Source: Parcubacteria group bacterium | GTDB lineage: Bacteria > Patescibacteriota > Minisyncoccia > Moranbacterales > UBA2206 | Length of the DNA stretch: 64,000 nucleotides | Assembly: GCA_041659505.1 (NCBI GenBank) | Contig: JBAZYF010000002.1 | Location: 51,966 to 115,965, forward strand | Reading direction: 5' to 3' | Shown: positions 1 to 64,000 of the stretch, piece by piece | Layout of the letters: each line of letters opens with the position of its first letter | Numbering within the stretch: the first letter of the stretch is position 1 | The notes under the pieces: model-generated | Seen by the model: only the letters and a program-made list of their open reading frames with translations | Told to the model about the DNA's origin: nothing | Database searches by the model: none | Position numbers and translations under genes: made by a program

Positions 1-67
1 TGATTTAGGAATTTTCGCTTGAATGATAGCGACTTTAAGATCTTTTTTCATATAGGTATGTTAATAA

Positions 68-619
68 TTACAAATTTACGCTCAACGGGCAACTCTCAAT
101 CAAGACAAAATTATTTTTCCCTTCACCAAAGTGACTGGCCATAATGTCAACCGACTCGACGCCGACGGCAAAAGAAGCTTTTTCATCTACGCGTGGTTTT
201 GAATCCAGTTCCTCCCATTTTTCTTTCCGGATCTTTCCCAAAGTGATGTGCGGAGAAAAAACTTTTTTGGAAGCGACAAAAATTTCCAATTCCTTTTCGA
301 TGGCTTCGCAAAGATTTTTTAGCTTATCACTGGCCTTTCCAACCACGCGGAACTCTTGAGGTTTTTCAACGCTCGGAGCAAGGACGATTTTTTCAAATTC
401 CAGGTCAAACAGCTCAATATCGCAGACCGCCTCGCATACTTTTTGGCATGCCTGGGCCACCACGTCATTGTCAATATAGCCCAGAAAGAATAATTCAATG
501 TGTAAATTTTCTTCTTTCGTCCATTTTACCGGTAGATTTTGCCATTTTTCACAGCTTTTAATGAGCCGACGCCTGATTCTGTCGGCTAAATTGATACTAA
601 TGAATATCTTTCTTTTCAT
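68..619 (-). CDS. thpR: RNA 2',3'-cyclic phosphodiesterase / 2'-5' RNA ligase family (2H phosphoesterase)
   Basis: 183 aa with two H-x-T/S motifs (HIELFF.. and HITLGK) spaced as in LigT/ThpR. Confidence 0.65.
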   Translation of the reverse strand: MKRKIFISINLADRIRRRLIKSCEKWQNLPVKWTKEENLHIELFFLGYIDNDVVAQACQKVCEAVCDIELFDLEFEKIVLAPSVEKPQEFRVVGKASDKLKNLCEAIEKELEIFVASKKVFSPHITLGKIRKEKWEELDSKPRVDEKASFAVGVESVDIMASHFGEGKNNFVLIESCPLSVNL

Positions 620-739
620 AATGTTTTCGCTAAATTATCCCATTTGCTCCTTCTAGTTTAGCCTTTTTTACGGGATAAATCAAGCCGTTTCCCAACGCTT
701 TATCTTCGAGAAATATCTTGCTAGAATAGAGAAAAGCTT

Positions 740-2767
740 ATGGCAGAAGAAAAGACCCAATTCATCCTCAGCATCACTCCTCTTGTCAGGATTCCCTTGA
801 ATCGTGATCAGTTTTTTTATTACCTGGCGGATGAAAAATTGCCGGCCGGAACACTCGTCAGCATTCCCCTGTTTAAAAAAACTGTTGAAGGTATTGTAAT
901 TGAAAGCAAAAATGATTTTTCCCGCGTCGGCGGAATGACGCTCAAAAAAATTGAAAAAGTTTTGGAGCCAAATTTTCTCACCAAAGAGCAACTGGCTCTC
1001 GCTAGATATATTTCAGAGTATTACGTTATCTCACTAGGAGTGGTTTTGAAAAATTTTGTGCCCAAAAGAGCAAAGTCACGCAATATGAAACCCTCCTTCG
1101 CTTCCCCCTGCGCTAAAGCTACGGCGGGCAAGCAAGAAACAAGTGGGGAGAAAAAAATTACGCTAACTGATGAGCAAGATGAGGCGGTAAAAAAAATTAC
1201 CAAAAAAGGCGCGGATAAATTTTTGCTCTTTGGGCCAGCGGGGTCAGGGAAAACTGAAGTCTATATCCACTCTATTCTGGAACTTAAAAAACAAAATCCA
1301 AAAAATCAATTTTTAATCTTAGTGCCGGAAAAAACCTTGACACCGCAAGCCTTGGAAAGATATGGTGCCTATTTTCCGGAAAATGAAATCGCCCTTCTCA
1401 GTAGCAATTTATCCAAAGGCGCCTTGTTTTCTAATTGGCAGCGCATCAAATCCGGCGAAGCCAAAATTATTATTGGCACCCGGATGGCTGTTTTTGCTCC
1501 ATTTCGAAAACTGGCTCTCATTGTAATTGATGAAGAACAAGACATGTCTTTTAAACAATGGGATATGAATCCGCGCTACGATGCGCGAGCTGTCGCGGAA
1601 AAATTGAGCAATATTTTTTACAGTAAGCTCGTCCGCGGATCAGCCACACCAAGCGTTGAAACATATTTCAAGACTCAAAATAAAAACTATACGCTCCTAA
1701 CTTTGAGCGATTCTTATCATCCCAAAAATTCAATCGCACAAAAAGTCCGCAGTACGATCGAATTGGTCGATATGAAAAAAGAACGTTGGGCGAAAAATTA
1801 TTCTTGCATCAGTAAAAAGTTGCGGAGCGAAATCAGCTACGCTTTGAAAAATAATCTGCAAACAATCCTCTTCATTAATCGCCAAGGGATGAGTAATTTT
1901 TCTGTTTGCAAGAGTTGCAAGACTGTCCTCAAATGCCCTGATTGCGACCGCGCTTTGATCTATGGTTCGCGCGAATACAAATGCCCACATTGCGCCTTTG
2001 TCGCGTCCGCCATTCCGAATTGTTCCAAATGTCATGGCATTGAATTTCGCAATATCGGACTAGGCACGCAAAAAGTAGAGAAAGAAGTCAGAGATTTTTT
2101 TTCCAGTGCCAGAGGTTTGCGCCTCGACTCAGATGGGAGCAAGGAAAAAGATTTCCAAAAAATAGCGTATGAAAAATTTTCCCGCGGAGAGATTGACATT
2201 CTCATCGGCACCCAAATGATCACGAAAGGCTGGGATCTGCCTAAAATGGCGCTGGTTGGCGTCATTGACGCGGACAATATGCTCACGCTACCAGATTTTC
2301 GCGTCGGAGAAAAAGCTTGGCAAGATTTGGTCCAACTATCCGGCCGTGTTTCTAGGCCGGGCGCCAGATTTCCCGGCCGAATCATCATCCAGACCTATCA
2401 TCCAGAAAATAAGATTTTGACGCTGGCCGCGCAAAATAATTATTCCGCGTTCTACGACCAAGAATTGCCTGACCGCGAAATTTTGCACTACCCACCTTTC
2501 GGAAAAATTGCTAAACTAGTCTTTGAGGATTATAATCAAAAAAGGGTTGCAAGCGAGACAGAACGGGTGTATAATCTTTTAGCTTCAGAAAATTGCGCCG
2601 TACAAATCAGTCCGCCGGCGGATGCATATGTATCAAAAATTCGCCGAAGATTTCGCCGTCAGCTAATCCTTAAATTTCCCGAAAAATTACCCCAAGAAAT
2701 TCTCATCATTCTCAACGCACTTCCGACCGGTTGGGTCATTGATATCGACCCAGCTTCAATCATCTAA
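740..2767 (+). CDS. priA: primosomal protein N' (replication restart helicase PriA)
   Basis: 675 aa, Walker A GPAGSGKT, DEEQD box, Cys-rich zinc-binding insert (CKSCK..CPDC..CPHC..CSKCHG). Confidence 0.85.
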   Translation: MAEEKTQFILSITPLVRIPLNRDQFFYYLADEKLPAGTLVSIPLFKKTVEGIVIESKNDFSRVGGMTLKKIEKVLEPNFLTKEQLALARYISEYYVISLGVVLKNFVPKRAKSRNMKPSFASPCAKATAGKQETSGEKKITLTDEQDEAVKKITKKGADKFLLFGPAGSGKTEVYIHSILELKKQNPKNQFLILVPEKTLTPQALERYGAYFPENEIALLSSNLSKGALFSNWQRIKSGEAKIIIGTRMAVFAPFRKLALIVIDEEQDMSFKQWDMNPRYDARAVAEKLSNIFYSKLVRGSATPSVETYFKTQNKNYTLLTLSDSYHPKNSIAQKVRSTIELVDMKKERWAKNYSCISKKLRSEISYALKNNLQTILFINRQGMSNFSVCKSCKTVLKCPDCDRALIYGSREYKCPHCAFVASAIPNCSKCHGIEFRNIGLGTQKVEKEVRDFFSSARGLRLDSDGSKEKDFQKIAYEKFSRGEIDILIGTQMITKGWDLPKMALVGVIDADNMLTLPDFRVGEKAWQDLVQLSGRVSRPGARFPGRIIIQTYHPENKILTLAAQNNYSAFYDQELPDREILHYPPFGKIAKLVFEDYNQKRVASETERVYNLLASENCAVQISPPADAYVSKIRRRFRRQLILKFPEKLPQEILIILNALPTGWVIDIDPASII

Positions 2768-2789
2768 CCTAAAATTTATAGCTAAAAAC

Positions 2790-3230
2790 ATGGCCATTCT
2801 TCCCATCGTAATCTATCCTGATCCGCGCCTCAAAAAAAAGACGCAGGAAATAAAAAACCCCAAAGACCCCCTCATTCAGGAGTTGATTTTCGATATGTTG
2901 GAAACGATGAAGGAAAATAACGGCATGGGTCTGGCCGCCACCCAGGTGGGAAAATCGCTGCGTCTGTGCGTCATCCGTTTTGAAAGAAAGACCCATATCC
3001 TAATCAATCCAAAAATTAAATCCAAATCTTGGGGCAAGGAAATTGCTGAAGAAGGATGTCTGTCTTTTCCTGGACAATTTTTACCCATTAAGCGCTCCAA
3101 AAAAGTCAAAGTAGTTGCCCAGAATAAATCAGGAAAACTTATCACTATCGAAGCAGAGGGACTTCTAGCCAGAGCATTACAGCATGAAATCGACCATCTG
3201 GACGGAATTTTATACATCGAAAGAGTCTAA
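2790..3230 (+). CDS. def: peptide deformylase
   Basis: EGCLSFPG and HEIDHLDG motifs; start moved to internal ATG (MAILPIVIYPDPRL) just after the priA stop. Confidence 0.9.
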   Translation: MAILPIVIYPDPRLKKKTQEIKNPKDPLIQELIFDMLETMKENNGMGLAATQVGKSLRLCVIRFERKTHILINPKIKSKSWGKEIAEEGCLSFPGQFLPIKRSKKVKVVAQNKSGKLITIEAEGLLARALQHEIDHLDGILYIERV

Positions 3231-3256
3231 ATAAAAAAATATAAATCATACAAAAT

Positions 3257-4219
3257 ATGCCAAAAAAATCCATCAAGCTCCGGACTGTCTTTATGGGCAC
3301 GTCTTCTTTTGCCGATACGATTCTTACTGCGCTGATTGCAGAAAAATACAATCTCATCAGCGTCTACACCCAAACAGATAAGAAGGTCGGACGCGACCAA
3401 GCGTTGCAAAAGACCGCTGTCAAAATTACAGCTGAAAAAAACAAGATTCCAGTCTTTTCTCCGGCCAGATTTGGAGAGGAAGAAATCAAAGAATTGGCTG
3501 AGCAAAAACCAGACCTGGTCATCGTTGCAGCTTATGGGAAAATTCTGCCCCAAGCTGTCCTAGAACTGCCCGGCTTTGGCGCCATCAATGTGCACGCATC
3601 ACTTCTCCCTCATTATCGAGGACCATCACCGATCCAAAATGCCATTTTGGACAACGAAAAAGAAACTGGTGTCACTATAATGCTTATGGACACTGGCATT
3701 GATACAGGCGCGATTCTCAACCAGGAAAAAACCAAGATTGACCCGGATGAAACTAGTTCAGAACTTTCGGAAAAATTGGCCAAACTTTCAATTCCGTTGC
3801 TTCAAAAAACAATTGTGCTTTGGGTTGAAAGAGAAATCACGCCAAAACCGCAGGATGATAAACTAGCTACCCTCTGCCAACTAATTGAACGTGGTGATGG
3901 AAAAATAATCTGGATGAATGACTCCACAACAATCTATGACCAATATCGCGCATTTTACTCTTGGCCGGGAGTTTTTACTTATTGGCAACGAGGTGACGCC
4001 AATATGCGGTTAAAGATAAACAAACTTGCTCTGGGAAATACCGCTACGCTTGGCGAGCATTCTTTGGGAGAAGTTTTTGAGTCGGACGGTAAGATCGCGG
4101 TCCAATCTGGAGCCGGAGCGATTATTTTGGAGGAAGTACAACTAGAAGGTAAAAATAATTTAAAGATAAGAGATTTTATCAATGGAAATCCAAAATTCAT
4201 TGGAAGCGTTTTAAAATAA
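3257..4219 (+). CDS. fmt: methionyl-tRNA formyltransferase
   Basis: FMGTSSFA N-terminus, HASLLPHYRGPSPIQ motif; def-fmt synteny. Confidence 0.9.
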   Translation: MPKKSIKLRTVFMGTSSFADTILTALIAEKYNLISVYTQTDKKVGRDQALQKTAVKITAEKNKIPVFSPARFGEEEIKELAEQKPDLVIVAAYGKILPQAVLELPGFGAINVHASLLPHYRGPSPIQNAILDNEKETGVTIMLMDTGIDTGAILNQEKTKIDPDETSSELSEKLAKLSIPLLQKTIVLWVEREITPKPQDDKLATLCQLIERGDGKIIWMNDSTTIYDQYRAFYSWPGVFTYWQRGDANMRLKINKLALGNTATLGEHSLGEVFESDGKIAVQSGAGAIILEEVQLEGKNNLKIRDFINGNPKFIGSVLK

Positions 4220-4223
4220 ACTC

Positions 4224-5069
4224 ATGTTTAACTCTGATCAAGGGAAAGAAGAAAAAAATATCAAAGCAATTGCTATAGGGCTATTTCTAATTGCGCTAAT
4301 TTCGGCCATTACTATCTTTAAGTCAAATTCAGAAAAAAAAACATCTTTTAAAAACAACCAAGAAGCGGCTGTGGTCAAGCCAACAGAGATTGATCCAGCA
4401 AAGATCGGAAAAATTACATCAACTGAACTAGCAAAAAAAATTCAGACAAATCATGAGGAATTGATCCTTGTTGATTTTCGTGATACGAATAGCTACAAAA
4501 ATGAACACATCGTTGATTCGATCAATATGCCTGTTTCTGACATAGCTTCTTTTCCTCAGGTTGTAGCAAAAAACAAGACCTGCATATTGATCCAAAAGTC
4601 AGAAGAAATGATCCTTATTGGCGACATAGCCGATATCCTTTCGGCATTAGGTTACACTAACCTTTTCTATCTTGATGGTGGTTTTGAATCATGGAAAAAC
4701 AATTTCAATCCAACAATTAGCGATGGCGACCAAAACTCTTTCGCTGATCAAGCTAAAGTGAGATATATCACTAGTGATGATTTGAAAAGAATACTTGCTA
4801 CGGAGAAAAATCTAGTCATTATTGACGCACGAAAAAGCGATGAATTTAGTACTGGCCACATAGCCGCAGCAACCAATATTTTTCTAGATGATATAGAAAA
4901 AAGGAGAAAAGAACTCCCCCTGAATAAAACTATTATTATCTACACCGACACCGCCCTAGGAGCCTTCAAGGGCGCAGCAAGGTTGTTCGACTTGGGCTTT
5001 TCAAATACCTTTGCTCTTTCTGATGGATTAGACACTTGGAAAACTAAAGGCTATGAACTGACAAAATAA
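4224..5069 (+). CDS. membrane-anchored tandem rhodanese-domain protein (second domain lacks catalytic Cys)
   Basis: N-terminal TM helix; two rhodanese-like segments; only the first has a Cys at the active-site position. Confidence 0.55.
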   Translation: MFNSDQGKEEKNIKAIAIGLFLIALISAITIFKSNSEKKTSFKNNQEAAVVKPTEIDPAKIGKITSTELAKKIQTNHEELILVDFRDTNSYKNEHIVDSINMPVSDIASFPQVVAKNKTCILIQKSEEMILIGDIADILSALGYTNLFYLDGGFESWKNNFNPTISDGDQNSFADQAKVRYITSDDLKRILATEKNLVIIDARKSDEFSTGHIAAATNIFLDDIEKRRKELPLNKTIIIYTDTALGAFKGAARLFDLGFSNTFALSDGLDTWKTKGYELTK

Positions 5070-5111
5070 TTCCGAATAATTGGAACGGTTCACTTTTTAT
5101 ATCTCTTAGTG

Positions 5112-5411
5112 CTATTCCACTACTGCCAAGATATCTTCTGCCTTAAGAATCAAACAGGCATCTCCACCCACCTTGATTTCTGTTCCGCTATACTTGGCAA
5201 AAATAACTCTTTGCCCTTTTTTAACCGGCATAGCCTCGACTGTGCCTATTGCCAACACCCTCCCTTCCTGGGGTCGCTCCGTATTGGCTATTTCCGGTAA
5301 AAAAATCCCTGACTCGGTCTTTTGATCGGCCTTGAGTAATTTGACCAAAACATTTTCGCCCAATGGTTTGATATTTTCTTTTTGCATATTTTTTTCTTGC
5401 GTCGCTTCCAT
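5112..5411 (-). CDS. groS: co-chaperonin GroES
   Basis: 99 aa, IKPLGENVLVK..ESGIFLP..EGRVLAIG Cpn10 pattern. Confidence 0.85.
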   Translation of the reverse strand: MEATQEKNMQKENIKPLGENVLVKLLKADQKTESGIFLPEIANTERPQEGRVLAIGTVEAMPVKKGQRVIFAKYSGTEIKVGGDACLILKAEDILAVVE

Positions 5412-5483
5412 TCCTCAACTATCTTCAAAACAGAATTTCCGGAATAAACAACGAAACGCATTAGAGTTAAAAAATTAAATTAC

Positions 5484-6206
5484 CTACATTATTTTTTCGC
5501 AATCACATTCCTTATTATCTTCTTTTTTCGACATATAGCTATAAAGAAATATTCCCTGAGAAGCAAAAAGCTTTAAAATTTCCATATTTTTCGGCTTTCC
5601 CTCTTCTTTTTCATCATAACCATCCACTATCAAGTAACTCTTTATATTGTTAATTTTTTGAGGTGAAGAGACAACTAAAAATCCATTATGCTTTTTAACG
5701 TTCACGTCTTCTTTCATTTCTGTAAGCTCCTTGTTTGGTATGGTTGAACTAATACTATCGGAAAGGCCAACTTCCTTTTCAGTCCTATTTGTCTTTAGAT
5801 TAACAAATCGGATCACTGACACATTAGCCTTGAGCAAAAAATTAGTAGCATTAATGATGGATTCATATGCCTCTTTCTCCTTTTTTCTGTTCAAGATAGA
5901 CCGATCAGAAAGACCAAGCGCTACACCCATCATGATGTCCATCTTCCGATTGACCTCCCCGATATAGCTATAAGAGTCAACTAAATCCTTAACTGTCTGA
6001 TCCATTTTTTTTTGCGTCCTTTCTTTCTCTTTTTTTTGCAGTGCAATCCTTCTTTCATTTTGAACAAAAGTTAGAAAAGCAATCGAACCAAGAATAAAAA
6101 TCGCCACTTCTTCCGCCCGTTCCTCAACAAGAAATGAAACATTTCCTCGGATGATATCCGGAATCAAAACAGCAACAGCAAATAAAATAGAAAAAATCCA
6201 ATACAT
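5484..6206 (-). CDS. hypothetical membrane-anchored protein
   Basis: N-terminal TM helices then charged coiled-coil-like region; no recognisable motif. Confidence 0.3.
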   Translation of the reverse strand: MYWIFSILFAVAVLIPDIIRGNVSFLVEERAEEVAIFILGSIAFLTFVQNERRIALQKKEKERTQKKMDQTVKDLVDSYSYIGEVNRKMDIMMGVALGLSDRSILNRKKEKEAYESIINATNFLLKANVSVIRFVNLKTNRTEKEVGLSDSISSTIPNKELTEMKEDVNVKKHNGFLVVSSPQKINNIKSYLIVDGYDEKEEGKPKNMEILKLFASQGIFLYSYMSKKEDNKECDCEKIM

Positions 6207-6226
6207 AGTGGCTCTATTATGGTTGA

Positions 6227-7186
6227 TTATGCAGATAGCATTTCCAATAAATAATTCCTCAGTATGTTCAGCCGATCCTGATCATGGATCGACACAACAA
6301 GCACCTCCGGGTTAATTTTTTGCATCTCTTTTACTTTTTTGGCAATCTGCTTGGCATCGACCAAGTCAGTTTTGGTGAGCAAAATGATTTCTTTTTTTTG
6401 CAAGAGTTCATCGGAATATTTTCCCAATTCTTCTCTAATGATTTTATAGTCTTTTTTGCAATTCTCCGATTCTAAGCTGATGCAATGGACTAAGATTTTT
6501 GTTCGTTGAATGTGACGCAAAAATTTCATCCCCAATCCCCTGCCCTCCGATGCGCCTTCGATCAGTCCGGGAATATCAGCAATGATAACACCCTCCATTA
6601 CGCCTAAATTTGGCTCGAGCGTTGTGAAATCATAATTTCCCACCTTAGCTTTGGACGCGGTCAATTCGTTGAGCAGAGATGATTTTCCGGCACTTGGCAG
6701 TCCGATCAGTCCAATATCCGCGATAAAGCGCAATTCGACGAATAGATTACGCTCTCCACCTTCCTTGCCCAGCTCCCTTTCTTTTGGTGAAGTATTGGTC
6801 GGCCCACGAAAGAAAAAATTTCCCCGTCCGCCGATCCCGCCACTCGCGACCAGGATGCGCTCACCCACTTTGATAATTTCCAACTCTTCCAAGGTATCTA
6901 AATCATGCAACACGCTACCGATCGGCACAGTCAAGATCAAATCTTTTCCGCGGTGTCCTTCGGAATTATCTTTTTTGCCATTCTGTCCATCTTCGGCGTA
7001 ATATTCTTTTTTGTGCTTGTACTTATTCAACGCCGAAAGATTTGACACGCCTTCAAAATAGACGCTGCCTCCGTTGCCACCTTTCCCGCCGGTCGGCCCA
7101 AGGCTCATCTTGACTTTATTGAAAGCCACAACGCCATCGCCGCCACGCCCGGCATATACTTTTAATTTAACTTCATCAGTAAACAA
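6227..7186 (-). CDS. obg: GTPase Obg
   Basis: N-terminal Gly-rich Obg fold (GGDGVVAFNK, GGKGGNGG), G1 GLPSAGKSSLL. Confidence 0.9.
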   Translation of the reverse strand: MFTDEVKLKVYAGRGGDGVVAFNKVKMSLGPTGGKGGNGGSVYFEGVSNLSALNKYKHKKEYYAEDGQNGKKDNSEGHRGKDLILTVPIGSVLHDLDTLEELEIIKVGERILVASGGIGGRGNFFFRGPTNTSPKERELGKEGGERNLFVELRFIADIGLIGLPSAGKSSLLNELTASKAKVGNYDFTTLEPNLGVMEGVIIADIPGLIEGASEGRGLGMKFLRHIQRTKILVHCISLESENCKKDYKIIREELGKYSDELLQKKEIILLTKTDLVDAKQIAKKVKEMQKINPEVLVVSIHDQDRLNILRNYLLEMLSA

Positions 7187-7210
7187 AATATTTTAATCCT
7201 AAAAAATTAA

Positions 7211-7453
7211 TCACTTTTTCTTCGGCACCGGATCATATCCACCTGCATTCCAGGGATGACAACGCACGATTCTTTTCAGTCCCAGAAATCCTCCGCGCCA
7301 AATACCAAACCGTTCGATTGCCTCGTAGGTATATTGACTGCAAGTCGGATGAAAACGACAGATCCGTTCGGAGATGACATAAGAAAGCGGTCCCTGGTCG
7401 AGAGAAAGAGTTTTTTGATAAAGCCTTATAAGCACTAAAATAATCCGTTTCAT
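7211..7453 (-). CDS. yidD: membrane protein insertion efficiency factor YidD
   Basis: 80 aa with [21 protein letters not shown] signature. Confidence 0.85.
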
Positions 7454-7516
7454 CTATTCTTATTTAACTCCTAAAAAGAGCGCCTGTCAAGCTAATTTGC
7501 CTTTTTTAAGCCAAAA

Positions 7517-8224
7517 TCATACTTTGCCTAAAAAATCAAACTCCACTTCTCTTTCTGGATGAAAAACAACCTCTGTCAAACTTCCTGCTGGCAAATTCCG
7601 CAAAAAACTAAGCTCATTGACCCAATCAAAGCTAACCATATAATCAGTAGTATACATGGTTGTTTTTCGCATATCGACCAAACTTTTTTTGCGCAACCAA
7701 TTTAACGCCTTCGCTACCGGACCAGAGCTGTTAAATTCTTTTTTTCCAAAGCGTACAAAGGGAATCTTGTATTTTTCACCCAATTGGATAACTGTCCTTA
7801 AATAAGGAGGAAAATAATGGATATACTCATGTGAACCGATTCCGTCCGGCACTTGACCAAAAATTTCTTCAAATTTTTCAATCTGGATCGCCCATTGCAA
7901 TCCCACTTTTTCTGGGCTAGTTTTTCCCATCAAATATTTTAATATAAACACGATGGCCCTTCTTATTGGACTTTCTTTGAGTTTTCGATCGCCTCGCCAG
8001 TAGCTTGAATTATAGTCAACCAGATGCAAATGGATATCCAACTTGACTCCCGATTTCTTCAATTCCTCCACCTCATCAGCACTTAAATTTTCACTAATCA
8101 TAACTTCGACACGATCTAATTTTCCCGTCCTCAATGATTTTAAGATATTAACATTTGCTAGCTTACTGATCCCAAAATCATCAGCAGAAAAAATGGCTTT
8201 TTTTCGATTTTTTTCATCTAACAT
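7517..8224 (-). CDS. YdjC/ChbG-family carbohydrate deacetylase
   Basis: ADDFG N-terminal motif, DIHLHLV and GSHEYIHYFP metal-site motifs. Confidence 0.7.
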   Translation of the reverse strand: MLDEKNRKKAIFSADDFGISKLANVNILKSLRTGKLDRVEVMISENLSADEVEELKKSGVKLDIHLHLVDYNSSYWRGDRKLKESPIRRAIVFILKYLMGKTSPEKVGLQWAIQIEKFEEIFGQVPDGIGSHEYIHYFPPYLRTVIQLGEKYKIPFVRFGKKEFNSSGPVAKALNWLRKKSLVDMRKTTMYTTDYMVSFDWVNELSFLRNLPAGSLTEVVFHPEREVEFDFLGKV

Positions 8225-8228
8225 AGGC

Positions 8229-9044
8229 TTAAAAAACTTGTTTTTTAATTATCACTTTCTGACCCAAAATTTGAAAAATATTTTTCTGATAATGCTCGAC
8301 GAGATCGGAAAAATAATAAACATCTTGCTGGACCTTTTTTCCCTTACCGGAAAAAATCTTTTTTGTTCCTTGTGCAATCTCTTGAGCTGAGCTGATAATC
8401 TGCACGTCTTTCCCCAAATACCCCTCGATCATTCTTTTAAGCAAGGGATAATGAGTGCAACCGAGCACTAACATATTTAATCGCTTCTTCTTCAAGTCTT
8501 TCAGATATTTTTCCACGACCAGCTTAGTCACTTTTCCGCTCAGCAATCCTTCCTCGACTAAAGGCACAAAAAGCGGGCAAGCCCTGGAATAAACTTTCAT
8601 AACTTTATCCAACGCTTTAATCTTCTTAGCATATACTCCGCTGCCTATCGTGCCTCTCGTACCAATCACACCAATCTTCAATTTTCTTTTTAAAGACCTT
8701 TCTTTTTCAACTCGAGCGACCACAGGATCAATCACGTCATAAAAATTAATCTTGGGGTATTTTTTACGCAAAAAATCAGCGGCAAAGGTTGAGGCGGTAT
8801 TGCAAGCAATCACGATGTCTCTCGCTCCCCTTGAAATCAAAAATTCAGTGATTTCCACCGCATAGCCCCGGATCACATCCGAACTTTTGTCACCCCAAGG
8901 ATAGCGCGCCGAATCGCCAAAATAAACAATAGGACAATTTGGATTGGCCTTTTTGATTTCCTTAGCGACAGTCAGACCGCCAATTCCACTATCGAAAATT
9001 CCGATCATAAATTTGGCTTTATTGCGATTACTCGACGTCCCCAA
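8229..9044 (-). CDS. murI: glutamate racemase
   Basis: IGIFDSGIGGLTV, ACNTAS and LGCTHYP motifs. Confidence 0.9.
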   Translation of the reverse strand: MGTSSNRNKAKFMIGIFDSGIGGLTVAKEIKKANPNCPIVYFGDSARYPWGDKSSDVIRGYAVEITEFLISRGARDIVIACNTASTFAADFLRKKYPKINFYDVIDPVVARVEKERSLKRKLKIGVIGTRGTIGSGVYAKKIKALDKVMKVYSRACPLFVPLVEEGLLSGKVTKLVVEKYLKDLKKKRLNMLVLGCTHYPLLKRMIEGYLGKDVQIISSAQEIAQGTKKIFSGKGKKVQQDVYYFSDLVEHYQKNIFQILGQKVIIKKQVF

Positions 9045-10809
9045 CTTTTTGCAGATTGATTAGCTTCTGATAGAGTCCACCGGAAAGGCGCGAAAGCTCA
9101 GTATGATTTCCCTCTTCCACTACTCGACCTTTCTCTAATACAATAATCTTATCCGCTTTTTTGATTGTACTCAAGCGATGTGCAATCACAATCACCGTCC
9201 GATTTTTACTGATCTTGTCCATCGCATCCTGAATCAACCGCTCTGAATAAGAATCCAGGCTTGATGTCGCTTCATCAAAAATAAGGATCCGCGGATTAGC
9301 CAAAATTGCCCGCGCGATTCCGATCCGCTGACGCTGACCGCCAGAGAGCTTAATCCCCCGTTCGCCCACCGTCGTCGCATAGCCATCCTTCAGTTGCAGG
9401 ATAAATTCTTCCGCATTAGCCGTACGTGCCGCTGCCATAATCTCCTCCCTGCTCGCGCCCGGTTTGGCATAGGCGATATTTTCGTTGATACTTGTGTCAA
9501 AAATTTCCACCTCCTGCGGAACGATGGCCATAAAGTGGCGAAAGGCATACAAATCATACTCACGCAGATCCTTGCCATCCAAAAGCACCTGCCCGGCACT
9601 AGGATCATAATGGCGATAAATCATCCGCACGACTGTTGTTTTTCCGCCACCAGATGGTCCGACCAAGGCAGTCACGCAGCCAGAATCGATGGAAAAATTG
9701 ACCTTTTCTAAAGCACAATTCGCGCTGTCTTTATAGCAAAAAGAAATATCTTTAAATTCTATTTTTCCTTCAATCTTTTTCGGCTTCAATCCTTTGGGAT
9801 TATTTTTAATATCTGATTCTTCTTTGGACAAAACGTAGAGACGTTCCACAGCTTCACTAGATTCCATAATCCGGTCGTAAAGTCGCGAAATGCGGAATAA
9901 TGAAAGTAGAGCTTTTTCGGAAATAGTATAAACAAAGACTATACTACCGATCGTGATTTGACCCTGTATTACCAAATAAACCCCAAAAATTAACACAAAA
10001 GCACGACCGAGATCAATCACCAAATTTCGCGCTACGTTATATTGAATTATTTTTCTATATTCCTTAAGTATACTGCTTTTTACATTTCCAGTCGCTCGGG
10101 AAAATTGGATATGTTCCCTTAGTTCCGCCACAAAAGATTTGACGGTATTAATATTGATTATTGATTGAGTCATGAGGCTGGCTGCTACCTCTTGCTCATC
10201 AAATCTATTTTTACGAAAAGGATAAACTAATTTATTTACTCGGAGCGTGAGCAAGATGAAGGCTGGCACAAAAATCAAAATTATTACCCCAAAATGCCAA
10301 TTAACCACAAACAGCGTAATGGTGGTGAAAATAATTTGAAAAACCGTCGGTGCAACTTCAAATGAAAAATTACTAAATAATGTTTCAATCTTATCAACTC
10401 CTCGTGTCACTTTTATCACCTTGCCACCTGTATTTTCCGCTTCATGATAGCCCAAACTCAAAAACACCATCTTCTTGTGAGCATTGTTTGAAAGATAAGC
10501 AATGATGTCCACGAGAACATCAAATATTCGATTGTCCGCCAAATAATCAAGAAAGGAAATCCCTTGATTGATCAGAAACATCGCCCCGACCAAAAGCAAA
10601 ATATTACTCAATTGAGACGGGTCAAAACTAGTGATTCTGTCAATCACTAGTTTTAGCATATAGGGACCGACAAGGCGAACTACTTCCATTGCCATAATCA
10701 AAACAAGCAAACGTTTAATCTGCTTCTGACTCGGCTCCAAGAGTTTCCAAATTCGCTCCCAGAAGCGTCCCAAGTCCATTTTCGGCTGTTTTTCGGCTGT
10801 TTTTTTCAT
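9028..10809 (-). CDS. ABC exporter, fused permease/ATPase (MsbA-like)
   Basis: 6-TM N-domain; Walker A GPSGGGKTT, signature LSGGQRQRIGIARA, Walker B ILIFDEATS. Confidence 0.8.
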   Translation of the reverse strand: MKKTAEKQPKMDLGRFWERIWKLLEPSQKQIKRLLVLIMAMEVVRLVGPYMLKLVIDRITSFDPSQLSNILLLVGAMFLINQGISFLDYLADNRIFDVLVDIIAYLSNNAHKKMVFLSLGYHEAENTGGKVIKVTRGVDKIETLFSNFSFEVAPTVFQIIFTTITLFVVNWHFGVIILIFVPAFILLTLRVNKLVYPFRKNRFDEQEVAASLMTQSIININTVKSFVAELREHIQFSRATGNVKSSILKEYRKIIQYNVARNLVIDLGRAFVLIFGVYLVIQGQITIGSIVFVYTISEKALLSLFRISRLYDRIMESSEAVERLYVLSKEESDIKNNPKGLKPKKIEGKIEFKDISFCYKDSANCALEKVNFSIDSGCVTALVGPSGGGKTTVVRMIYRHYDPSAGQVLLDGKDLREYDLYAFRHFMAIVPQEVEIFDTSINENIAYAKPGASREEIMAAARTANAEEFILQLKDGYATTVGERGIKLSGGQRQRIGIARAILANPRILIFDEATSSLDSYSERLIQDAMDKISKNRTVIVIAHRLSTIKKADKIIVLEKGRVVEEGNHTELSRLSGGLYQKLINLQKVGDVE

Positions 10810-10817
10810 TGAATCGG

Positions 10818-10850
10818 CAAAAAAATAAAGGGTTGCGACCCTTTATTGAT
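10818..10850 (-). terminator. rho-independent terminator (AAAGGGTCGCAACCCTTT + T-run on minus strand)
   Basis: perfect 7-bp GC-containing stem followed by TTTTTTT immediately after the 78-aa gene. Confidence 0.5.
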
Positions 10851-10882
10851 TATATCCCAAAAGGACCTTTTTAGCAAGTGGT

Positions 10883-20824: not shown

Positions 20825-21478
20825 TTATTGCCTTGAAATTTCCCTAATCAGAAACAACATCTCTTGCCTTATTTGTTTTCCATAGTATCTAACGCTAATA
20901 CATCCCTGATAGTCTTCCCTTATTCTCTTGCCAGCATTCGGCTTATTATAGGGCTTAGTGAATTGCGCTTCTGGTATTCTAGTAACATTCGACCAAAACT
21001 TAATCTGCTTTTCAACGTTGTGATAGCTATGCACATGAACTAGCGCTCTAAATCTCTTTTCATCAACACTGAATGCTTTTCTGAAAGTATCAATAAAGTA
21101 CTTAATAAGCTTCGGATCTGAATTTATAAAAGTCAACTGTGACTTTTCAGTTTTTCCACCTTCGCACCAATAAAGCAACGCACACACAATCTTTAGATCA
21201 TTTTTTAGCAAAACACATCGACCAATGCTATTTTTAACATTTGCCAATATTTTCTTGTCCTCGCTTACTATTCTTTTTCTAACTGATTCATTCCCTTTAT
21301 TTCTCCCAACGACTCCCAGCTTGTTAATTCTTTCTTTTGCAATCTTGGATAATTCAACTTCTCTCAGCCACAAGCTTGCCGTGCTTTTCGCTATTCCAAT
21401 TTTTTCACTTATTTCCCTGAAAGAAAATCCCCGCTGTCTCAGTTCTGTAGCTTTCTTTTTCAAAATATCAACCTTCAT
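20825..21478 (-). CDS. hypothetical HTH-domain protein (possible degenerate LAGLIDADG-like segment)
   Basis: N-terminal HTH (RGFSFREISEKIGIAKSTASLWL); LLYWCEGGKT weakly resembles LAGLIDADG; sits between rpmG and tRNA-Trp. Confidence 0.35.
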   Translation of the reverse strand: MKVDILKKKATELRQRGFSFREISEKIGIAKSTASLWLREVELSKIAKERINKLGVVGRNKGNESVRKRIVSEDKKILANVKNSIGRCVLLKNDLKIVCALLYWCEGGKTEKSQLTFINSDPKLIKYFIDTFRKAFSVDEKRFRALVHVHSYHNVEKQIKFWSNVTRIPEAQFTKPYNKPNAGKRIREDYQGCISVRYYGKQIRQEMLFLIREISRQ

Positions 21479-21552
21479 AAAAAATCAAACTAAGACTATG
21501 AGTTACTTAACATCTAATCTTAGTTTAACAATAATTTGGCCAAATTGTCAAA

Positions 21553-21708
21553 TTACTTCATTTCCTTATGCATCGTATGCTTTTTGCATTTCGGGCAATG
21601 TTTTTTCATTTCCAATTTTTCCTTGATCTTCTTCTTGTTTCTGGTTGTGAAATAGTTGATGTTGGCACATTCCAAGCATTTCATCTTTGCCAAGTTTTCT
21701 CGTGACAT
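21553..21708 (-). CDS. rpmG: 50S ribosomal protein L33
   Basis: [51 protein letters not shown] matches the L33 zinc-ribbon pattern; upstream part of the track ORF overlaps a tRNA. Confidence 0.8.
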
Positions 21709-21765
21709 AATGGTATGATAAATTAATTTAACTTGATTAAACCTTCTCTCTTTCTTATTCTCGTG

Positions 21766-21838
21766 AGCCGTTGTCCGGAATCGGACCGGAGACCTTTTCC
21801 TTACCATGGAAATGCTCTACCGACTGAGCTACAACGGC
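21766..21838 (-). tRNA. tRNA-Thr (anticodon GGT)
   Basis: acceptor GCCGTTG/CAACGGC, D-arm GCTC-AGTCGGT-AGAGC, anticodon loop ATGGTAA, T-arm TCCGG-TCCGATT-CCGGA. Confidence 0.7.
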
Positions 21839-21850
21839 ATAAATTTAATG

Positions 21851-21933
21851 TGGGCCGGGAGGGATTCGAACCCCCGTAGACCGAAATCGGCTGATTTACA
21901 GTCAGCTGCGATTGACCACTCCGCCACCGACCC
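21851..21933 (-). tRNA. tRNA-Tyr (anticodon GTA, long variable arm)
   Basis: acceptor GGGTCGG/CCGGCCC, anticodon stem GCTGA/TCAGC with loop CTGTAAA, long variable arm, T-arm GGGGG-TTCGAAT-CCCTC. Confidence 0.75.
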
Positions 21934-21966
21934 ACTTTTTCCGCTACTCACAATAATTCATTCGTG

Positions 21967-22038
21967 AGCCGAAGATCGGAGTTGAACCGATAACCTACTG
22001 TTTACAAAACAGTTGCTCTGCCATTGAGCTACTTCGGC
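21967..22038 (-). tRNA. tRNA-Thr (anticodon TGT)
   Basis: acceptor GCCGAAG/CTTCGGC, D-arm GCTC-AATGGCA-GAGC, anticodon stem ACTGT/ACAGT with loop TTTGTAA, T-arm ATCGG-TTCAACT-CCGAT. Confidence 0.8.
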
Positions 22039-22063
22039 AATATATAATTTCCCCAAACCTTAA

Positions 22064-22132
22064 TAGCGCTACTATTTACAAAACAGTTGCTCCCTGCCTG
22101 CCGGCAGGCAGGTGCCACTCCGCTACTTCAGC
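22064..22132 (-). pseudogene. truncated duplicate of tRNA-Thr(TGT): 5' half only, 20-bp palindrome inserted in the D-loop
   Basis: GCTGAAGTAGC..GGAGTGGCA[CCTGCCTGCCGGCAGGCAGG]GAGCAACTGTTTTGTAAATAGTAG matches the first ~45 nt of the adjacent tRNA-Thr(TGT); no T-arm or 3' acceptor. Confidence 0.6.
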
Positions 22133-22171
22133 ATATCAAGCGCGAGTTAATTTCACGCTTTTTCTATTCTA

Positions 22172-22957
22172 TCAGCTTCCTAGGATTTTTTCCAGTTTTC
22201 TGATCTTATACCGTGCGTTACGATTTCCCGGGTTTAATCTGAGCACTTGTTTGAAACATTCCTTGGAATGTTCCAAATTTTTCACTTCCAGATAATATTC
22301 TCCCAATCGCTCATAAGCTTCGATATCTTTCGGATTAGCCGCGATTCTTTCGATGAGCAATTCCTCTAGGCGACTCTTGGTTTCTCGTCTTCTTTTCGGT
22401 ACCACGACTCGATCACTGATGATCGGACGAAAATATTTCTCCTCTACTTCTTCCTGGATCGCTCGTTGTTTCAATCCTAATCTTTCACGGATATTTTTTT
22501 TCTCCGGATCATACTTTCCCACCTTATCAATAATTCCATCCAATATTTCACTTTCATTTGCTGCCGGTTTTTCTTCTCTGCGCTCAAGATTCTCTTCCAA
22601 CTGCGGTTCAGGATTCGGCCCGTTTTCGACCACCCTTGAATTTCTTTTTTTTCGGATCCCTTCGCCCAAGTCCTTGAGCTTATTTTCTAATTTCAAAAAA
22701 ACAATCCGCGATTTCTTGACTGACTTTTCCAGCACGACCAGCAAACCTTGTTTTAGTCTTGTCGTCACTTTAGCCATTCCGGTATCCTGCCGGGAATAAT
22801 CACCCACCCCACCATCGACCGCCCGAAACGCTCGTTCATTTTCCAATTTCTCCTCTCGCTCCAGACGATTGATTTCCGGAGCCTTTTTTACCAAAAAAAT
22901 AATTATTCCAATAACACTGAAAATGACTAAAATTGGCGGAATAATTTGGTACAACAT
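22172..22957 (-). CDS. membrane-anchored charged protein with C-terminal TPR-like repeat
   Basis: N-terminal TM, Glu/Arg/Lys-rich linker, C-terminal AYERLGEYYLEVKNLEHSKECFKQVLRLNP TPR-like motif. Confidence 0.4.
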   Translation of the reverse strand: MLYQIIPPILVIFSVIGIIIFLVKKAPEINRLEREEKLENERAFRAVDGGVGDYSRQDTGMAKVTTRLKQGLLVVLEKSVKKSRIVFLKLENKLKDLGEGIRKKRNSRVVENGPNPEPQLEENLERREEKPAANESEILDGIIDKVGKYDPEKKNIRERLGLKQRAIQEEVEEKYFRPIISDRVVVPKRRRETKSRLEELLIERIAANPKDIEAYERLGEYYLEVKNLEHSKECFKQVLRLNPGNRNARYKIRKLEKILGS

Positions 22958-22970
22958 AAATAGGTTAGTT

Positions 22971-23744
22971 TTATTTTAACTCTTCTTTTTTGACTGACAG
23001 ATATTTTCCACTTCGCAATTTCACCTTGACTTCCTGCGTGATTGCGTTCACCTCAATCACTGTGCCATCTCCCTCGACTGTACTAATCGTGCTATACATC
23101 TCCGGCATCCCTTCTAACATTTCCCGATAACTTTGCGCTTCATAAGCCAGGCAACACATCAACCGACCACAAGCGCCAGAAATTCGCTCCGTGCCTCTGT
23201 GTGCGATCTGCTGGACGCGCGCCATATCGGTCGTAATGCTAGGAATATTATTTTTCGTATTAATGCAACACATCGCTCGGCCACACACTCCACAATCACC
23301 CAATTTCCGAGCTTCATCTCGCGAACCGATCTGTTGCATCCGGATAGCTTTCTTGAACTTGAGCGAAAGATTTTTGACCAATTCGCGAAAATCTACCCGG
23401 CCGTCAGATGTAAAAATGAAAATGATCTGTTTACCATCTAAGCTTATCCGCGCATCGATCGCTTTCATCGCTAGTCCAAGTTTTTTGAGTTCGCTCTTGC
23501 AAAAATCCAACGCCGCCACTTTTTCCTTTTCTTTTTCTAGAAAACTTTCCTTGTCCCTTGTTGTCGCTAGGCGCAAAACTTGCTCTTTTTCTCTTGGACA
23601 GTTTTCATGACCATCCGCCTCAACCGTTCCTAATTCATTAAAATGTTCACAGGTAACAACCACGCGGTCACCCGCTTTTACTTTGATTGCGCTTTCGCAC
23701 ATTCGCGGCCCTTCCCAGGAATATATTTTAACAAAAACATCCAT
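22971..23744 (-). CDS. PSP1 C-terminal domain protein (YaaT/RicT-like)
   Basis: Cys-rich GDCGVCGRAMCC..GACGRLMCCLAYE signature of PSP1/YaaT. Confidence 0.7.
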   Translation of the reverse strand: MDVFVKIYSWEGPRMCESAIKVKAGDRVVVTCEHFNELGTVEADGHENCPREKEQVLRLATTRDKESFLEKEKEKVAALDFCKSELKKLGLAMKAIDARISLDGKQIIFIFTSDGRVDFRELVKNLSLKFKKAIRMQQIGSRDEARKLGDCGVCGRAMCCINTKNNIPSITTDMARVQQIAHRGTERISGACGRLMCCLAYEAQSYREMLEGMPEMYSTISTVEGDGTVIEVNAITQEVKVKLRSGKYLSVKKEELK

Positions 23745-23762
23745 CGTATTTCAATCTACTGT

Positions 23763-24347
23763 TTATAGCTCCATCCGAGTAAAACCACCCACGCGGATAT
23801 TTTCTCCAATCTTAGCAATCTTTTCTGTAATCAGTGCTTCAATAGTTTGGTCAGGATTTTTTACGAAAGGCTGAGTAAGCAGTGCCAAGTCTTCCCGAAA
23901 TTTCTTCTCCTTGCCTTCTAGAATTTTTGCCATAATTTCTACCGGCTTATTTTCCGCTTTCAATTGTTCTTGCCAGATATCTTTTTCCTTTTCCAGTGTC
24001 TCAGTTGGGACATCTTCTGGCTTCACATATTGCGGATTCATCGCTGACACGTGCATTGCCAAGTCTTTTGCCAACTCCAAAAATTCAGTGTTCCGTGCCA
24101 CAAAATCACTTTCGCAATACAGTTTTACAATCGCTCCCAATTTATTGTTCGGATGAATGTAGGATACGACCACGCCCTCACCAGCTTCCCGATCAGATTT
24201 CTTGGCTGCTTTCAACTGTCCCTTTTTGCGGATAATCTCAATCGCTTTTTCCTCATCTCCATCAGCCTCATCAAGCGCGTTTTTTGTTTCCACGATTCCC
24301 GATCCAAGCATTTCCCGAATCTTTTTTATTTGCTCTAAGTTTGCCAT
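23763..24347 (-). CDS. tsf: elongation factor Ts (short form)
   Basis: MANLEQIKKIREMLGSGIVETKNAL UBA-like N-terminus; rpsB-tsf synteny. Confidence 0.9.
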   Translation of the reverse strand: MANLEQIKKIREMLGSGIVETKNALDEADGDEEKAIEIIRKKGQLKAAKKSDREAGEGVVVSYIHPNNKLGAIVKLYCESDFVARNTEFLELAKDLAMHVSAMNPQYVKPEDVPTETLEKEKDIWQEQLKAENKPVEIMAKILEGKEKKFREDLALLTQPFVKNPDQTIEALITEKIAKIGENIRVGGFTRMEL

Positions 24348-24360
24348 AATTTTATTTGTC

Positions 24361-24396
24361 CGCCGTAGTCCTGAGTACTCTTAGGACGAAGGAGGA
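24361..24396 (-). promoter_or_regulatory. conserved intergenic hairpin plus anti-SD-like motif upstream of tsf (copy 1 of 2)
   Basis: mRNA-strand GATCCTCCTTCG-GTCCTAAGAGTACTCAGGAC-TACGGCG; near-identical copy upstream of rpmJ. Confidence 0.5.
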
Positions 24397-24413
24397 TCAG
24401 TCCTCTTAACTTT

Positions 24414-25253
24414 TTATTTTTTCACTTCAGCAGCTGCTGCCACTGCAGCCTTCTCAATTGCCACTTTTTCTACTGCCATTTTTTGCTTGGCCGCCAAAAC
24501 AGTTTTAATCACATAGGCCATCAAAATTTTCAAAGATGAAACGGCGTCCTCATTGGCTGGAATGATATAGTCGATATCACGCGGATCGATGTTAGTATCA
24601 GCGAGAGCAATCACGGGAATATTTTTGATTTTGGCTTCCTTGATGGCTAGATTATCCTCCACTACACCAGTCACAAAAATTGCGCCTGGTAAGCGATCCA
24701 TATTCTTGATTCCACCCATCTTCGTTTCCAAGCGCTCCAACTCTTCGGCAAATTTCATCTGTTCAAATTTGGTGTATTTGCCATATTCTCCACGTTCCAA
24801 TTTACCTTGCCCGTCACGCAGATACCTTGTTCGTCCAGAAATTGCCGCATAGTTAGTGAAAGTGCCACCCAACCAACGCTCCGTCACATAGGGCATCTCA
24901 CAACGCTTTGCCGCTGCTTCCACAATTTTCTTGGCTTGCTTTTTTGTTCCCACGAACAAGATCTTCTGCCCGCTCATGATCACTTTTTCCATAAAGGCCA
25001 ACGCCTCTTTCAACATCTGCGCCGTCTTTTGCAAGTCCAAAATGTTGATCCCGTTTTTCACACCAAAGATAAATTCATCCATCTTAGGATTTTTTCGGGA
25101 TTTGTGATGTCCAAAATGCACACCATTTTTGAACATCTCTTCCAGATTGATTTCCAATTTCGCAAAATCGAAATCAGAAAAACTGTCGGCCACCTCTCCT
25201 GCCGCGCTCTCTTTTCCAGTCCCTGTCGGAACTGAAACATTCTTCTCTTCCAT
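24414..25253 (-). CDS. rpsB: 30S ribosomal protein S2
   Basis: FKNGVHFGHHKSRKNPKM and S2 core; Ala-rich C-terminal tail. Confidence 0.9.
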   Translation of the reverse strand: MEEKNVSVPTGTGKESAAGEVADSFSDFDFAKLEINLEEMFKNGVHFGHHKSRKNPKMDEFIFGVKNGINILDLQKTAQMLKEALAFMEKVIMSGQKILFVGTKKQAKKIVEAAAKRCEMPYVTERWLGGTFTNYAAISGRTRYLRDGQGKLERGEYGKYTKFEQMKFAEELERLETKMGGIKNMDRLPGAIFVTGVVEDNLAIKEAKIKNIPVIALADTNIDPRDIDYIIPANEDAVSSLKILMAYVIKTVLAAKQKMAVEKVAIEKAAVAAAAEVKK

Positions 25254-25587
25254 ACTATTATTCCTTTAATAATTATACGCCCCTCAAAAGTGAGTTGCGT
25301 TTCCGCTATTTTCCGTTAATTCTGAAGTTATTGGCTTAGAATCAGCGTCTTAATCCCCTCGTCTTTCGACTCTTGGGGCAGGACAACGCCCGGAAAATAT
25401 GAGTTTTTGTACCTAGCTACTATATCAGCTCCCGCACCACTTGTCAATTTCCCAAAGCTGTGCTAAATTTAGCAAGTTAGTGAATAACTCAATTTAACCC
25501 AAATTTGCCCAGTTTTAAGAGTCCTAAACGATCAGGCCCCAAAAAAGCCTTATTTCCAACTCTCAAGGGCTAAAATCAGTCAATTTT

Positions 25588-25875
25588 ATGAAAAAAGACA
25601 TCCATCCTAAGTATTTTCCCAACGCCAAAATCATCTGCGCCTGTGGCAATGTGATTGAAGCGGGATCCACGATTGAAGAAATGAAGGTTGAAATCTGCGC
25701 CGCTTGCCATCCTTTCTACACTGGCAAGAAAAAATCCATGGACACCGCCGGCCGCGTCGACCGTTTCAAGAAAATCGCCGAAAAGAAAGCCGCGCCAAAA
25801 GTAAAAAAGGAACGCATCCGAAAACCCAAAGCCGAGACCAAGAAAGTAGTTTCGAAAAAGAAGTTGAAGAAATAA
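25588..25875 (+). CDS. rpmE: 50S ribosomal protein L31 (Lys-rich C-terminal extension)
   Basis: [15 protein letters not shown]...[13 protein letters not shown] zinc-ribbon L31 pattern. Confidence 0.85.
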
Positions 25876-25892
25876 TCTTTTCCATATTTTCA

Positions 25893-25928
25893 AAAAAGCC
25901 CAGGCAGAAATGTTTTGGGCTTTTTGTA
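25893..25928 (+). terminator. rho-independent terminator after rpmE
   Basis: AAAGCCCAGGCAGAAATGTTTTGGGCTTTTTG stem-loop with T-run. Confidence 0.5.
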
Positions 25929-25983
25929 TTTTATAAAGTTGTCGGTTTAGTGTCTCCTGACCTGAACCTCCTAATTCTTAGCT

Positions 25984-26028
25984 AGCTGATTAGAAATAAA
26001 AGGTTCAATTCGGGAGAATTGAACCGAC
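25984..26028 (+). repeat. 45-bp repeat with 10-bp-stem hairpin (GGTTCAATTC-GGGAG-AATTGAACC), copy A
   Basis: AGCTGATTAGAAATAAAAGGTTCAATTCGGGAGAATTGAACCGAC; exact inverted copy at 57819-57863. Confidence 0.7.
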
Positions 26029-26132
26029 AAGATATCAATCTTTTTGTAAAAAATACTGGATTAAAAAATCCCTCGCTTAAGTTGCCATTGGGCAAGCTTT
26101 TGAGCGAGGGATTATGCTGAGTAAGGATAAGA

Positions 26133-26930
26133 TTATTCGGTTGTGCCATAAATACGTTCGGCTTCGTTTTGATACCAGCCTCTTATGGCATCTCTGGTTT
26201 TTTCATTTAATGCTTCCAAAGCCGGTATCATTTCAGCCAGCCTTTCCTCGGTCATTTTTTCCGAATCATCGTCGGAAATCAGCTCAAACATAGGACCCAT
26301 CAATAAGTTTTTGACCGCTTCAATACTTATATCCTGCAGGGTTTGGTTGCAAGAATTCAAGAACTCCTTCTTGGTTTGAGTCCTGCGAGTAATCGCATCG
26401 GCGTATTTATCGATATGCTCAATGAGCTCAGTTACTGGAGTATTATACTCGTCAGCGAGGGTTTGAAGCACATCGATCAAACTCCAATAATCCTCATAGA
26501 GATCCTCAATGCTCATGTCATTCGTTAGATGTTTAACACAATCTTTCAAAGACGAATCTAACAGTGCATATTCCTGTTCATCTAGAGCCTGTCCCGTGAA
26601 TTTCTCCATACTGTCGTTAATTGCACCTGTGAGATGCTGAACGTCTTTCGCTGAAAACAGTGGCTTATCCCGCGCATTGCGCTTGAGACGTCGAGCGACT
26701 AAGCCAGCAAGTTTGTCCGTTAATTTGAAGTGGAGCTCCTTAGAAAAACGTGAAAAATACTCATCATCCTCCAAAGGCTCAATTCCGTGATATTCTTTAA
26801 TTGCTGCATTCAGAGACATATTTTGTATACGCGCTATTTGCAAACGAGCCCATACAAAGGATTTAAGCTCTTTCAAACTTAACGCTGACCGTTCTCTATT
26901 TATCATCTCATTGTTCTCCTTTCTTTTCAA
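26133..26930 (-). CDS. hypothetical protein (265 aa), bounded by repeat elements
   Basis: long acidic/helical ORF with good coding periodicity; no recognisable motif. Confidence 0.4.
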   Translation of the reverse strand: MKRKENNEMINRERSALSLKELKSFVWARLQIARIQNMSLNAAIKEYHGIEPLEDDEYFSRFSKELHFKLTDKLAGLVARRLKRNARDKPLFSAKDVQHLTGAINDSMEKFTGQALDEQEYALLDSSLKDCVKHLTNDMSIEDLYEDYWSLIDVLQTLADEYNTPVTELIEHIDKYADAITRRTQTKKEFLNSCNQTLQDISIEAVKNLLMGPMFELISDDDSEKMTEERLAEMIPALEALNEKTRDAIRGWYQNEAERIYGTTE

Positions 26931-27096
26931 TTAACAGCACATTTCCAACCGCCTCCACACAACGTAGAGCTAGTCAGAAAATGACTGTTAATCGGCTAGG
27001 TAGTTTTTTAATGTACGATTTTATAGCATGCACCCATTTGAGGTTTTTGTCAACCCAGAAATCTGGATGGGCTTTAGGTAAAGCAAATCTCTCAAC

Positions 27097-27267
27097 GTGT
27101 CATTCCCGCGAAGGCGGGAATCCAGGTTCCACGAGCTATGAACTCCAGAAAATCGAACTACAAGTCTAACAAATTCTCTATTTTAGCAAGTCTTGAGTTT
27201 TAATAATTCGTTTTTTCTTTATATTAAGTCTGAGGTGCCTGGATCCCCGCCTTCGCGAGGATGACAC
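27097..27267. mobile_element. MITE-like palindromic element copy 1 (~170 bp, 30-bp hairpin terminal inverted repeats)
   Basis: left GTGTCATTCCCGCGAAGGCGGGAATCCAGG, right CCTGGATCCCCGCCTTCGCGAGGATGACAC; internal ~110 bp homologous to copies 2 and 3. Confidence 0.7.
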
Positions 27268-27270
27268 CTA

Positions 27271-27301
27271 ATCAAAAAGAAACGAGCATATAGCTCGTTT
27301 C
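27271..27301 (-). terminator. rho-independent terminator of the ribosomal-protein operon (GAAACGAGC-TATAT-GCTCGTTTC + T-run)
   Basis: perfect 9-bp stem then TTTTTGAT on the minus strand, ~150 nt after the rpsI stop. Confidence 0.6.
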
Positions 27302-27449
27302 TGCAAAAATACAAATATAATATAAACCTTTAGCGTTTCGCCCACTTATGGGTCGCTCCGCTCCTTCAAACCCCTCGGTTTGAATAATTCCGCCAACTGA
27401 AACCTCCCGGTTTCCGACCCTTCCCCACCACATTGTGCAAAAAGATTTA

Positions 27450-27902
27450 CTATCTTTTTGCCCACTGTGGACTTTTTCTCGCTTTCTTGAGTCCCGGTTT
27501 CTTTCTTTCTACCACTCTGGCGTCTCGGGTGAGGAAGCCCTCGGCGCGCAGAACTTTTCTCAGACTCTCGTCAAATTTAATGAGCGCTCGGGAGATTCCC
27601 AAACGGATCGCTTCGGATTGGGCGTTGATTCCCCCGCCAACTACTTTTACAGTCACATTGAATTTCTCGGAAAGTCCCACGGAGGTCAAGGCGGATTTTA
27701 CCGTGTCAGAAAAACGAGCGACAGAAAAATATTCTTCCAATTTTTTGTCATTGACCAAGGTGTCAGTCGGCGTGTCAGTCGGATAGATGCGGACTTGCGC
27801 AATGGCGGTTTTTCTTTTGCCGACGGCATAGAGATATCTCCCAGCCTCGGATTTTTCTACCACTGCGTCCTTTTCAATTTTAGCTTTTTTCTTGTCTATC
27901 AT
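27450..27902 (-). CDS. rpsI: 30S ribosomal protein S9
   Basis: C-terminal GLKKARKSPQWAKR S9 signature; start at internal ATG to avoid rplM overlap. Confidence 0.85.
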   Translation of the reverse strand: MIDKKKAKIEKDAVVEKSEAGRYLYAVGKRKTAIAQVRIYPTDTPTDTLVNDKKLEEYFSVARFSDTVKSALTSVGLSEKFNVTVKVVGGGINAQSEAIRLGISRALIKFDESLRKVLRAEGFLTRDARVVERKKPGLKKARKSPQWAKR

Positions 27903-27912
27903 AGTATAAGTA

Positions 27913-28305
27913 TTAGTTAGTTGTTCCATTGATCGCGTGAGTGTGCTTATCATCGACATAGATTAAAAGTCGTTTCATCATCTTGTCGCGCAGTTTGTTT
28001 TTGCAAAGCATGCCATAGACTGCGTCTTTGATCACTTTTCGAGAATCTTTTTCGATCTGATCATTGAGTGTCGTCGCAGTGATTCCACCTGGATAACCGG
28101 AAAAACGGTAATAAATTTTTTTCTCCCCCTTGCCATAGGCGATTTTAACATTGTCCGAGTTGGTCACAACCACGAAATCGCCTCCATCGACGTGTGGAGC
28201 GAAATCAACCTTGTTCTTCCCTCGCAAAATCCGAGCAATTTCGGTTGCCATTCGGCCAGGGGTCTTATCTGTCGCATCAAAAAGATGATATTTTCTAGTA
28301 ATCAT
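27913..28305 (-). CDS. rplM: 50S ribosomal protein L13
   Basis: MITRKYHLFDATDKTPGRMATEIARILRGKNK L13 N-terminus; start trimmed to avoid rplQ overlap. Confidence 0.85.
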   Translation of the reverse strand: MITRKYHLFDATDKTPGRMATEIARILRGKNKVDFAPHVDGGDFVVVTNSDNVKIAYGKGEKKIYYRFSGYPGGITATTLNDQIEKDSRKVIKDAVYGMLCKNKLRDKMMKRLLIYVDDKHTHAINGTTN

Positions 28306-28309
28306 AGGT

Positions 28310-28675
28310 TTAGTAGACGAATTCGATAACGGCAATTCTTGCAGAATCGCTTTTTCTTGGCGCTAATTTAATTATTCTGGTATACCCACTGCTTCTTTTC
28401 TCAAATTTATCCAAAAATTCTCCGGTCAGCTTTTTCATCGCCATCGCGGGAATATATTTTTTAAGATCACGAACCACAGCCAATTTTCGCACCGGATCCT
28501 TGGCTTTTTTGGCCTTATTGATCAGTCGATCGATCTTACCTTTCAGTTCCTTGGCTTTCGCTTCAGTCGTCTCGATCTTTTCGCGCATGATCAAACTGCC
28601 GAGCATCGTACGGAACAATGCTTTTCTTTGATTCATCTCTCGTCCCAATTCCCTTCCCTTATTTTGATGTCGCAT
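28310..28675 (-). CDS. rplQ: 50S ribosomal protein L17
   Basis: MRHQNKGRELGR...ALFRTMLGSLI L17 pattern; follows rpoA. Confidence 0.85.
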   Translation of the reverse strand: MRHQNKGRELGREMNQRKALFRTMLGSLIMREKIETTEAKAKELKGKIDRLINKAKKAKDPVRKLAVVRDLKKYIPAMAMKKLTGEFLDKFEKRSSGYTRIIKLAPRKSDSARIAVIEFVY

Positions 28676-28697
28676 AAAATTTTAACTTAGTCTTCTC

Positions 28698-29666
28698 TTA
28701 GTCTTCTTTCTTGAGATTAATTCCAAAGTCTCCGATCGCTTTTTTAATTTCCTTGATACCTTTCGCTCCCATTCCTTCCAATTCTCCCACTTGCACTTCG
28801 GTCAATTTAACAATATCAGCAACAGTAGCGATATTAGCTTTTTCCAATACATTCAATGTTCTAGTAGAAAGATTCTTGAGTGCGGTCACTTCCGTTTTGG
28901 TCACATCTTCAGTGACAACTTCAGCCACTTCCGCCTCAATTGGAGCTTCGACGACTTCTTCTTCGATAACCTCCTCCACTTCTTTGATTGAAGTTAGAAC
29001 TGAGAATTGATCACCAAGAATCTTCACGGCTTGAGCGAAAGCGTCTTTGGGTGAGATACTCCCATCAGTCGCCACTTCAAGGATAATCTTTTCAAAATCA
29101 GTCCGCTTCCCGACGCGCATATTTTCAATCGTATAGTTCACGCGGCGGATCGGAGTATAGATTGCATCCAATGCAATCATGCCAACTTCTTTTTTATCTC
29201 TTTGTTGTTGGTCAACTGGTACATAGCCGATACCATTTTCTACTTCCATTTCCATATCAAATTCACCCTTAGCATTGGTGATCGTCGCAATTGGAGCGTC
29301 TTTTGTAATCACTTCCACATCCGTCGGACATTTGATCATTCCGGCAGTGATCACCTTTTCCCCTTTCACACTCAGCGTTACAGTTACCGGCTCATCTTTG
29401 TGTGATTTCAGGCGGACTTGTTTCAAATTAAGCACGATCTGGATCACATCTTCCAACACATTAGGGATCGTAGAAAATTCATGTTTCACGCCCTTGATCT
29501 TGACAGAAGTGATGGCAGAACCTGGCAATGAAGAAAGAAGCACGCGGCGCAGAGCATTACCTACGGTTGTTCCATAGCCCGGATAACAACCATCAATTTC
29601 AAACCTGCCAGTCTTTTCATCGACAGGAATATATTTAGGTTTTTGCGGTAACGTTATTGCTTGCAT
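28698..29666 (-). CDS. rpoA: DNA-directed RNA polymerase subunit alpha
   Basis: GNALRRVLLSSLPGSAIT N-terminal domain, acidic linker, C-terminal helix-hairpin-helix domain. Confidence 0.9.
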   Translation of the reverse strand: MQAITLPQKPKYIPVDEKTGRFEIDGCYPGYGTTVGNALRRVLLSSLPGSAITSVKIKGVKHEFSTIPNVLEDVIQIVLNLKQVRLKSHKDEPVTVTLSVKGEKVITAGMIKCPTDVEVITKDAPIATITNAKGEFDMEMEVENGIGYVPVDQQQRDKKEVGMIALDAIYTPIRRVNYTIENMRVGKRTDFEKIILEVATDGSISPKDAFAQAVKILGDQFSVLTSIKEVEEVIEEEVVEAPIEAEVAEVVTEDVTKTEVTALKNLSTRTLNVLEKANIATVADIVKLTEVQVGELEGMGAKGIKEIKKAIGDFGINLKKED

Positions 29667-29739
29667 TTGTTTGTAAAATTTAATAATTAGGGAAGATTTA
29701 ACGTTAGTTTCTTAGACTTAACGCTCTTCCAAATTTTAA

Positions 29740-30375
29740 TTATCGAGAGTAATATTCCACCACCACTTGAGCATCGACGCCTATTCCAATTTCTTCACGA
29801 GTTGGAAGGCTGATCACTTTTCCTTCAAGTTTAGCTGAGTCAAATGAGATCCAACTTGGAAAATCTTGTTTATTCTTAAGTGCTTGATCGATATTTTTGA
29901 AATAATTCTTCTGTTCCTTGCCAGCTTTGATACTGATCACCTGTCCGACTTTCACTTCATAGGAAGGGATAGAAACCTTGCGACCATTGATAGCGATCAG
30001 TCCATGATTGACCAATTGTCGCGATTGTGCGCGGGAAGCGCCAAAGCCCATCCGATAAACCACATTATCCAGCCGGGTTTCCAAGCGGATAAGCAGCAGG
30101 TCGCCTGTTACGCCTTTTTTGCCCTTAACATCACTGAAGTGTTTACGAAATTGTTTTTCCAAAACACCATAGATGCGCTTGATTTTTTGTTTGGCTGCGA
30201 GCTGGATACCGTATTCACTGCGGTTTCCCCGCGACATTTTTTTGCCGTGGACTCCAGGAATATAGGCGCGTTTAACCATTCCACATTTTGGACCGTTGCA
30301 ACGGTCACCTTTGAGGAATAATTTTTCCATCGCTCTGCGACATTTTCGACATTGTGCTTCAGTATCTCTAGCCAT
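29740..30375 (-). CDS. rpsD: 30S ribosomal protein S4
   Basis: MARDTEAQCRKCRR..GDRCNGPKC zinc-finger N-terminus and S4 domain. Confidence 0.9.
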   Translation of the reverse strand: MARDTEAQCRKCRRAMEKLFLKGDRCNGPKCGMVKRAYIPGVHGKKMSRGNRSEYGIQLAAKQKIKRIYGVLEKQFRKHFSDVKGKKGVTGDLLLIRLETRLDNVVYRMGFGASRAQSRQLVNHGLIAINGRKVSIPSYEVKVGQVISIKAGKEQKNYFKNIDQALKNKQDFPSWISFDSAKLEGKVISLPTREEIGIGVDAQVVVEYYSR

Positions 30376-30466
30376 ATGCTCTTTCTAAATAAATAATTTA
30401 ACGTATCTCTTTAATCTTTATTATAAATCTTGTCCGCCGTATCCGCCGGCTGGCGGAGCAGGAGGA

Positions 30467-30967
30467 TTAAACTCGACGCGGTTTCTTAGCGCGACAACCA
30501 TTGTGTGGAATTGGAGTCGTATCTTTGATCATTGTGATTTCAAAACCGTTGTTTGCGAGAGCGCGGATCGAAGCTTCTCGTCCAGAACCAACTCCCCGGA
30601 CAAAAACTTCCAATTCCTTCACTCCATATTTACGCACTTTTTCTGTCACATTCGCAACAACCTGAGTCGCAGCATATGGAGTGGCTTTTTTAGCACCCTT
30701 GAAACCCAAAAGTCCGGATGAGCACCAGCCCAAAACTCCGCCCGTACTGTCAGAAATATTGACCAGCGTATTGTTGTAGGAACATTTGACGGTTGCACGG
30801 CCTTTCTGCACTTGCCTTTTGGCCTTTTTAACTTTTTTGGCTTCCGGCTTAACTTCTTCGCCAGCTAGAGTGGAAAGAATCGCCTCATCAGAAATTTTCG
30901 CAACTGGAGCAGTCGCGTCTTTGGCCTTTTTTTGTTCTGTATCGTTCGTCATAATAATATAAATCAC
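30467..30967 (-). CDS. rpsK: 30S ribosomal protein S11 (N-terminal extension)
   Basis: GVLGWCSSGLLGFKGAKKATPYAA...GVGSGREASIRALANNGFEI S11 core. Confidence 0.9.
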   Translation of the reverse strand: MIYIIMTNDTEQKKAKDATAPVAKISDEAILSTLAGEEVKPEAKKVKKAKRQVQKGRATVKCSYNNTLVNISDSTGGVLGWCSSGLLGFKGAKKATPYAATQVVANVTEKVRKYGVKELEVFVRGVGSGREASIRALANNGFEITMIKDTTPIPHNGCRAKKPRRV

Positions 30968-31033
30968 TTTAGTTATACCCGCCTTCGTAATTTACCTACC
31001 CACAGAGATTGGATTTACATCTCTTAGTTTGTC

Positions 31034-31066
31034 CACTGGATTCCCGCCTTCGCGGGAATGACAACT
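31034..31066. repeat. solo copy of the MITE terminal hairpin (CTGGATTCCCGCCTTCGCGGGAATGACAAC) in the rpsM-rpsK intergenic region
   Basis: matches the 30-bp TIR of the MITE family; a degenerate partial (TACCCGCCTTCGTAATT) lies ~45 bp upstream. Confidence 0.6.
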
Positions 31067-31074
31067 TTTTATTT

Positions 31075-31461
31075 CTACGTCTTTTCGGTCTTAACACGGC
31101 CAGATCCCATCGTGCGTCGCACATTGCCACGGACGGTTCGGTTATTGGTTTTGGTTCTTTGTCCGCGGACAGGCAAACCTCTTTGGTGCCGCACGCCACG
31201 GTAGCATCCCACTTCTTTCAAGCGTTTTACGTTTTCGCGTACTTCCAATTTCAAATCACCTTCAATCTTGATCTTTTTCTCGACATAGCTTCGGATACTG
31301 TTCTGCTCTTCTTCAGTCAAATCTTTTGTGCGCTTGTTCTTGTCGATTTTAAGCTCAGCCAAAACATCTCCGGCAGTATTCTTACCAACTCCGTAGATAT
31401 AGGTGAGGGAAATCTCGATTCTTTTATTGTCAGGCACGTTTACTCCAGCGATTCTTAACAT
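31075..31461 (-). CDS. rpsM: 30S ribosomal protein S13
   Basis: [27 protein letters not shown]13 N-terminus. Confidence 0.9.
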
Positions 31462-31494
31462 ATGATGATTTATGAGAATTGATTAAAAGTTTGC

Positions 31495-31608
31495 TTAACC
31501 CTGGCGTTGTTTATGCTTGGGATTAGAACAAATCACAAAAAGCACGCCTTTTCTTTTGACGGTCTTGCACTTATCACAAATTTTTCTCACAGATGCTTTG
31601 ACTTTCAT
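31495..31608 (-). CDS. rpmJ: 50S ribosomal protein L36 (not in ORF track; found by hand translation)
   Basis: minus strand translates to [37 protein letters not shown], a zinc-ribbon L36; infA-rpmJ-rpsM synteny. Confidence 0.85.
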
Positions 31609-31690
31609 AGTTTGTATTATTAATCCTAAAATAAACTCTTACTCTCTTTAGCTAGTAAAACCTTTAAAATTTTCACCAGCGAGCTCGTCA

Positions 31691-31726
31691 CGCCGTAGTT
31701 CTGAGTACCCTCAGAACGAAGGAGGA
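31691..31726 (-). promoter_or_regulatory. conserved intergenic hairpin plus anti-SD-like motif between infA and rpmJ (copy 2 of 2)
   Basis: mRNA-strand CTCCTCCTTCG-GTTCTGAGGGTACTCAGAAC-TACGGCG; 31/36 identical to the copy at 24361-24396. Confidence 0.5.
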
Positions 31727-31740
31727 GTATTTTCAAATTT

Positions 31741-31962
31741 TTATTTAAGCCGTTGAACGACTCGACCTTTAGTCAGATCATAGGGACTCATTTCGACTAG
31801 CACGCGATCGCCTGGGATAAGTCGGATATAGTTCACGCGCATCTTGCCTGAGATATAGGCCAGAATTTCATGATTATTAGGCAGCTTAACTTTGAAAGTC
31901 GCGCTGGGCAAAAGCTCAACGACCACACCTTCTAATTTTACTACTTCTTTGTCTTGTGCCAT
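31741..31962 (-). CDS. infA: translation initiation factor IF-1
   Basis: 73 aa S1-like OB fold, [27 protein letters not shown]. Confidence 0.9.
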
Positions 31963-32141
31963 AAGATATTGTTGGACATAAAACTAAGCATAAAAAAATA
32001 GACGGAATTTCTCAAAGCGTCAAAACCAAAAGCATTTTAGCTTTTAGTGATTACCCTTCGAGAAAAAGAGATGGTCCAAGTTCTTGCAGTCTAGATTTCC
32101 CTCTATTTGGACTAATATTTAGTTTTGTAATGTCTTTAACT

Positions 32142-32170
32142 ATATTAGCGACTTTTCATTTGCTTGTCAA
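32142..32170 (-). promoter_or_regulatory. sigma70-type promoter (TTGACA-17 nt-TAATAT) for infA-rpmJ-rpsM-rpsK-rpsD-rpoA-rplQ
   Basis: minus strand TTGACAagcaaatgaaaagtcgcTAATAT, consensus -35 with a 17-nt spacer, ~180 nt upstream of infA. Confidence 0.55.
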
Positions 32171-32443
32171 TAGCCAAGCATATTTGACGATTTTACCGTA
32201 AAGCATTATACTAAAGACACAAAAATCCGATGAAGCGTTGACGTGGACTCACCAACCACCGAGTTTCTGCCAAAAGCTGGCAAAACAGCTTAACTAAAGT
32301 GTCCCGCCTTGGGCGGGGAAATTGAGTGGAACCGCGGAGATTACTTTTAGAAATAAAAGCAACCCGTCTCAAGCATCTGTTTTTAAGTTTAGAAAGGCCA
32401 TGATAGGCTTTTCTGAAAACAGACTTTGAGACGGGTTTTTTGT

Positions 32444-32680
32444 TTAACAATGGAGATAGGGCGCGGGTGGTAAGTTATCCTCACCACACTTTATGCAAAC
32501 ACCCTTCAGGACGATCCGAATTGGTTCCCCAGAATCACCCATCTGAACCACGTGGAAAGTTTCATAGGCACCTCCGCGAGACTCTACTTCACCACAACGC
32601 GGACACATCCATTCAACGCCAGAGGGTAATTCCATTTCTCCCCCTTTAAAAAGAATCCCAACTGGAATTATCGTCGCCAT
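32444..32680 (-). CDS. hypothetical zinc-ribbon protein (2 x CxxC)
   Basis: 78 aa with CPRCGE and CIKCGE pairs; followed by an ~85-nt two-tier hairpin. Confidence 0.4.
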   Translation of the reverse strand: MATIIPVGILFKGGEMELPSGVEWMCPRCGEVESRGGAYETFHVVQMGDSGEPIRIVLKGVCIKCGEDNLPPAPYLHC

Positions 32681-32774
32681 ACTAACACCTCCCTCTTTTA
32701 TTGATAAACAGATTATTTTTTCAAAAAAACTAAGTCAGTACAAGAATAATTATTAATAACACTAAACAAATCAT

Positions 32775-34520
32775 ATGTCAACCGAACAAAAGAACGAAAA
32801 AATAGAAATATTGCGCCACTCGACTTCCCATGTCTTGGCGGCGGCGGTTTTGGAAATGTTTCCTGAGGCAAAATTTGCCATCGGTCCAGCCATCGAAAAT
32901 GGATTTTACTATGATTTCGATCTGCCAAGAACTCTTATTCCCGAAGATTTAGAAATTCTAGAAGAAAAGATGCGCGCCATCATCAAGGCCAATCATCCAT
33001 TTGAGCGAGCAGAAATTTCGATTGCGGAGGCAAGAGCGGATTTTGAAAAATTGGGGCAATTCTATAAAGTCGAATTGATCAATGACTTAGCCAAAGCGGG
33101 CAATGAAAATGTTTCGGTCTATAAGTCCGGCCCTTTCGTTGATCTTTGCTCGGGACCACACTTAGATTCCACCGGCGAAATTCCGGCCGACGGATTTAAA
33201 CTAACAAAAATTTCCGGCGCCTATTGGCGCGGGGATGAGAAAAATAAACAACTGCAACGGATATATGGCGTCGCCTTTTCCAATAAATCTGAATTGAAAG
33301 ATTATCTGCATATGATTGAAGAAGCGGAAAAAAGAAATCACGTCAAGCTCGGCAAAGAGTTAAGACTGTTTTCCACACATCCAGAAGGACCAGGTTTTCC
33401 ATTTATCCATCCCAAGGGCATGTTGATTTGGAATGAATTGATCGGATATTGGAAGGAAGAGCACACAAAAGAAGGTTACCAGGAGATAAGCACTCCAATC
33501 ATCTTGAACAAGGCTCTGTGGGAAAAAAGCGGACATTGGGATCACTACAAAGATAATATGTATTTTACCAAAATTGATGATGCTGATTATGCAGTAAAAC
33601 CGATGAACTGCCCGGGAGGAATTTTGGTCTATAAATCCGACCTGCACAGCTACAAAGAATTTCCCCTCAAACTGGCAGAAATCGGGCTGGTCCATCGCCA
33701 TGAACTTTCCGGAACTTTGAACGGCCTTTTCCGTGTGAGAATGTTTCGTCAGGATGACGCGCACATCTATTGTATGGAAAATCAGATCAAGGACGAGATT
33801 AAAAAGTTGATCGGCCTCATCGATAGGATCTATGGAACCTTTGGCCTTTCTTATCACATGGAACTCTCCACCCGTCCGGAAAACTCGACTGGCACCGATG
33901 AGATGTGGAAAACAGCGGAAAATTCCCTGAAAGAAGCGCTGGCGGAGATAAAAGCAGATTATAAATTAAATCCTGGCGATGGTGCTTTCTATGGACCAAA
34001 AATTGATTTTCACATCAAAGATGCCATCGGTCGCACCTGGCAATGCGGAACGATCCAGCTGGATTTTTCCATGCCGGAAAGATTCGAACTGACCTACATC
34101 GGAGAAGATGGAAAAGAACACCGTCCAGTCATGCTTCATCGAGTCATCTATGGCGCAGTCGAACGTTTTATGGGCATCCTCATCGAACACTATGCCGGCG
34201 CGTTCCCAACTTGGCTCTCTCCCGTCCAAGTTATGATCATCCCGATCTCTGAAAAATTCAATGACTATGCTAAATCTATCGGGACGCAATTCATTGCATC
34301 TAATGTCCGCGCCTCCATCGACGATTCTAACGAATCCCTCGGCAAACGCATCCGCCTGGCGGAAAAACAAAAAATCCCCTACATCTTGGTTGTAGGAGAA
34401 AAAGAAATGACCGACGGATCGGTTGCAGTTCGCAAACGTGGAGAAGAAAAGAAGCAGGAGATTTTGAAGGTTGACGAGTTTTTGGAGAATGTGAAAAAGG
34501 AAATTGAAGAAAAGAAATAA
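32775..34520 (+). CDS. thrS: threonine--tRNA ligase (lacks N-terminal TGS domain)
   Basis: second-site editing domain His motif (HSTSH), class II motifs (HRHELSGTLNGLFRVRMFRQDDAHIY), C-terminal anticodon-binding domain. Confidence 0.9.
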   Translation: MSTEQKNEKIEILRHSTSHVLAAAVLEMFPEAKFAIGPAIENGFYYDFDLPRTLIPEDLEILEEKMRAIIKANHPFERAEISIAEARADFEKLGQFYKVELINDLAKAGNENVSVYKSGPFVDLCSGPHLDSTGEIPADGFKLTKISGAYWRGDEKNKQLQRIYGVAFSNKSELKDYLHMIEEAEKRNHVKLGKELRLFSTHPEGPGFPFIHPKGMLIWNELIGYWKEEHTKEGYQEISTPIILNKALWEKSGHWDHYKDNMYFTKIDDADYAVKPMNCPGGILVYKSDLHSYKEFPLKLAEIGLVHRHELSGTLNGLFRVRMFRQDDAHIYCMENQIKDEIKKLIGLIDRIYGTFGLSYHMELSTRPENSTGTDEMWKTAENSLKEALAEIKADYKLNPGDGAFYGPKIDFHIKDAIGRTWQCGTIQLDFSMPERFELTYIGEDGKEHRPVMLHRVIYGAVERFMGILIEHYAGAFPTWLSPVQVMIIPISEKFNDYAKSIGTQFIASNVRASIDDSNESLGKRIRLAEKQKIPYILVVGEKEMTDGSVAVRKRGEEKKQEILKVDEFLENVKKEIEEKK

Positions 34521-35986
34521 TGCCACCAAAAACCTATTTTATCAAAACCTTCGGCTGTCAAATGAACATCTCGGATTCTGAAAGAATCGCCGGCCTCTTG
34601 GAAAGACCTCACCCCAACCCTCTCCTTAGTAAGGAGAGGGGGCTTAAATTAGCAAAAAATATTAACGAGGCAGATTTAGTTATTTTCAACACCTGCGGAA
34701 TCCGCCAAGCCGCGGAAAATAGAGCCTACAGCATTATTCATACCTTACGAAAATCACGACCAAAAATAAAAATTATTCTCACTGGCTGTCTCGCCAATCG
34801 CAAGGATGTTCAGGAAAGATTAAAAGATAAGGTTGATTTGTTTTGTGAAATTAAAGATTTTATAAAATTGGAAAATTGGATCATTAGAAATTGTTTAGAA
34901 ACCTTGCCTACCGGCAGGCAGGTTAGAAATTCGAAATTAGAAATTTTAGCACAAAAAGATGCTCTTCAGCGCGATAAAAATATAAACTATCTTTCCACTC
35001 TACCCAAGCATACCAACAAGCACCAAGCGCTTGTGCCGGTAATGACCGGCTGTAACAATTTCTGCTCCTATTGCGTCGTGCCATATGCTCGAGGACGAGA
35101 AGTTTCAAGGCCAGCTGAAGAAATAATCAACGAGATAAAAACTCTCATCAAAAACGGTTGCAGAGAAATAACGCTTTTGGGGCAGAATGTTAACTCATAC
35201 AATTACTCATCGCGCTCTAAATCCGAAGCCCTAGAAGCTAATGTGGTTTCTACACTAGATTCCCGCCTGCGCAGGAATGACAATAATACAATAACCTTTC
35301 CTAAACTGCTTCGAAAAATCGAAAAAATCCCCGGGCATTTTTGGATCCGGTTTATGTCGTCGCATCCGAAAGATTTTTCTGATGAACTCATTGAGACGAT
35401 TGCTAAATCAAAAAAGGTTTGCGAACACATTCATCTGCCGATCCAAGCTGGATCAGATAAGATTCTTGCTGCCATGAACCGCAAATATACCGCCCAACAC
35501 TATTTAGGTTTAATCAAAAAAATTCGCACTGCTTTCAAAAAGTTCAAACCCGATGCGCCCTATTCCATCACGTCAGATATTATTGTCGGTTTTCCTGGCG
35601 AAACCAAAAAAGATTTTCTCGAAACGGCAAGGATTATGGAAAAGGTAAAATACGACTTGGTCTATTTCGGCCAATTCTCTCCCCGCCCCGGCACAGTCGC
35701 TTGGAAATTGAAAGATAGTGTTTCAAAACAAGAAAAATCCCGCCGTGAAAAATATTTGAATGAAATTTTGGCTCGTACGACTTTTGCCAAGAATAAAAAA
35801 TATGTCGGTAAAATTTTGGAAGTTTTGGTAGACTCAGAAAAAAATGGATTTTATTTCGGACGCACTCGTTCAGGAAAAGATGTCAAAATAATCACCGACC
35901 AAAAAAACCTAACTGAGAAATTTGTAAAAGTTAAGATCACTAAGGCTAATATATGGAATCTAGAAGCTCGTTTGCTGGAAAAGTAG
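34520..35986 (+). CDS. miaB: tRNA methylthiotransferase MiaB with three in-frame palindromic-repeat insertions
   Basis: MTTase N-domain FGCQMN..DSE..NTCGIR, radical-SAM CNNFCSYC, C-terminal TRAM; inserts at 34618-34640, 34903-34922, 35256-35285. Confidence 0.8.
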   Translation: MPPKTYFIKTFGCQMNISDSERIAGLLERPHPNPLLSKERGLKLAKNINEADLVIFNTCGIRQAAENRAYSIIHTLRKSRPKIKIILTGCLANRKDVQERLKDKVDLFCEIKDFIKLENWIIRNCLETLPTGRQVRNSKLEILAQKDALQRDKNINYLSTLPKHTNKHQALVPVMTGCNNFCSYCVVPYARGREVSRPAEEIINEIKTLIKNGCREITLLGQNVNSYNYSSRSKSEALEANVVSTLDSRLRRNDNNTITFPKLLRKIEKIPGHFWIRFMSSHPKDFSDELIETIAKSKKVCEHIHLPIQAGSDKILAAMNRKYTAQHYLGLIKKIRTAFKKFKPDAPYSITSDIIVGFPGETKKDFLETARIMEKVKYDLVYFGQFSPRPGTVAWKLKDSVSKQEKSRREKYLNEILARTTFAKNKKYVGKILEVLVDSEKNGFYFGRTRSGKDVKIITDQKNLTEKFVKVKITKANIWNLEARLLEK

Positions 35987-37008
35987 GAAATAATAAAATA
36001 ATTGTCATTCTTGGCCCCACCTCCTCCGGAAAATCTTCCGTTGCGATTAAACTCGCCCAGAAATTTAATGGGGAAATCATTTCGGTAGACAGCCGACAGA
36101 TTTATCGTGGGATGGATATTGGAACGGGAAAAGTCACAAAAGCGGAGCAAGCACTCGCCAAGCATCATATGCTCGACGTTGTTGGTCCAAAAACTAATTT
36201 CAGCGCAGCGCAGTTCAAAAAATATGCAGAAAAAATAATTGCCGATATTTTGAAACGCGGAAAAGTTCCCATCCTCTGTGGCGGCACCGGTTTTTGGATC
36301 AAAGCTTTGGTCGATGATGTGATTTATCCTGAAGTAAAACCGGACTGGAAACTGCGAGAAGAATTAGGTAAAAAATCTGCAGAGCAACTTTTTGTGATGC
36401 TCAAAAAACTCGATCCGGTTCGCGCGAGAAATATTGATGCTAAAAATCCTGTCCGCCTAATCCGAGCGATTGAAATCTGCAAGACATTAGGCAAGGTACC
36501 ATTACCGATACGAAACAACGAAACAAATGCGAATCTGCGAACTAATTCACAAATTCGCAATTTCGTAGATTCGGATAAATTCGCCTGCCTGCCGGTAGGC
36601 AAGGCAGATTCGCATCGGTTTCATGATTTCCTGCAAATCGGAATTTCCTTGCCCAAGAAAAAACTGCACAAAAACATTGAAAAAAGACTGAAGCAAAGAT
36701 TCGGGGAAGGGATGATTGAAGAAGTGGAAAGATTGCACAGTGAGCAAAAAATCAGCTGGAAAAAAATGGAAAGTTTCGGCCTGGGTTATCTTTGGATTGC
36801 CAAATTCTTACAAAAACAACTCCCGAAAGAGGAGCTGTTTTCCAAAGTCTATTTTTCTGAAAAAGATTATGCTAAGCGCCAGATGACGTGGTTCGGGAAA
36901 GATGAGAGAATTATTTGGCTTGAGAAGTATAGTGAGATTGAAAAAAAAGTAGAAAAGTTTATACGTGTCATTCCCGCAAAGGCGGGAATCCAGGCACCTC
37001 AGGCTTAA
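35953..37008 (+). CDS. miaA: tRNA dimethylallyltransferase MiaA; in-frame palindrome insert; MITE-encoded C-terminus and stop
   Basis: P-loop GPTSSGKSS, ISVDSRQIYRGMDIGTGK; last 14 codons (RVIPAKAGIQAPQA) and stop lie inside the MITE left TIR. Confidence 0.8.
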   Translation: MESRSSFAGKVGNNKIIVILGPTSSGKSSVAIKLAQKFNGEIISVDSRQIYRGMDIGTGKVTKAEQALAKHHMLDVVGPKTNFSAAQFKKYAEKIIADILKRGKVPILCGGTGFWIKALVDDVIYPEVKPDWKLREELGKKSAEQLFVMLKKLDPVRARNIDAKNPVRLIRAIEICKTLGKVPLPIRNNETNANLRTNSQIRNFVDSDKFACLPVGKADSHRFHDFLQIGISLPKKKLHKNIEKRLKQRFGEGMIEEVERLHSEQKISWKKMESFGLGYLWIAKFLQKQLPKEELFSKVYFSEKDYAKRQMTWFGKDERIIWLEKYSEIEKKVEKFIRVIPAKAGIQAPQA

Positions 37009-37134
37009 TATAGGGAAAAACCAACTATTAAAATTCGAGACTTACTAAAATATAGAATTGATTGCACTTGTAATTCGAATTTCTAGATTCTATTACTGAA
37101 GGAACCTGGATTCCCGCCTTCGCGGGAATGACAC
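36965..37134. mobile_element. MITE-like palindromic element copy 2 (inverted relative to copy 1)
   Basis: TIRs GTGTCATTCCCGCAAAGGCGGGAATCCAGG / CCTGGATTCCCGCCTTCGCGGGAATGACAC; internal region ~80% identical to the reverse complement of copy 1. Confidence 0.7.
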
Positions 37135-37162
37135 AGCGACAAAACAACATCAAATTTCTCGC

Positions 37163-38629
37163 TCACAACTTCTTCCGCAACAGCTCTTCCGCCACTTGCG
37201 GATTAGCTTTGCCTTTAGACACCGCCATCACTTGCCCAACTAAAAATTTCAGTGCGTTTTCTTTTCCCGCTTTGAAGTCTGCGACAGATTTTTCATTTTT
37301 TGCAAGGACTGCGTCGACGATATTTTCCAGCTCGCCTGCATCGCTCATTTGGATCAAATTTTTCGCCTCAATTATTTGCGATGGATCACCGCCAGTTGCA
37401 TACATTTCCGCCAGGACTGTTTGCGCTCCGGAAGAACTGATCTTGCCTTCGCCGATAATAGCAATCAGTTCGGCATAATTTTCCGGCGTAATTTTCAAAT
37501 TTTCTATTCCTTCGCCGTTAGTCATCAGATGCTTTCGCAACTCTCCGACAATATAGTTAGCGGAAAGTGCCAAGCATTTTTCGAGCGTAACGGAAAATTC
37601 TTTGCAATCAATTTTCTCCTTAATTTCACTAACGACATTTTCAAAATAATCTGCGAGAGCCGGATCAGTCGTAAGGACTAAAATTGCATCATCGGCGAGA
37701 GCATATTCCTCCTTGAAACGCTTCACTTTCTGATCAGGCAATTCCGACAATTTTCTTTTCAGCTCCTTTGCGTATCCTGCATCAAATTGAAATGGCGGGA
37801 TATCCGGTTCAGGAAAATAGCGATAGTCATGCGCCGATTCTTTCTTGCGTTGAGAAATTGTCATATTACGATTAGAATCCCAACCGCGGGTTTCCTGGAC
37901 AATCTTCTCGCCTTTTTCCAACGCTTCCGTCTGTCGCTGGATCTCATAAGCAATCGCTTTTTCCACAAATTTGAACGAGTTGATGTTTTTCACTTCCACT
38001 TTCGTCCCGGACAGTTTTTCTTCACCTGCTTTGTATAAAGATAAATTAACTTCGCAACGCATATGCCCCTTTTCCATATCCGCGTCCGAAATCTTGAGAT
38101 ACCGACAGATCTGTTGCAACTTCTGGCAAAACACGCGCGCCTCTTCGGCAGTTTCGATGTCCGGTTCCGTCACAAGCTCCATAAGTGGCACACCCGCGCG
38201 ATTAAAATCAACCAAAGAATAATTCACGCCTTTGGGATGAACCAATTTTCCCGTGTCTTCTTCCAAATGAATTCGTGTCACTCCGATTTTCTTCCCCAAG
38301 ACATCCAGATGCCCTGCTTCGCAAAATGGCTGGTCATATTGAGAAATTTGATAGCCCTTGGGAATATCGGGATAGAAATAGTTCTTACGGTCAAATTTAG
38401 AGTCTAATCGCAACTGACAATTCAAAGCCAACCCAGCCAATTGCACAAACTCAATCGCTTGGCGATTCGGCACAGGAAGCGTCCCGGGTTGCGCCGTGCA
38501 AACTGGACAAATGTTGATATTTGGCTCGGTTTCCAATCCGAGTCCGTTTTTGCACGTACAAAACATCTTAGATTTAGTTTTCAGTTCCACATGGATTTCC
38601 ATGCCGATGACGGGGGTGTATTTACTCAT
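37163..38629 (-). CDS. gatB: Asp/Glu-tRNA amidotransferase subunit B
   Basis: MSKYTPVIGMEIHVEL...FCTC N-terminus; GatB/YqeY C-terminal domain. Confidence 0.9.
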   Translation of the reverse strand: MSKYTPVIGMEIHVELKTKSKMFCTCKNGLGLETEPNINICPVCTAQPGTLPVPNRQAIEFVQLAGLALNCQLRLDSKFDRKNYFYPDIPKGYQISQYDQPFCEAGHLDVLGKKIGVTRIHLEEDTGKLVHPKGVNYSLVDFNRAGVPLMELVTEPDIETAEEARVFCQKLQQICRYLKISDADMEKGHMRCEVNLSLYKAGEEKLSGTKVEVKNINSFKFVEKAIAYEIQRQTEALEKGEKIVQETRGWDSNRNMTISQRKKESAHDYRYFPEPDIPPFQFDAGYAKELKRKLSELPDQKVKRFKEEYALADDAILVLTTDPALADYFENVVSEIKEKIDCKEFSVTLEKCLALSANYIVGELRKHLMTNGEGIENLKITPENYAELIAIIGEGKISSSGAQTVLAEMYATGGDPSQIIEAKNLIQMSDAGELENIVDAVLAKNEKSVADFKAGKENALKFLVGQVMAVSKGKANPQVAEELLRKKL

Positions 38630-38711
38630 ATAATCAAAATTTATTACTGATCAACTTTTTTCATACTAACTGAAAACTACGGATAAATCAATTCTGGCCA
38701 AAAAGTTTCTT

Positions 38712-39212
38712 TTAATATAAAACGCTGTATTTCAAGACCACGGAGTTAGTATTGATCTTCTCAATGCTATTTAGCTTCAACTCTGCATCAAAATCACCCT
38801 TAAACAGCGAGAGTCCATCGCCAAATATTTTTGGCTCAATTGTAATCCAGATTTCATCGATTAATTTACGCTCCAAGAAAAGCCCGTTGATAAAAGCGCC
38901 ACCGCCAAGAATCGCCGACTCATATCCCAAGCCTTCCAACTCTCCAATAACCGCTTCTGGCTCGCCCTTGACCCACTTCACGCCTTCAATTGTTTTTGGG
39001 TTTTCTTCCAAAGTGAAAACCACATTCAAACGCTCTTTCAGCGGAGAAGGAAAAGTGAAAAAAGTCTTATCCCCCATGATTACAACACCGGCTTCTTTGG
39101 AAGCTTTTTGAAATAATTTTTTATCCTCTCTGCTTGTCCAATCAGGAAAATGATCGCTGGACTTGGCAATTTTGCCATCCAATGTCATCGCCATCATCAT
39201 TATTACTTTCAT
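38712..39212 (-). CDS. dihydrofolate reductase family protein (DHFR / RibD C-terminal-like)
   Basis: 166 aa, MAMTLDGKIA...VIMGDKTF; sits beside thyA. Confidence 0.55.
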   Translation of the reverse strand: MKVIMMMAMTLDGKIAKSSDHFPDWTSREDKKLFQKASKEAGVVIMGDKTFFTFPSPLKERLNVVFTLEENPKTIEGVKWVKGEPEAVIGELEGLGYESAILGGGAFINGLFLERKLIDEIWITIEPKIFGDGLSLFKGDFDAELKLNSIEKINTNSVVLKYSVLY

Positions 39213-39236
39213 AAATAAAATTCTACTTTAAATTTG

Positions 39237-39827
39237 TTATTTATTCCAATCACTTGATCGATATCTATTCTGCTTCGAATTTGCATGCCAACTATTTACA
39301 TCACTAAGATAAATTTCCTTAAAGATTTTTTTAGCAGTATTTGTAAACAATTTCGGAGGAATCACTTTCTTTCGCCCCCCTACTTTTGATTGAAAGATTT
39401 TTTCATTAGCATCTTTTTGCTCCATCAGCTCCAAATCTATGTCTAGATTATCTGCGTCTTTGACAATTTTTGCTTCAATCGTTTCTCTTTTTTCCATTTC
39501 TTTGAACAGTTCCATGAATTCTTTTTCAAAAGTAGTCCCAGCGAGCGTGTCCTGGACTGCTTGTTCTTCATTTCTTTTGACATATTGTCGCGACATATAG
39601 TCCACATCCATCGACCGGCTTTCGGAAATATCATGGGAAAGTGCCAGTTTCATTATCCGTTCATGGTTACCCCTTTTTTCTTTCTTGGCGATGAGAAGGG
39701 CCAGCCACATTACCCGAAAGGTATGCTCCGTGTCGTTAGCTACTTTGGTCAAAAAAAACCGCTGCCAAGCCCTTTGCATAAATCTCATCCGTCCCACTTC
39801 AAACAAAAAATCGATATCCCTTTGCAT
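39237..39827 (-). CDS. HD-domain phosphohydrolase (YfbR-like 5'-deoxynucleotidase)
   Basis: EHTFRVMWLALLIA..LALSHDISES..KDADNLD HD motifs; start trimmed to internal ATG because the longest ORF overlaps divergent thyA. Confidence 0.6.
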   Translation of the reverse strand: MQRDIDFLFEVGRMRFMQRAWQRFFLTKVANDTEHTFRVMWLALLIAKKEKRGNHERIMKLALSHDISESRSMDVDYMSRQYVKRNEEQAVQDTLAGTTFEKEFMELFKEMEKRETIEAKIVKDADNLDIDLELMEQKDANEKIFQSKVGGRKKVIPPKLFTNTAKKIFKEIYLSDVNSWHANSKQNRYRSSDWNK

Positions 39828-39913
39828 TGCATTCAACTTAAAGATTATGTATAATCCATATACTAGCACATTTGGACTAGCCAGTAAACTTGTTAAATAT
39901 TTAACTTCAATAT

Positions 39914-40849
39914 ATGCCAACATTTAGTGACATTGTGCCCATGAAGCCCTTCGCGGAAAGAACGCCAGATGAGCAATATAAAAATATGCTCCGGGATGTT
40001 TTGGAAAACGGTGTAGAAGCAATTTCTCAGCAAGGCACTAACGCCCTAACCAGAATTGGCTCAATTCCGATGCGCTTTAAGCTAGAAAATGGCTTCCCAG
40101 TGATAACCGAACGCAATATGAACCCAACAATGGCCACACTCCCGGTCACAATCTGGCAACAAGCGATTGGCGAGATTTGTGGTTTCATTAACGGCGCTCG
40201 GACTGTCGAAGAATTGGAAAAATATGGTTGTTACTGGTGGGATATGTGGTGTACAGAAAAAAAATGCTCCAAGCGCGGTCTCCCCACGGGAGATTTAGGA
40301 CCAGGCTCATATGGCGCCGCATTTCATGATTTTCCTACGAGCGAAGGAACGCCTTTCAATCAATTTCAACATATCGTTGAACAAATTAAAGAAGAACCAC
40401 AACTGCGAACGCATTTTATCTCTCCCTGGATCCCGCAATACACAGGACGAGGAAAAGGCAAGACCCAAAAAGTAGTCGTTTGCCCATGCCATGGCTGGAT
40501 CAATATCCGCATTGTTAATAATAAGCTCACCCTGCACATGATGCAACGCTCAGGAGACACGCCAATTGGTGTGCCGTCTAATATGGTGCAATATGCCGCC
40601 CTCACAATGATGCTGGCTCACGTCACGGGCACTGAGGCCTATGAATATGTCCACACCATCTCTGACGCCCATATCTTTGTTGATCAAATTTTTGCGGTAG
40701 AAAAAATGCTTGAGCGCGAATCACGACCACTCCCGACAATGAAAATCAATACAGAAAAAACAAATTTATTCGATTTTCGCCGAGAAGATTTCGAACTTTC
40801 TGATTATAACCCACATCCGGGCATCAAAGGCATTCCTGTCGCGATATAA
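39914..40849 (+). CDS. thyA: thymidylate synthase (ThyA family, divergent; Asn at base-specificity position)
   Basis: catalytic CPCH motif, LHMMQRSGDTPIGVPSNMVQYAALTMMLA aligns with ThyA [20 protein letters not shown]. Confidence 0.75.
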   Translation: MPTFSDIVPMKPFAERTPDEQYKNMLRDVLENGVEAISQQGTNALTRIGSIPMRFKLENGFPVITERNMNPTMATLPVTIWQQAIGEICGFINGARTVEELEKYGCYWWDMWCTEKKCSKRGLPTGDLGPGSYGAAFHDFPTSEGTPFNQFQHIVEQIKEEPQLRTHFISPWIPQYTGRGKGKTQKVVVCPCHGWINIRIVNNKLTLHMMQRSGDTPIGVPSNMVQYAALTMMLAHVTGTEAYEYVHTISDAHIFVDQIFAVEKMLERESRPLPTMKINTEKTNLFDFRREDFELSDYNPHPGIKGIPVAI

Positions 40850-40867
40850 AATATTTAAGAAAAATAT

Positions 40868-41359
40868 ATGGCCAGCAAAAAATATACGGAAAAAGAAAAA
40901 AAGGGTTACCTGGATTTCAATCATGCCAGAACCCCAGAACAGATTGAGCTGATGAAAAAAATTGTGGAAGATGGCGTTTGTCCATTTTGCCCAGAATATC
41001 TGCTTAAATATCATCCCAAGCCAATTCTCAAGGAAGGCAAGTGGTGGTATGTTTCAGAGAATATGAGCCCCTATGAAGGCACAAGAGTGCACCTCATGTT
41101 TTTCTATAAAAAACACACTAACCTCACCTCCGAAATTGACCCGGAAGCGGCCAAGGAACTTTTTGAGCTGATTGGTTGGGCAGAGAAGGAATATGAAATG
41201 GAGGGGGGCTCATTTTTCGTGCGCTTTGGCAAAAGCGAATACACTGGCGGAAGTGTCGATCACTATCATGTCCAACTGCTCGTCGGCAATGCCAAGGGAA
41301 CTGACGCAGAATATGACAAATTGAAAGTAAAATTAGGCTACAAAAAGCTCCTAAAGTAA
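40868..41359 (+). CDS. HIT-superfamily protein, GalT/Ap4A-phosphorylase branch (HxHxQ)
   Basis: CPFCP N-terminal motif; GGSVDHYHVQLLVG matches the H-x-H-x-Q form. Confidence 0.5.
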   Translation: MASKKYTEKEKKGYLDFNHARTPEQIELMKKIVEDGVCPFCPEYLLKYHPKPILKEGKWWYVSENMSPYEGTRVHLMFFYKKHTNLTSEIDPEAAKELFELIGWAEKEYEMEGGSFFVRFGKSEYTGGSVDHYHVQLLVGNAKGTDAEYDKLKVKLGYKKLLK

Positions 41360-41374
41360 ACTCGATTTTTCAAA

Positions 41375-41400
41375 GCACCCTGCCATGCAGGGTGTTTTTG
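41375..41400 (+). terminator. rho-independent terminator (CACCCTG-CCATG-CAGGGTG + TTTTT)
   Basis: perfect 7-bp GC stem and T-run 15 nt after the HIT-like gene stop. Confidence 0.6.
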
Positions 41401-41590
41401 GTTGACAAAAGGATGAATATCCGCTATCCTACAGCATAAAGTTCATTAAGAAATATACGCTCAATTCGTCAATAGATTCATGTTGATTGAAGAGTTTATC
41501 ATATTTTTAGTTTGTCGGTTTTTAACCCGAGAAGGATTCAAATGTGAATCCGATTATATTGGTCAAAAACATCTACGAAGGAGACACGAC

Positions 41591-42082
41591 ATGAAGAAAG
41601 AAAATGTGCCCAAAGGAGTTGATTTATCAACGATCCGCTCAAAAAAACAACTCGCAGCAACCCTGTCGGCAGAATGCCCCTGGTGCAAGTCCGATCATGA
41701 CCAGGAAAGTCCCTTGATCATAAATCTGGGACTCGTAAAGATCAGGTACAACGTTTTTGAAAAACCCTCCAGGGATATGTTCATCATTCACACCGTCAAA
41801 CACGTTTCCAGGAGAGAATTAACAAAAGAAGAGGCCTTCCAATTGATTCAGGCAGAAATCTGGCTGCTTGACAACTGGCATTGGGAGATTCAAGGATGCA
41901 GTATTATCCATCGCGTTAATGGTCTCAACTGCAACGCAAGTTCCGTTCCGGACAAGCATTATTTTAAGATGCTCGTGGCACCAGATGGAACCGGCAGCCC
42001 TGTCTACGAAACCTTGTTCAAGGATAACTCACTGGAAGCCGTGGCTCGCCGAAAGGAAAGAGCCGAAAATTTTTTTAAATAA
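41591..42082 (+). CDS. degenerate HIT-like paralog (CPWC motif, histidine triad not conserved)
   Basis: CPWCKSDH and IIHTVKHV resemble the neighbouring HIT gene; triad replaced by DKHYFKM; start placed at MKKEN. Confidence 0.4.
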   Translation: MKKENVPKGVDLSTIRSKKQLAATLSAECPWCKSDHDQESPLIINLGLVKIRYNVFEKPSRDMFIIHTVKHVSRRELTKEEAFQLIQAEIWLLDNWHWEIQGCSIIHRVNGLNCNASSVPDKHYFKMLVAPDGTGSPVYETLFKDNSLEAVARRKERAENFFK

Positions 42083-42112
42083 AAAACACTTACAAAAAAG
42101 CGAGGATGATCC

Positions 42113-42562
42113 ATGAAACGTGCATTTGAGATGGCAACACCGTTGGCCCTGCTGACGCGTGATGAACTCGGGTATTATCTCGGATTAAACCCCCAAAAAC
42201 TCACCGCCCTGAAACTTCTAGGCGAGGACACCGCCGAAAACATTGGTACTTTTTTTGAGGCCTTCGTCAAAGGAAACGCCGTGATAATCCAGATGCCAGG
42301 TAAAGAGGAAAGGGAGTTGTTGTCCGATTTACAATTCCACCCCGCAAGCGATCATCGCCTGGAAAGAAAAGATTTGGCGTTTTTCGATGTCATGCCCGAA
42401 GGAATTTTTTTGACCAAACAAAGCTCAGCGGTTTTCACTTTGATCTGTGAGGCAGGACGAATGTTCTGGAAGCGTGTAGACGGTGGAGAAGACAACGTAG
42501 AAGAAATAACGGAAAGTGTTGTCTTTCTATGCAAACCGGCAAAATCGGCATCAGTCCAATAA
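42113..42562 (+). CDS. hypothetical protein (149 aa)
   Basis: good-length ORF with RBS-like GAGGA upstream; no motif recognised. Confidence 0.4.
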   Translation: MKRAFEMATPLALLTRDELGYYLGLNPQKLTALKLLGEDTAENIGTFFEAFVKGNAVIIQMPGKEERELLSDLQFHPASDHRLERKDLAFFDVMPEGIFLTKQSSAVFTLICEAGRMFWKRVDGGEDNVEEITESVVFLCKPAKSASVQ

Positions 42563-42629
42563 GCTTAACGCTATATCAATAGCAACCACCACCCCCAAGG
42601 ATACTTGGGGGCCATTTTTTTAGAAGGTT

Positions 42630-43529
42630 CTATTTTTCATACGCCACATTCCCCAAATCTTTTTCTTGTGGCAATTCCATATCAACCAAGATTATTTCCA
42701 CCCCTTTTTCTTTCAAGATGCTTTCTCCATCGAGAACTCCATAGCCGATGTTGTAATAAAGTTTTTTGATTCCGCTGTAGGCGATTGACTTGGCGCACGG
42801 CGGGCAAGGAAAGTGGGTCACATAGATGCTTGCCCCCTCAAGACTAATCCCCTGTCTGGCCGCTTCTGCAATAACTGCCGCTTCAGCGTGAATGGCCGTT
42901 GAAAGATCGAGATGCATGCCCTTATGAAAGCCACTGCGCGGATCTCCGTTCACAAATGGCATATGTTCTGACGGAACATGATGATTACAAGCAGAAAGAA
43001 TTATTTCTCCGTCTTTCACAACGACGCTACCAACTCTGCGCCACCAGTCCGAACTCTCTTTCGACGCATCATTAGCCAAAAGCATCAGTTGCTTGTCAAA
43101 CTTAGCTTGTGAAATTTTTATGTCAGGATTGACGGGAAATTCCCGCACAGTATTGTGTTTATCCCAACGTAAAAAAATTGCATCAAAAATCACTTTTTTA
43201 TCGGAAAAATATTCCTTAGCAAGGGTGCGCATAATATCCTCGTTAGGCATGATAATTTCCACTTCTTCCTTCTGGAACTGCTCTAGCTTTTTTTCGTCCA
43301 AAACTCGCACTTCGTCAAAAACCCCTAGAGACTCAACCGCTTTTTGCATCTTTTTTGGATCAAGAGCGCGAATTTCTTTGTAAAGGTAATCAAATTTTGA
43401 AATCAACTCTGACCCAAAAATATAGAGCTGGGCATCTTTATATTTTTCAAAAAAACGCAAATAACCCGCGTGAAGCACTGGGACGTAGGCGATGATTATT
43501 TTCTTTAATTTTTTATTTTCCGTGTCCAT
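42630..43529 (-). CDS. dCMP (cytidine/deoxycytidylate) deaminase with a ~150-aa N-terminal domain of unknown function
   Basis: C-terminal HAEAAVIAEAAR...THFPCPPCAKSI zinc-binding CDA motifs; N-terminal half has no match. Confidence 0.7.
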   Translation of the reverse strand: MDTENKKLKKIIIAYVPVLHAGYLRFFEKYKDAQLYIFGSELISKFDYLYKEIRALDPKKMQKAVESLGVFDEVRVLDEKKLEQFQKEEVEIIMPNEDIMRTLAKEYFSDKKVIFDAIFLRWDKHNTVREFPVNPDIKISQAKFDKQLMLLANDASKESSDWWRRVGSVVVKDGEIILSACNHHVPSEHMPFVNGDPRSGFHKGMHLDLSTAIHAEAAVIAEAARQGISLEGASIYVTHFPCPPCAKSIAYSGIKKLYYNIGYGVLDGESILKEKGVEIILVDMELPQEKDLGNVAYEK

Positions 43530-43541
43530 ATTTTTAGTTTA

Positions 43542-44189
43542 TTACTCTTTTGTAGGATCCTTTTTCTTTTTCTCTTCCTTGATTTCACTTAAGGACCGTT
43601 CAATTGCTTCAAGAATCCGTGGCGTCAATTTTTCCTCTAATTTCTTGGCAGTTGAAATTTGCAAGCGGCGAATTTTGGCGCTAGTGGAAGTAGTTGCTTG
43701 TGGCTCAAGCACGACTATTTTTCCACAAAATTCATTTAATTCTTCCAATTGTTTTTTATTATAAGTTTCTTGGGTGGCGATAAGAACATCCGGCTTCACC
43801 ATTTTTGTCATTTGCCACTTTGGAGCGTTATGTGGTTTCAGAACAACCAAATCGACATAGCGCAAATGCGCCACCATTTCCATTCTTTCATTTTGCGGTA
43901 CAATTGGGCGATCTGGTCCCTTTCTGATCCTAATTTTCTTATCATCATCCACTCCGACCACTAAAATATCCCCGTGCTTTTTCGCTTCCATAAAATATCT
44001 AGCGTGTCCGATATGCACCATATCCCAAGATCCCATCGTGAGAACGATTTTCATTCCTAGTCCCTTGCAATGGCTAATAGCCGCTTCCAATTCCTCGGGA
44101 TCCAAGATGCACTTACCGCCGAATAGTCCCTTGGGTTGAACGATTTTTTCCTTTTCAGTTCCCTTTTCTTTCTTTTTCATTTTACGCAT
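43542..44189 (-). CDS. cytidylyltransferase-like nucleotidyltransferase (TagD/RfaE domain II type)
   Basis: TMGSWDMVHIGHARYF (HxGH) and RYVDLVVL motifs of the CTP-transferase family. Confidence 0.65.
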   Translation of the reverse strand: MRKMKKKEKGTEKEKIVQPKGLFGGKCILDPEELEAAISHCKGLGMKIVLTMGSWDMVHIGHARYFMEAKKHGDILVVGVDDDKKIRIRKGPDRPIVPQNERMEMVAHLRYVDLVVLKPHNAPKWQMTKMVKPDVLIATQETYNKKQLEELNEFCGKIVVLEPQATTSTSAKIRRLQISTAKKLEEKLTPRILEAIERSLSEIKEEKKKKDPTKE

Positions 44190-44229
44190 AGTCTCTTTGA
44201 TTAGCCGATTAATCCAGTCCCCCAGAAAA

Positions 44230-44790
44230 TTATTTCTTTAAATCTTCGATAATTTTATCCACTTGATGATATAACTCCAAAAATGTGCTTTCATTATTAA
44301 CCACGAAATCGGCATAATTTTTCAAATCTTTAATCTGTGATTCAGCTTCTTTTTCATTGTCAGCGACAAACTCCGCATAGGTTTTTTGGGCGTCATCACT
44401 GTTTTCTCTCCGCTTAGTAATGCGATGATAACGAGTGTCCAAGTCCGCTTCGATATAGACCAGCTTAAAACCCGGGAGGCTTTTGAGATATTTGATGTCT
44501 GCCATCCGGCGCACGCCATCAATCACGATCACTTGATGCACATCCGCTTCCACATCATGACAAACTACGCGAGACAAAATGTCACCGTCAAAATTATCCC
44601 GAAAAAGTGTGGAAATTTTTTGCAAATTTTCCCGACTTTCTTCCAGATGCATCCGACGCGCCACATCTCGCAACGATGTTGAAAAGCGATGCGCACTGCC
44701 GTTATGCGTCTCTGTGATATGTTTGGCTATCGTGCCTTTGCCACTGGCAATTTCTCCCGCAATACCTAAGATGATTTTCATGAGTTTCAT
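44230..44790 (-). CDS. P-loop nucleoside/nucleotide kinase-like protein
   Basis: Walker A GIAGEIASGKGT, lid-like DGVRRMADIKYL; small-kinase size. Confidence 0.5.
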   Translation of the reverse strand: MKLMKIILGIAGEIASGKGTIAKHITETHNGSAHRFSTSLRDVARRMHLEESRENLQKISTLFRDNFDGDILSRVVCHDVEADVHQVIVIDGVRRMADIKYLKSLPGFKLVYIEADLDTRYHRITKRRENSDDAQKTYAEFVADNEKEAESQIKDLKNYADFVVNNESTFLELYHQVDKIIEDLKK

Positions 44791-44798
44791 TTTTTACC

Positions 44799-44978
44799 GT
44801 GTCATTCCCGCGAAGGCGGGAATCCAGGCTCCACTAGTTATAAATTACGAACAATCAAATTATGAATCCTCTAACTTCCCTTTACTAACCAGTAAATTCT
44901 GTTTTTCTTTTGCTTGAAACCTGAGGTGTCTGGATCCCTGCCTTCGCGAGCCTGCCTGCCGGTAGGCAGGGATGACAC
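44799..44978. mobile_element. MITE-like palindromic element copy 3, with the 20-bp palindrome nested in its right TIR
   Basis: left TIR GTGTCATTCCCGCGAAGGCGGGAATCCAGG; right TIR CCTTCGCGAG[CCTGCCTGCCGGTAGGCAGG]GATGACAC split by the insert at 44951-44970. Confidence 0.7.
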
Positions 44979-45094
44979 AAGAAAGAAAACAAGTATGTAA
45001 CTCTTCTATTTTACCCCTCTTTCCCGCTCTCGTCAAAAAAGAAAAGGCCACCGAGAACGTCCCCGATGACCCCTTTTTCAAACTTGTCAAATAC

Positions 45095-46003
45095 CTAAAT
45101 TTTCAAATATTTTCGAATCGCAAACCAGCTACTGAGCGTTCCCAAAAATGCTCCGACTAAAACTTGCATGCCAAAAATTAGGGCGAAATTAGAATAATAG
45201 AGGGAAAGCATACTGACACTAGGAATGAGATGATTTGTAAAGCCTTGCGCGGATTTGAGCACGACAAAAAGCAAAAGCATCGAAATGACTGAAGCAACAA
45301 AACCATAGATGATACCTTCGAAAATGAACGGCAGGCGGATATAGGTATTGGAAGCACCGACCAAGCGCATCACTTCCACTTCTTTGCGATGAGTGTAAAT
45401 TGTAATCCGCACTGTGTTAGAAATGATCAGGAGCGAGATTAGTGAAAAAAGTCCCGCCACGCCCAGACCAATTTTGCGCACCTCTGCTACAATGGAATTC
45501 AAGCGATCAATTACCTCTTTGTTTTTGCCATAATTGATCCGACTGATATCATCCTTAAAGGAAGCATTTTGCAGATATTGACCAACTAGTTCATATTGAT
45601 TAGGATCATTGGCTTGGATGACTAGATACGAAAGCAAAGGATTGTCCCCAATCTCATCCAAGGACTGCAAAATTGTCGGCTCGTTGGCACTATTTTTCTT
45701 GAAATTTTCCAACGCTTGCTCTTTCGTCACATATTCCACTGATTTAATCTCACTAAAATTTCCCAGATCTTGTTTAGCCTTCAAGATGGAATCTTCCGAA
45801 ACACTAGCCTTAAAAAAAACGCTGACGTTAACCTTCTCCTGCATATTTTCAAGAACATTGTTCGCCGTGAGGACAATAATGAAAAGCGAGCTGACCGTGA
45901 AAAGTGAAAGAAGCATCACACTAACCGCCGCCACACTCAAATAACCATTACGCAAAAAATTGACCCACCCACTTTTGATTGTTCTCCCTAAAGTTAAAAG
46001 CAT
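45095..46003 (-). CDS. ftsX: cell-division ABC transporter permease FtsX
   Basis: N-terminus LGRTIKSGWVNFLRNGYLS then TM1, large extracytoplasmic loop, three C-terminal TMs; start at internal ATG. Confidence 0.8.
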   Translation of the reverse strand: MLLTLGRTIKSGWVNFLRNGYLSVAAVSVMLLSLFTVSSLFIIVLTANNVLENMQEKVNVSVFFKASVSEDSILKAKQDLGNFSEIKSVEYVTKEQALENFKKNSANEPTILQSLDEIGDNPLLSYLVIQANDPNQYELVGQYLQNASFKDDISRINYGKNKEVIDRLNSIVAEVRKIGLGVAGLFSLISLLIISNTVRITIYTHRKEVEVMRLVGASNTYIRLPFIFEGIIYGFVASVISMLLLFVVLKSAQGFTNHLIPSVSMLSLYYSNFALIFGMQVLVGAFLGTLSSWFAIRKYLKI

Positions 46004-46049
46004 AATATTTTTATTATTAATTCTGAATGCGCCAAATACGCAAGCCTTT

Positions 46050-46733
46050 CTAACAAATTTTGTATTTTCCTTTGACATCATCACAAAGAATCTTTCCTCT
46101 TTCCAAGACAATCACTCTCCTGGCCGCTTTATTCACAATATCCCGGTCATGACTGGCTAAAATCACAGTTGTGCCGAGCTTATTAATCTTCAAAAGTAGT
46201 TGCATAATTTCCAAAGAAGACACGGGATCGAGGTTCCCTGTCGGCTCATCAGCGATAATCACAAGCGGCTTGTGTATCAGAGCTCGCGCCATTGCCACCC
46301 GCTGTTGTTCACCGCCGGAAAGCTCATGGGGAAATTTATGTTGGCGATCACCCAAGCCGACAATTTCTAAAATTTGCGGAACATCCTCCAAAATTTCTTC
46401 CTTGGGGATGCCACAAACCTCCAAGGCATAGGCCACGTTTTCAAAAGCAGTTTTTTTGGGCAATAATTTAAAATCTTGAAAAACCGTTCCAATGCTCCGT
46501 CTGTGTGCAGAAATATGCCGCCGGCTGATGCTGTCGAGCGGTTTTTCATTGAAAAAAATTTGCCCGTCCGTCGGAGCCTCTTCGGCATAGATCATCTTCA
46601 AAATGGTTGATTTTCCCGCACCGCTCTGACCAACGATGGAAACAAATTCACCGGGGATAATCTCCAGATTTATGTTATCCAGGGCGATATAGTCATCCTT
46701 ATATATTTTTGAAACCTTATCAAACTTGATCAT
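46050..46733 (-). CDS. ftsE: cell-division ABC transporter ATPase FtsE
   Basis: Walker [10 protein letters not shown], signature [14 protein letters not shown], Walker [12 protein letters not shown]. Confidence 0.9.
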
Positions 46734-46770
46734 GTTTATTTTTTATTAACTATCTCCAAAACCTCTTTTA

Positions 46771-47863
46771 TTATACACCACCTTTCAAATATTTCAAATA
46801 GCTTTCCATGAACTCTTTCAAATCGCCTGCCAGAACTTCTTCGACTTGCGCCGTTTCCCATTTTGTCCGATGATCTTTGACTAATTTGTAAGGATGGATG
46901 ACGTAGGAACGGATCTGGCTGCCCCACTCGGCACTGGATTGTTCGCCGCGCAATTTTCTTTTTTCCGCCTCGCGCTCTTCTAGATATTTTTTATGCAATT
47001 TGGCTTTCAAAATTCGCATCGCCTGTTCTTTGTTTTGCAATTGACTCCGTTCATTTTGGCAAGATGCCACAGTTCCCGTCGGCAGATGCGTGATGCGCAC
47101 CGCACTGTCGGTTGTGTTCACGCTTTGCCCGCCCGCCCCACTTGAACGATAAACATCCACCCGCAAATCTTCCAGATTAATTTTCACTTCTTTGATTTCT
47201 CCGATAATCGGCAATACTTCCACCACCGAAAAAGAAGTTTGGCGCAGATTGTCAGAATTAAACGGCGAGAGTCGCACCAAACGATGTGTGCCCATCTCGC
47301 TTTTGAGGTAACCGTAGGCATACGCGCCCGTCACTTCCAAGGTTGCACTTTTGATTCCCGCTTCCTGCCCGCGCGTCTCATCAACCAGCTTCATCTTGAA
47401 CTTATTTTTCTCCCCCCATTTGAGGTACATCCGCAAAAGCATCTCCGACCAATCCTGCGCGTCCACTCCGCCTGCACCGGAATAGATGTTGAGAATCGCA
47501 TCATTATGGTCATATTCACCAGAAAGCAGCGTCTTAAACTCAAGCTCATCTATTTTCTTTTCCATTTCAGTTATTTTTTGCTCCAATTCCTTTTCGTCCT
47601 CGGCAGTTTCCGTCATTCCGGAAAATTCCACCAGCTCATCCAACTCTTTTTCCAAAGTTTCAAAATTTTCCACTTCCAGTTTTAATTCTTCTAGCTCTCG
47701 CATCACAACTGATGCCTGCTGATTATCACTCCAAAAATCAACGGCGCGCGTCTGATCCTCCAATTCTAAAATTCTTTGCTTTTTTTGCGCTAAGTCAAAG
47801 ACAGTCCCGAAGGTTCGGGAGTTTAATTTTTAGTTCAGTAATTTTTTTTACTTCGTTTTCCAT
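46771..47863 (-). CDS. prfB: peptide chain release factor 2 with programmed +1 frameshift (join 47863..47798, 47796..46771)
   Basis: GGQ and SPF motifs; ORF0 MENEVKKITELKIKLPNLRDCL ends at CTT-TGA-C, and the +1 frame joins the 342-codon body. Confidence 0.85.
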
Positions 47864-47867
47864 AATG

Positions 47868-48611
47868 TTATTCTGCTAACAGTATTGCTAACATTAGCCC
47901 GATTCCGACCAAAAAAGCAAGGACTTGCAGAATGCCTTTTTTCGCTTCATTGTGTTTGTGAAGTTCGGGAATCAGATCGGTTCCGGCGATATAAATAAAT
48001 CCACCTGCGGCAAACGGAACTAAAAAACCTTCTAATCCATCAATCTTCAAATCAAAACTCAGGATCAAGAGCGCGCCTGCCACTGCAGTCAATGCGCTTA
48101 GAAAATTCAAAAATAGGGCTTTTTTACGGGTAAAACCGCCATAAATCAATGACGCAAAATCACCAATTTCCTGCGGAATTTCATGAAAAATAACTGCCAC
48201 GGTTGTCGCGATTCCTACGGGAATACTGACTAAATAGCTCGCGCCGATGACCATTCCATCAACAAAATTATGCAGCGAATCACCCACAAGGATGATGTAG
48301 GAAAAAGGGTGTGGATGATCCGCGCAAGGTTCTTCATGGCAATGACGCCAATGAATCACCTTTTCCATGACAAAAAAAACCAAAATACCAAAAAGAATAA
48401 AGAGCGAAACTAGAACACTATTTTCAGAACCTTCATAAGCTTCAGGAATAAGATGAATAAACGCGTCACCCATTAAGGTCCCGGCCGAAAGGCTGACGAG
48501 ATAAATCAGATATTTATATAATTTTTTATGATCGATTGACAGCGTGAAAACGCCGATGAGTGAAATCAGACTGACGATAAAAACTGAAATTAAAGTATAA
48601 ATCCAAACCAT
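47868..48611 (-). CDS. ZIP-family metal transporter (ZupT-like)
   Basis: HNFVDGMVIGASY and HEIPQEIGDFASL motifs, 8 TM. Confidence 0.8.
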   Translation of the reverse strand: MVWIYTLISVFIVSLISLIGVFTLSIDHKKLYKYLIYLVSLSAGTLMGDAFIHLIPEAYEGSENSVLVSLFILFGILVFFVMEKVIHWRHCHEEPCADHPHPFSYIILVGDSLHNFVDGMVIGASYLVSIPVGIATTVAVIFHEIPQEIGDFASLIYGGFTRKKALFLNFLSALTAVAGALLILSFDLKIDGLEGFLVPFAAGGFIYIAGTDLIPELHKHNEAKKGILQVLAFLVGIGLMLAILLAE

Positions 48612-48743
48612 AACAAAATCAAAATTTAAAAATCAAAAATCAAAATGACAATTCAAAATACAAAATTAAATAATTTTATTCATTTTAAATTTTTATCTGT
48701 CATTTTTCATTTTGAGATTTGCATTTTTCATTATTCTATTTTT

Positions 48744-49262
48744 TTAAACAAAATTCTTAATCAATTCTATATGTCCCATCTCCGCCTGCATGATTGCTCC
48801 AAAAAATTTCCTAATATTAACCTCCTGAGCTTCTCCGGCAAATTTTTTATATAGCTCAACAGCGTGATCTTCCAACTCAATTGTTTTTTTAAAATTCTCG
48901 ACGTCTTCGCTGGAACATTCTTCCGGTTTAATTTCCGGCATCGCCATTTTCAAAAGTTTGGTCACGATAATCGCGTGTTCCAATTCCACTTTCGCCAAGC
49001 GTTTATACATCTTGATGATCGGATAATCTTTGGCTTGACCGGCCATGCACAGATAGATTGCATTGGCCCGCGTTTCCAGCGCCAATGTTTCCAAAAGATT
49101 CTTTTTGGAAAGCTCACTGATTTCCGCTTGCACTTCAGCCACAGGCTCGGCCTCATTGCCCGATTTAATAAAATGCCCCTTCGCCCCACAAAACGGACAA
49201 TCACTCGGCTTTTCAACACCGATATAAGCATCCCCGCAAATTTCACAGATGTATAATTTCAT
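48744..49262 (-). CDS. reverse rubrerythrin (N-terminal rubredoxin-like domain plus di-iron ferritin-like domain)
   Basis: N-terminal CEICG..CPFCG Cys4 site; ferritin-like ELEHAIIV and EMGHIELI EX2H motifs. Confidence 0.7.
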   Translation of the reverse strand: MKLYICEICGDAYIGVEKPSDCPFCGAKGHFIKSGNEAEPVAEVQAEISELSKKNLLETLALETRANAIYLCMAGQAKDYPIIKMYKRLAKVELEHAIIVTKLLKMAMPEIKPEECSSEDVENFKKTIELEDHAVELYKKFAGEAQEVNIRKFFGAIMQAEMGHIELIKNFV

Positions 49263-49279
49263 ATGGTTTTTAAAAAAAA

Positions 49280-50950
49280 TTAATTATTCCAACTCCAATT
49301 ATAGCTAGGAACTTCGTCTGTAGATGGAAAATATTTATCGACCAAATTTTGTGCGATGGAAACAAACCGCCGTTGAGTTTTATCTTTATTTTTTATTCCC
49401 TTAGCAACTTCATTTTCGGCAAAGCCCATATTTGATTTTTCGCTTCTTTTTGAAATTTTATTTTTCAGCTTCCAGTCAACTAATGCTTTTGTTGGATCTC
49501 CACCCGCATAATACACAATATGTTTTGGCTTAGATTCTGGATGTTGTTGAAAATAATTTTCCCAATATTCAGAAGAAGGTATAGTGTTTTCTGCGAGTCG
49601 ATAGGGATTCAATTCATTTTCTTGAAAGTGTTTCGTTAAAATTTTTTCATATTCTTTCTTTTCATTTTTTGCACCCCATATATTAACCAATTTTTTGCGC
49701 AATTCTTTATCCGCCAAACATTTAGCCGAATCTGTGTTTTTAATTCCATAATCCCTAAACACTTCCTTAATTTTTTCAATTTGTTCCGCTGAATCAAGGC
49801 CATCTGCCTCTTCCGCTTTTCTAACTAAATCTTGAACAAAACCTGGTTTTTCACCAAATCTTGCCAATAATATTTCTTTGATTCCTTCTGACAGCTGAAT
49901 TTCTTTGTTTTGATCTAAATAATACTTTGATCCACTTTCTGCGTCAACCTTTGCATCTTGAGGAATAAACGCGAAACCCGCGTCAAGCGGTAATCCCTTT
50001 TCAATATCCGGCCAAATAAATTGGTCATTATTGCTACTGGTTGATGATAAATTTCCAGAAAATTCATACTGAGAAGCAATCATAGCCGAAGGAAAAGCAA
50101 AAAAAATCTCATTTCCGCTTTCAGAGCCATAAAAACTATCCGCCACTTCTTCGGTAGCAAGATGAATTGCACTTGAATCGGCAAAAGCATGTGGATCTCC
50201 TGTCACTGCCGCGTCAAGATGAACATGTATTCTACCTAATGCAGCATTACGATTCGGACAATCATCAAATTTCAAAAAATTAGCAATAGCCTGCTCCTTA
50301 GTGTTTTCTTGAAGAGCAATGCCAACCGCCGATCTAAGTTCTTTTTTTGCCAATACCACATTCAGCGTGTCACTATGTTCTCCAAGACCTTTTTGATGAT
50401 TACCAAGATTCGCATGATCTCTTACTCCGTGTCTAGTCACATGCGTCAACATCTCACCAGGAAACCGCTGAAGAAGTGTCACATAATCCTCCATTGAAAG
50501 TGAAGACAAATGATCTTCTGTAAAATTTTGAGCAATATCTTCCCTGGAATATGGCATTTCCGCCCATTTCTTTTTTTCTTTAGCATAAAAATCAGCAACC
50601 ATCAGTCTCGTTTCTTCAAGATCCTGCCTACCAGGCATCACTTCTGCGAGCTCATCTTCGATTTGGGATTGTTTGCCAAGTTGCGCATTCAATTCTCCTT
50701 TAATTTTTTTGATTGCAAAAAAATCTTTTATTTTTATAAAAAACGACGCACTATTATGATCTTCAACTTGATCGCGTAAGACTTCCAATTGTTTAACGAT
50801 TTCGCTTTTTTCTTGCTCTTTCTTTTCAACAGCATCCTTATCTTCAAAGTGCTTTTTTCTTTTTTCGCGAATTTCTTGAGCAAGTTGACTTCGTTCTTCC
50901 GGAGATTCCTTTTTCGAAAAATCTCTGATAAATCTTGGTTGTTCATTCAT
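49280..50950 (-). CDS. hypothetical protein (556 aa)
   Basis: long ORF with Lys/Glu-rich coiled-coil N-terminus; no motif recognised. Confidence 0.4.
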   Translation of the reverse strand: MNEQPRFIRDFSKKESPEERSQLAQEIREKRKKHFEDKDAVEKKEQEKSEIVKQLEVLRDQVEDHNSASFFIKIKDFFAIKKIKGELNAQLGKQSQIEDELAEVMPGRQDLEETRLMVADFYAKEKKKWAEMPYSREDIAQNFTEDHLSSLSMEDYVTLLQRFPGEMLTHVTRHGVRDHANLGNHQKGLGEHSDTLNVVLAKKELRSAVGIALQENTKEQAIANFLKFDDCPNRNAALGRIHVHLDAAVTGDPHAFADSSAIHLATEEVADSFYGSESGNEIFFAFPSAMIASQYEFSGNLSSTSSNNDQFIWPDIEKGLPLDAGFAFIPQDAKVDAESGSKYYLDQNKEIQLSEGIKEILLARFGEKPGFVQDLVRKAEEADGLDSAEQIEKIKEVFRDYGIKNTDSAKCLADKELRKKLVNIWGAKNEKKEYEKILTKHFQENELNPYRLAENTIPSSEYWENYFQQHPESKPKHIVYYAGGDPTKALVDWKLKNKISKRSEKSNMGFAENEVAKGIKNKDKTQRRFVSIAQNLVDKYFPSTDEVPSYNWSWNN

Positions 50951-51015
50951 ATTTTTTTCGTATCAGTTGAATTATTTCCAATTTTATTCTACTATATATT
51001 AGTACTGCCAAAAAA

Positions 51016-51091
51016 GCCATCTTAGCTCAGTTGGTAGAGCGACGGTATCGTAAACCGTAGGTCATCAGTTCGATCCTGATAGATGGCTCCA
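51016..51091 (+). tRNA. tRNA-Thr (anticodon CGT), CCA encoded
   Basis: acceptor GCCATCT/AGATGGC, D-arm GCTC-AGTTGGTA-GAGC, anticodon stem ACGGT/ACCGT with loop ATCGTAA, T-arm ATCAG-TTCGATC-CTGAT, 3' TCCA. Confidence 0.8.
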
Positions 51092-51101
51092 AATAAACCT
51101 T

Positions 51102-53243
51102 TTATTCCGGCATCGTCGCGTTAAGCACAACATCCACCCGCTTTTCATTGAGCGGTATTTTGTTCACAAAAACCGGTGGCCAATATTCCACTTCGGCTTT
51201 TTCAATATTGGAATAAGTTTTCAGATAGTCGGCCAGTTCCTCGCTATTTTTTCCCAAAAGACCTTTTTTTAGATTTGCCAGATCAAGATTCGGTTGCATC
51301 ACGTTTGAAGCATGCATCTTAATCTCAATAGTTTCCGCCTTAAAATCGGGAACCGCTTTCCCATAATCAATAATCACCGACCCAGCATCGATATTAATCT
51401 TTCCATTGCCCGATTTAGAGATTGCAGAATTAGCAATTTTTTTAGCATCACTTTCAAAAAAAACCAACGCACGTACGTGTGCAGAGACCTTAATCTCAAA
51501 ACTATTAGTCGTCTCCCCTTCTGAATTAGACAAGCGATACACTGGCTCCTCGATCGCGATTGCATCATCCAAAATTATCGTACCAGAATCAGCAGAATCC
51601 TTCACTTTTTGCTTGACCGTGCTATTTATTTCCAAAGAAAGCTTATCTTTAGCATCACTGATATCCTTTGCTGTTACGACAGTAACTTCTTCATTTCCAT
51701 CCCCGCCACCTGACATAGCAACGGAAGATTTAGCATAAATCTTGGCGTACTTATCATTTTCGCTGTTTTTAAACCCGGGGATGGAAAAAGTTGTTGCGCC
51801 AATATTATATCCACTCCCCGCCTCGTCGGCTACAACTTCCGCCTCAACTACGCCCGGCTTAACTTCTCCGCTGACGCTGGTTGTTCCGGGAATGGTCACG
51901 CCTTGCACCAAGCGAAACACTTTTTGGTCATCCGTCATAAAGCGAGTCGTAGCCACCAATGGCTGAGGTGAAGAACTGAATTCATTATAAATCGTAATTT
52001 TTCCTTTGGCTTTTTGATTAGAGGCGTTTTTCTTGCCGGTCGCATTGAACGTTTTTGCCACTTCCTCATCGAACTCCAAAAGCTTTGCCGGAATCTCTGA
52101 TTTTTCATAATCAATGCCTTCGCTATTCACATTTCCCAAAAGCTCCATATCAACCGATTTGACTTCTTTTTTGGCTGAAATGGTAATGGTCGCCTTAGGA
52201 ACATACAAATAGGCCACATAAAGCAACCCAGCAGAAAAAGCGATCGCGCCCAAAATTGCCAGCACTCTAAGAAATTTACTGCCTCCACTACCTTTTTGCC
52301 CGCCGGCTTTTTCTGAATAATCCGTTTTATTTTTATCGGAAAAACTATTGGCATAAAAAAACTTTTCCAACTGCTGGTCTCGCGGATCGGTCTTTTTTCC
52401 CGGCGTGGAATTGTCCGGTTCATCTTGAAGATAATTCGGTCTGGTTTTGCTATAGGGAATTGGAAAATCATCCGTTGCTTCCGGTGGAGGCGTCGAAACA
52501 GTCTTTCTCGACATAGGGCGAATTGCACTATTTTGCACACCAAAAGCACCCAGTTCGCCAGCGACCGCCACACGAGTATTTGTCCGCAATGCCACTCTTT
52601 TGGGCACAGCAACAGGACGCGTAGCAACCGAAACGTCCATAGAAGAAATTCTTCCTTTATTGGGAAATCCATCTTCTTGACTATCCGATGCTCGATCAAA
52701 CTCATTTTTTTTATTACTAATTGAATCGCTTGTCAGCACAGGCCTTTCTCCTTTTATTTCTTCCAGCTCCTTCCAGTCATTTTCGCGACTAGTAAAGTTA
52801 TCTGTCTCATTATTGGATACGAAAAAATCCGCCGAACCGATTTTTTCCAATCTTCTTTTATTATACTCATCGGGATTTTCCAATTCAGCTGTTTCAATTT
52901 CTTTTTTCAACTCTCCTTTTTTTGGTTGAAATTTCCGGTTATCCATAGAATCAACAGCCACTTCTTCATAATCATCTTCTACTTTTTGTTGGATAGAAAT
53001 CCCCGCCTTTTGGATCAAAAGCTTTCCAAGTTTATCTTGAGTGACGATGCTTACCTTCAAACCAAGATTATCCGCCTCCTTACGCAAGAGTTTCAAGTTA
53101 ACGATGCTTTGGATCAGCAAGGCTCTTTTTGGTACGACAAGTACCGCTTCCGGCGCCTCGGCCTTTCTGAGCTTTTCCACGATCGAAGTTATTTCTTCAT
53201 CGATGTCGATATAAAATGTCTGATGCATATATGTCTGAACCAC
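51102..53243 (-). CDS. hypothetical bitopic membrane protein (cytoplasmic N-domain, low-complexity linker, TM, large extracytoplasmic domain)
   Basis: 713 aa; single TM (FLRVLAILGAIAFSAGLLYVAYLYV) mid-protein; co-oriented behind the FtsA-like gene. Confidence 0.45.
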   Translation of the reverse strand: MVQTYMHQTFYIDIDEEITSIVEKLRKAEAPEAVLVVPKRALLIQSIVNLKLLRKEADNLGLKVSIVTQDKLGKLLIQKAGISIQQKVEDDYEEVAVDSMDNRKFQPKKGELKKEIETAELENPDEYNKRRLEKIGSADFFVSNNETDNFTSRENDWKELEEIKGERPVLTSDSISNKKNEFDRASDSQEDGFPNKGRISSMDVSVATRPVAVPKRVALRTNTRVAVAGELGAFGVQNSAIRPMSRKTVSTPPPEATDDFPIPYSKTRPNYLQDEPDNSTPGKKTDPRDQQLEKFFYANSFSDKNKTDYSEKAGGQKGSGGSKFLRVLAILGAIAFSAGLLYVAYLYVPKATITISAKKEVKSVDMELLGNVNSEGIDYEKSEIPAKLLEFDEEVAKTFNATGKKNASNQKAKGKITIYNEFSSSPQPLVATTRFMTDDQKVFRLVQGVTIPGTTSVSGEVKPGVVEAEVVADEAGSGYNIGATTFSIPGFKNSENDKYAKIYAKSSVAMSGGGDGNEEVTVVTAKDISDAKDKLSLEINSTVKQKVKDSADSGTIILDDAIAIEEPVYRLSNSEGETTNSFEIKVSAHVRALVFFESDAKKIANSAISKSGNGKINIDAGSVIIDYGKAVPDFKAETIEIKMHASNVMQPNLDLANLKKGLLGKNSEELADYLKTYSNIEKAEVEYWPPVFVNKIPLNEKRVDVVLNATMPE

Positions 53244-53323
53244 TGATTAGCACATGAACGCACTGATTTCACAGATTAAATCATGTGTAATCAGAGTAAT
53301 CAGTGTTAATCTGTGGTTCTGAA

Positions 53324-54592
53324 TTATTTTTGAATCATTTTCACTGCTCTTCTTAATATCCCTGCCAGCACTTTTTCCTCCCCGACGATTTCCAAAACGA
53401 GATTGGCCAACCCCATTGGGGTAATGTCTTGCGGATCGCGAAGCATCCTGGTTTCATCGAAAATATTCACCACATCTTTGGGTTGCAAAAAACTGATCGT
53501 TGGCTCTTTGGCAAAAGGCAAAGTCTTGGTCCAGCGAGAAGTCAGAAGCGCTTTTTTGATTCCCGGCAATCCCGAACCACCACCGCAAAGGAATACCCGA
53601 TTTGGTAACATATCATTATCAGAAAATTCAGAGAGTGACAATTCCACTCCAGACAGCCAAACATTGCAATCATCAACAAACATCTTTTCAATTTTTTCAG
53701 AAACATCATCCCCCAACTTTCCTTCCGCATAACGAATTTTGAACGCTTCCGCCTCTTCAAACCCGACGCCCAGTTCCACCGCCAATCTTTTGGTAAAAGC
53801 CCGTCCACCCAAAGCAAACATTTTCGTGCCTTCCAGTCCACCATTGCGCACCAGCGCGATATCGGTCGTTCCTCCCCCAATATCAACAAAAATCGCACTG
53901 AAATCAACCACATCATCCACGCCCATCGATTTGGCTACGGCATATGGCTCGGCAGCGATAGAAAGCAGATCAAGCTTTAGAGCATCCGCAATCGACTGCA
54001 ATGCGCCCAAATGTACCATTGGCGCGTATGCATTAAAAACAGAGATGGAAACATCCTTGCCTTGAAAGCCCAAAGGATTGGTGATTTTATAGCCATCAAT
54101 CCGCACATCGACAATCGCCGCATTGATCAATTTTACTTCAATTTCACTGTGACCGGTTTCCCAAGCCAACTGCTGACGGATACGATCAAAAGCTTTCCAC
54201 TGGACTTTTTGAATGATATTTTTCAGTTCCGGAAAATCGATTCGCATTTCCGGCTTAATTCGCTCATAGTGCACGGTCGTTGTCGTTCCTTTCACTAGTT
54301 CTCCGGCAATCCCCACGATCGCTTTTTCCACTTTTTTGATCCCGGCCATTTTCACCGCCAAATCAATCGCGCGCTGACAATTCTCAATCACGCCGGAAAT
54401 ATCCGAGACAGCGCCACTATGCATATCCTTCAGTCCTTGTCGCGCCCGCCCAACGCCTTTCACGATTCCTGTGCTATTCTCAGAGTCCACTTTGAACACA
54501 AGCGCCTTGACCACTTCGGTACCAATATCAAGCGAAAGATAATAATCTGATGAAGATTTTCCAGTACTAAAAATTTTAGAAAAGATTCCCAT
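53324..54592 (-). CDS. ftsA: actin-like ATPase, FtsA-like (PilM not excluded)
   Basis: LDIGTEVVKALV phosphate-1, IVGIAGE, VDIGGGTTDIALV phosphate-2, insert resembling FtsA subdomain 1C. Confidence 0.6.
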   Translation of the reverse strand: MGIFSKIFSTGKSSSDYYLSLDIGTEVVKALVFKVDSENSTGIVKGVGRARQGLKDMHSGAVSDISGVIENCQRAIDLAVKMAGIKKVEKAIVGIAGELVKGTTTTVHYERIKPEMRIDFPELKNIIQKVQWKAFDRIRQQLAWETGHSEIEVKLINAAIVDVRIDGYKITNPLGFQGKDVSISVFNAYAPMVHLGALQSIADALKLDLLSIAAEPYAVAKSMGVDDVVDFSAIFVDIGGGTTDIALVRNGGLEGTKMFALGGRAFTKRLAVELGVGFEEAEAFKIRYAEGKLGDDVSEKIEKMFVDDCNVWLSGVELSLSEFSDNDMLPNRVFLCGGGSGLPGIKKALLTSRWTKTLPFAKEPTISFLQPKDVVNIFDETRMLRDPQDITPMGLANLVLEIVGEEKVLAGILRRAVKMIQK

Positions 54593-54669
54593 TGAAAAAA
54601 ATATTTTTACTTTAACTCCAATGGTTTAATTATAAAACAAAAGCTGATTTATTACAAATACGGAATTTA

Positions 54670-56831
54670 TTATTTAAAGATTTTTGCATCAGTCAAAAGT
54701 GCCGAAGCATAAATAGAAAAGACATCAAAAAATTCCAAGTCTTGGTTGGAAAAATCTGGCTTACTCTTGAAACCCAAAAAGATAAATGCTTTTGGTTTGC
54801 TTTTCAAGTACAGTGGTAGCAACATGCAATATTTCAACTTTTTATTTGCGCTGAGTTTTCCCAGTGGCAGATCCTTACAATATCCACGCGCGCAAGATCG
54901 AGCTTGAGCTAAAACTTTCAAAAGTTCTCGGCTCTGCGCTGAGAGACTTCTGATTTCTGCCGGAGTATAATTTTTTGCATCCGTGGCAGATAGCAACCTG
55001 AGCGCGCGCCCATTAACATCTTCGTATTTAAACAATGCCCCAAACCCAGCTGAGGAAAAATTAACCAAAGGACTAAGCATCCGCTCCAGGATTATTTTTT
55101 TTCGGTTTTTATAGCGCACAATCAACTGACTAAGTTCAGAAAGAAAGGAGATTCTCCGATTTATCGTACCGGCGTGCTGGTAGGATTCCAGCAGTTGTTC
55201 TTCTTTCAATTTCCGATCTGTCACATCATTGCCGACTGACAAAATTCCTTCCAGCTTACCCTGCTTGTCATAGAGCGCGCAATTGCGCCAGACGAGCCAG
55301 ACCCGCTCGCCGGTTTTTTTAATATTTTCATTTTCATTTTTCGTATAGTGCCCGGGATTTTTGATGATATCTTTCATCATCAGCGCCAAGTCCCGTCCGG
55401 ATGATTCCGTCTTGGGAATGATAGTGCCTACGGAATTGCGTCCGATAATTTCTTCTTTGCGATAACCAAAAAATTTCTCTGCAAATTCATTAAAAAAGGT
55501 GATGTGACCCCGCGTATCCAATCGTAAGATGACACTATTGACATTCTCGACCAATTCCCGATATTTTCTTTCGCTACCAATCAATTTATCCGTCGCATTA
55601 AATTTTTCCGCTCCTTCTCCGACTAGCGGAGTCAATGATTCAATCCGCCCTATTAGCTCCTGCGAAAACGCATCTTTCTTGTCATCTGCGAGATGTATTG
55701 CTCCAATAATATCCTTTTTACCATAAATCGGAATAAAAGCGACTGAGCAGTAATCCCCCCCCGAAAACATTTGATGCAATATCTATTCTGCTCTTTTCTC
55801 TTGCGCCCTGAGATATAGCCCAAACAGTCACCGGTATAAAAAGATTTTCCCTCCGTCTTACTGGAAATAGCTTGGATGCAGACACATCTTTTTCCATCTG
55901 CACCAACCACTGGCAAGTTTTGATCAGAACTATGATTAGGATTGGCATAAGAATCATACGGCAAATAACCATTCTGATCAAAAATTTTTATGCAGATATG
56001 TCTGCTTCGGGTAAGTTTTTTTACATACTCTAAAACAGCGTCAAAGTAGCTTGATCTAGAATCGGCCCTATTTGATAATCGTAGCAGCTTATTAGTTGTT
56101 AAGAGGTATCTTCTCGCCCGATCGTGACTTTGGCGTAATCGCAGACTCGAAACTCCAAAGGCGAGATCATCCGCTAATTCTTTCAAAAGAGCCGTTTCTT
56201 TATTGCTAAACGCATCTTGATCCTGGGCATAGATTGTCAGCGCTCCGAAAACATCCCCACTAGCGCCTTTATCCTCGAGTGGCAGTGCAATCGAAGAGGC
56301 AAAACCCCTTTTTAGTGCTTCTTTCCTCCAAGGAGCAAGTGCCAAGTCATCCGAAAGATATTGACCGTACTGAATCTTTCGCTCACGAATGGCGCGTCCG
56401 GTCGGACCTTGTCCGCGCAATGTTTTTTCCGACCAGCTAATATTGGCTTTCTCCAAATAACCTTCTTCGAAGCCGGTCTGCGCCACAGGAAGAACGTTTT
56501 TTTCCAAATCTTGCTCGGCACTACCCACCCAAGCCATCCGGTAACCACCAATTTTCACGATGATCCGACAAATATCCTTGAGCAGTTTTTTTTCTTGTTG
56601 AGCATGCACCAGCGCAACATTGCAAGCACTGAGCATTGATATATCTCGATTATGTTTTGCGAGTTCCGCCGTGCGTTCACTTACCCGCTTTTCTAATTCC
56701 TCATTAAGTTTTTTCAAATTCCGCTCCGCTTCAATGTGTTTTGTTTTATTATCAGCAACAAACTTATTTTTTTGTTCTCTTTTCATAGCGTTATTCCTAC
56801 CCCCCGCTAATTTATGCCTTCGAGATAACAC
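54670..56831 (-). pseudogene. GAF-GAF-PAS-GAF sensor protein split by a frameshift at a G8 tract (track ORFs 55653..56831 and 54670..55779)
   Basis: the two ORFs overlap by 127 nt; frames meet at CCCCCCCC (55755-55762); one extra G gives continuous ..YCIKCFRGGDYCSVAFIPIYGKKDIIGAIHLADD.. GAF sequence. Confidence 0.6.
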
Positions 56832-56856
56832 AAGATCCGCTCAATGGTAAAAAAAA

Positions 56857-57801
56857 TCATTTCTGTCCAATGTTTTTTCTGGCTTTTAGGTACATCGGAA
56901 AAGCAACAAAACTTAAAAGCATCTGGAGAAAACGTCCCAGGATTGCTGCGATGATGATGAGTGAACTGGGCACGCCGAAATAACCGAAAAAAGTGACGTA
57001 GGCCCATTCCTTGAGACCGATGTTGTTGACCGTGATCGGAATGGATGAAACGATTGTGATCAGAAAAATGACCGACAGATAATTAAGCACTCCGATCTGC
57101 ACGCCCAAAGCCTTGAGTAGCACAAAGTTAGCCATGGCCATTCCAATCATCGCGAACAGCCCACCCCAAACGATTGAACGCCCCAGAATGCCATGATCAT
57201 GCGTGTAGCCTTGCAGTTCGCGAAAGAAATGCCGGATTTTTTCCGGCAGAAAGCGCGCGGATAATTTTTGTAAATATGCTAAATCTCTAATTTTAATAAT
57301 CAACACATCAACTGCCAAAAAACCGATGATCGCCAGATTGAAAAGCAAAAGAACTCGATTACCCAAAACAAATCGCCAATTCAACAAACTGAAAAACAAA
57401 GCTAGAATTGTAGCCGCAACCAGACCAGTCAACCGATCAATTACCACCGTTGACGCCGCCTCGGGATATTTTTTTTCAAGTCGCCCAATCTGATAGGCGC
57501 GATAAGTATCCCCGCCGATAAAAGACGGCATAAAATTATTCACAAACGTACCGGTCAGATAAAACTTAAAAAAGTCTCCGAAGGGAGCACGAATTTTTTT
57601 GTGATTAGCGAGAATTTTCCATTTGTACGACGAGATCATTATCCCCAAGAGTATCAACGCTAGATAGAGCGCGATCTGCCAGATTTGCACGCGCTGCAAG
57701 TTGACCCAGGCTTCTCGCCAGTCAACTTTAAGAATGACCCAGGTCAAAAGCCCCAGACTGACGGCAAGTTTCAAGATAAATTTAGCGAGTTTTTTTGTCA
57801 T
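56857..57801 (-). CDS. flippase-like membrane protein (lysylphosphatidylglycerol-synthase TM-region / UPF0104 family)
   Basis: 314 aa, ~8 TM, FIGGDTYRAYQIG motif; sits beside glycosyltransferases. Confidence 0.6.
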   Translation of the reverse strand: MTKKLAKFILKLAVSLGLLTWVILKVDWREAWVNLQRVQIWQIALYLALILLGIMISSYKWKILANHKKIRAPFGDFFKFYLTGTFVNNFMPSFIGGDTYRAYQIGRLEKKYPEAASTVVIDRLTGLVAATILALFFSLLNWRFVLGNRVLLLFNLAIIGFLAVDVLIIKIRDLAYLQKLSARFLPEKIRHFFRELQGYTHDHGILGRSIVWGGLFAMIGMAMANFVLLKALGVQIGVLNYLSVIFLITIVSSIPITVNNIGLKEWAYVTFFGYFGVPSSLIIIAAILGRFLQMLLSFVAFPMYLKARKNIGQK

Positions 57802-57818
57802 TCTTTATTTCTCAAGTA

Positions 57819-57863
57819 GTCGGTTCAATTCTCCCGAATTGAACCTTTTATTTCTAATCAGCT
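57819..57863 (-). repeat. 45-bp hairpin repeat, copy B (inverted relative to copy A)
   Basis: minus strand reads AGCTGATTAGAAATAAAAGGTTCAATTCGGGAGAATTGAACCGAC, identical to 25984-26028. Confidence 0.7.
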
Positions 57864-57883
57864 AAATTAAACTGGATATTTTC

Positions 57884-59062
57884 TTATTTCTTATTTTTAC
57901 TAACTTGCTCATACACCGCAAAATACTGCTCCGCCACACTTTTCCAGCTCATTTTTTCAGCGATTTTACGGCTTTCCATCCCCATGCTTTTTGTCAGTTC
58001 TGGATTATTGATCAATTTCTCCAGTTTTTCCGCGATATCATTACCATCCTTAAATTTCACAATATAGCCATTCGCTCCCTCAACAATCAATTCATCCGCT
58101 CCACCGGTTGGCGTCATAATGATCGGCATTCCGCTCGCCATCGCTTCAAGCATATTATTACTCATCCCCTCATTGTCAGACGGCAGAACAAACACATCTG
58201 ATGCCTGATGGTGATGCACATATTCCGTATTAGGATCAACTAGTCCAGTAAAAGAAACTTTATCTTCAATACCGAAATCTTTAACTTGTTGTCTCAACTC
58301 TCCCTCAGCGTTGCCTTCTCCGCCGGCAATAGTGAGGCGCAGATTGGGATATTTTTTGTAAATCTTCGCAAAAGCATCAATAGCATAGTTAAAACCTTTT
58401 CTTCTAGAAAGCCGAGACGCGCAAAGAATAGTAAAATTCTCATGGGGCACGGGAGATTCTTCAGGCTTAAAAACATCCGTATACACCCCGTTATAAATAA
58501 CTCCAATTTCTTGGCGCTGATTGCTTTTAAGCGCAAGCTTTTTAATCACCAAGCTATTAGCAATTACCGCAGCGGCCATTTTCCAAATGAACACGATCGG
58601 CCACTTGAGGATAAAATAAATCCGCATAAATCGCTCGCTGTAATACGGAACATCTGAACCACGAAGCGATACGACATAGGGCAAGCCAAATTCAAATCTT
58701 AAAAGCATCGAAATAAACCCGCACGGCACGGTAAAAAACGAATGAGTCAAATCATAGGGGGTTTTTTCACGTTTCGCTTTTTTAATCAATTTTCTGGCAA
58801 AAAAGAAAGCTTTCCACGAATAAACGATTAATTGTTTTTGCGATTGATACATCGCATTTTCTTTATTTTTACCGATTGGCAAACGATGGACATGAATATT
58901 TTCGCTCAGGTTGTCTAAATGATATTCACTATCAAAGGAAGAAGTAATTAGATCGACTTCTAAATCAGAATATTTAACATATTCTTTCAATATGTTTTCG
59001 GTAGCATGAGCCGCTCCCCCGCCGAGTGGCGGATATTCATAGTTGAAAAATAATACTTTCAT
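57884..59062 (-). CDS. glycosyltransferase family 4 (GT-B, retaining)
   Basis: EGMSNNMLEAMASGMPII E-x7-E motif; GGADELIVEGANGYIV. Confidence 0.75.
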   Translation of the reverse strand: MKVLFFNYEYPPLGGGAAHATENILKEYVKYSDLEVDLITSSFDSEYHLDNLSENIHVHRLPIGKNKENAMYQSQKQLIVYSWKAFFFARKLIKKAKREKTPYDLTHSFFTVPCGFISMLLRFEFGLPYVVSLRGSDVPYYSERFMRIYFILKWPIVFIWKMAAAVIANSLVIKKLALKSNQRQEIGVIYNGVYTDVFKPEESPVPHENFTILCASRLSRRKGFNYAIDAFAKIYKKYPNLRLTIAGGEGNAEGELRQQVKDFGIEDKVSFTGLVDPNTEYVHHHQASDVFVLPSDNEGMSNNMLEAMASGMPIIMTPTGGADELIVEGANGYIVKFKDGNDIAEKLEKLINNPELTKSMGMESRKIAEKMSWKSVAEQYFAVYEQVSKNKK

Positions 59063-59071
59063 AAATTCAAA

Positions 59072-60406
59072 CTATAAAGAAGCACGGCCGATTGAATGAT
59101 AATCAAAGCCGAGTTCCTTCATCTTTTTTGGATCATAAAGTAACCGTCCATCAAAAACTACCGCCTGTTTCAAGCGCTTTTTAACCTCATCAAAATCAAC
59201 ACTGCGAAACTCTTTCCATTCGGTGATGATAAGCAATCCGTCAGTTCCGTCAAGTGCATCGTACTTACTTTCAAAATAAGTAATATTTTCATTGTCGCCA
59301 AAATATTGCGGAGTTTTTGCCATCTTCATCGCTTCGGGATCATGCGCCTGGATCTTCGCTCCGCGAGAAAGTAAATCATTAATAATAGTGATGGCCGCCG
59401 ATTCGCGCATATCATCCGTTCCCGCCTTGAAAGCCAGTCCCCAGACGGAAAATGTCTTGCCTTTCAAATCTTCGCCATTTTTTTTCACCACCATATCACT
59501 CAAGACATGTTTTTGTTTTTCATTAGTAGCTAGTGTTTGCTTGAACATCTCAGCTTCATAACCGCAATCTTTGGCAATTTTTACAATCGCTCTAACATCT
59601 TTGGGAAAACAGCTACCGCCGAAACCGACGGAAGCATAAATAAAAGCCTCGCCTATTCTAGGATCAGCGCCAATGGCTTTTCTAATATGATCAAAATCCG
59701 CTCCGACGCACGCGCAAATATTGGCCAAGTCATTGCTCAGTGAAACCTTAGCCGCCAAAAAACTATTCGCAGCGTATTTGACAGTTTCCGCCGTTTTCGG
59801 ATCCATGGCATAGAAACGGCTTTCTCGACGCATGAATGGCGCATAGAGTTCTCGCATTGTTTCAATTACAGCCGGATCATCTGCACCGATCACCACCCGA
59901 CTTGGTTCCATAAAATCTTCCACGGCGGTTCCTTGCGCCAAAAATTCTGGATTGCTTACCACGAAAAAAGGAATGTTGGATCCGCGCTTTTCCTGCTCTT
60001 CCGCAATCGTTTTTTTGACCAACTCGGCCGTACCGACTGGTACAGTCGATTTATCCACCACAATCAAAGGATGGTCGATAATCTGTCCCACTGAACGCGC
60101 CACATCCAACACATGACTAAGGTCTGCACTGCCATCTTCGTTGGGCGGAGTGCCGACAGCGATAAACAAGATATTGCTCGCTTTCAAGGCTTCTTCGAAA
60201 TTAGTCGTATAGCGCAAAGTTTTCGCTTTGAGATTTTTTTCCACCAATTCGTCTAGGCCATCTTCGTGGAGTGGCACTTTGCCCGCACTAAACTGATCAA
60301 TCTTCTTTTGATCTTTGTCAACACAAATAACTGTATTGCCCATCTCGGCAAAACACGCACCGGTAACTGAACCGACATAGCCTGTTCCAATAATTGCTAC
60401 TTTCAT
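59072..60406 (-). CDS. ugd: UDP-glucose 6-dehydrogenase family (nucleotide-sugar dehydrogenase)
   Basis: Rossmann MKVAIIGTGYVGSV, catalytic GGSCFPKD signature, 444 aa. Confidence 0.85.
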   Translation of the reverse strand: MKVAIIGTGYVGSVTGACFAEMGNTVICVDKDQKKIDQFSAGKVPLHEDGLDELVEKNLKAKTLRYTTNFEEALKASNILFIAVGTPPNEDGSADLSHVLDVARSVGQIIDHPLIVVDKSTVPVGTAELVKKTIAEEQEKRGSNIPFFVVSNPEFLAQGTAVEDFMEPSRVVIGADDPAVIETMRELYAPFMRRESRFYAMDPKTAETVKYAANSFLAAKVSLSNDLANICACVGADFDHIRKAIGADPRIGEAFIYASVGFGGSCFPKDVRAIVKIAKDCGYEAEMFKQTLATNEKQKHVLSDMVVKKNGEDLKGKTFSVWGLAFKAGTDDMRESAAITIINDLLSRGAKIQAHDPEAMKMAKTPQYFGDNENITYFESKYDALDGTDGLLIITEWKEFRSVDFDEVKKRLKQAVVFDGRLLYDPKKMKELGFDYHSIGRASL

Positions 60407-60428
60407 ATATTTTTTCTGAGATTAATTA

Positions 60429-61367
60429 TTAACTTTCAATAATTTCTTTGATCGAATAGTTCATATGTCCTTGACTTTTGTAATAATTCTTGATAAGAAT
60501 GTCAGCAAGAAGTCCAAAGATAAATAGCTGGATACCGATGAGCACCAAAAATATGCCCATGAGTGGCCAAATTTTGTCGGAGAGCGAAGTGTGAAAAAAT
60601 ATTTTCATTACCGCCATCCAGATCAAAATCAAAAATCCCGCAAATGACAAAACCATACCGCTCCCACCAAAAAGATGGAGTGGTCGGTTAGCATATTTAC
60701 GCCAAAACCAGATCGAAACCATATCCACAAAACCCTTGATTCCTCTTTTCCAGTTATAGAAAGTTACGCCGTGAATTCTGGGATGATGAGATACTTTCAC
60801 CTCTCCGACTCGATAGCCCTGCATTTCCAAAATAGCTGGAATAAACCTATGCATCTCGCCAAAAAGATCAATGTCTTTGAAACACTCTCTTTTGTAGGCT
60901 TTGAGACTGCAACCTGAATCATGAATCTTGTCCTGAATAAGCACTTTACGCAAAAGGTTAGCTCCCCTGGAAAAAAACTTTTTAGAAAAACTATCCTTGC
61001 GTTTATGGCGCCAGCCAGCCACAATATCATAACCTTTTTCCATTTCTTCCAAAAGCAAGTGAATATCCGCCGGGTCATTTTGCAAATCTCCATCTGTAGT
61101 AATTATGATCTCTCCCTTGGAATTTTTTATTCCAGCATCAAATCCGGCCGTCTGACCAAACCATTTTCGAAAATTAATCAATTTGAGTGGAGAGAGTCCT
61201 TTGCAATTTTCAAGCGTCTTGTCCGTTGATCCATCGTTGATAAAAATAATTTCATAACTTTTCCCCATTTTTTGACAGGCCTCGACAATCCGCCGGTGCA
61301 TTTCTTTTACATTATCCTCCTCATTGTTTAGCGGTACGATGATTGACAGTTCAATTTTTTCATCCAT
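60429..61367 (-). CDS. GT2 polyprenyl-phosphate glycosyltransferase (ArnC/GtrB/CsbB-like), C-terminal TM helices
   Basis: LSIIVPLNNEE, NDGSTD, TDGDLQ (DXD) motifs; two C-terminal TM helices. Confidence 0.8.
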   Translation of the reverse strand: MDEKIELSIIVPLNNEEDNVKEMHRRIVEACQKMGKSYEIIFINDGSTDKTLENCKGLSPLKLINFRKWFGQTAGFDAGIKNSKGEIIITTDGDLQNDPADIHLLLEEMEKGYDIVAGWRHKRKDSFSKKFFSRGANLLRKVLIQDKIHDSGCSLKAYKRECFKDIDLFGEMHRFIPAILEMQGYRVGEVKVSHHPRIHGVTFYNWKRGIKGFVDMVSIWFWRKYANRPLHLFGGSGMVLSFAGFLILIWMAVMKIFFHTSLSDKIWPLMGIFLVLIGIQLFIFGLLADILIKNYYKSQGHMNYSIKEIIES

Positions 61368-61389
61368 AAATCGATGAGTTAATAGTTAA

Positions 61390-61731
61390 TTAATTCTTAT
61401 TGATTATAACACCATCCTTCTCTTCGTGCAATTCAAAAAAGGCCATCGTAGCCGTGAAAATCATCAAGTAATATGCCCAGATTGCGCTGGTTTCCGCCCA
61501 ATCCTCCTTTTTCGCTACAAGCAAAGCGGCGGTTGCAACGAGCAAAATGATCGCCCCACCGGCCGGAAAGCGACTAGAAATCGGGTGTAGAAGAAATAGT
61601 ACAAATAAAATGAAAAAAATCGCGTTGGCAATTTCCCATTGGAAATAAAATGCCATCCCGACGGTGAACAAAACCAGTACCGCTTCCAGAAAGATTTTGA
61701 GAGAAATTTTGGGAAAAATATTTTTTGACAT
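61390..61731 (-). CDS. small 4-TM membrane protein (DUF2304/GtrA-like position)
   Basis: 113 aa polytopic; the position normally held by GtrA-like/DUF2304 proteins. Confidence 0.4.
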   Translation of the reverse strand: MSKNIFPKISLKIFLEAVLVLFTVGMAFYFQWEIANAIFFILFVLFLLHPISSRFPAGGAIILLVATAALLVAKKEDWAETSAIWAYYLMIFTATMAFFELHEEKDGVIINKN

Positions 61732-61739
61732 AGTGATGA

Positions 61740-63392
61740 TTATTTTAATTTCAATTCAGCCGTTATTTTCAAATTCTTAAGCGCAAAAGACTTGCCCTTG
61801 CTCGTGTCGCTCGGATCATAGGTAATTTTGAAATAAACCGTGCGCGCCTCTTTTGTGGGAACAATATCCGCATCAAACACTTGTACTGATTCTTCCGTTA
61901 CAACTGGAACTGTATTATCAGCGACAGCTAAAGAATCTTGCGCTTCTGAAGTATCACTGCTGGAACCATCAACGCTTTCGCCGTTATCAGCTTCAATAGC
62001 AGTCGTCGCCAACTCAGAACCAGCCGAAAAGGGCAAATCGACCCAGTCATTTTGATCAAAAGAATAACTCACCTTGACCTTTTTCCAGCCGGCTTTCACT
62101 TGCGAAGCGGAAAAATTCAATTTACTGATCGGGTAAAGCATATTTACGGCGTAGCTAAAACTAGCATTATCTTTGGCGGGAGCATAAATAATTTTGTCGC
62201 TTTCGCTAAATTCCGTCCCGGCGGACGCCCCAGACAAATCGAACAAATCAACAAATTTCCCTTCGGTCGCATAAGAATACCGGCCGCTGCCCTTGCCCAA
62301 ATCTTCAATCTTGGCGCCATTGAAAATTTTCATTCCGCCTTCCTGCAACAACTGCGCGCCATAAATTTTGAAATATAAATCACCATCGATCGGGTACATC
62401 TCCTTTCCCTTTTTCACTACAGCGATTCCCGCAGAATATTTATCCTCCTTGCTTCCCTTGAGTTCCAAATAATTCTGTTTGCTGACATCGACTTTCGAAT
62501 TGTCCAGACTGATGAGATAATATTGGTTTTTTTCCAGCATCCCGAACAAGGGAAAAAGAAAAGTGCCGTCAGCTTGGCGATATTTCTCGATGCTACTAAA
62601 AGAAAAGGCCGTATCGACAATAACAGCCCCGTCATAGGAAACACTTTCACCGTCATAGTTCACTTTGCGCAAACTCAATGTGTATTGCCGGCTGCCCGAA
62701 TTGAGATTTTTGTTTATATCAATCTTAAGACTCACGGCGGAAATCACCGAGTCTTTCGCCTGAAAAACTTGCCCTAAAATTGTTTTGCTATCTTTCAGCC
62801 AAGGAAAAGCATAATCAGAATCCGTCTGGCTGGCGGTAACTGCCTCCAAATTCGTTTCGCCCACCAGCGTCTTTTTCATCGCTACCAATTCTGCCTGGCT
62901 GGTCGCATTGAGCTTGGTGATGCCGACGGCTTTGATGAAAATATTTCCCGCTGAATTGGGGTCCTTTTTTTGAAACAATAGACTGTCAAAGCCATCCGAC
63001 AAATAGAAAAATACTTCTTGCGGTTGGAATTTGTCAGAAGGAACGAGATTCAGCTCGGCAATCTGACTTTCCTTCTCGGTATAAGTATTTAGATCCATCA
63101 GCACCGGCATCGCTGAATCGCTTTTTTCCAAAAAAGTCACGCGATAATAGCCAGAGGGCTGATCTTTAAATATATCATCGACATAATAGTAACCGTTATC
63201 CTTTGTCAGTTGCGGTTTTTCCGCCACGGTGCTCAAACATTTCCCCGAAGCGCAAGCTTCAGTCGTTTTTTTATGATTAGCATAAAGCGCCTGATTAATC
63301 ACAAACACCAACCCCAAAAAAGCCACCACCAAAAAAATGCGCTTATTTATCTTAAGAATATTAATTAATTTTTTCCCAAAATTATTTTGCAT
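61740..63392 (-). CDS. hypothetical secreted/anchored protein (N-terminal signal anchor, Ser/Thr/Lys-rich)
   Basis: start at MQNNFGKK..; hydrophobic LVVAFLGLVFVINQALYA; no motif recognised. Confidence 0.45.
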   Translation of the reverse strand: MQNNFGKKLINILKINKRIFLVVAFLGLVFVINQALYANHKKTTEACASGKCLSTVAEKPQLTKDNGYYYVDDIFKDQPSGYYRVTFLEKSDSAMPVLMDLNTYTEKESQIAELNLVPSDKFQPQEVFFYLSDGFDSLLFQKKDPNSAGNIFIKAVGITKLNATSQAELVAMKKTLVGETNLEAVTASQTDSDYAFPWLKDSKTILGQVFQAKDSVISAVSLKIDINKNLNSGSRQYTLSLRKVNYDGESVSYDGAVIVDTAFSFSSIEKYRQADGTFLFPLFGMLEKNQYYLISLDNSKVDVSKQNYLELKGSKEDKYSAGIAVVKKGKEMYPIDGDLYFKIYGAQLLQEGGMKIFNGAKIEDLGKGSGRYSYATEGKFVDLFDLSGASAGTEFSESDKIIYAPAKDNASFSYAVNMLYPISKLNFSASQVKAGWKKVKVSYSFDQNDWVDLPFSAGSELATTAIEADNGESVDGSSSDTSEAQDSLAVADNTVPVVTEESVQVFDADIVPTKEARTVYFKITYDPSDTSKGKSFALKNLKITAELKLK

Positions 63393-64000
63393 TTTCTTTT
63401 TTTTGAACAATATTACTATTATGCCTCTTTTCTTTCCAAAAAACAAGCGTCAGTAGCGAAAAAAAGATTGCCCCAAGCGAGATGATTCCGCCCAAGTATA
63501 GATAACTTTGCGGGCGATAATATAGGCTCAGTGCTGTACGACCATCATTATCCTTAGCGCAAGCATCAGCTATCTCGCGCGGGTAAATGAGGAATGCATT
63601 TAGCCCGGCATCAGTCATCTTGTGATTTTCCACCGGCAAGATCGCTTTTTTTCCCAGCAGCGCATACCAAGGAGTATTGCCACAAACTACCTGCCAATCC
63701 GGGTGATATTTTTCCGCAAAATTGACCCGGACCGGACCGTCAAAATTTTTGAGCCTAAAATCCCAGTGCGCCGAATTTTCCAGGGAATAGTCCACCGGCG
63801 CAAAAGTAATCTCGCGATGGATCGTCTCTGGCTCGTCTGTCAGATAAATCCGCGGACGCGCCGTCTCGTTTTCAAAAATCGTTTTTTCTCCAAGCCCCAA
63901 GTCCAGCTTTTTCCATTCAGGATTAGCGACAAGATTTTTCACCATATAAAAATTTGCTTGATCACTCACGAGATAGCGCACCGCGGACTGTGAAAGCAAG
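63382..64000 (-). CDS. C-terminal part of a large membrane protein, YfhO-like (partial; runs off the window)
   Basis: extracytoplasmic region ending in a C-terminal TM (YLYLGGIISLGAIFFSLLTLVFW); pairing with the GT2 recalls the CsbB-YfhO system. Confidence 0.45.
   Translation of the reverse strand, partial: LLSQSAVRYLVSDQANFYMVKNLVANPEWKKLDLGLGEKTIFENETARPRIYLTDEPETIHREITFAPVDYSLENSAHWDFRLKNFDGPVRVNFAEKYHPDWQVVCGNTPWYALLGKKAILPVENHKMTDAGLNAFLIYPREIADACAKDNDGRTALSLYYRPQSYLYLGGIISLGAIFFSLLTLVFWKEKRHNSNIVQKKENAK

What the first reader, a model, noticed from the sequence alone, without database searches (positions are those of the whole stretch)
27097..27267. Family of ~170-180 bp MITE-like elements with 30-bp hairpin terminal inverted repeats (3 full copies plus solo ends)
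Copies at 27097-27267, 36965-37134 (inverted) and 44799-44978 share near-identical TIRs, GTGTCATTCCCGCGAAGGCGGGAATCCAGG and its reverse complement. Each TIR is itself an 8-bp-stem hairpin. The ~110-bp AT-rich internal regions are clearly homologous. Solo TIR hairpins occur at 31034-31066 (rpsM-rpsK intergenic) and 35256-35285 (inside miaB). All full copies sit between operons, adjacent to terminators or start codons. They have no coding capacity, so they are non-autonomous elements or possibly small structured RNA genes.
Basis: seen in the sequence. Interest (0 to 1): 0.7.

Follow-up and report, generated by a model that had tools for sequence, protein, structure and literature searches.

The report
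Hairpin-ended mini-elements tied to Ssn nuclease
The ~170-bp repeats are real, gene-less mobile-looking elements in an uncultured ultra-small (CPR/Moranbacteria-type) bacterium. Their hairpin ends are the known recognition motif of the Ssn single-strand DNA nuclease, so they are a new member of a recently described repeat system, not a new kind of element.

Summary
In detail: three full copies (27097-27267, 36965-37134 inverted, 44799-44978) and two solo hairpins (31036-31063, 35256-35283).

The 30-nt ends match 27 of 28 positions of the published NTS/SRM motif (CGTCATTCCCGCGMAVGCGGGAATCYRG). The small GIY-YIG nuclease SsnA binds and cuts this hairpin only as single-stranded DNA (Chenal 2025). 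The hairpin core is also the Neisseria dRS3 / REPIN 21-mer.

The window comes from a metagenomic Parcubacteria/Moranbacteria contig, not Coxiella.

- **Spread:** 22 further full-length copies lie in 7 related assemblies, each in different flanks and without target-site duplications.
- **Gene-bearing relatives:** related genomes carry 381-412-bp NTS-ssn-NTS units with the same roughly 36-nt ends. One MAG holds both a unit and at least 5 gene-less copies.
- **Variable occupancy:** the gatB|miaA site holds the element in the window and one relative, an ssn unit in a distant relative, and nothing in two others.
- **Hairpin selection:** the stems show strong compensatory change. The interior shows no conserved structure.

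Best reading: these are gene-less (MITE/REPIN/NIME-like) partners of Ssn units, probably mobilised through ssDNA hairpins. The mobilisation mechanism is inferred, not shown. No ssn gene or transposase lies in the window. Novelty: new member of a known kind.

The parts
27097..27267 (+). Full element, copy 1 (171 bp). Left NTS hairpin at 27097-27126 (ATTCCCGC/GCGGGAAT), AT-rich interior of 111 bp, right hairpin at 27238-27267 (ATCCCCGC../..GAGGAT variant).
   Evidence: 189.7 bits, + strand. It lies 11 nt beyond the T-tail of the intrinsic-terminator-like hairpin at 27302-27278 (- strand) that follows rplM-rpsI. As ssDNA it folds into one long hairpin, z = -7.05.
36965..37134 (-). Full element, copy 2 (170 bp, inverted relative to copy 1). 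It sits between the convergent genes miaA (+) and gatB (-). The miaA reading frame runs 44 nt into it, giving the C-terminus ...RVIPAKAGIQAPQA*.
   Evidence: (179.2 bits, - strand). The orthologous site is occupied in L257, empty in L258 and L260, and holds an NTS-ssn-NTS unit in L268-L277. ssDNA fold z = -9.95.
44799..44978 (+). Full element, copy 3 (180 bp = 160-bp short-type element plus a nested 20-nt palindrome). It lies in the 5' leader of the AAA_17 kinase-like gene (start codon at 44790, - strand), downstream of a promoter-like TTGACG-17-TAAAAT at 45036-45008.
   Evidence: (147.4 bits). The element is absent from the same spacer in L257, L258 and L260.
44950..44969 (.). Nested 20-nt palindrome (GCCTGCCTGCCGGTAGGCAG) splitting the 3' stem of copy 3's right hairpin. 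It belongs to a separate small-palindrome family.
   Evidence: (family D5).
31027..31064 (-). Solo NTS hairpin unit (NTS at 31036-31063, 27/28 to the published consensus) in the rpsM-rpsK spacer.
   Evidence: (D2). Also present in independent assemblies of the same organism (L001, L002).
35246..35283 (-). Degenerate solo NTS hairpin unit inside miaB, in frame (encodes ...LDSRLRRND...). It is absent from the MiaB orthologues of L257 and L258.
   Evidence: (D2, 87% to the 31027 unit).

Best explanation
The elements are gene-less members of an NTS/SRM-hairpin-bounded element family. Their gene-bearing counterparts are compact (381-412 bp) NTS-ssn-NTS units that encode a 96-97-aa single-domain GIY-YIG nuclease of the Ssn type.

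**Structure.** Each end is an oriented hairpin: unpaired GTC, an 8-bp stem, a 4-nt loop, then unpaired C-CAG. The two ends point inwards.

**Proposed working (inferred).**
- When the DNA is single-stranded (replication, repair, uptake), the local hairpins extrude.
- An Ssn nuclease supplied in trans by a gene-bearing unit recognises them. SsnA nicks a few nucleotides 5' of the motif, which here falls at or just outside each element boundary, on opposite strands.
- The nicked, hairpin-bounded segment is then copied or recombined into new places without target-site duplication. It lands preferentially in short spacers at gene ends, and occasionally in frame inside genes.
- Pairs of NTS hairpins may also act as docking sites where the content between them (the ssn gene or the AT-rich filler) is exchanged.

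**Shown here:** motif identity, family membership of the copies, shared ends with ssn units, co-occurrence in one genome, variable occupancy of orthologous sites, absence of TSDs, and selection on the local hairpins.

**Taken from the literature (PMC11893778):** Ssn binds and cuts this motif only as ssDNA.

**Inferred:** that Ssn, rather than another enzyme, drives the spread, and by what route.
For: 1. **Motif identity.** TGTCATTCCCGCGAAGGCGGGAATCCAG matches 27/28 of the NTS consensus and fits the SRM regular expression at 6 window sites (definitions).
2. **Conservation mirrors the mutagenesis.** Across 91 distinct hairpins, the unpaired GTC and the C after the stem are >=90% conserved. These are the positions the paper found critical for cleavage and binding.
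3. **Stem covariation.** 97% of cells are paired, 6 of 8 pairs carry double changes, and 59 compensated cells compare with 10.5 in shuffles, 0/500.
4. **Local, not long-range, compensation.** Changes in the right hairpin (ATCCCCGA/TCGGGGAT) are compensated within that hairpin, not against the left end.
5. **Gene-bearing units with the same ends**, including the extension CCAGG[TC][AT]CCAC: L165 833-1238, L139 6819-7230, L189 345-754, L267 2932-3341. End identity to the window copies is 27-30/30.
6. **Same polarity.** The ATTCCC-type end lies upstream of ssn and the ATCCCC-type end downstream, as in the gene-less copies.
7. **Survey.** Of 81 ssn homologues in metagenome loci, 40 are flanked on both sides (+ upstream, - downstream) and 24 on one side.
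8. **Co-occurrence.** Assembly GCA_049304095.1 carries one ssn unit (L267) and at least 5 gene-less copies (L128, L148, L151, L166, L169).
9. **Spread.** 22 further full-length copies lie in 7 assemblies, with unrelated flanks and no TSD.
10. **Occupancy varies.** At gatB|miaA: element in the window and L257, empty in L258 and L260, ssn unit in the same orientation in L268-L277. At the ftsX/kinase leader: element only in the window.
11. **Sample co-occurrence.** An exact Ssn (P0121) with matching ends occurs in two of the samples that also hold the window organism's exact RpoA.
Against: - No ssn gene lies in the 64-kb window. The only GIY-YIG gene there (11518-11796, -) is UPF0213-like (PDB 1ywl, E = 8e-16), only 33% identical to the NTS-flanked proteins, and not flanked by hairpins.
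- Whether the window organism itself has an ssn unit is unproven.
- Beyond the 30-nt hairpin ends and roughly 6-25 adjoining nt (36-55 nt in all), homology between the gene-less elements and ssn units is marginal (1-30 of 300 shuffles score as well). A simple deletion origin is therefore not shown.
- GIY-YIG enzymes hydrolyse DNA and form no covalent intermediate, so they cannot by themselves rejoin strands. No transposition by Ssn has ever been demonstrated. In Neisseria its shown role is restriction of transforming ssDNA.
- CDD assignment of the Moranbacteria proteins to cd10448 could not be run.
Confidence: 0.6

Rival explanations
1. REPINs mobilised by a RAYT. The doublet of inverted hairpins is a REPIN, and a REP-associated tyrosine (Y1, IS200-like) transposase encoded elsewhere in the genome replicates it as an ssDNA hairpin. 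Bertels & Rainey propose this for the same 21-mer in Neisseria.
For: - The architecture meets the REPIN definition: two inverted copies less than 130 bp apart.
- The whole element folds as one long ssDNA hairpin, z = -7 to -10.
- The core 21-mer ATTCCCGCG.AGGCGGGAATC is the Neisseria REPIN sequence.
- There is no TSD, as expected for HUH/Y1 chemistry.
Against: - No Y1_Tnp family appears in the Pfam hits on record for the called genes over window 1853-64000.
- phmmer with IS608 TnpA (sequence recalled from memory, not from a database) found nothing in any ORF of the window or the 124 loci (L001-L004, L005-L124) then held. Sensitivity to distant RAYTs is limited.
- The gene actually bracketed by the hairpins is ssn, in 40-64 of 81 cases.
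- Compensation is local to each hairpin, not across the two ends.
Confidence: 0.15
2. NIME-like recombination spacers. [quoted passage not shown] Copies spread and swap by recombination and DNA uptake, while Ssn only restricts hairpin-bearing ssDNA.
For: - The dRS3-RS-dRS3 architecture with an AT-rich filler matches the NIME definition.
- The same site can hold either an ssn gene or the filler between identically oriented hairpins.
- The same roughly 24-nt loop insertion recurs in unrelated copies and at either end, which suggests gene conversion.
- The shown role of SsnA is restriction of transformation.
Against: - No recombinase or integrase is recorded over window 1853-64000.
- Copies are isolated units, not arrays.
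- Insertion into unrelated sites, including coding sequence lacking any pre-existing hairpin in the orthologues, needs more than recombination between existing hairpins.
Confidence: 0.15
3. Host-functional RNA or regulatory elements (terminators, mRNA stabilisers, small RNA genes) kept at each locus for their own sake.
For: - Copies sit at gene ends, after a terminator (copy 1) and in a 5' leader (copy 3), so they are probably transcribed.
- The hairpins are under structural selection.
Against: - Orthologous loci are empty in close relatives.
- Copies occur in both orientations and inside coding sequence.
- No T-tract follows the hairpins, and none was called terminator-like.
- The interior has no conserved or covarying structure.
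- There is no Rfam match.
- SsnA does not bind the motif as RNA.
Confidence: 0.05
4. A classical MITE: a deletion derivative of a DDE-transposase insertion sequence, moved by cut-and-paste.
For: Terminal inverted repeats, small size, AT-rich interior, multiple copies.
Against: - None of the 25 copies has a target-site duplication.
- No transposase shares the ends.
- The ends are a universal hairpin motif found in contigs of 28-72% G+C.
Confidence: 0.03

Closest known systems
NTS / SRM hairpin repeats and the Ssn (GIY-YIG, cd10448) ssDNA nuclease family (Chenal et al., Nat Commun 2025, PMC11893778)
   Same: - The hairpin matches 27/28 of the NTS consensus and fits the SRM pattern.
- Conserved unpaired GTC and C, and the same oriented hairpin.
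- Related genomes have NTS-ssn-NTS units in the same inward-pointing arrangement.
- The proteins are single-domain GIY-YIG of 96-97 aa, with the same Y/Y/E spacing as SsnA Y6/Y17/E64.
   Different: - The host is a CPR/Parcubacteria bacterium. The paper surveyed RefSeq reference genomes and highlighted Neisseria, Wolbachia, Rickettsia and Sphingomonas.
- Here the hairpins bound a conserved 100-110-bp gene-less interior that forms a discrete, polar, multi-copy family.
- Ends are asymmetric: ATTCCC on the left, ATCCCC on the right.
- No ssn gene lies in the window.
Neisserial intergenic mosaic elements (NIMEs: dRS3-RS-dRS3; Parkhill 2000; Bentley 2007, PMC1797815)
   Same: 20-bp ATTCCC-N8-GGGAAT inverted repeats flank a 50-150-bp AT-richer repeat sequence. 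The location is intergenic.
   Different: - Units are isolated, not long arrays.
- There is one RS family rather than more than 100.
- NIMEs were stated not to occur outside Neisseria.
- Some units here sit inside coding sequence.
REPINs and RAYTs (Bertels & Rainey; bioRxiv 10.1101/2021.07.10.451892)
   Same: Two inverted REP-like sequences less than 130 bp apart, predicted to form a long ssDNA hairpin. The 21-mer is identical to that of the Neisseria REPIN population. No TSD.
   Different: - No RAYT was found.
- The hairpins bracket a GIY-YIG gene instead.
- The spacer is long and conserved.
- Compensation is within each hairpin.
Rickettsia palindromic elements (RPEs), from my own knowledge, not tested here
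   Same: Small palindromic repeats in a reduced genome that insert in frame into essential protein-coding genes and are tolerated.
   Different: Sequence, size and host are unrelated. RPEs have no known associated nuclease.
Coxiella burnetii QMITE2 / GTAG REP (Wachter 2018, PMC5896051)
   Same: 150-190-bp MITE-like repeats with 23-29-bp TIRs at gene 3' ends in a roughly 42% G+C genome. Full-size and solo versions exist.
   Different: - The QMITE2 core is a GTAG palindrome, it has 7-11-bp direct repeats, and it is an IS1111 target.
- The window is not Coxiella.
- The ends here are NTS hairpins without direct repeats.

Membership tests
NTS/SRM repeat (Ssn-related motif) | Matches CGTCATTCCCGCGMAVGCGGGAATCYRG with at most 1 mismatch (the paper's search rule) | tested here: met
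   Four window hairpins match 27/28, differing only at position 1 (T for C): 27098-27125, 31036-31063(-), 37106-37133(-), 44800-44827.
NTS/SRM repeat (Ssn-related motif) | Fits the degenerate SRM pattern HGTCWYN(0-2)YYVSBRHN(0-5)WNVSBRGN(0-2)RNCYNB | tested here: met
   Six element hairpins fit. There is one unrelated chance hit at 54921.
NTS/SRM repeat (Ssn-related motif) | Hairpin-forming palindrome with conserved, oriented, non-palindromic flanks | tested here: met
   97% of cells paired, compensatory changes at 6 of 8 pairs, 0/500 shuffles. GTC and C are >=90% conserved.
NTS/SRM repeat (Ssn-related motif) | Spatial association with an ssn gene (NTS on both sides of the gene) | tested here: inconclusive
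   Not met in the window, which has no ssn. Met in related Moranbacteria genomes (L139, L165, L189, L267, L268) and in 40 of 81 metagenomic homologues. The rest of the window organism's genome could not be read.
NTS/SRM repeat (Ssn-related motif) | Bound and cut by the cognate Ssn as ssDNA only | not testable with these tools
   Biochemistry is required. It has been shown for the Neisseria and Wolbachia homologues.
Ssn nuclease family (cd10448) - for the NTS-flanked proteins of related loci | Single-domain GIY-YIG protein of about 94 aa assigned to CDD cd10448, with E<1e-10 to N. meningitidis SsnA | tested here: inconclusive
   PF01541 is the only domain above its curated cut-off. Length is 96-97 aa. 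The Y7/Y18/E65 spacing equals SsnA Y6/Y17/E64. The proteins show only a weak match to UPF0213 structures (E = 0.57), unlike the window's own GIY-YIG.
NIME (dRS3-RS-dRS3) | 20-bp ATTCCC-N8-GGGAAT repeats flanking a 50-150-bp repeat sequence | tested here: met
   Five hairpins fit dRS3 exactly. The right ends of copies 1 and 3 are ATCCCC variants. Interiors are 100-111 bp.
NIME (dRS3-RS-dRS3) | Organisation in arrays of many dRS3 separated by diverse RS families | tested here: not met
   Only isolated units with a single interior family were seen.
REPIN-RAYT | Two REP sequences in inverted orientation less than 130 bp apart that form a hairpin in ssDNA | tested here: met
   Spacing is 100-111 bp. 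The long-hairpin fold has z = -7.05 and -9.95.
REPIN-RAYT | Cognate RAYT (Y1 transposase) in the genome, itself flanked by the REP | tested here: inconclusive
   None is recorded over window 1853-64000, and none was found by phmmer (IS608 TnpA, recalled from memory) in the window or the 124 loci (L001-L124) then held. The genome is incomplete and the search has low sensitivity.
Classical (DDE) MITE | Target-site duplication flanking the TIRs | tested here: not met
   None of the 25 aligned copies with flanks has a direct repeat.
Classical (DDE) MITE | An autonomous IS with the same TIRs that encodes a transposase | tested here: not met
   The only gene found between the same ends is a GIY-YIG nuclease.
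Coxiella QMITE2 | GTAG-REP core, 7-11-bp direct repeats, Coxiella host | tested here: not met
   The host is Parcubacteria/Moranbacteria. The ends are NTS hairpins and there are no direct repeats.

The most novel reading that the evidence does not exclude
NTS-ssn-NTS units of 381-412 bp would be autonomous mobile elements, the smallest known. Their 'transposase' would be a 96-97-aa GIY-YIG ssDNA endonuclease acting on hairpin ends. The window's ~170-bp elements and ~36-nt solo hairpins would be their MITE-like and minimal derivatives. These elements would actively colonise even roughly 1-Mb CPR genomes, inserting without duplications at gene ends and in frame inside essential genes such as miaB and miaA.
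Probability: 0.35. Interest if true: 0.8.

Novelty: new member of a known kind. Interest (0 to 1): 0.5.

Why it matters
Chenal et al. (2025) noted that NTS-ssnA-NTS looks like an insertion sequence but had no evidence of mobility. This locus and its relatives supply the comparative signs expected of a mobile family:
- gene-bearing and gene-less forms that share asymmetric ends within one genome;
- occupied and empty orthologous sites;
- the same site holding either form.

The setting is a lineage, CPR/Moranbacteria, that no study found in the literature searches here has examined for these repeats. If Ssn does mobilise them, this would be a mechanistically new class of very small mobile element, and a natural source of Ssn/hairpin pairs for ssDNA tools.

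It also shows that ultra-small genomes tolerate several families of tiny palindromes inside essential genes. That matters for annotating and binning such genomes, because it produces spurious C-terminal extensions and 'VIPAKAGIQ/SFPRRRES' peptides.

Tried and rejected
1. **Coxiella QMITE1/QMITE2.** This was my first guess, from the 42% G+C and the repeat style. It was rejected: the exact RpoA and GatB occur only in metagenome or Parcubacteria records, and QMITE2 has a GTAG core with direct repeats.
2. **Rfam at gathering thresholds.** Only tRNAs were found, nothing at the elements.
3. **The window's own GIY-YIG gene (11518-11796) as the cognate nuclease.** It is UPF0213-like, 33% identical to the NTS-flanked proteins, and has no hairpins nearby. 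It was not assigned.
4. **Simple internal-deletion origin from an ssn unit.** Beyond the shared ends the similarity is marginal: L189 7/300, L165 1/300 and L139 30/300 shuffles score as well, and there is none for L185/L268-type units.
5. **Target-site duplications or a target motif.** None found. The A-rich right flanks and TAA-ending left flanks look like ordinary ends of convergent genes.
6. **Y1 transposase search** with IS608 TnpA (sequence recalled from memory) over the ORFs of the window and the 124 loci (L001-L124) held at that point: nothing.
7. **Conserved internal RNA structure.** None. Only the end-to-end stem is predicted, with 0 compensated pairs.
8. **Linking an ssn unit to the window organism.** The exact Ssn P0121 co-occurs with the organism's exact RpoA in 2 samples, but on other contigs, so this is unproven.
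9. **One contig look-up failed** because the gene caller used another start codon.
10. **Ssn paper supplements** are not held, so SsnA's sequence and the SRM genome table could not be used.
Full report
**1. Observation**

The 30-mer GTGTCATTCCCGCGAAGGCGGGAATCCAGG has 6 matches at <=3 mismatches, against 0.00 expected. The palindromic core ATTCCCGC-N4-GCGGGAAT also recovers the degenerate copy inside miaB.

The interiors are homologous at 72-82%. A profile built from them scores 147-190 bits in one orientation and only 53-68 in the other, so the element has a polarity.

Four details need correcting:
- Copy 1's right end is an ATCCCC/GGGGAT-type variant.
- Copy 3 is long only because a separate 20-nt palindrome (44950-44969) is nested in its right hairpin.
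- Copy 2 provides the last 14 codons and the stop of miaA.
- The solo units are about 36-38 nt, with their own outer 5-nt inverted repeat (D2).

**2. Source organism**

At about 42% G+C the repeats first suggested Coxiella and its QMITEs, but this was wrong.
- The exact RpoA occurs only on metagenome contigs.
- The window is ENA ERZ27247358 contig k141_1494080, positions 193,697-129,698.
- NCBI names its exact GatB as from a 'Parcubacteria group bacterium', and the named homologues at 73-77% identity are Candidatus Moranbacteria.
- Gene content fits a CPR genome: short EF-Ts, and infA-rpmJ-rpsM-rpsK-rpsD-rpoA-rplQ-rplM-rpsI.

**3. What the ends are**

A literature string search led to two papers.

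Chenal et al. 2025 (PMC11893778) define the 28-nt 'Neisseria Transformation Sequence' CGTCATTCCCGCGMAVGCGGGAATCYRG. It contains the classical dRS3 repeat ATTCCC-N8-GGGAAT. They also define a degenerate 'Ssn-related motif' (SRM). They show that SsnA, a 94-aa single-domain GIY-YIG protein, binds the hairpin and cuts a few nucleotides upstream of it. It does this only on ssDNA, only on one strand, and not on RNA. They remark that NTS-ssnA-NTS resembles an insertion sequence.

Bertels & Rainey treat the same 21-mer in Neisseria as a REPIN replicated by a RAYT.

The window hairpin TGTCATTCCCGCGAAGGCGGGAATCCAG matches the NTS at 27/28 positions, and six hairpins fit the SRM pattern.

**4. The hairpin is under selection as a local hairpin**

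I collected 91 distinct hairpins from the window, the related genomes and the ssn loci.
- 97% of stem cells pair.
- 6 of 8 pairs show double (compensatory) changes.
- There are 59 compensated cells against 10.5 in shuffles, 0/500. Slid controls collapse to 19-58% pairing.
- The unpaired GTC on the 5' side and the C just after the stem are >=90% conserved. These are the positions the mutagenesis found critical for cutting and binding.

Within the element family, the right hairpin differs systematically from the left: ATCCCCGC/GCGGGGAT or ATCCCCGA/TCGGGGAT against ATTCCCGC/GCGGGAAT. These changes are compensated inside the right hairpin and break pairing with the left end. The whole element is still predicted to fold into one long ssDNA hairpin, z = -7 and -10. 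The interior has no conserved structure, and the end-to-end stem has no compensated pair.

**5. The family beyond the window**

One scan of species-representative genomes, using the left end plus 5 interior bases, gave 52 loci. Most are from Candidatus Moraniibacteriota MAGs.

Profile search found 22 further full-length, correctly oriented copies (95-137 bits) in 7 assemblies. Every copy has unrelated flanks, boundaries are sharp at [GT]TGTCAT...ATGACAC, and there are no target-site duplications. A long and a short sub-type exist.

Hairpin loops are themselves insertion points. The same roughly 24-nt sequence (GGAGTTTATGCTCGTGAAACGGGTG) sits in the right loop of four copies and, reverse-complemented, in the left loop of L257. 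L154 and L167 are orthologous copies that differ only by that insertion.

**6. Gene-bearing counterparts**

Searching all fetched ORFs with the window's GIY-YIG protein turned up small GIY-YIG genes bracketed by the element's ends in Moranbacteria MAG ELA120: L165 833-1238 and L139 6819-7230.

A metagenome scan with the L165 protein returned at least 530 relatives. Among the 80 best loci (81 genes):
- 40 genes have an NTS-like hairpin on both sides, always + upstream and - downstream;
- 24 have one on a single side;
- the host contigs range from 28 to 67% G+C.

The Moranbacteria-type units (L165/L177, L139, L185, L189, L267, L268) share with the window elements the universal hairpin, the outer GTGTC, and the extension CCAGG[TC][AT]CCAC. 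L189 and L267 also have the same asymmetry: ATTCCC end upstream of ssn, ATCCCC end downstream. End identity is 27-30/30, plus 60-76% over the next 25 nt on the right.

The proteins have PF01541 as the only domain above its curated cut-off and are 96-97 aa long. They carry Tyr/Tyr/Glu at the spacing of SsnA's Y6/Y17/E64. They are only weakly similar to UPF0213 structures.

Beyond the ends, similarity between the gene-less interior and the ssn units is marginal. I therefore do not claim a simple deletion origin.

Assembly GCA_049304095.1 contains both one ssn unit (L267) and at least five gene-less copies.

**7. Occupied and empty sites**

Using GatB homologues of graded identity, I fetched orthologous regions.

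At the convergent gatB|miaA junction:

| Genome (GatB identity to window) | State of the site |
|---|---|
| Window | Element present, same orientation as L257 |
| L257 (93%) | Element present; MiaA ends in element-encoded ...VIPA(K/E)AGIQAPQ... |
| L258 (91%) | Empty; MiaA ends natively (...KKFLDL*) |
| L260 (84%) | Empty; MiaA ends natively (...VKFLQ*); this genome has the family elsewhere (L173) |
| L268-L277, RIFCSPLOWO2_02_FULL_48_19 lineage (68%) | A 381-bp NTS-ssn-NTS unit at the same junction, in the same orientation |

The site has therefore been hit repeatedly, or the content between docked hairpins is exchangeable.

At the ftsX/kinase leader, copy 3 lies between a conserved promoter-like TTGACG-17-TAAAAT and the start codon. 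L257 and L258 carry other small palindromes in that position. L260 has a short leader without the element, and gene coordinates give L259 and L261 spacers of only 11 nt.

L257 has an extra element-like insertion between miaB and the tRNA-synthetase gene called at L257 16041-17855 (Pfam tRNA_SAD, tRNA-synt_2b, HGTP_anticodon). The window lacks it.

**8. What is and is not in the window**

Pfam hits on record for the called genes, covering positions 1853-64000, show no Y1 or DDE transposase and no integrase.

The only nuclease candidate is an 81-92-aa GIY-YIG gene at 11518-11796 (-). It is UPF0213-like (PDB 1ywl, E = 8e-16), 33% identical to the NTS-flanked proteins, and has no hairpins near it.

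An Ssn with matching ends (P0121, at a ychF-ssn-uppP locus) occurs in two samples that also contain this organism's exact RpoA. Co-residence in one genome is not shown.

**9. Interpretation**

Shown:
- The elements are a discrete, polar, multi-copy, gene-less family.
- Their ends are the NTS/SRM hairpin.
- They share specific, asymmetric ends with ssn-encoding units in the same lineage, and in one case the same genome.
- They vary in occupancy at orthologous sites and make no TSD.
- Selection acts on the local hairpins and on the unpaired bases that Ssn reads.

From the literature: Ssn binds and cuts this hairpin as ssDNA, a few nucleotides 5' of the motif.

Inferred:
- An Ssn supplied in trans nicks at or just outside both boundaries. 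The two motifs point inwards, so the nicks fall on opposite strands.
- The segment is then propagated by a copy or recombination route that needs host functions, because GIY-YIG enzymes do not rejoin DNA.

I put the identity claim at about 0.85 and the Ssn-driven mobility claim at about 0.45. The main rivals are RAYT-driven REPIN replication and NIME-style recombination. A host RNA function and a classical DDE MITE are poorly supported.

**10. Comparison and novelty**

The system is the NTS/SRM-Ssn repeat system, with the dRS3-RS-dRS3 (NIME) architecture and REPIN geometry.

New here:
- the host lineage (CPR);
- a well-defined gene-less family with a conserved interior;
- comparative evidence bearing on mobility, including an ssn unit and a gene-less element at the same junction in different lineages.

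The Ssn authors raised mobility only as a hypothesis. This is a new member of a known kind, of moderate interest in itself. It would be of higher interest if Ssn units prove to be autonomous mobile elements.

Noticed in passing
window 22092-22113, 34902-34923, 36583-36604, 44950-44969: A second family of about 20-22-nt palindromes (CCTGCCTGCCGGTAGGCAGG). One is intergenic near the tRNA cluster. One is in frame in miaB (adds TLPTGRQ, absent from the L257/L258 orthologues). One is in frame in miaA (ACLPVGK, inside a window-specific insertion of about 25-30 aa). One is nested in copy 3's right hairpin. A related in-frame palindrome sits in L260 MiaA (LPVKKAGKKK).
   Followed up: partly
window ~34607-34642 (palindrome at 34622-34641); L189 318-337; L264 379; L265 462: A third small palindrome, CTCCT(A/T)AG(C/T)AAGGAGAGGGG. 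In the window it is an in-frame 10-aa insertion (PHPNPLLSKERG) near the N-terminus of MiaB, absent from the orthologues. The same palindrome lies directly upstream of the ssn unit at the ychF-uppP locus. Relatives carry variants in the ftsX/kinase leader. The window's miaB therefore holds three different in-frame palindrome insertions.
   Followed up: partly
L159, L167, L170, L135 (right hairpin loops); L257 11485-11675 (left hairpin loop): The same roughly 24-nt sequence (GGAGTTTATGCTCGTGAAACGGGTG) is inserted in the loop of NTS hairpins of unrelated copies, at either end and in either orientation. L154 and L167 are orthologous copies differing only by it. This suggests either a tiny mobile insert or gene conversion between hairpins.
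   Followed up: partly
window 11518-11796 (-): A small single-domain GIY-YIG gene (81-92 aa) of the UPF0213/YhbQ type between two ABC-transporter genes. It is not flanked by NTS hairpins and its role is unknown. Whether it can act on the hairpins was not tested.
   Followed up: partly
L268-L277 (e.g. L268 2959-3339): In the Moranbacteria RIFCSPLOWO2_02_FULL_48_19 lineage, seen in 10 samples, the NTS-ssn-NTS unit sits exactly at the gatB|miaA junction that holds copy 2 in the window. This points to target preference or cassette exchange.
   Followed up: yes
window 25983-26028 and 57819-57864: A perfect 46-nt inverted repeat pair 31.8 kb apart (TAGCTGATTAGAAATAAAAGGTTCAATTCGGGAGAATTGAACCGAC). 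It contains its own 10-bp hairpin. Both copies are intergenic. It may be another repeat family or a shared terminator.
   Followed up: no
window 24361-24396 and 31691-31726: A 36-nt direct repeat, 89% identical (CGCCGTAGTCCTGAGTACTCTTAGGACGAAGGAGGA), with an internal palindrome. It occurs in two ribosomal-protein operon spacers: rpsB|tsf and infA|rpmJ.
   Followed up: no
Viral-contig loci L005-L124 (e.g. L022, L098, L016): The NTS core occurs in more than 120 IMG/VR contigs of 32-72% G+C, including Neisseria-like arrays with up to 13 copies. Translated, it yields the recurrent peptides SFPRRRES / VIPAKAGIQ / WIPAFAGMT / LDSRLRGND that appear in spurious ORFs. The window shows this in the miaA C-terminal extension and several listed ORFs.
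   Followed up: partly
L258 7421-7550: In this relative the sequence encoding the conserved GatB C-terminus (ANPQVAEEFLRKKL*) lies after the called gatB stop, in a separate 31-aa ORF. This suggests a frameshift, an insertion or an assembly problem at the gatB 3' end.
   Followed up: no

What the first reader, a model, noticed from the sequence alone, without database searches (positions are those of the whole stretch)
34520..37134. Palindromic repeats inserted in-frame in the essential tRNA-modification genes miaB and miaA (RPE-like behaviour)
MiaB keeps its catalytic motifs but contains three different palindromic sequences inserted in frame. They are CCCTCTCCTTAGTAAGGAGAGGG (34618-34640, peptide ..PHPNPLLSKERGL..), the 20-bp palindrome CCTTGCCTACCGGCAGGCAGG (34903-34922, ..TLPTGRQV..) and the MITE-TIR hairpin CTAGATTCCCGCCTGCGCAGGAATGACAAT (35256-35285, ..LDSRLRRNDNN..). 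MiaA has the 20-bp palindrome in frame at 36583-36608 (..FACLPVGKAD..). Its last 14 codons and stop (RVIPAKAGIQAPQA*) are encoded by the left TIR of MITE copy 2. The same elements occur intergenically elsewhere in the window, so they are mobile or propagated repeats that tolerate in-frame residence, like Rickettsia palindromic elements. I am not aware of this being described for this kind of low-GC reduced genome.
Basis: seen in the sequence. Interest (0 to 1): 0.8.

Follow-up and report, generated by a model that had tools for sequence, protein, structure and literature searches.

The report
Tiny mobile palindromes nested inside essential genes
Two tRNA-modification genes of a reduced-genome bacterium (Moranbacteria, candidate phyla radiation) carry several small mobile palindromic DNA elements, some nested inside one another, inserted in frame in flexible loops; one is a 20/21-base palindrome found across many bacterial phyla and another is the hairpin cut by the recently described Ssn nucleases.

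Summary
Orthologue alignments and nucleotide-level empty sites show that every flagged segment of MiaB and MiaA is a lineage-specific insertion. All fall in loops or linkers that are gaps in solved structures and low-confidence coil in AlphaFold models, while the catalytic motifs and folds are intact. The RPE-like reading is therefore supported.

The anatomy is richer than reported:
- P1 is a 36-nt "box + hairpin" module.
- P2 is a 20-nt perfect palindrome in two non-coding sites, but 21 nt in three coding sites. In miaB it sits inside a heptamer array and in miaA inside a ~95-nt palindromic element.
- P3 matches 27/28 positions of the Neisseria NTS/dRS3 motif, the ssDNA target of GIY-YIG Ssn nucleases. 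The "MITEs" are NIME-like units without target duplications.

P1, P2 and P3 also occur in unrelated phyla and on viral contigs. P2 has unrelated flanks, no target duplication and no linked gene. I found no description of this in CPR bacteria, and none of P2.

The mobilising machinery is unknown, and translation of the inserts is inferred, not shown. Verdict: a new variant of a known kind; interest 0.66.

The parts
34520..35986 (+). miaB coding sequence (488 aa), host of P1, the heptamer array with P2-21, and the P3 insert
   Evidence: ORF; Pfam Radical_SAM, UPF0004, TRAM; cluster cysteines invariant; model matches 7MJZ, TM 0.85
34606..34642 (+). P1 module: box ACCTCACCCC + AA + hairpin CCCTCTCCTT-AGT-AAGGAGAGGG (+GG); translated as PHPNPLLSKERG
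   Evidence: hairpin -10.5 kcal/mol; 10-residue gap versus 7MJZ
34867..34950 (+). In-frame heptamer array (ATTGGAA..TTAGAAA TTAGAAA TTCGAAA TTAGAAA..) in the linker between the N-terminal and radical-SAM domains; absent from L003 and many orthologues
   Evidence: pLDDT <50 for residues 128-155
34902..34922 (+). P2, 21-nt form CCTTGCCTACCGGCAGGCAGG, inserted on a heptamer-unit boundary; translated as LPTGRQV
   Evidence: exact 21-nt empty site in L001
35201..35296 (+). Variable in-frame insert at MiaB site 3 (residues ~228-259), shared with L002 and L003; L001 carries a different palindrome at this site
   Evidence: 21-residue gap versus 7MJZ; pLDDT <50 for residues 235-253
35255..35282 (-). 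NTS/dRS3-like hairpin (TGTCATTCCTGCGCAGGCGGGAATCTAG on the minus strand; 2 mismatches to the NTS consensus), translated as LDSRLRRND
   Evidence: weakened hairpin -3.2 kcal/mol
35953..37008 (+). miaA coding sequence (351 aa), host of P5 with nested P2-21, and of the element-derived C-terminal tail
   Evidence: ORF; Pfam IPPT; model matches 2ZM5, TM 0.82
36505..36618 (+). P5: ~93-nt inverted-repeat element (TGCGAATCTGCGAA ... TTCGTAGATTCG / GCAGATTCGCA) in frame in MiaA, conserved at DNA level in L442 and L443; now 114 nt because of the nested P2
   Evidence: pLDDT <50 for residues 190-221
36584..36604 (-). P2, 21-nt form (reverse complement of the miaB copy), translated as (A)CLPVGK(A)
   Evidence: exact 21-nt empty sites in L442 and L443
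36963..37134 (+). NIME-like unit ('MITE copy 2'): NTS hairpins at 36966-36993 (+) and 37106-37133 (-) flanking ~110 bp; supplies the last 14 codons and the stop of miaA
   Evidence: orthologous copy at the miaA 3' end in L001
27097..27267 (+). NIME-like unit 1, intergenic
31036..31063 (-). Solo NTS-like hairpin, intergenic, just downstream of rpsM
44799..44978 (+). NIME-like unit 3, intergenic, with P2 (20-nt form) nested in its right end
44951..44970 (.). P2, 20-nt form CCTGCCTGCCGGTAGGCAGG, a clean 20-nt insertion relative to the right end of unit 1 (CGCGAG|GATGACAC)
22093..22112 (.). P2, perfect 20-nt palindrome, a clean 20-nt insertion in the D-loop of a tRNA-Thr(TGT) 5' fragment lying ~30 nt upstream of the intact tRNA-Thr (21966-22038)

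Best explanation
miaB and miaA of this Moranbacteria genome have been colonised repeatedly by at least five kinds of small non-autonomous repeat:
- P1, a 36-nt box-plus-hairpin module.
- P2, a 20/21-nt palindrome.
- P3, an NTS/dRS3-type hairpin, found both alone and as the ends of ~170-bp NIME-like units.
- A TTAGAAA heptamer array.
- P5, a ~95-nt palindromic element.

Shown: these are insertions relative to orthologues. They are nested (P2 inside the heptamer array, inside P5, inside a NIME end, and inside P1 in a relative). They keep the reading frame without stop codons. They lie in loops, linkers or the C-terminus, outside the conserved core.

Inferred: the inserts are transcribed and translated as extra surface loops, and the enzymes remain functional. 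Selection acts as a filter: only insertions whose length is a multiple of three, that lack stops, and that fall in structurally permissive sites survive in essential genes. This filter explains the three MiaB 'hot spots' that carry different elements in different lineages. It also explains why P2 is 21 nt in the three coding sites with empty-site comparisons but 20 nt in the two non-coding ones.

Inferred with lower confidence (~0.35): the elements move as single-stranded DNA hairpins through trans-acting nucleases or recombinases, without target duplication. For P3 the obvious candidate partner is an Ssn-type GIY-YIG ssDNA nuclease, the family shown to cut NTS. For P2 no partner gene is evident. 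Its 7-fold enrichment at the apex of other hairpins, and its association with heptamer arrays, suggest insertion into transiently single-stranded, structure-prone DNA.
For: - Gaps exactly at the inserts in close orthologues.
- Nucleotide-level empty sites for P2 in miaB and in miaA.
- Clean 20-nt insertions of P2 in a tRNA fragment and in a NIME end.
- A 21-nt P2-like insert nested in P1 in L244.
- P1 is 39/39 identical between genes that are 72% identical.
- The MiaA tail is shared only with L001.
- Element-derived peptides are sporadic among the 120 closest orthologues of each protein.
- The inserts are gaps versus 7MJZ and low-pLDDT coil, in models whose cores match solved MiaB and MiaA.
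- Catalytic residues are invariant.
- P2 occurs in >120 genome stretches from many phyla with unrelated flanks and in 48 viral stretches.
- P2 shows no target duplication.
- Hairpin-apex enrichment is 12% against 1.9%.
- 20-mers are depleted in open frames (ratio to control 0.45/0.30), whereas 21-mers are near random (0.90/0.70); Fisher p = 7e-6 and 2e-4.
- The extra base of the 21-mer is T in 118/124 copies, and 21% of 21-mers lie in 7-nt-periodic sequence against 0.2% of random sequence.
- P3 matches the NTS consensus with 1-2 mismatches (consensus and Ssn cleavage from PMC11893778; NIME definition from PMC1797815).
Against: - Translation of the inserts and activity of the enzymes are not shown; there are no proteomic or RNA data.
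- The 20-versus-21 contrast is not absolute. In GC-rich viral loci 20-mers are only mildly depleted in open frames (ratio 0.65-0.70). An exact 20-mer also sits in frame in a Saccharibacteria FtsK, and how the frame is kept there could not be resolved.
- The empty-site length comparison rests on only 3 coding and 2 non-coding cases.
- Only 12% of P2 copies sit at a clear hairpin apex.
- No GIY-YIG/ssnA ORF was found in the window or in neighbouring loci, and no gene family recurs next to P2, so the mobilisation step has no direct support.
- P1 occupies the same site in several orthologues. This could reflect one old insertion with losses, or recombination, instead of repeated insertion.
Confidence: 0.8

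Rival explanations
1. The elements are not merely tolerated parasites but are kept for a function at the DNA or RNA level. For example, NTS/dRS3-type hairpins may serve as Ssn nuclease sites that modulate recombination of incoming DNA around these genes, as in Neisseria. Alternatively, the hairpins may affect mRNA stability or translation.
For: - NTS repeats cluster around particular genes and modulate transformation in N. meningitidis (PMC11893778).
- NIME arrays correlate with sequence diversity in flanking genes (PMC1797815).
- P1 keeps a strong hairpin (-10.5 kcal/mol) and identical DNA in diverged orthologues.
- Three MiaB sites and one MiaA site are repeatedly occupied.
Against: - The coding copies of P2 and P3 have weakened hairpins (-3.5 against -8.0 and -3.2 against -8.9 kcal/mol), as expected for decay and not for maintenance.
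- Presence is sporadic among close relatives.
- No Ssn gene was found nearby.
- Competence and an Ssn system are unverified in this organism.
Confidence: 0.12
2. The inserts are removed or skipped at the RNA or translation level (intron-like excision or translational bypass), so the proteins do not contain them.
For: - The elements form hairpins.
- CPR bacteria are known for insertions in rRNA genes (my own background knowledge, not tested here).
- P2 occurs in tRNA-like fragments.
Against: - Every insert in miaB and miaA preserves the frame and lacks stops, which excision would not require.
- P2 is 21 nt at the three coding sites with empty-site comparisons and 20 nt at the two non-coding ones.
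- 20-mers are depleted in open frames.
- No Rfam intron or ribozyme family matches the region.
- The tRNA copies are fragments, not intact genes.
Confidence: 0.05
3. The segments are ordinary fast-evolving linker peptides, or artefacts (assembly chimeras, pseudogenes), that look palindromic by chance.
For: The sites are length-variable loops in the family. The sequence comes from a metagenome-assembled genome.
Against: - Exact multi-copy recurrence, with 0 matches expected by chance.
- Identical proteins recovered from several independent sources (P0001 and P0121).
- The same elements in cultured isolates and in many phyla.
- Intact ORFs with invariant catalytic residues.
- Clean empty sites.
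Confidence: 0.03

Closest known systems
Rickettsia palindromic elements (RPEs)
   Same: Dispersed palindromic repeats that sit in frame inside unrelated, often essential, genes and also in RNA genes. They add peptide segments compatible with the fold (PMC10969869). R. bellii has 526 copies, 53 in protein genes and one in tmRNA (PMC1458961).
   Different: RPEs are ~100-150 bp and were described in Rickettsia, whereas P1 and P2 here are 36 and 20/21 nt and the host is a CPR bacterium. Here several unrelated families are nested within one another. Sequence relatedness to the RPE consensi was not tested. The Ssn paper lists Rickettsia among SRM-rich genera, so a link between RPEs and P3-type hairpins is possible but unverified.
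Neisseria NTS / dRS3 repeats, NIMEs and Ssn-related motifs (SRM)
   Same: The P3 hairpins match the 28-nt NTS consensus CGTCATTCCCGCGMAVGCGGGAATCYRG with 1-2 mismatches and contain the dRS3 core ATTCCC-N8-GGGAAT (PMC11893778). The ~170-bp units have the NIME layout, a short RS segment between inverted dRS3 (PMC1797815). BLAST finds the same hairpin in Neisseria, Azospirillum and Photobacterium.
   Different: NIMEs are described as intergenic, and the 2007 paper regarded them as Neisseria-specific. Here a copy lies in frame inside miaB and another supplies the C-terminus of MiaA, in Patescibacteria. No ssnA gene was found in the sequence available.
Cyanobacterial small dispersed repeats (SDR; Elhai et al. 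2008, Genome Res 18:1484)
   Same: Very small (~20 nt) dispersed modules regarded as mobile, with precise insertion inside another palindrome (SDR5 inside HIP1, as cited in PMC4390886). This is the closest analogue for P2's size, nesting and lack of a coding capacity.
   Different: The paper itself could not be read here, so this comparison rests on citing papers and on my memory. P2 was found in many non-cyanobacterial phyla and on viral contigs, has a 20/21-nt dimorphism, and its sequence was not found in the searchable literature.
REP / REPIN elements with RAYT transposases
   Same: Short hairpin-forming repeats thought to be mobilised in trans by an HUH (Y1) enzyme acting on single-stranded DNA, without target duplication (PMC3116915, PMC3733652).
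   Different: REPs are extragenic, are usually specific to a species or genus, carry a GTAG/CGTC tag at one end, and are linked to a RAYT gene. P2 is intragenic as well as intergenic, is identical across phyla, lacks a terminal tag, and has no recurrent neighbouring gene.

Membership tests
Rickettsia palindromic elements (RPE) | Dispersed multi-copy palindromic repeat | tested here: met
   P2 has 4 copies and P3 has 7 in the window, with 0 expected by chance. P1 is single-copy in the window but dispersed elsewhere.
Rickettsia palindromic elements (RPE) | In-frame residence in protein-coding genes at positions compatible with the fold | tested here: met
Rickettsia palindromic elements (RPE) | Element length ~100-150 bp and sequence similarity to an RPE family consensus | not tested
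   No RPE consensus was available in the tools. P5 (~95 nt) and the NIME-like units (~170 bp) are of comparable size, but P1 and P2 are far smaller.
NTS / dRS3 / SRM (Ssn-related motif) | dRS3 core ATTCCC-N8-GGGAAT | tested here: met
   Five exact copies in the window. The miaB copy has AGGAAT in place of GGGAAT.
NTS / dRS3 / SRM (Ssn-related motif) | Oriented 28-nt NTS consensus CGTCATTCCCGCGMAVGCGGGAATCYRG | tested here: met
   Six copies have 1-2 mismatches and one has 4. Consensus from PMC11893778.
NTS / dRS3 / SRM (Ssn-related motif) | Genome encodes a cd10448 GIY-YIG Ssn nuclease, typically flanked by the motif | tested here: inconclusive
   None found in the 64-kb window or the related loci by motif scan and Pfam.
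NTS / dRS3 / SRM (Ssn-related motif) | Strand-specific cleavage of the single-stranded motif by the cognate Ssn | not testable with these tools
   Biochemical assay required
Neisserial intergenic mosaic elements (NIME) | RS segment of ~50-150 bp flanked by inverted dRS3 | tested here: met
   Units at 27097-27267, 36963-37134 and 44799-44978. Definition from PMC1797815.
Neisserial intergenic mosaic elements (NIME) | Intergenic location, in arrays | tested here: not met
   The units are isolated, one overlaps the miaA 3' end, and a solo hairpin lies inside miaB.
Classical MITE | Terminal inverted repeats | tested here: met
   28-35-nt inverted ends
Classical MITE | Target-site duplication and a related autonomous IS | tested here: not met
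   No duplication at the ends of the three units, nor for P2. No transposase was identified.
Cyanobacterial small dispersed repeats (SDR) | ~20-27-nt dispersed module, present or absent at orthologous sites, inserted precisely within other repeats | tested here: met
   The feature is taken from PMC4390886 and from memory of Elhai 2008.
Cyanobacterial small dispersed repeats (SDR) | Sequence identity to one of the SDR1-8 families | not tested
   Paper not held
REP / REPIN-RAYT | Terminal GTAG/CGTC tag, extragenic location, linked RAYT gene | tested here: not met
   P2 has no terminal tag, many copies lie in ORFs, and no recurrent neighbouring gene was found.

The most novel reading that the evidence does not exclude
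P2 (CCTGCCTGCCGGCAGGCAGG) represents an undescribed class of ultra-small mobile element shared across more than ten bacterial phyla and their viruses. It is a 20-nt palindrome with no coding capacity, no target duplication and no linked gene. It inserts into other hairpins, into itself, into tRNA-like fragments and into heptamer arrays. It also exists as a discrete 21-nt isoform (an extra T in 95% of copies) whose length, three heptamers or seven codons, lets it persist inside essential genes. Together with P1 and the NTS-type hairpins, it would form a pan-bacterial pool of hairpin parasites that remodel protein loops, with CPR genomes as heavily colonised hosts.
Probability: 0.35. Interest if true: 0.85.

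Novelty: new variant of a known kind. Interest (0 to 1): 0.66.

Why it matters
CPR/Patescibacteria genomes are small and gene-dense, yet here their essential tRNA-modification enzymes, and an FtsK in a Saccharibacteria genome, carry layered mobile DNA in their loops. This has several consequences:
1. It explains part of the puzzling length variation and the 'low-complexity' inserts in CPR proteins.
2. Peptides such as LPAGRQ, PLLxKERG, DSRLRGND and VIPAKAGIQ in annotated proteins can be repeat-derived.
3. It extends the host range and the genomic contexts of the newly characterised NTS/Ssn system to CPR bacteria and to coding sequence.
4. It exposes a 20/21-nt palindrome, identical across phyla, whose mode of spread is unknown. 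That makes an old question directly testable: how very small repeats without coding capacity move between sites and between lineages.

Tried and rejected
- Looked for a mobilising gene next to P2 by clustering 3,729 ORFs from 288 P2-containing loci. Only generic families recur: histidine kinases, phage portal proteins, ABC-F, ValRS, EF-G.
- Looked for an ssnA/GIY-YIG ORF in the window, in neighbouring small ORFs of related loci, and as NTS-ORF-NTS units in 120 NTS-bearing viral loci. None found.
- Tested the idea that the TTAGAAA flanks of P2 in miaB are a target duplication. Rejected: they belong to a pre-existing heptamer array that is intact in L001.
- Tested whether P2-bearing tRNA sequences are interrupted functional tRNAs by deleting P2 and running ARAGORN. 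They are 5' fragments next to intact tRNAs, except for one overlapping call in L047.
- Rfam at gathering and at permissive thresholds finds no curated family. The only matches are weak, meaningless plant-miRNA hits caused by the inverted repeat.
- Tried to determine how an exact 20-mer keeps the frame in FtsK (L021). The loop length is too variable among homologues, so this is inconclusive.
- Literature searches for the sequences, for their peptides, for CPR plus in-frame palindromes, and for Patescibacteria plus MITE returned nothing relevant. The Elhai 2008 paper could not be retrieved.
- DNA for P0019 could not be fetched.

Full report
**Context.** The window comes from a low-GC (41%) Patescibacteria genome. 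The closest named relatives of its MiaB and MiaA are Candidatus Moranbacteria/Moraniibacteriota MAGs. The locus is thrS (32775-34520), miaB (34520-35986), miaA (35953-37008) and gatB on the opposite strand. Both proteins have the expected Pfam domains. Their catalytic residues are invariant in alignments with 25-27 orthologues: the three N-terminal cluster cysteines and CNNFCSYC in MiaB, and the GPTSSGKS P-loop in MiaA.

**Checking the observation.** None is expected by chance (0 matches in 100 shuffles each).
- Correction 1: the '20-bp palindrome' inside miaB and miaA is 21 nt long and imperfect. The genuine 20-nt palindrome occurs at two non-coding sites, 22093-22112 and 44951-44970.
- Correction 2: palindrome 1 has no second copy in the window, so the statement that all elements recur intergenically in the window is only partly true.

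**Are they insertions?** Yes.
- Protein level, MiaB: PHPNPLLSKERG, LPTGRQV and the NYSSRSKSE...LDSRLRRNDNN segment each fall in columns that are gaps in many orthologues of 63-80% identity.
- Protein level, MiaA: ACLPVGK and the C-terminal RVIPAKAGIQAPQA behave the same way.
- DNA level, miaB: L001 reads ...TGTTTAGAAA|TTAGAAATT... with near-identical flanks, and the window has exactly 21 nt inserted at the bar.
- DNA level, miaA: L442 and L443 read ...AAATTCG|TAGATTCGAATCGG, and the window again has exactly 21 extra nt.
- P1 is identical over 39 nt between the window and L245, although the two genes are 72% identical (p about 3e-6).
- The MiaA tail comes from a ~170-bp inverted-repeat unit. 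That unit is orthologous in L001 and absent from L002, L003 and all other listed orthologues.
- Among the 120 best hits of each protein the element-derived peptides are sporadic. P1 occurs in 7 MiaB. P2 occurs in 3 MiaB, at three different sites. P3 occurs in 3 MiaB. The window protein is the only MiaA with any of them.

**Where they sit in the proteins.**
- Against solved B. uniformis MiaB (7MJZ), P1 and the P3 segment are clean 10- and 21-residue gaps.
- In the AlphaFold model of MiaB, residues 128-155 (heptamer array plus P2) and 235-253 (P3) have pLDDT below 50, and the P1 block drops to 57. All are coil between well-predicted elements.
- In MiaA the low-confidence coil is 190-221 (P5 plus P2) and 342-348 (the tail).
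- The models superpose on 7MJZ (target-normalised TM 0.85) and on the MiaA-tRNA complex 2ZM5 (0.82).
- The inserts therefore occupy loops, an inter-domain linker and the C-terminus.

1. P1 is an oriented module: ACCTCACCCC, 2-4 variable nt, then the hairpin CCCTCTCCTT-NNN-AAGGAGAGGG. This layout appears in either orientation in 28 IMG/VR stretches, with five copies in one 7-kb contig.
2. P2 in miaB lies exactly on a unit boundary of a TTAGAAA heptamer array. The array is itself an in-frame insertion lacking in L003 and many other orthologues.
3. P2 in miaA lies inside P5. P5 is a ~95-nt inverted-repeat element conserved at DNA level in three genomes whose MiaA proteins are only ~60% identical.
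4. In L244 a 21-nt P2-like sequence is nested inside P1.
5. In the window a 20-nt P2 is nested in the right end of the unit at 44799-44978, and another lies in the D-loop of a tRNA-Thr 5' fragment. Both are clean 20-nt insertions relative to paralogous sequence.
6. Other orthologues carry quite different repeat-derived peptides at the same MiaB and MiaA sites.

**P3 is a known family.** BLAST of one ~170-bp unit hit multi-copy hairpins in Neisseria, Azospirillum, Photobacterium and a Microcystis phage.
- The literature defines dRS3 as ATTCCC-N8-GGGAAT and NIMEs as RS segments flanked by inverted dRS3 (PMC1797815).
- The 28-nt NTS, CGTCATTCCCGCGMAVGCGGGAATCYRG, is cut on single-stranded DNA by the GIY-YIG nuclease SsnA. 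Related 'SRM' motifs and Ssn genes are spread across phyla (PMC11893778).
- Six window copies match NTS with 1-2 mismatches, including the miaB copy, and a seventh matches with 4.
- The 'MITEs' are thus NIME-like units, and they show no target duplication.
- I found no Ssn-like ORF in the sequence available, so linkage to an Ssn in this organism is untested.

**P2 is the surprise.**
The hosts include Nitrospirota, Chloroflexota, Bacteroidota (with cultured isolates), Planctomycetota, Omnitrophota, Saccharibacteria, WWE3, Gammaproteobacteria and Bdellovibrionota. About 4 matches would be expected by chance, by my own estimate. It also occurs in 48 viral stretches.
- The flanks are unrelated, so the unit is the 20-mer itself.
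- There is no target duplication and no recurrent neighbouring gene.
- Copies are nested in other copies, and are 7-fold enriched at the apex of unrelated hairpins (12% against 1.9%; p = 1e-7).
The extra base is T in 118 of 124 copies, so the 21-mer is a discrete variant. It usually lies between A and T, and 21% of copies sit in 7-nt-periodic sequence, against 0.2% of random sequence and 3% of 20-mers.
- The canonical 20-mer has no stop codon in any frame.

**Frame constraint.**
- In loci of similar GC content, 20-mers are depleted from open frames: 35% against 79% of random windows at 30 or more codons on both sides, and 19% against 65% at 50 or more. The 21-mers are near random, at 66% against 73% and 43% against 62% (Fisher p = 7e-6 and 2e-4).
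- All three coding sites with empty-site comparisons are 21 nt, and both non-coding ones are 20 nt.
- This argues that the inserts are read by the ribosome.
- The contrast is not absolute. In GC-rich viral loci the 20-mer depletion is mild, with a ratio to control of 0.65-0.70.
- An exact 20-mer also sits in frame in the motor domain of a Saccharibacteria FtsK and is absent from its 40 closest homologues. How the frame is kept there could not be resolved.
- Coding copies of P2 and P3 have weaker hairpins than non-coding ones, consistent with decay or relaxed structure after insertion.

**Interpretation.**
- The best-supported account is repeated insertion of several families of small hairpin elements, followed by selective filtering for frame, absence of stops and structurally permissive sites. 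Existing inserts act as landing pads for later ones.
- Membership differs. P3 belongs to the NTS/dRS3/SRM family. P2 is most like cyanobacterial small dispersed repeats, known to me only through citing papers (PMC4390886, PMC3116915). P1 has the box-plus-hairpin layout of nuclease-recognised motifs but has no named family that I could find.
- The mobilisation mechanism is inferred only. I favour trans-acting ssDNA nucleases or recombinases acting on hairpins, on three grounds: the absence of target duplications, the hairpin-apex preference, and the Ssn precedent for P3.

**Novelty.** Searches for CPR or Patescibacteria with in-frame palindromes or MITEs, and for the sequences or peptides themselves, found nothing. 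The phenomenon is a known kind, in-frame palindromic repeats. It appears here in a new host group, with much smaller and nested elements, with a new context for NTS, and with an apparently undescribed pan-phylum 20/21-nt palindrome.

**Limits.**
- Only 64 kb of the genome was available.
- The collection scans were truncated at 120 rows.
- The open-frame measure is a proxy for coding.
- Expression of the inserts and enzyme function were not tested.

Noticed in passing
window 22040-22133 (minus strand); L047 ~3568-3800; L024 ~3980-4250; L055 ~2070-2170: A tRNA 5' fragment (through the anticodon arm) carries P2 in its D-arm and lies ~30 nt upstream of the intact tRNA of the same identity: Thr-TGT in the window and Val-TAC in L047. 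L024 and L055 show similar D-arm fragments with P2. Unexplained: it could be a decayed duplicate, an att remnant, or a by-product of insertion.
   Followed up: partly
window 25983-26028 and 57819-57864: A perfect 46-nt inverted repeat, both copies intergenic and 31.8 kb apart, containing the hairpin GGTTCAATTC-GGGAG-AATTGAACC. It brackets the whole region that includes thrS, miaB and miaA.
   Followed up: no
window 48599-48743: Two back-to-back intergenic heptamer arrays (CAAAATT about 8 copies, then TTCATTT about 9 copies), of the same kind of 7-nt periodic sequence that hosts P2 elsewhere.
   Followed up: no
window 24361-24396 and 31691-31726: A 36-nt repeat (89% identical) made of a hairpin followed by GAAGGAGGA, probably a shared 5' leader with a Shine-Dalgarno sequence upstream of two operons.
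   Followed up: no
L001 ~8290-8335 (right end of the unit at the miaA 3' end): The orthologue of the window's unit 2 carries an extra ~25-nt insertion inside the loop of its right NTS hairpin. This is another case of insertion into a hairpin.
   Followed up: no
MiaA orthologues P0151, P0168, P0237, P0161, P0200 (alignment A2, columns ~230-285): At the same hypervariable MiaA site, other Moranbacteria carry peptides beginning 'CH' (CHCERSEAI, CHSDRPALRGAEES, CHTELVSGS, CHPKLACLSN). These would be encoded by TGTCAT..., the 5' box of other Ssn-related-motif hairpins, which suggests that many SRM variants enter this loop.
   Followed up: no
L021 4489-6654 (Saccharibacteria MAG CAYXSS010000012.1): An FtsK-type DNA translocase carries the exact 20-nt P2 in frame (NLPAGRQA) just upstream of the Walker-B motif. 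The segment is absent from the 40 closest homologues.
   Followed up: partly
L339 (13 copies), L333 (3 copies at 155-nt spacing), L335 (5 copies): NTS-type hairpins occur in regular arrays on IMG/VR contigs derived from isolate genomes, resembling NIME arrays outside Neisseria.
   Followed up: no
L001 4680-4720 within miaB (site 3): Where the window has the NTS-type insert, L001 has a different perfect palindrome: GACATCAAATGTCCAT-cat-GGACATTTGATGTC, translated as TSNVHHGHLMS. A similar peptide occurs in P0035.
   Followed up: no

What the first reader, a model, noticed from the sequence alone, without database searches (positions are those of the whole stretch)
38712..44790. Nucleotide-metabolism island: DHFR-like, HD phosphohydrolase, divergent ThyA, two HIT-like genes, fused dCMP deaminase, cytidylyltransferase, P-loop kinase
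The neighbourhood covers dCMP to dUMP to dTMP chemistry: a dCMP deaminase, a ThyA-family enzyme with the uracil-specifying Asn, a DHFR-like protein, and a small kinase. Around them sit unexpected extras. These are a YfbR-like HD 5'-deoxynucleotidase, a GalT-branch HIT protein (HxHxQ), a degenerate HIT paralogue, a TagD-like cytidylyltransferase and a 149-aa unknown. The dCMP deaminase also carries an N-terminal ~150-aa domain I cannot place. The gene set resembles phage nucleotide-pool-remodelling modules (ThyA homologue, dNMP kinase, dCMP deaminase, DHFR). It is bounded by a MITE copy. It could be a salvage pathway for an auxotrophic organism, or a module producing a modified pyrimidine nucleotide.
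Basis: partly seen in the sequence, partly recalled or inferred. Interest (0 to 1): 0.55.

Follow-up and report, generated by a model that had tools for sequence, protein, structure and literature searches.

The report
Conserved Patescibacteria thymidylate-synthesis gene cluster
This is not a mobile or phage-like island but the chromosomal thymidylate (dTMP) supply locus that ultra-small Patescibacteria share across the phylum, and its core always includes two unexplained partners, a HIT-family enzyme and a cytidylyltransferase-like enzyme.

Summary
All nine genes exist at the stated coordinates. The window comes from a Candidatus Moraniibacteriota chromosome.

In 80 related Patescibacteria loci, fetched through the HIT gene, a four-gene core recurs while the flanking genes change:
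- ThyA followed by HIT on one strand.
- Cytidylyltransferase-like g8 followed by the two-domain dCMP deaminase g7, convergent to them. The g8 stop and g7 start overlap (median -3 nt).

DHFR (57 loci, three times fused to HIT), SHMT (41), dUTPase (31) and Tmk (13) join the core in varying positions. The locus is therefore housekeeping dTMP supply.

ThyA looks like a real thymidylate synthase but lacks two of the four phosphate-binding arginines. R127 is Thr in 72/72 clade members. Published mutant and Vibrio data show this position tolerates substitution.

The deaminase's unplaced N-domain is a degenerate cytidylyltransferase fold (HxGH changed to HxGY). g5 is a degenerate HIT paralogue. g5 and g6 are strain-variable inserts, and the MITE is a recent insertion.

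No phage relatives, integrase or compositional anomaly were found. What HIT and g8 do remains inferred. They most likely form and cleave a (d)CMP-level nucleotidyl species that feeds the deaminase and ThyA.

The parts
38712..39212 (-). g1: dihydrofolate reductase (RibD_C/DHFR type), 166 aa
   Evidence: Pfam RibD_C 1.3e-18 and DHFR_1 8.8e-11, both above the gathering score. phrog_316 DHFR 1.3e-11. A DHFR-type gene is found in 57 of the related loci, at varying positions.
39237..39827 (-). g2: HD-domain phosphohydrolase, YfbR-like 5'-deoxynucleotidase type (196 aa; the open frame runs on to 39923)
   Evidence: Pfam HD_3 5.5e-19 and YfbR-like 1.8e-10. The gene caller on the source contig gives 196 aa. 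It is an accessory gene, present in only 7-9 related loci.
39914..40849 (+). g3: ThyA thymidylate synthase, 311 aa, with a reduced phosphate clamp (Q39 and T166 in place of E. coli R21 and R127)
   Evidence: Pfam 7.5e-66. Best solved relative is a TS at 4.8e-48, aligned full length to the C-terminal PVAI. C192/H193, R212, S213, D215, N223, H253, E87, W109 and Y133 are conserved. R127->T in 72/72 clade members and R21 is lost in 64/72.
40868..41359 (+). g4: HIT-family nucleotidyl hydrolase/transferase ('HIT1'), 163 aa. CPFC at residues 38-41 and HYHVQ at 132-136.
   Evidence: 237 homologues, mostly unnamed or called HIT/Ap4A hydrolase, from Patescibacteria. The family profile hits solved HIT proteins at 3.8e-5 and GalT at 1e-3. 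It sits directly downstream of ThyA in related loci, with a median gap of 27 nt. It is fused to DHFR in L013, L014 and L039.
41588..42082 (+). g5: degenerate HIT paralogue. The start is uncertain: the ORF opens at 41480 and the gene caller starts at 41777. It keeps CPWC, but the nucleophile His is replaced (H-Y-F-K).
   Evidence: An iterated profile started from g5 converges on the HIT family. The alignment with second HIT genes of 35 loci shows that most keep HxHx[H/N/Q]. The g5 type matches the degenerate second half of tandem HIT fusions in L008, L011 and L015. It is absent from the closest relative L003.
42113..42562 (+). g6: rare 149-aa protein of unknown function, an accessory gene
   Evidence: No hit in Pfam, NCBIfam, PHROGs or PADLOC. 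Only 5 clusters among 1.84 billion representatives. A 36%-identical homologue again lies between a HIT-like gene and the convergent deaminase. Absent from L003 and L004.
42592..42611 (.). GC-rich hairpin followed by a T-run between the two convergent operons (terminator-like)
   Evidence: Stem of 8 pairs, 6 of them G-C, then a T-run. The scan as a whole is not enriched over shuffles, so this is only suggestive.
42630..43109 (-). g7 C-terminal domain (about residues 141-299): zinc dCMP-type deaminase, HAE at 214-216 and PCPPC at 241-245
   Evidence: Pfam dCMP_cyt_deam_1 1.8e-18. The profile hits solved dCMP deaminases (4p9c 2.5e-21, T4 1vq2 1.4e-20).
43110..43529 (-). g7 N-terminal domain (residues 1-140): degenerate cytidylyltransferase-like (HUP Rossmann) domain. 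H20-A-G-Y23 replaces HxGH. FLRWD at 119-123 is invariant.
   Evidence: AF2 model pLDDT 83. Foldseek top hits are TagD 2b7l/1coz and the Fom1 cytidylyltransferase domain (E 6e-3 to 1e-2, probability 1.0, TM 0.5-0.6), followed by PanC, NadR and PPAT. The two-domain length of 254-314 aa is kept in 75 of 76 related loci.
43542..44189 (-). g8: intact cytidylyltransferase-family nucleotidyltransferase, 215 aa (HIGH at 59-62, TSTS at 167-170)
   Evidence: Pfam CTP_transf_like 4.8e-19. NCBIfam rfaE domain II scores 105.7 bits, below its cut-off of 181.5. Solved relatives: ECT 2.6e-17, HldC 2.5e-14, TagD 1.2e-7. 57-86% identical among the listed database homologues and 32-87% across the related loci. 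Its stop overlaps the g7 start in related loci, median -3 nt over 64 loci.
44230..44790 (-). g9: P-loop (d)NMP-kinase-like protein, 186 aa. It is not thymidylate kinase.
   Evidence: NCBIfam PRK08356 1.4e-25, below cut-off. Solved relatives are the archaeal AdkA-like/UPF0200 proteins at 1.5e-11. phrog_139 dNMP kinase 1.5e-21. Present in 15-18 related loci. A true Tmk (PF02223) is a different neighbour, seen in 13 loci.

Best explanation
The region is the chromosomal, vertically inherited thymidylate-supply locus of a Moraniibacteriota (Patescibacteria) genome.

**Shown**
- A four-gene core is conserved across the phylum amid changing flanks: ThyA->HIT on one strand, and cytidylyltransferase-like g8 -> two-domain dCMP deaminase g7 on the other, convergent.
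- DHFR, SHMT, dUTPase, Tmk, a dNMP-kinase-like protein and an HD nucleotidase join the core in varying combinations.

**Inferred from family membership**
- g7 deaminates a dCMP-level nucleotide to the dUMP level.
- ThyA methylates dUMP with methylene-tetrahydrofolate to give dTMP and dihydrofolate.
- g1 (DHFR) regenerates tetrahydrofolate.
- g9 or Tmk phosphorylates the product.
- g2 trims surplus dNMPs.

**Inferred from gene coupling only**
- g8 keeps the catalytic HxGH and TSTS motifs and is translationally coupled to g7. It probably takes (d)CTP, releases pyrophosphate, and hands a (d)CMP-level species directly to the deaminase. That species could be free dCMP or a dCMP-X conjugate.
- The N-terminal pseudo-cytidylyltransferase domain of g7 either pairs with g8 (enzymes of this fold are dimers) or holds or senses the cytidine nucleotide.
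- The HIT enzyme or enzymes are coupled to ThyA and are sometimes fused to DHFR. They probably cleave a nucleotidyl phosphoanhydride or conjugate, so that free dUMP (or dTMP) is delivered to, or released from, the thymidylate cycle.

The net effect would be conversion of dCTP, the reductase product in organisms without de novo pyrimidine synthesis, into dTMP.

g5 and g6 are strain-variable accessories. The MITE is a bystander.
For: **Synteny**
- 80 loci from Moraniibacteriota, Paceibacteria, Kaiser-, Campbell-, Adler-, Uhr- and Saccharibacteria, WWE3 and others carry ThyA immediately upstream of HIT. They carry g8-g7 convergently wherever the contig reaches that far.
- Flanking genes differ between loci: gatB/miaA in 8-12 loci, L11/NusG in about 39, ArgRS in 28.

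**Coupling**
- The g8 stop and g7 start overlap, median -3 nt over 64 loci. The ThyA-to-HIT gap has a median of 27 nt.

**Thymidylate theme**
- DHFR is found in 57 loci, and there are three DHFR-HIT fusions.
- SHMT 9e-152, dUTPase 6e-20 and Tmk 2e-18 are recurrent neighbours.

**ThyA is a thymidylate synthase (TS)**
- All catalytic and uracil-binding residues and the C-terminal A-I/V are conserved.
- Loss of the R127 equivalent is compatible with TS activity. Vibrio TS has Gly there naturally, and L. casei R179A/T/K/E mutants are active (PMC6005164).

**g7 and g8**
- The g7 N-domain has a cytidylyltransferase fold with HxGY.
- g8 is closest to ECT, HldC and TagD and has intact motifs.

**Not mobile**
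- GC content is normal and no tRNA is adjacent.
- There are no IMG/VR relatives.
- The only PADLOC hits are partial, to the dCTP-deaminase defence model for g7 and g9 plus weak kinase-model hits for g9. The other seven proteins hit nothing.
Against: - No experiment or curated family supports any specific substrate for g8 or for the HIT proteins. Automatic annotations call g8 a heptose-1-phosphate adenylyltransferase.
- Gene order places HIT with ThyA rather than with g8/g7. A simple 'make dCMP' role for HIT does not predict this.
- dUTPase is often in the same neighbourhood, so a separate route through dUTP may already supply dUMP.
- The loci were chosen through the HIT gene. The analysis therefore shows that HIT implies the module, not that every Patescibacteria ThyA has it.
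- Homology between the N-domain and g8 is weak at the sequence level (hhalign probability 5.6%). The fold match has modest scores.
Confidence: 0.55

Rival explanations
1. Carrier-linked thymidylate synthesis. g8 attaches dCMP from dCTP to a phospho-acceptor X, giving dCDP-X or another dCMP-X diester. g7 deaminates the conjugate while its pseudo-cytidylyltransferase domain holds the handle. ThyA methylates the dUMP-X conjugate. The HIT enzyme finally releases dTMP by hydrolysis, or dTDP by phosphorolysis. Free dUMP and dUTP would never accumulate.
For: - Gene order matches pathway order in both operons: g8->g7 with overlapping stop and start, and ThyA->HIT.
- ThyA has lost two of the four arginines that clamp the dianionic phosphate. 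T166 is invariant in 72/72, and the clade has a conserved basic insertion (window Y-T-G-R-G-K-G-K-T-Q-K) after that position.
- The HIT family switches between HxHxH and HxHxQ. It also forms GalT-like tandem fusions with one dead half, an architecture typical of NDP-X transferases and phosphorylases.
- Nucleotide 'handle' chemistry by this fold is known, for example the Fom1 cytidylyltransferase domain that appears among the fold hits.
Against: - The two lost arginines are exactly the two that mutagenesis shows to be dispensable in ordinary TS. A natural Vibrio TS lacking R127 still uses dUMP (PMC6005164).
- Tmk and dUTPase are frequent neighbours, which argues for free dTMP and dUTP pools.
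- No acceptor X can be named.
- Nothing was tested biochemically.
Confidence: 0.12
2. HIT and g8 are unrelated housekeeping genes that merely share an operon with the thymidylate genes. For example, g8 could be a sugar- or alcohol-phosphate nucleotidyltransferase for envelope polymers, and HIT a generic Hint-type phosphoramidase. The deaminase N-domain would be only an allosteric (d)CTP/dTTP sensor.
For: - g8 scores best against rfaE domain II, ECT and TagD models and is so annotated by pipelines.
- The HIT profile matches Hint-type structures best.
- dCMP deaminases are classically regulated by dCTP and dTTP (established knowledge), so a nucleotide-binding add-on domain could be regulatory.
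Against: - The linkage persists across very divergent Patescibacteria lineages while all other neighbours change.
- The g8 stop and g7 start overlap in most loci.
- A g8-like fold is fused into the deaminase itself.
- HIT is fused to DHFR in three loci.
- g8 fails the rfaE equivalog cut-off, scoring 105.7 against 181.5 bits.
Confidence: 0.2
3. One reading: a mobile, phage-like module that remodels the nucleotide pool or makes a modified pyrimidine for DNA, with the ThyA homologue acting as a hydroxymethylase and the kinase and transferases elaborating the base.
For: - The members individually resemble phage nucleotide-metabolism families: PHROG TS, DHFR, dCMP deaminase and dNMP kinase.
- A MITE copy abuts the kinase gene.
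Against: - Synteny is phylum-wide in chromosomal contexts.
- DHFR and SHMT are linked to the module. Dihydrofolate is produced only by a methylating TS, not by a hydroxymethylase, so DHFR is needed only in that case (established knowledge).
- The C-terminal A-I/V and the TS catalytic set are intact.
- There are no IMG/VR relatives of the HIT protein or the N-domain.
- There is no adjacent tRNA or compositional shift, and no integrase among the genes called around the region.
- The MITE is absent at this site in relative L004.
Confidence: 0.03
4. An anti-phage nucleotide-depletion system of the dCTP-deaminase type (kinase-like plus deaminase).
For: The PADLOC dCTPase model hits g7 (9.6e-20, deaminase motif region only) and g9 (1.7e-11, kinase part). 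The NCBIfam antiphage_deaminase model gives 1.5e-17.
Against: - The score is 63.6 bits against a cut-off of 400.
- g9 and g7 are separate genes, and g9 is present in only 15-18 of the loci.
- Conservation is universal and the module is embedded in the thymidylate cycle, unlike the patchy distribution of defence genes.
Confidence: 0.02

Closest known systems
Classical thymidylate cycle gene sets (thyA with folA and glyA; bifunctional DHFR-TS of protozoa and plants)
   Same: ThyA, DHFR and, in relatives, SHMT are clustered. A fusion involving DHFR also occurs in this module.
   Different: The fusion partner of DHFR here is a HIT protein, not TS. The invariant partners of ThyA are a HIT enzyme, a cytidylyltransferase-like enzyme and a two-domain dCMP deaminase, and none of these belongs to the textbook cycle.
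Vibrio/VAAP-clade thymidylate synthase with Gly at E. coli Arg127' (PMC6005164)
   Same: Natural loss of the fourth phosphate-binding arginine in an otherwise canonical ThyA. The paper shows such an enzyme is an active TS with a raised Km.
   Different: Here the residue is an invariant Thr across the clade. Arg21 is also lost in most members, so only two arginines remain. An 8-10 residue basic insertion follows. No kinetic data exist.
dCTP pyrophosphatase -> dCMP deaminase -> TS axis (human DCTPP1-DCTD-TYMS, listed as PMC7162842; E. coli deoxycytidine pathway with YfbR, from my own knowledge of Weiss 2007)
   Same: The logical need is the same: turn dCTP into a monophosphate that a dCMP deaminase and TS can use. 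A YfbR-like HD nucleotidase (g2) is present.
   Different: The proposed dCTP-cleaving step would be carried out by a cytidylyltransferase-fold enzyme and/or a HIT enzyme instead of a MazG-type all-alpha pyrophosphatase. This is inferred, not shown.
Cytidylyltransferase family (TagD, CCT, ECT, HldC/RfaE domain II, Fom1 cytidylyltransferase domain)
   Same: g8 has the fold signature, HxGH and the (R)TxxxSTS motif. The g7 N-domain has the fold.
   Different: g8 fails the rfaE and TagD equivalog cut-offs. The g7 N-domain has lost the second catalytic His (HxGY) and is fused to a deaminase. I found no description of that architecture in the searchable literature.
HIT superfamily: Hint/Fhit hydrolases and GalT/Ap4A-phosphorylase transferases
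   Same: A CxxC element plus the HxHx(H/Q) nucleotidyl-histidine motif. Tandem active-plus-degenerate fusions in relatives mimic the GalT two-half architecture.
   Different: A family-specific N-terminal ARTxEQ helix. The third motif position alternates between Q and H within one orthologous group. Obligate linkage to ThyA.
Phage dNTP-pool modules (T4 td, frd, cd, gene 1) and the anti-phage dCTP deaminase
   Same: The individual families overlap.
   Different: The context is chromosomal and phylum-wide. The distinctive components have no viral relatives. Defence-model scores are far below the cut-off.

Membership tests
Thymidylate synthase ThyA (PF00303) | Whole-protein score above the Pfam gathering score | tested here: met
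   222.4 bits against 24.3. TIGR03284 scores 185.8 against 108.35.
Thymidylate synthase ThyA (PF00303) | Catalytic Cys-His, Glu58, Tyr94, Arg166-Ser167, Asp169, the uracil-specifying Asn177 and His207 | tested here: met
   C192, H193, E87, Y133, R212, S213, D215, N223 and H253 in the window protein. All are invariant in 72 clade members.
Thymidylate synthase ThyA (PF00303) | Four arginines clamping the dUMP phosphate (E. coli R21, R126', R127', R166) | tested here: not met
   R21->Q39 and R127->T166. T is found in 72/72 members and R21 is kept in only 8/72. The literature shows both positions tolerate substitution, so this lowers 'typical' status, not TS function.
Thymidylate synthase ThyA (PF00303) | C-terminal hydrophobic residue that closes over the folate, and co-occurrence with DHFR | tested here: met
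   The protein ends ...PVAI. The clade ends in A-I/V. DHFR is found in 57 related loci.
dCMP/dUMP hydroxymethylase (ThyA paralogues of phages) | Asp at the Asn177 position (dCMP enzymes), phage context, and no need for DHFR | tested here: not met
   Asn is invariant. There are no viral relatives of the module's distinctive components. DHFR and SHMT are linked. No sequence rule separating dUMP hydroxymethylase from TS was available to me, so that sub-question stays inconclusive.
HIT superfamily (g4) | HxHxH/Q nucleotidyl-histidine motif and similarity to HIT profiles | tested here: met
   H132-Y-H134-V-Q136, with H132 and H134 invariant. The family profile matches solved HIT proteins at 3.8e-5. 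The window protein alone does not reach any Pfam model.
GalT branch of HIT (g4) | Gln fixed at the third motif position, and two fused half-domains | tested here: not met
   Q 37, H 32, N 5 across orthologues. g4 has a single domain. Tandem fusions occur only for the second paralogue in some relatives.
HIT superfamily (g5) | Nucleophilic second histidine | tested here: not met
   The motif is H-Y-F-K. Homology to HIT comes from an iterated profile. g5 is therefore a degenerate, probably non-catalytic, member.
dCMP/CMP deaminase (PF00383) (g7 C-domain) | (H/C)AE and PCxxC zinc motifs, and a score above cut-off | tested here: met
   HAE at 214-216 and PCPPC at 241-245. 66.7 bits against 25. The profile hits solved dCMP deaminases at 2.5e-21. 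Substrate (dCMP, dCTP or a conjugate) was not tested.
Cytidylyltransferase family PF01467 (g8) | Score above cut-off, the HxGH motif and the C-terminal (R)TxGxSTS/T motif | tested here: met
   69.3 bits against 21. HIGH at 59-62 and TSTS at 167-170, both conserved across loci.
RfaE domain II / heptose-1-phosphate adenylyltransferase (g8) | NCBIfam equivalog cut-off | tested here: not met
   105.7 bits against 181.5 (TIGR02199). TagD TIGR01518 scores 40.6 against 165.4.
Cytidylyltransferase fold (g7 N-domain) | HUP Rossmann fold with a catalytic HxGH | tested here: inconclusive
   The fold match to TagD and Fom1 has probability 1.0 but E about 6e-3 and TM 0.5-0.6. The motif is HxGY, so the second His is lost. 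There is no Pfam hit. hhalign against g8 gives probability 5.6%.
Thymidylate kinase (g9) | A match to PF02223 or a Tmk equivalog | tested here: not met
   No Tmk hit. The best matches are PRK08356, UPF0200 and phage dNMP kinase. A true Tmk is a separate neighbour in 13 loci.
YfbR 5'-deoxynucleotidase (g2) | Pfam YfbR-like above cut-off, and the NCBIfam equivalog | tested here: inconclusive
   PF12917 scores 41.3 against 25.9, which is met. NF003009 scores 30.1 against 122, which is not met.
Genomic island / mobile element | Integrase or tRNA flank, compositional shift, patchy distribution, bounding repeats | tested here: not met
   GC is 0.40-0.44, like the rest of the window. The nearest tRNAs are at 22 kb and 51 kb. 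The flanks are miaB/miaA/gatB and ftsX/ftsE/prfB. The order is conserved in relatives. The MITE is absent at this site in L004.
Anti-phage dCTP deaminase | Single kinase-deaminase polypeptide reaching the NCBIfam cut-off | tested here: not met
   63.6 bits against 400. The kinase-like and deaminase parts are separate genes, with g8 between them.

The most novel reading that the evidence does not exclude
Patescibacteria make thymidylate on a nucleotidyl 'handle'. The cytidylyltransferase g8 converts dCTP into a dCMP-X conjugate. The deaminase acts on the conjugate, using its pseudo-cytidylyltransferase domain to hold the handle. ThyA, with its reduced phosphate clamp, may also act on the conjugate. 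The HIT enzymes then release dUMP, dTMP or dTDP. This would be a previously undescribed route to dTMP that keeps free dUMP and dUTP low in organisms that depend on scavenged nucleotides.
Probability: 0.15. Interest if true: 0.8.

Novelty: new variant of a known kind. Interest (0 to 1): 0.5.

Why it matters
Patescibacteria (the Candidate Phyla Radiation) are a large fraction of bacterial diversity. They lack de novo nucleotide synthesis and are mostly uncultured. How they obtain dTTP is central to their dependence on hosts.

This analysis turns one odd-looking neighbourhood into a phylum-wide, testable module. ThyA and a dCMP deaminase are always accompanied by a HIT enzyme and a cytidylyltransferase-like enzyme. 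The module also shows:
- a new domain fusion, a pseudo-cytidylyltransferase joined to a deaminase;
- DHFR-HIT fusions;
- a natural thymidylate synthase that keeps only two of its four phosphate-clamp arginines.

If the two accessory enzymes supply or release the pyrimidine nucleotide, they fill a gap in metabolic reconstructions of these organisms, where they are currently annotated as 'heptose-1-phosphate adenylyltransferase' and 'Ap4A hydrolase'. They could also be lineage-specific targets. If they do not, the finding is still a clean correction: the region is housekeeping, not a mobile or DNA-modification island.

Tried and rejected
- **Sequence placement of the deaminase N-domain.** Pfam, NCBIfam and the profile search against PDB sequences gave nothing upstream of residue about 137. 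BLASTP and hhalign against g8 aligned only the HxG(H/Y) stretch (E 0.03; probability 5.6%). Only the AF2 model plus Foldseek placed the domain.
- **Phage or MGE origin.** IMG/VR scans with the HIT profile and with the deaminase profile found no relatives. PADLOC and PHROGs gave only generic family hits.
- **R127->Thr as evidence for a non-dUMP substrate.** I first read the invariant substitution this way. I downgraded it after finding that a Vibrio TS naturally lacks this arginine and that L. casei R179T is active.
- **HxHxQ as a GalT-branch marker.** Rejected, because orthologues alternate between Q and H.
- **The MITE as an island boundary.** Rejected by comparison with L003 and L004.
- **Literature.** Four searches for any description of a ThyA-HIT-cytidylyltransferase-deaminase module in the Candidate Phyla Radiation / Patescibacteria found none. 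The library is incomplete, so this is not proof of absence.
- **A ribonucleotide reductase in the window.** The ten ORFs scanned, among the largest in the window, do not include one.

Full report
**1. What is in the sequence**

The interval 38712-44790 holds nine ORFs in three transcription units.

| Unit | Gene | Coordinates |
|---|---|---|
| Minus strand | g1 | 38712-39212 |
| Minus strand | g2 | 39237-39827; the open frame runs to 39923, and the gene caller on the source contig gives 196 aa |
| Plus strand | g3 | 39914-40849 |
| Plus strand | g4 | 40868-41359 |
| Plus strand | g5 | ORF from 41480; likely start at 41588 or later |
| Plus strand | g6 | 42113-42562 |
| Minus strand, convergent | g9 | 44230-44790 |
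| Minus strand, convergent | g8 | 43542-44189 |
| Minus strand, convergent | g7 | 42630-43529 |

A GC-rich hairpin followed by a T-run sits at 42592-42611, between the convergent ends.

- g1 is RibD_C/DHFR.
- g2 is HD_3/YfbR-like.
- g3 is Thymidylat_synt (7.5e-66).
- g7 is a dCMP-type deaminase on residues 144-259 only.
- g8 is CTP_transf_like.
- g9 is a P-loop kinase-like protein.
- g4, g5 and g6 match nothing in those libraries.

**2. Where the window comes from, and whether this is an island**

- The g4 protein is encoded on a 247-kb ENA metagenome contig with the same gene order.
- The nearest genomes are Candidatus Moraniibacteriota MAGs, 95-96% identical for g4.
- The flanks are housekeeping genes: thrS, miaB, miaA and gatB upstream; ftsX, ftsE, prfB, a ZIP transporter and rubrerythrin downstream.
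- GC content (0.40-0.44) is like the rest of the window.
- The nearest tRNA genes are about 17 kb and 6 kb away.
- In the close relative L004 the kinase-to-ftsX spacer is only about 36 bp and the repeat lies elsewhere. The copy at 44781 is therefore a recent, strain-specific insertion and not a boundary.

**3. Comparative genomics**

I aligned 27 g4 homologues (alignment A1) and used the alignment to fetch 80 loci from one-genome-per-species GTDB contigs. The loci come from Moraniibacteriota, Paceibacteria, Kaiser-, Campbell-, Yonath-, Adler-, Colwell-, Uhr- and Sungiibacteria, WWE3, and many bins labelled Saccharibacteria.

tblastn with all island proteins, plus independent ORF clustering, gave the following:
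- ThyA lies immediately upstream of HIT on the same strand in 79 of the 80 loci.
- The two-domain deaminase is present in 76 loci and g8 in 74. They are always in the order g8->g7 and convergent to ThyA->HIT.
- The few loci lacking them (L022, L041, L067, L070) are contigs that end within about 0.5-2.2 kb downstream of the HIT gene.

Flanking genes vary: gatB/miaA in 8-12 loci, ribosomal L11/NusG in about 39, ArgRS in 28.

Coupling is tight. The g8 stop and g7 start overlap, with a median of -3 nt over 64 loci. The ThyA-to-HIT gap has a median of 27 nt. The loci with gaps of about 500 nt correspond to the 11 in which a DHFR-type ORF lies between or fused.

Variable members of the neighbourhood:

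| Gene | Loci | Note |
|---|---|---|
| DHFR | 57 | Four different positions |
| DHFR-HIT fusion | 3 (L013, L014, L039) | DHFR_1 1.6e-50 |
| SHMT | 41 | 9e-152 |
| dUTPase | 31 | |
| Tmk | 13 | |
| g9-like kinase | 15-18 | |
| F420-ligase-like gamma-glutamyl ligase | 9 | |
| g2 HD | 7-9 | |

The theme is unmistakably the thymidylate cycle. The invariant core is ThyA, HIT, g8 and g7.

One caveat applies. The loci were selected through HIT, so the result is 'HIT implies the module'. It is not a census of all ThyA genes.

**4. ThyA**

The window protein aligns full length to solved thymidylate synthases (best 4.8e-48) and ends in ...PVAI like E. coli TS.

The following residues are invariant in 72 clade members: C146, H147, E58, W80, Y94, Q165, R166, S167, D169, N177 and H207.

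The deviations are:
- R127->Thr in 72/72 members.
- R21 lost in 64/72 (Gln in the window).
- Y209->Phe in the window and 7 other members.
- A conserved basic insertion after the R126/T127 position (YTGRGKGKTQK in the window).

I first read the lost arginines as a hint of a modified phosphate on the substrate. The literature weakens that reading (PMC6005164). Vibrio TS naturally has Gly at this position and is an active dUMP-methylating TS with a higher Km. L. casei R179A/T/K/E mutants retain activity.

Together with the DHFR and SHMT linkage, g3 is best called a genuine thymidylate synthase with a relaxed phosphate clamp. Dihydrofolate arises only in the methylating reaction, which is why that linkage matters.

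**5. The HIT genes**

g4 belongs to a family of about 150-165-aa proteins. The family has an invariant CPFC, an N-terminal ARTxEQ helix and an SVxHxHx(Q/H) motif. Its profile matches solved Hint-type HIT proteins at 3.8e-5 and GalT at 1e-3. The third motif position is Q in 37, H in 32 and N in 5 orthologues, so HxHxQ is not a branch marker here.

A second HIT paralogue follows g4 in 35 of 76 loci and usually keeps HxHx(H/N/Q).

In L008, L011 and L015 this second paralogue is fused to a third, degenerate HIT-like half, which resembles the GalT two-half architecture. The window's g5, with motif H-Y-F-K, is of this degenerate type.

g5 and g6 are accessory:
- The 1.2 kb holding them (41409-42624) is replaced by about 23 bp in the closest relative L003 and by about 340 bp in L004.
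- g6 has only four other clusters among 1.84 billion representatives.
- One of these homologues again sits between a HIT-like gene and the convergent deaminase. g6 is therefore a rare but real rider of this module.

**6. The deaminase and g8**

The C-terminal half of g7 has HAE and PCPPC motifs and matches solved dCMP deaminases (2.5e-21).

The N-terminal 140 residues are conserved in all orthologues. Invariant positions are P17, V18, H20, G22, Y23, K51 and F119-L-R-W-D123.

AlphaFold models of the full protein (pLDDT 82) and of the N-domain alone (pLDDT 83) give a five-stranded alpha/beta Rossmann-like domain. Foldseek against the PDB ranks glycerol-3-phosphate cytidylyltransferase (2b7l, 1coz) and the Fom1 cytidylyltransferase domain first. 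These hits have E 6e-3 to 1e-2, probability 1.0 and TM 0.5-0.6. Pantothenate synthetase, NadR and PPAT follow, and all are HUP-class nucleotidyltransferases.

The H20-x-G-Y23 motif lines up with the HxGH of g8. The N-domain is thus a cytidylyltransferase-like domain that has lost the second catalytic histidine.

g8 itself is intact. HIGH and TSTS are conserved. Its closest solved relatives are ECT, HldC and TagD. It is 57-86% identical among the listed database homologues and 32-87% across the related loci. It falls below the rfaE-domain-II and TagD equivalog cut-offs, so the pipeline name 'heptose-1-phosphate adenylyltransferase' is not established.

**7. g9, g2 and g1**

- g9 resembles archaeal AdkA-like/UPF0200 proteins (1.5e-11) and phage dNMP kinases (phrog_139 1.5e-21). 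It is not Tmk.
- g2 is a YfbR-like HD phosphohydrolase. From my own knowledge (Weiss 2007), E. coli YfbR is the dCMP phosphohydrolase of the deoxycytidine route to thymidylate. This fits the theme but was not tested here.
- g1 is a DHFR-type reductase.

**8. Mechanism**

*Shown:* gene content, motifs, folds, synteny, coupling and fusions.

*Inferred from family membership:* dCMP-level nucleotide -> (g7) dUMP -> (g3, with methylene-THF) dTMP plus DHF -> (g1) THF. Phosphorylation is by g9 or Tmk, and pool trimming by g2.

*Inferred from coupling only:*
- g8 cleaves the alpha-beta bond of (d)CTP and passes a (d)CMP-level species to g7.
- The pseudo-cytidylyltransferase domain of g7 pairs with g8 or holds or senses the cytidine nucleotide.
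- The HIT enzymes cleave a nucleotidyl conjugate or anhydride at the ThyA step.

I put 0.55 on this overall statement. That breaks down to about 0.75 or more for 'conserved housekeeping dTMP locus' and about 0.3 for the specific g8 and HIT roles.

Rivals:

| Rival | Confidence |
|---|---|
| HIT and g8 are hitchhiking housekeeping genes | 0.2 |
| Fully carrier-linked pathway in which ThyA also acts on the conjugate | 0.12 |
| Phage-like or DNA-modification island | 0.03 |
| Anti-phage dCTP depletion | 0.02 |

**9. Novelty**

Every enzyme family is known, and the pathway theme is textbook. The following appear to be undescribed in the literature I could search:
- the obligate four-gene core;
- the pseudo-cytidylyltransferase-deaminase fusion;
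- the DHFR-HIT fusions;
- a TS clade with only two phosphate-clamp arginines.

I rate this as a new variant of a known kind, interest 0.5.

Noticed in passing
It has internal inverted symmetry and a core GTCATTCCCGC(A/G)AAGGCGGGAATCCAGG. The copy at 36964 supplies the last ~15 codons and the stop codon of the miaA ORF (...RVIPAKAGIQAPQA). The copy at 44781 is absent at the same site in relative L004, which carries the repeat elsewhere.
   Followed up: partly
window 25983-26028 and 57819-57864: A perfect 46-nt inverted repeat whose arms lie 31.8 kb apart. Its origin and meaning are unknown.
   Followed up: no
window 47794-47800 (minus strand), upstream of the prfB ORF 46771-47763: The RF2 gene has the classical programmed +1 frameshift site CTT TGA C, about 60 nt downstream of an ATG at 47863. 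The 330-aa ORF listed mechanically is therefore only the second frame of prfB.
   Followed up: partly
L013 9512-10474, L014 9491-10465, L039 5183-6196: Single polypeptides that fuse a canonical FolA-type DHFR (DHFR_1 1.6e-50) to the ThyA-linked HIT protein. The fusion links HIT to the thymidylate cycle.
   Followed up: partly
L008 11269-12222, L011 8039-9028, L015 8639-9517: Tandem HIT-HIT proteins in which the first half keeps HxHxH and the second half is degenerate. This is a GalT-like two-half architecture. The window's g5 corresponds to the degenerate half.
   Followed up: partly
9 related loci, e.g. L033 13275-14009: A homologue of F420-0:gamma-glutamyl ligase (PF01996, 1.2e-28) recurs just beyond g8 in the thymidylate neighbourhood. 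These organisms are not expected to make F420, so it may instead polyglutamylate folate.
   Followed up: no
window 42113-42562 (g6); L083 359-814: g6 belongs to a very rare family, with 5 clusters among 1.84 billion representatives. A distant member occupies the same slot between a HIT-like gene and the deaminase, so its position is conserved although its function is unknown.
   Followed up: partly
window 49280-50950, 51102-53243, 61740-63446 (all minus strand): Three large ORFs (556, 713 and 568 aa) with no Pfam match at E <= 1e-5.
   Followed up: no
window 16449-18038 (minus strand): A full-length MCRA-family (oleate hydratase-type) protein at 9.6e-189. This is an unexpected lipid-modifying enzyme for a reduced Patescibacteria genome.
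   Followed up: no

What the first reader, a model, noticed from the sequence alone, without database searches (positions are those of the whole stretch)
44941..44978. Nested insertion: 20-bp palindrome inserted inside the terminal inverted repeat of MITE copy 3
The right TIR of copy 3 reads CCTTCGCGAG-[CCTGCCTGCCGGTAGGCAGG]-GATGACAC. The other copies read CCTTCGCGAGGATGACAC uninterrupted. So the short palindrome family has inserted into a member of the MITE family. This is direct evidence that the 20-bp palindrome is itself mobile or propagated, and it gives a relative timing of the two families. The same palindrome also sits in the pseudo-tRNA D-loop (22093-22112), in miaB and in miaA.
Basis: seen in the sequence. 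Interest (0 to 1): 0.6.

Follow-up and report, generated by a model that had tools for sequence, protein, structure and literature searches.

The report
Tiny mobile palindrome nested in repeat
A 20-base palindrome has precisely inserted into another repeat, a dead tRNA copy and two essential genes of a Moranbacteria genome; the same 20 bases occur across many bacterial phyla and phage contigs, usually as lone copies but regularly beside a tiny GIY-YIG nuclease gene lodged in duplicated tRNA genes.

Summary
At 44951-44970, CCTGCCTGCCGGTAGGCAGG ("P") interrupts the right terminal hairpin of repeat copy 3. At least nine other terminal hairpins of that family in the same genome are uninterrupted, including its closest variant in copy 1. 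P is therefore the later insertion.

Two more sites have empty-site comparators:
- an exact 20-nt insertion in a 5' pseudo-copy of tRNA-Thr(UGU);
- an exact 21-nt, in-frame insertion in miaB.

None has a target-site duplication. The miaA copy is the same 21-nt form, also in frame.

P is not lineage-specific. Exact copies occur in at least 120 species genomes from many phyla, cultured Bacteroidota included, and in 53 viral-contig stretches. The 21-nt form is enriched inside ORFs.

P has a gene partner. Of 80 metagenomic loci encoding a small GIY-YIG nuclease clade, 60 carry P within about 200 nt. It typically splits a partial duplicate of the adjacent tRNA gene.

The "MITE" ends match the Neisseria NTS/dRS3 hairpin, the known target of Ssn GIY-YIG single-strand nucleases.

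Best reading: P is the hairpin companion of a tRNA-associated GIY-YIG cassette, and the window holds only lone copies. The transfer mechanism is inferred. No paper describing P was found.

The parts
44951..44970 (+). Palindrome P, 20 nt, T variant (CCTGCCTGCCGGTAGGCAGG), inserted in the right terminal hairpin of repeat copy 3
   Evidence: folds as an 8-bp stem with a 4-nt loop, -7 kcal/mol as DNA
44929..44978 (+). Right terminal hairpin (NTS/SRM-like) of copy 3, interrupted by P between GCGAG and GATGACAC
44799..44978 (.). Repeat copy 3, a REPIN-like doublet of two inverted NTS-like hairpins; 180 bp including P
27097..27267 (.). Repeat copy 1, uninterrupted. Its right hairpin GCGAGGATGACAC is the closest relative of copy 3's.
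36965..37134 (.). Repeat copy 2, uninterrupted. Its left hairpin encodes the last 13 residues of MiaA.
22093..22112 (.). Palindrome P, perfect 20-nt form, inserted between GGCA and GAGC (D-loop / 3' D-stem junction) of a tRNA pseudo-fragment
22069..22133 (-). 5' pseudo-copy of tRNA-Thr(UGU), roughly positions 1-46, split by P; it lies 30 nt upstream of the intact gene
   Evidence: The same layout occurs in other phyla, with or without a GIY-YIG gene in between.
21966..22038 (-). Intact tRNA-Thr(UGU), the paralogue that serves as the empty-site comparator
34902..34922 (-). Palindrome P, 21-nt isoform (CCTGCCTGCCGGTAGGCAAGG on the minus strand), in frame in miaB (residues TLPTGRQ), inside tandem TTAGAAA-like repeats
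36584..36604 (+). Palindrome P, 21-nt isoform, in frame in miaA (residues ACLPVGK), inside an AATTCG-rich insert of about 25 residues that the MiaA of L121 and L122 lack
11518..11796 (-). The only small single-domain GIY-YIG gene in the window (92 aa, UPF0213/YhbQ-like). It is not the P-linked clade and is not next to P. It is a candidate trans-acting nuclease only.
   Evidence: orthologue in relative L264
31030..31064 (+). Lone NTS-like hairpin, uninterrupted
35249..35283 (+). Lone NTS-like hairpin inside the miaB coding sequence (residues STLDSRLRRNDN), uninterrupted

Best explanation
P (CCTGCCTGCCGGCAGGCAGG, with a C-to-T variant and a 21-nt +A isoform) is a discrete, very small mobile DNA hairpin. 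It is copied into new sites exactly, with no target-site duplication and no loss of target bases.

In this Moranbacteria genome it entered four places:
- the right NTS-like hairpin of repeat copy 3, after that repeat had been laid down;
- a disabled 5' copy of tRNA-Thr(UGU);
- miaB and miaA, where only the 21-nt isoform is seen, because it keeps the frame.

P is not autonomous. Across bacteria it is the constant companion of an ~80-aa single-domain GIY-YIG nuclease gene with a C-terminal REKYLKSGxGRE motif. That gene sits between an intact tRNA gene and a partial direct duplicate of the same tRNA, and P splits the duplicate.

The four window copies are lone descendants of such a cassette. Site 22093 looks like a cassette scar that has lost the nuclease gene.

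What is shown: exact insertions; the order of events relative to the host repeat; the distribution across phyla and in viral contigs; enrichment of the 21-nt isoform in ORFs; and the P / GIY-YIG / tRNA architecture.

What is inferred, by analogy with the NTS-Ssn system: the GIY-YIG enzyme recognises the P hairpin or tRNA-like single-stranded DNA, nicks at the hairpin border (after an unpaired A), and host repair or replication then copies P into the nicked site. This could act in cis for the cassette and in trans for lone copies.
For: Exact insertions against empty sites:
- repeat hairpin, 20 nt;
- tRNA paralogue, 20 nt;
- miaB against L122, 21 nt.

Family size in the window: four copies, all within 2 substitutions (plus one added base in the two 21-nt copies) of the perfect palindrome, and none expected by chance.

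Flanks differ at every site.

Frame selection: the 21-nt isoform lies in ORFs at 8 of 11 sites (5 by the script's 40-codon rule, 3 more by inspection near ORF ends), against 13 of 104 for the 20-nt form.

Gene association, starting from P: 5 of 173 P-centred loci carry the GIY-YIG clade next to P, plus one weak hit.

Gene association, starting from the gene:
- 51 of 80 loci have P (up to 2 mismatches) within 200 nt upstream, and 40 of these are exact;
- 13 of 80 have it within 120 nt downstream;
- only 5 P copies lie in the other 150 kb of those loci;
- 55 of 80 have a same-strand tRNA within 200 nt after the gene, usually 0-25 nt;
- in 36 loci the flanks of P are contiguous positions of that tRNA (37 of 41 junctions exact), and A precedes P in 40 of 41;
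- the direct repeat of the tRNA 5' part has a median of 26 + 15 nt.

The linked proteins are Pfam GIY-YIG, with E-values from 1e-14 to 1e-17.

Loci without canonical P carry P-like hairpins at the same tRNA position.

A relative, L264, has three P copies at different positions in the same tRNA cluster, so turnover in this lineage is ongoing.

Precedent: small GIY-YIG Ssn nucleases bind hairpin repeats in single-stranded DNA and cut beside them (PMC11893778).
Against: - No nuclease of the P-linked clade lies in the window or in the roughly 8 kb of extra source-genome DNA examined. The only GIY-YIG gene there is of the UPF0213 type and is not next to P.
- GIY-YIG enzymes cut DNA but do not transfer strands, so the copying step has no demonstrated chemistry.
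- In the cassette model, the intact tRNA copy keeps an unprotected target site.
- Reconstructed empty sites of lone P copies are no more hairpin-prone than control windows (MFE -6.13 against -5.97, p = 0.56). A simple 'targets hairpins' rule is therefore not supported.
- Most P copies (about 90%) are not in tRNA-derived DNA.
- The 80 gene-centred loci come from metagenomes without taxonomy and are not all independent; some are near-duplicates.
Confidence: 0.6

Rival explanations
1. P is a REP-type element moved by a RAYT or IS200/IS605-type Y1 (HUH) transposase acting on single-stranded hairpins. The GIY-YIG cassette merely carries a copy of it.
For: P is a short hairpin that inserts exactly, without a target-site duplication, as IS200/IS605-type elements do. 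The T variant creates a GTAG tetranucleotide. RAYT subclasses are common in Bacteroidetes, cyanobacteria and Planctomycetes, and REP insertions inside genes are described (PMC6006769).
Against: All-against-all clustering of ORFs from 120 P-centred loci found no recurrent neighbour other than the GIY-YIG ORFs. P lies next to the GIY-YIG gene in 60 of 80 gene-centred loci. P is a perfect, unoriented palindrome with no conserved 5' GTAG tag in its main form. REP families are normally lineage-specific rather than identical across phyla. No Y1 transposase profile was actually run.
Confidence: 0.12
2. P does not move on its own. It spreads passively by homologous recombination or gene conversion between larger repeats that already contain it, such as heptamer-repeat tracts, larger repeat families and tRNA fragments.
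For: P flanks share direct 6-mers far more often than chance (44 of 122 against 17.4). The miaB and miaA copies lie in short tandem-repeat tracts. In viral contig L155/L164/L166, P is part of longer repeated units. Tandem [P-GIY] units and a 21-nt tandem array exist.
Against: The four window sites have unrelated flanks. The inserts in the repeat hairpin and the tRNA are exactly 20 nt, with no co-converted flanking bases. Thirty-seven of 41 tRNA junctions are exactly contiguous. Nested P-in-P always has the same junction.
Confidence: 0.1
3. The interrupted hairpin is ancestral and the other copies lost 20 nt; or P arose locally by template switching; or it is an assembly or adapter artefact.
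For: In copy 3 the left arm ATCCCTGCCT pairs perfectly with the right half of P plus its flank, AGGCAGGGAT. Some local complementarity therefore exists.
Against: At least nine uninterrupted hairpins stand against one interrupted one. The identical 20-mer occurs at unrelated sites and in unrelated phyla. The region was assembled identically in an independent Logan assembly and in other samples. Both gene copies are in frame, and P is present in cultured-isolate genomes.
Confidence: 0.02
4. P is kept mainly for a host or cassette function rather than being selfish. It could be a 5' stabilising or insulating hairpin for the GIY-YIG mRNA made from the tRNA promoter, or a plug that makes the spare tRNA copy uncuttable. 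Lone copies would then be by-products.
For: P sits a median of 25 nt upstream of the GIY-YIG coding match. The gene has the same orientation as the tRNA and lies inside its transcription unit. P always lies in the non-functional tRNA copy.
Against: This does not explain exact insertions into miaB, miaA, a repeat hairpin, other hairpins or P itself. It is compatible with, and not exclusive of, the main explanation.
Confidence: 0.15

Closest known systems
NTS/dRS3 (Ssn-related motif) hairpins with SsnA, a small single-domain GIY-YIG single-strand DNA nuclease (Nat Commun 2025, PMC11893778)
   Same: Both pair a short GC-rich hairpin repeat, dispersed in many copies, with a nuclease gene of about 80-95 aa that is a single GIY-YIG domain and has the hairpin beside it. 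Both are widespread across phyla. The host repeat in this window carries that very motif: TGTCATTCCCGCGAAGGCGGGAATCCAG matches the NTS consensus CGTCATTCCCGCGMAVGCGGGAATCYRG at 27 of 28 positions.
   Different: P is a perfect, unoriented 20-nt palindrome that does not fit the SRM pattern. Its nuclease clade has a distinct REKYLKSGxGRE tail, and membership of cd10448 was not tested. Its gene sits in duplicated tRNA genes, with P on one side only. P also inserts in frame into genes, whereas only 2% of NTS copies lie in genes. Ssn is described as limiting transformation, not as mobilising NTS.
REP/REPIN elements with RAYT (Y1 HUH) transposases
   Same: Hairpins of 20-40 nt dispersed through a genome, thought to be moved in trans by a single-copy enzyme that acts on single-stranded DNA. 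No target-site duplication. They also nest into one another.
   Different: No Y1 gene was found associated with P. P lacks the 5' GTAG/GTGG tag in its main form. REP families are species-specific, whereas P is identical across phyla. REPs are extragenic, whereas P also lies in coding sequence.
Small dispersed repeats (SDR, 21-27 nt) of Nostocaceae (Elhai et al. 2008, Genome Res 18:1484). The paper is not held; this entry rests on my own recollection and on citing papers.
   Same: Very small hairpin-forming repeats (about 20-27 nt) inferred to be mobile from exact presence/absence. From memory, they are often embedded in tandem heptamer repeats or other repeats. Their mechanism is unknown.
   Different: A citing paper reports SDRs only in Nostocaceae. 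P is found across many phyla and has a candidate protein partner.
Rickettsia palindromic elements (own knowledge: Ogata et al. 2000)
   Same: Palindromic repeats that insert in frame into essential protein genes and into RNA genes, leaving the products functional.
   Different: RPEs are 100-150 bp and restricted to one lineage. P is 20-21 nt and found in many phyla.
Free-standing GIY-YIG homing endonuclease genes, e.g. T4 SegB in the phage tRNA gene cluster (own knowledge; PMC13096335 describes SegB as a homing endonuclease)
   Same: A selfish GIY-YIG gene lodged among or next to tRNA genes that spreads through nuclease-induced breaks and repair from the occupied allele.
   Different: Seg enzymes are about 200-250 aa and have a separate DNA-binding domain. 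They have no companion palindrome, no tRNA partial duplication, and they occur only in phages.

Membership tests
MITE (classical, IS-derived) | Terminal inverted repeats | tested here: met
   The host repeat has terminal inverted repeats of about 30-37 nt. P itself is one palindrome with no internal sequence.
MITE (classical, IS-derived) | Target-site duplication flanking each copy | tested here: not met
   No direct repeat flanks the three host-repeat copies. No duplication of 3 nt or more flanks P in 122 sites, apart from 2 chance-level cases.
MITE (classical, IS-derived) | A parent insertion sequence with the same ends | not tested
   No transposase was recognised among the window ORFs submitted to Pfam, but most ORFs were not scanned and the rest of the genome was not available.
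NTS/SRM-Ssn system (applied to the host repeat's ends) | Hairpin matching the NTS consensus CGTCATTCCCGCGMAVGCGGGAATCYRG | tested here: met
   27 of 28 positions match in the commonest window hairpin.
NTS/SRM-Ssn system (applied to the host repeat's ends) | A cd10448 ssnA gene flanked by the motif | tested here: inconclusive
   The only GIY-YIG gene in the window is UPF0213-like and has no flanking hairpins. The rest of the genome was not seen.
Ssn-like hairpin/nuclease pair (applied to P) | Hairpin repeat spatially linked to a small single-domain GIY-YIG gene across distant genomes | tested here: met
   60 of 80 gene-centred loci have P within about 200 nt. P density next to the gene is about 75 times that in the rest of those loci.
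Ssn-like hairpin/nuclease pair (applied to P) | The protein belongs to CDD family cd10448 | not testable with these tools
   Only Pfam GIY-YIG could be assigned. There was no NCBIfam hit, and the nearest solved structures are UPF0213 proteins at E = 6e-4.
Ssn-like hairpin/nuclease pair (applied to P) | The hairpin fits the SRM pattern HGTCWY... | tested here: not met
   P has no GTC(A/T)(C/T) head and no orientation.
Ssn-like hairpin/nuclease pair (applied to P) | The enzyme cuts single-stranded DNA beside the hairpin | not testable with these tools
   This needs biochemistry.
REP/RAYT | A Y1 transposase gene flanked by the repeat | tested here: not met
   ORF clustering of the 120 genome-derived P-centred loci found no recurrent family other than GIY-YIG. 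This was not a whole-genome test, and no Y1 profile was run.
REP/RAYT | A conserved 5' GT[AG]G tetranucleotide at the foot of the hairpin | tested here: not met
   The main form has none. Only the T variant creates an internal GTAG.
Small dispersed repeats (Elhai 2008) | A dispersed repeat of about 21-27 nt with exact presence/absence at otherwise matching sites | tested here: met
Small dispersed repeats (Elhai 2008) | Sequence identity to a described SDR family | not testable with these tools
   The paper is not held. No paper in the library contains the P sequence.
Homing endonuclease cassette | Occupied and empty alleles of the same site in related genomes, with the nuclease cutting the empty allele | not tested
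   Only occupied cassettes and a gene-less scar were seen. No empty/occupied pair was recovered.

The most novel reading that the evidence does not exclude
P together with its ~80-aa GIY-YIG gene is a previously undescribed minimal selfish element of about 330 bp. It colonises tRNA genes across most bacterial phyla and some phages by nuclease-triggered repair, and it keeps the tRNA alive by carrying or creating a partial duplicate. It sheds a 20/21-nt hairpin that the same nuclease copies into unrelated sites, including essential genes, where the 21-nt isoform is kept in frame. This would be the first case in which the enzyme behind a roughly 20-nt 'very small mobile repeat' can be named, and the first GIY-YIG-driven cut-and-copy system for a DNA hairpin.
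Probability: 0.35. Interest if true: 0.9.

Novelty: new variant of a known kind. Interest (0 to 1): 0.8.

Why it matters
How repeats too small to encode anything, such as REP, SDR, NTS and GC clusters, get copied has been open for decades. P offers three handles on that question.
- It is exactly delimited, with dozens of clean empty-site comparisons.
- It is a single sequence shared across phyla, and it occurs in cultured Bacteroidota that can be grown.
- It has a specific small candidate nuclease that could be tested in vitro in days.

It also matters for annotation:
- P and the other hairpins add 7-residue or longer inserts to core enzymes such as MiaB and MiaA;
- they create pseudo-tRNAs;
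- they generate spurious ORFs containing LPAGRQ or PACRQAG;
- they can seed mis-assemblies.

If the nuclease proves to be a sequence- or structure-specific single-strand DNA cutter, it would extend the Ssn toolbox.

Tried and rejected
- Hairpin targeting. I rebuilt 161 empty sites and compared their DNA folding energy, and the number of pairs spanning the junction, with 4 control windows per site. There was no difference. The nested-in-hairpin cases are real but are not a general rule.
- Target-site duplication. None was found.
- Extension of the palindrome into the flanks. There was no general complementarity at offsets 1-15. A..T and G..G / C..C flanks are each over-represented.
- Decayed copies in the window. 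None was found at up to 3 mismatches. My own fuzzy regex run missed known sites and was discarded.
- Another recurrent neighbouring gene. None was found.
- Defence-system and NCBIfam assignment of the nuclease. No hits.
- tRNA-likeness of lone-copy sites, using an ad hoc nhmmer profile. It had low sensitivity: 3 of 160 sites against 2 of 800 controls. It is only weak support.
- Literature. No paper contains the P sequence, its peptides or the hairpin peptides. Searches combining GIY-YIG, tRNA, homing and CPR terms found nothing on this cassette. Elhai 2008 could not be read. No supplements of the Ssn paper are held.
- An orthologous empty site for repeat copy 3. Relatives carry different repeats in that intergenic region, so polarity rests on within-family comparison.
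- Walking the source contig. Look-ups with two edge ORFs failed, probably because the start codons differ from the called genes. Two other look-ups added only about 8 kb.
- Rfam. Only the five tRNAs were found.
Full report
**1. The observation**

Window 44941-44978 reads CCTTCGCGAG / CCTGCCTGCCGGTAGGCAGG / GATGACAC. I call the 20-mer P.

With up to 3 mismatches, P occurs four times in the 64 kb: at 22093, 34903, 36584 and 44951. None was found in 100 dinucleotide-preserving shuffles.

The uninterrupted motif CCTTCGCGAGGATGACAC and its variants occur at 27097, 27250, 31047, 36965, 37117 and 44799.

Three roughly 170-bp elements (27097-27267, 36965-37134, 44799-44978) share inverted ends of about 30-37 nt. 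They align throughout, and the only length difference in an end is the 20-nt block in copy 3.

**2. Polarity and timing**

Copy 1's right end (CCCCGCCTTCGCGAG|GATGACAC) shares with copy 3's right end the GAT..GAG variant that sets both apart from the canonical GCGGGAAT. It is uninterrupted.

Counting hairpins just outside the window, the source genome has at least nine uninterrupted ends against one interrupted end. Relatives carry only uninterrupted ends.

The interrupted form is therefore derived. P entered after copy 3 was in place and after its end had diverged from the consensus.

There is no orthologous empty site, because relatives have other repeats in that intergenic region.

**3. The other three sites**

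The organism is a Candidatus Moranbacteria (CPR/Patescibacteria) bacterium, judged from MiaB homologues. The source is a 247.5-kb contig of ENA ERZ27247358.

- *miaB (34520-35986).* The protein alignment shows seven extra residues (TLPTGRQ) relative to P0003 and P0016. The DNA alignment with L122 shows an exact 21-bp insert, CCTTGCCTACCGGCAGGCAGG, between near-identical flanks ...TTGTTTAGAAA|TTAGAAATT.... The site lies in a tract of TTAGAAA-like tandem repeats that many homologues lack altogether, so this is a second nested insertion.
- *miaA (35953-37008).* The same 21-nt isoform, CCTGCCTGCCGGTAGGCAAGG, lies in frame (residues ACLPVGK) within an AATTCG-rich insert of about 25 residues that the MiaA of L121 and L122 lack.
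- *Site 22093.* P splits a 46-nt 5' pseudo-copy of tRNA-Thr(UGU) exactly between GGCA and GAGC, at the junction of the D-loop and the 3' D-stem. The pseudo-copy lies 30 nt upstream of the intact gene at 21966-22038.

All three empty-site comparisons (the copy 3 hairpin, the tRNA pseudo-copy and miaB) show clean insertions with no target-site duplication. An independent Logan assembly and two other samples give the same sequences.

**4. P is not lineage-specific**

About 2-4 would be expected for a random 20-mer with four allowed variants in 596 Gb; this is my own arithmetic.

The hits come from:
- Patescibacteria of several classes;
- Bacteroidota, including the cultured Winogradskyella echinorum, Olivibacter oleidegradans, Flagellimonas yonaguniensis and Terrimonas;
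- Omnitrophota, Planctomycetota, Ignavibacteria, Nitrospirota and Chloroflexi;
- Gamma- and Deltaproteobacteria and Bdellovibrionales.

Locus GC content ranges from 26% to 72%. Fifty-three stretches of IMG/VR viral contigs also carry P.

Flanks differ everywhere. What they show:
- no target-site duplication;
- a purine before P in about 75% of sites, and G or T after it in about 74%;
- over-representation of A..T and of G..G / C..C flanks;
- shared direct 6-mers on the two sides at 44 of 122 sites, against 17 expected, meaning P often sits in short tandem repeats.

P is found nested in other GC-rich hairpin families and in itself. The P-in-P junction is always the same, CCTGCCTGCCG|P|G(C/T)AGGCAGG.

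The 21-nt isoform (..GGCAAGG) occurs in several phyla. It lies in ORFs at 8 of 11 sites, against 13 of 104 for the 20-nt form. That pattern is what selection for frame preservation predicts.

**5. The host repeat is a known kind**

Its ends, TGTCATTCCCGCGAAGGCGGGAATCCAG, match 27 of 28 positions of the Neisseria Transformation Sequence consensus CGTCATTCCCGCGMAVGCGGGAATCYRG, which contains dRS3.

In Neisseria and other bacteria that hairpin is bound in single-stranded DNA by SsnA, a 94-aa single-domain GIY-YIG nuclease, which cuts beside it. Ssn genes are usually flanked by such hairpins (PMC11893778).

Bertels and Rainey treat the same Neisseria sequence as a REPIN mobilised by a group-2 RAYT.

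With two inverted hairpins about 110 bp apart and no target-site duplication, the window's 'MITE' is best described as a REPIN-like doublet of NTS-type hairpins.

**6. P has a gene partner**

The window encodes one small GIY-YIG protein (11518-11796, 92 aa; Pfam E = 6.5e-17). It is UPF0213/YhbQ-like, with E = 1e-17 to PDB 1ywl.

Using it as a probe against ORFs of all P-centred loci revealed GIY-YIG ORFs directly beside P in L058, L171, L029, L101 and L097. These five share a C-terminal REKYLKSGxGRE motif that the window protein lacks.

In four of the five, the layout is: 5' fragment of a tRNA, split by P / GIY-YIG gene / intact copy of the same tRNA.

The same layout without the gene occurs in the window and in L003, L006, L024 and L049.

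In L097 the unit P + GIY-YIG domain is inserted in frame into a type I restriction specificity gene.

Eighteen of 191 P sites lie within 600 bp of a tRNA gene, and 12 of these are upstream of it.

**7. The test from the gene side**

Eighty loci were kept, at 40-57% identity to the query apart from the query's own locus. Counts are:
- 51 of 80 have P (up to 2 mismatches; 40 exact) within 200 nt upstream, a median of 25 nt from the coding match;
- 13 of 80 have it within 120 nt downstream;
- only 5 P copies lie in the remaining 150 kb;
- 55 of 80 have a same-strand tRNA within 200 nt after the gene, typically 0-25 nt, and at least 45 have both P and the tRNA;
- about nine show the mirror form: tRNA, then the gene, then a 3' tRNA fragment split by P.

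The tRNAs involved are Leu (five anticodons), Arg (five), Lys, Phe, Asn, Val, Met, Gly and Ser.

In 36 loci the two flanks of P are contiguous positions of the adjacent tRNA. Thirty-seven of 41 junctions are exact, so these are exact 20-nt insertions. They fall at tRNA positions 9, 14-15, 20-24 or 32, and A precedes P in 40 of 41.

The cassette is bracketed by a direct repeat of the tRNA 5' part, with a median of 26 nt to the left and 15 nt to the right of the P junction.

Tandem [P-gene] units occur in several loci.

Loci without canonical P carry P-like hairpins at the same tRNA position. Examples are CCCGCCCG...CGGGCGGG arms, or P arms with extra sequence nested at the centre. This looks like co-variation of hairpin and nuclease.

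**8. Turnover in this lineage**

The relative L264 (GCA_026396175.1; its neighbouring TPR protein is 77% identical) has the same tRNA cluster of Thr, Tyr, Thr and Trp. It carries three P copies at other positions, each in a dead tRNA fragment:
- the T-loop of a 3' fragment of tRNA-Thr(UGU);
- the D-loop of a 5' fragment of tRNA-Tyr;
- a fragment lying after tRNA-Thr(GGU).

Its resident tRNA-Thr and tRNA-Tyr genes have been split by cassettes flanked by inverted repeats and carrying a replacement tRNA.

Its GIY-YIG gene is the UPF0213-type orthologue of the window's gene.

**9. How it most likely works**

*Shown:*
- P is a discrete 20/21-nt unit that appears exactly at new sites.
- It postdates the host repeat.
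- It is identical across phyla and in phage contigs.
- It is tightly linked to one clade of tiny GIY-YIG genes in duplicated tRNA genes.
- Lone copies greatly outnumber cassette copies: about 3% of sampled P copies have the gene.

*Inferred:*
- By analogy with NTS-Ssn, the nuclease recognises the P hairpin and/or tRNA-like single-stranded DNA, and nicks at the hairpin border after an unpaired A.
- Repair or replication from a P-bearing template then copies P, or P together with the gene and the tRNA piece, into the nicked site.
- Within the cassette, P disables the spare tRNA copy. It may also form a 5' hairpin for an mRNA driven by the tRNA promoter.
- Site 22093 would be a cassette scar.
- Sites 34902, 36584 and 44951, which all carry the T variant, would be secondary lone insertions.

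*Weak points:*
- There is no demonstrated strand-transfer chemistry.
- No nuclease of the P-linked clade was seen in the roughly 72 kb of source genome examined.
- Lone-copy sites show no general preference for hairpins.

**10. Known or new**

No paper in the searchable library contains P, its translated peptides, or a description of a cassette combining a GIY-YIG gene, a palindrome and a tRNA.

The closest precedents are NTS-Ssn, REP/REPIN-RAYT, the cyanobacterial small dispersed repeats, Rickettsia palindromic elements, and free-standing GIY-YIG homing genes such as T4 segB.

I rate P as a new variant of a known kind, namely a hairpin repeat paired with a dedicated small nuclease. Its unusual features are:
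- a length of 20 nt;
- identity across phyla;
- an in-frame isoform;
- residence in tRNA genes.

Noticed in passing
window 36965-37008 (the end of miaA) and L122 12458-12487: The last 13 residues of MiaA (VIPAKAGIQAPQA) and its stop codon are supplied by the left NTS-like hairpin of repeat copy 2. The MiaA of L122 ends the same way (VIPAEAGIQAPQ...), while that of L121 does not. This repeat insertion therefore predates the split between the window genome and L122.
   Followed up: partly
window 35249-35283 (inside miaB): A lone NTS-like hairpin lies in frame in miaB (residues STLDSRLRRNDN). Homologues P0002 and P0004 have the same insert (TLDSRLRGNDK), and most others lack it.
   Followed up: partly
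window 34606-34645 (inside miaB): A third hairpin family (CCCTCTCCTTAGTAAGGAGAGGG) gives the in-frame insert PHPNPLLSKERG in MiaB. It is also present in P0006 and P0007 and absent from other homologues. The same family lies next to P in loci from other phyla (L020, L107, L136, L153, L154).
   Followed up: partly
window 26002-26025 and 57822-57845: GGTTCAATTCGGGAGAATTGAACC and its reverse complement form a fourth short palindrome family with two copies.
   Followed up: no
window 44929-44978: After the insertion, the left arm ATCCCTGCCT pairs perfectly (10 bp) with the right half of P plus its flank, AGGCAGGGAT. Copy 1 has C where copy 3 has T in that arm. This may be a compensatory change that lengthens the new hairpin, or it may be coincidence.
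   Followed up: partly
window 11518-11796 (-) and L264 5773-6015: A UPF0213/YhbQ-like single-domain GIY-YIG gene is conserved between the window genome and a 77%-identity relative. It is not flanked by hairpins, and its role is unknown.
   Followed up: partly
L264 3860-4470: The resident tRNA-Thr(UGU) and tRNA-Tyr genes are each split by a cassette that carries a replacement copy of the same tRNA. The cassettes are bounded by 18-19-nt inverted repeats (CCCCGCACTAATTTAAAAA / TTTTTAAATTAGTGCGGGG and CCCTCACCAATTTCGAAC / GTTCGAAATTGGTGAGGG). This looks like a separate kind of tRNA-replacing mobile element.
   Followed up: no
L097 2751-4892: A type I restriction-modification specificity (HsdS-like) ORF has P plus a complete GIY-YIG domain inserted in frame between its two target-recognition halves.
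   Followed up: no
L159 2239-2330 (IMG/VR contig): A viral tRNA-Met(CAU) carries P where the variable region meets the T-arm, and ARAGORN still calls it as a 92-nt tRNA. P could mimic a long variable arm.
   Followed up: no
L174 3916-4105 (IMG/VR contig): A tandem array of at least ten 21-nt units, CATGCCTACCGGCAGGCAGGC, which is a P-derived minisatellite.
   Followed up: no
window 34860-34960 and 36520-36620: Short tandem repeats of about 7-8 nt (TTAGAAA..., AATTCG...) lie inside the coding sequences of miaB and miaA and host the P copies. Similar low-complexity repeats flank P in many other phyla.
   Followed up: partly
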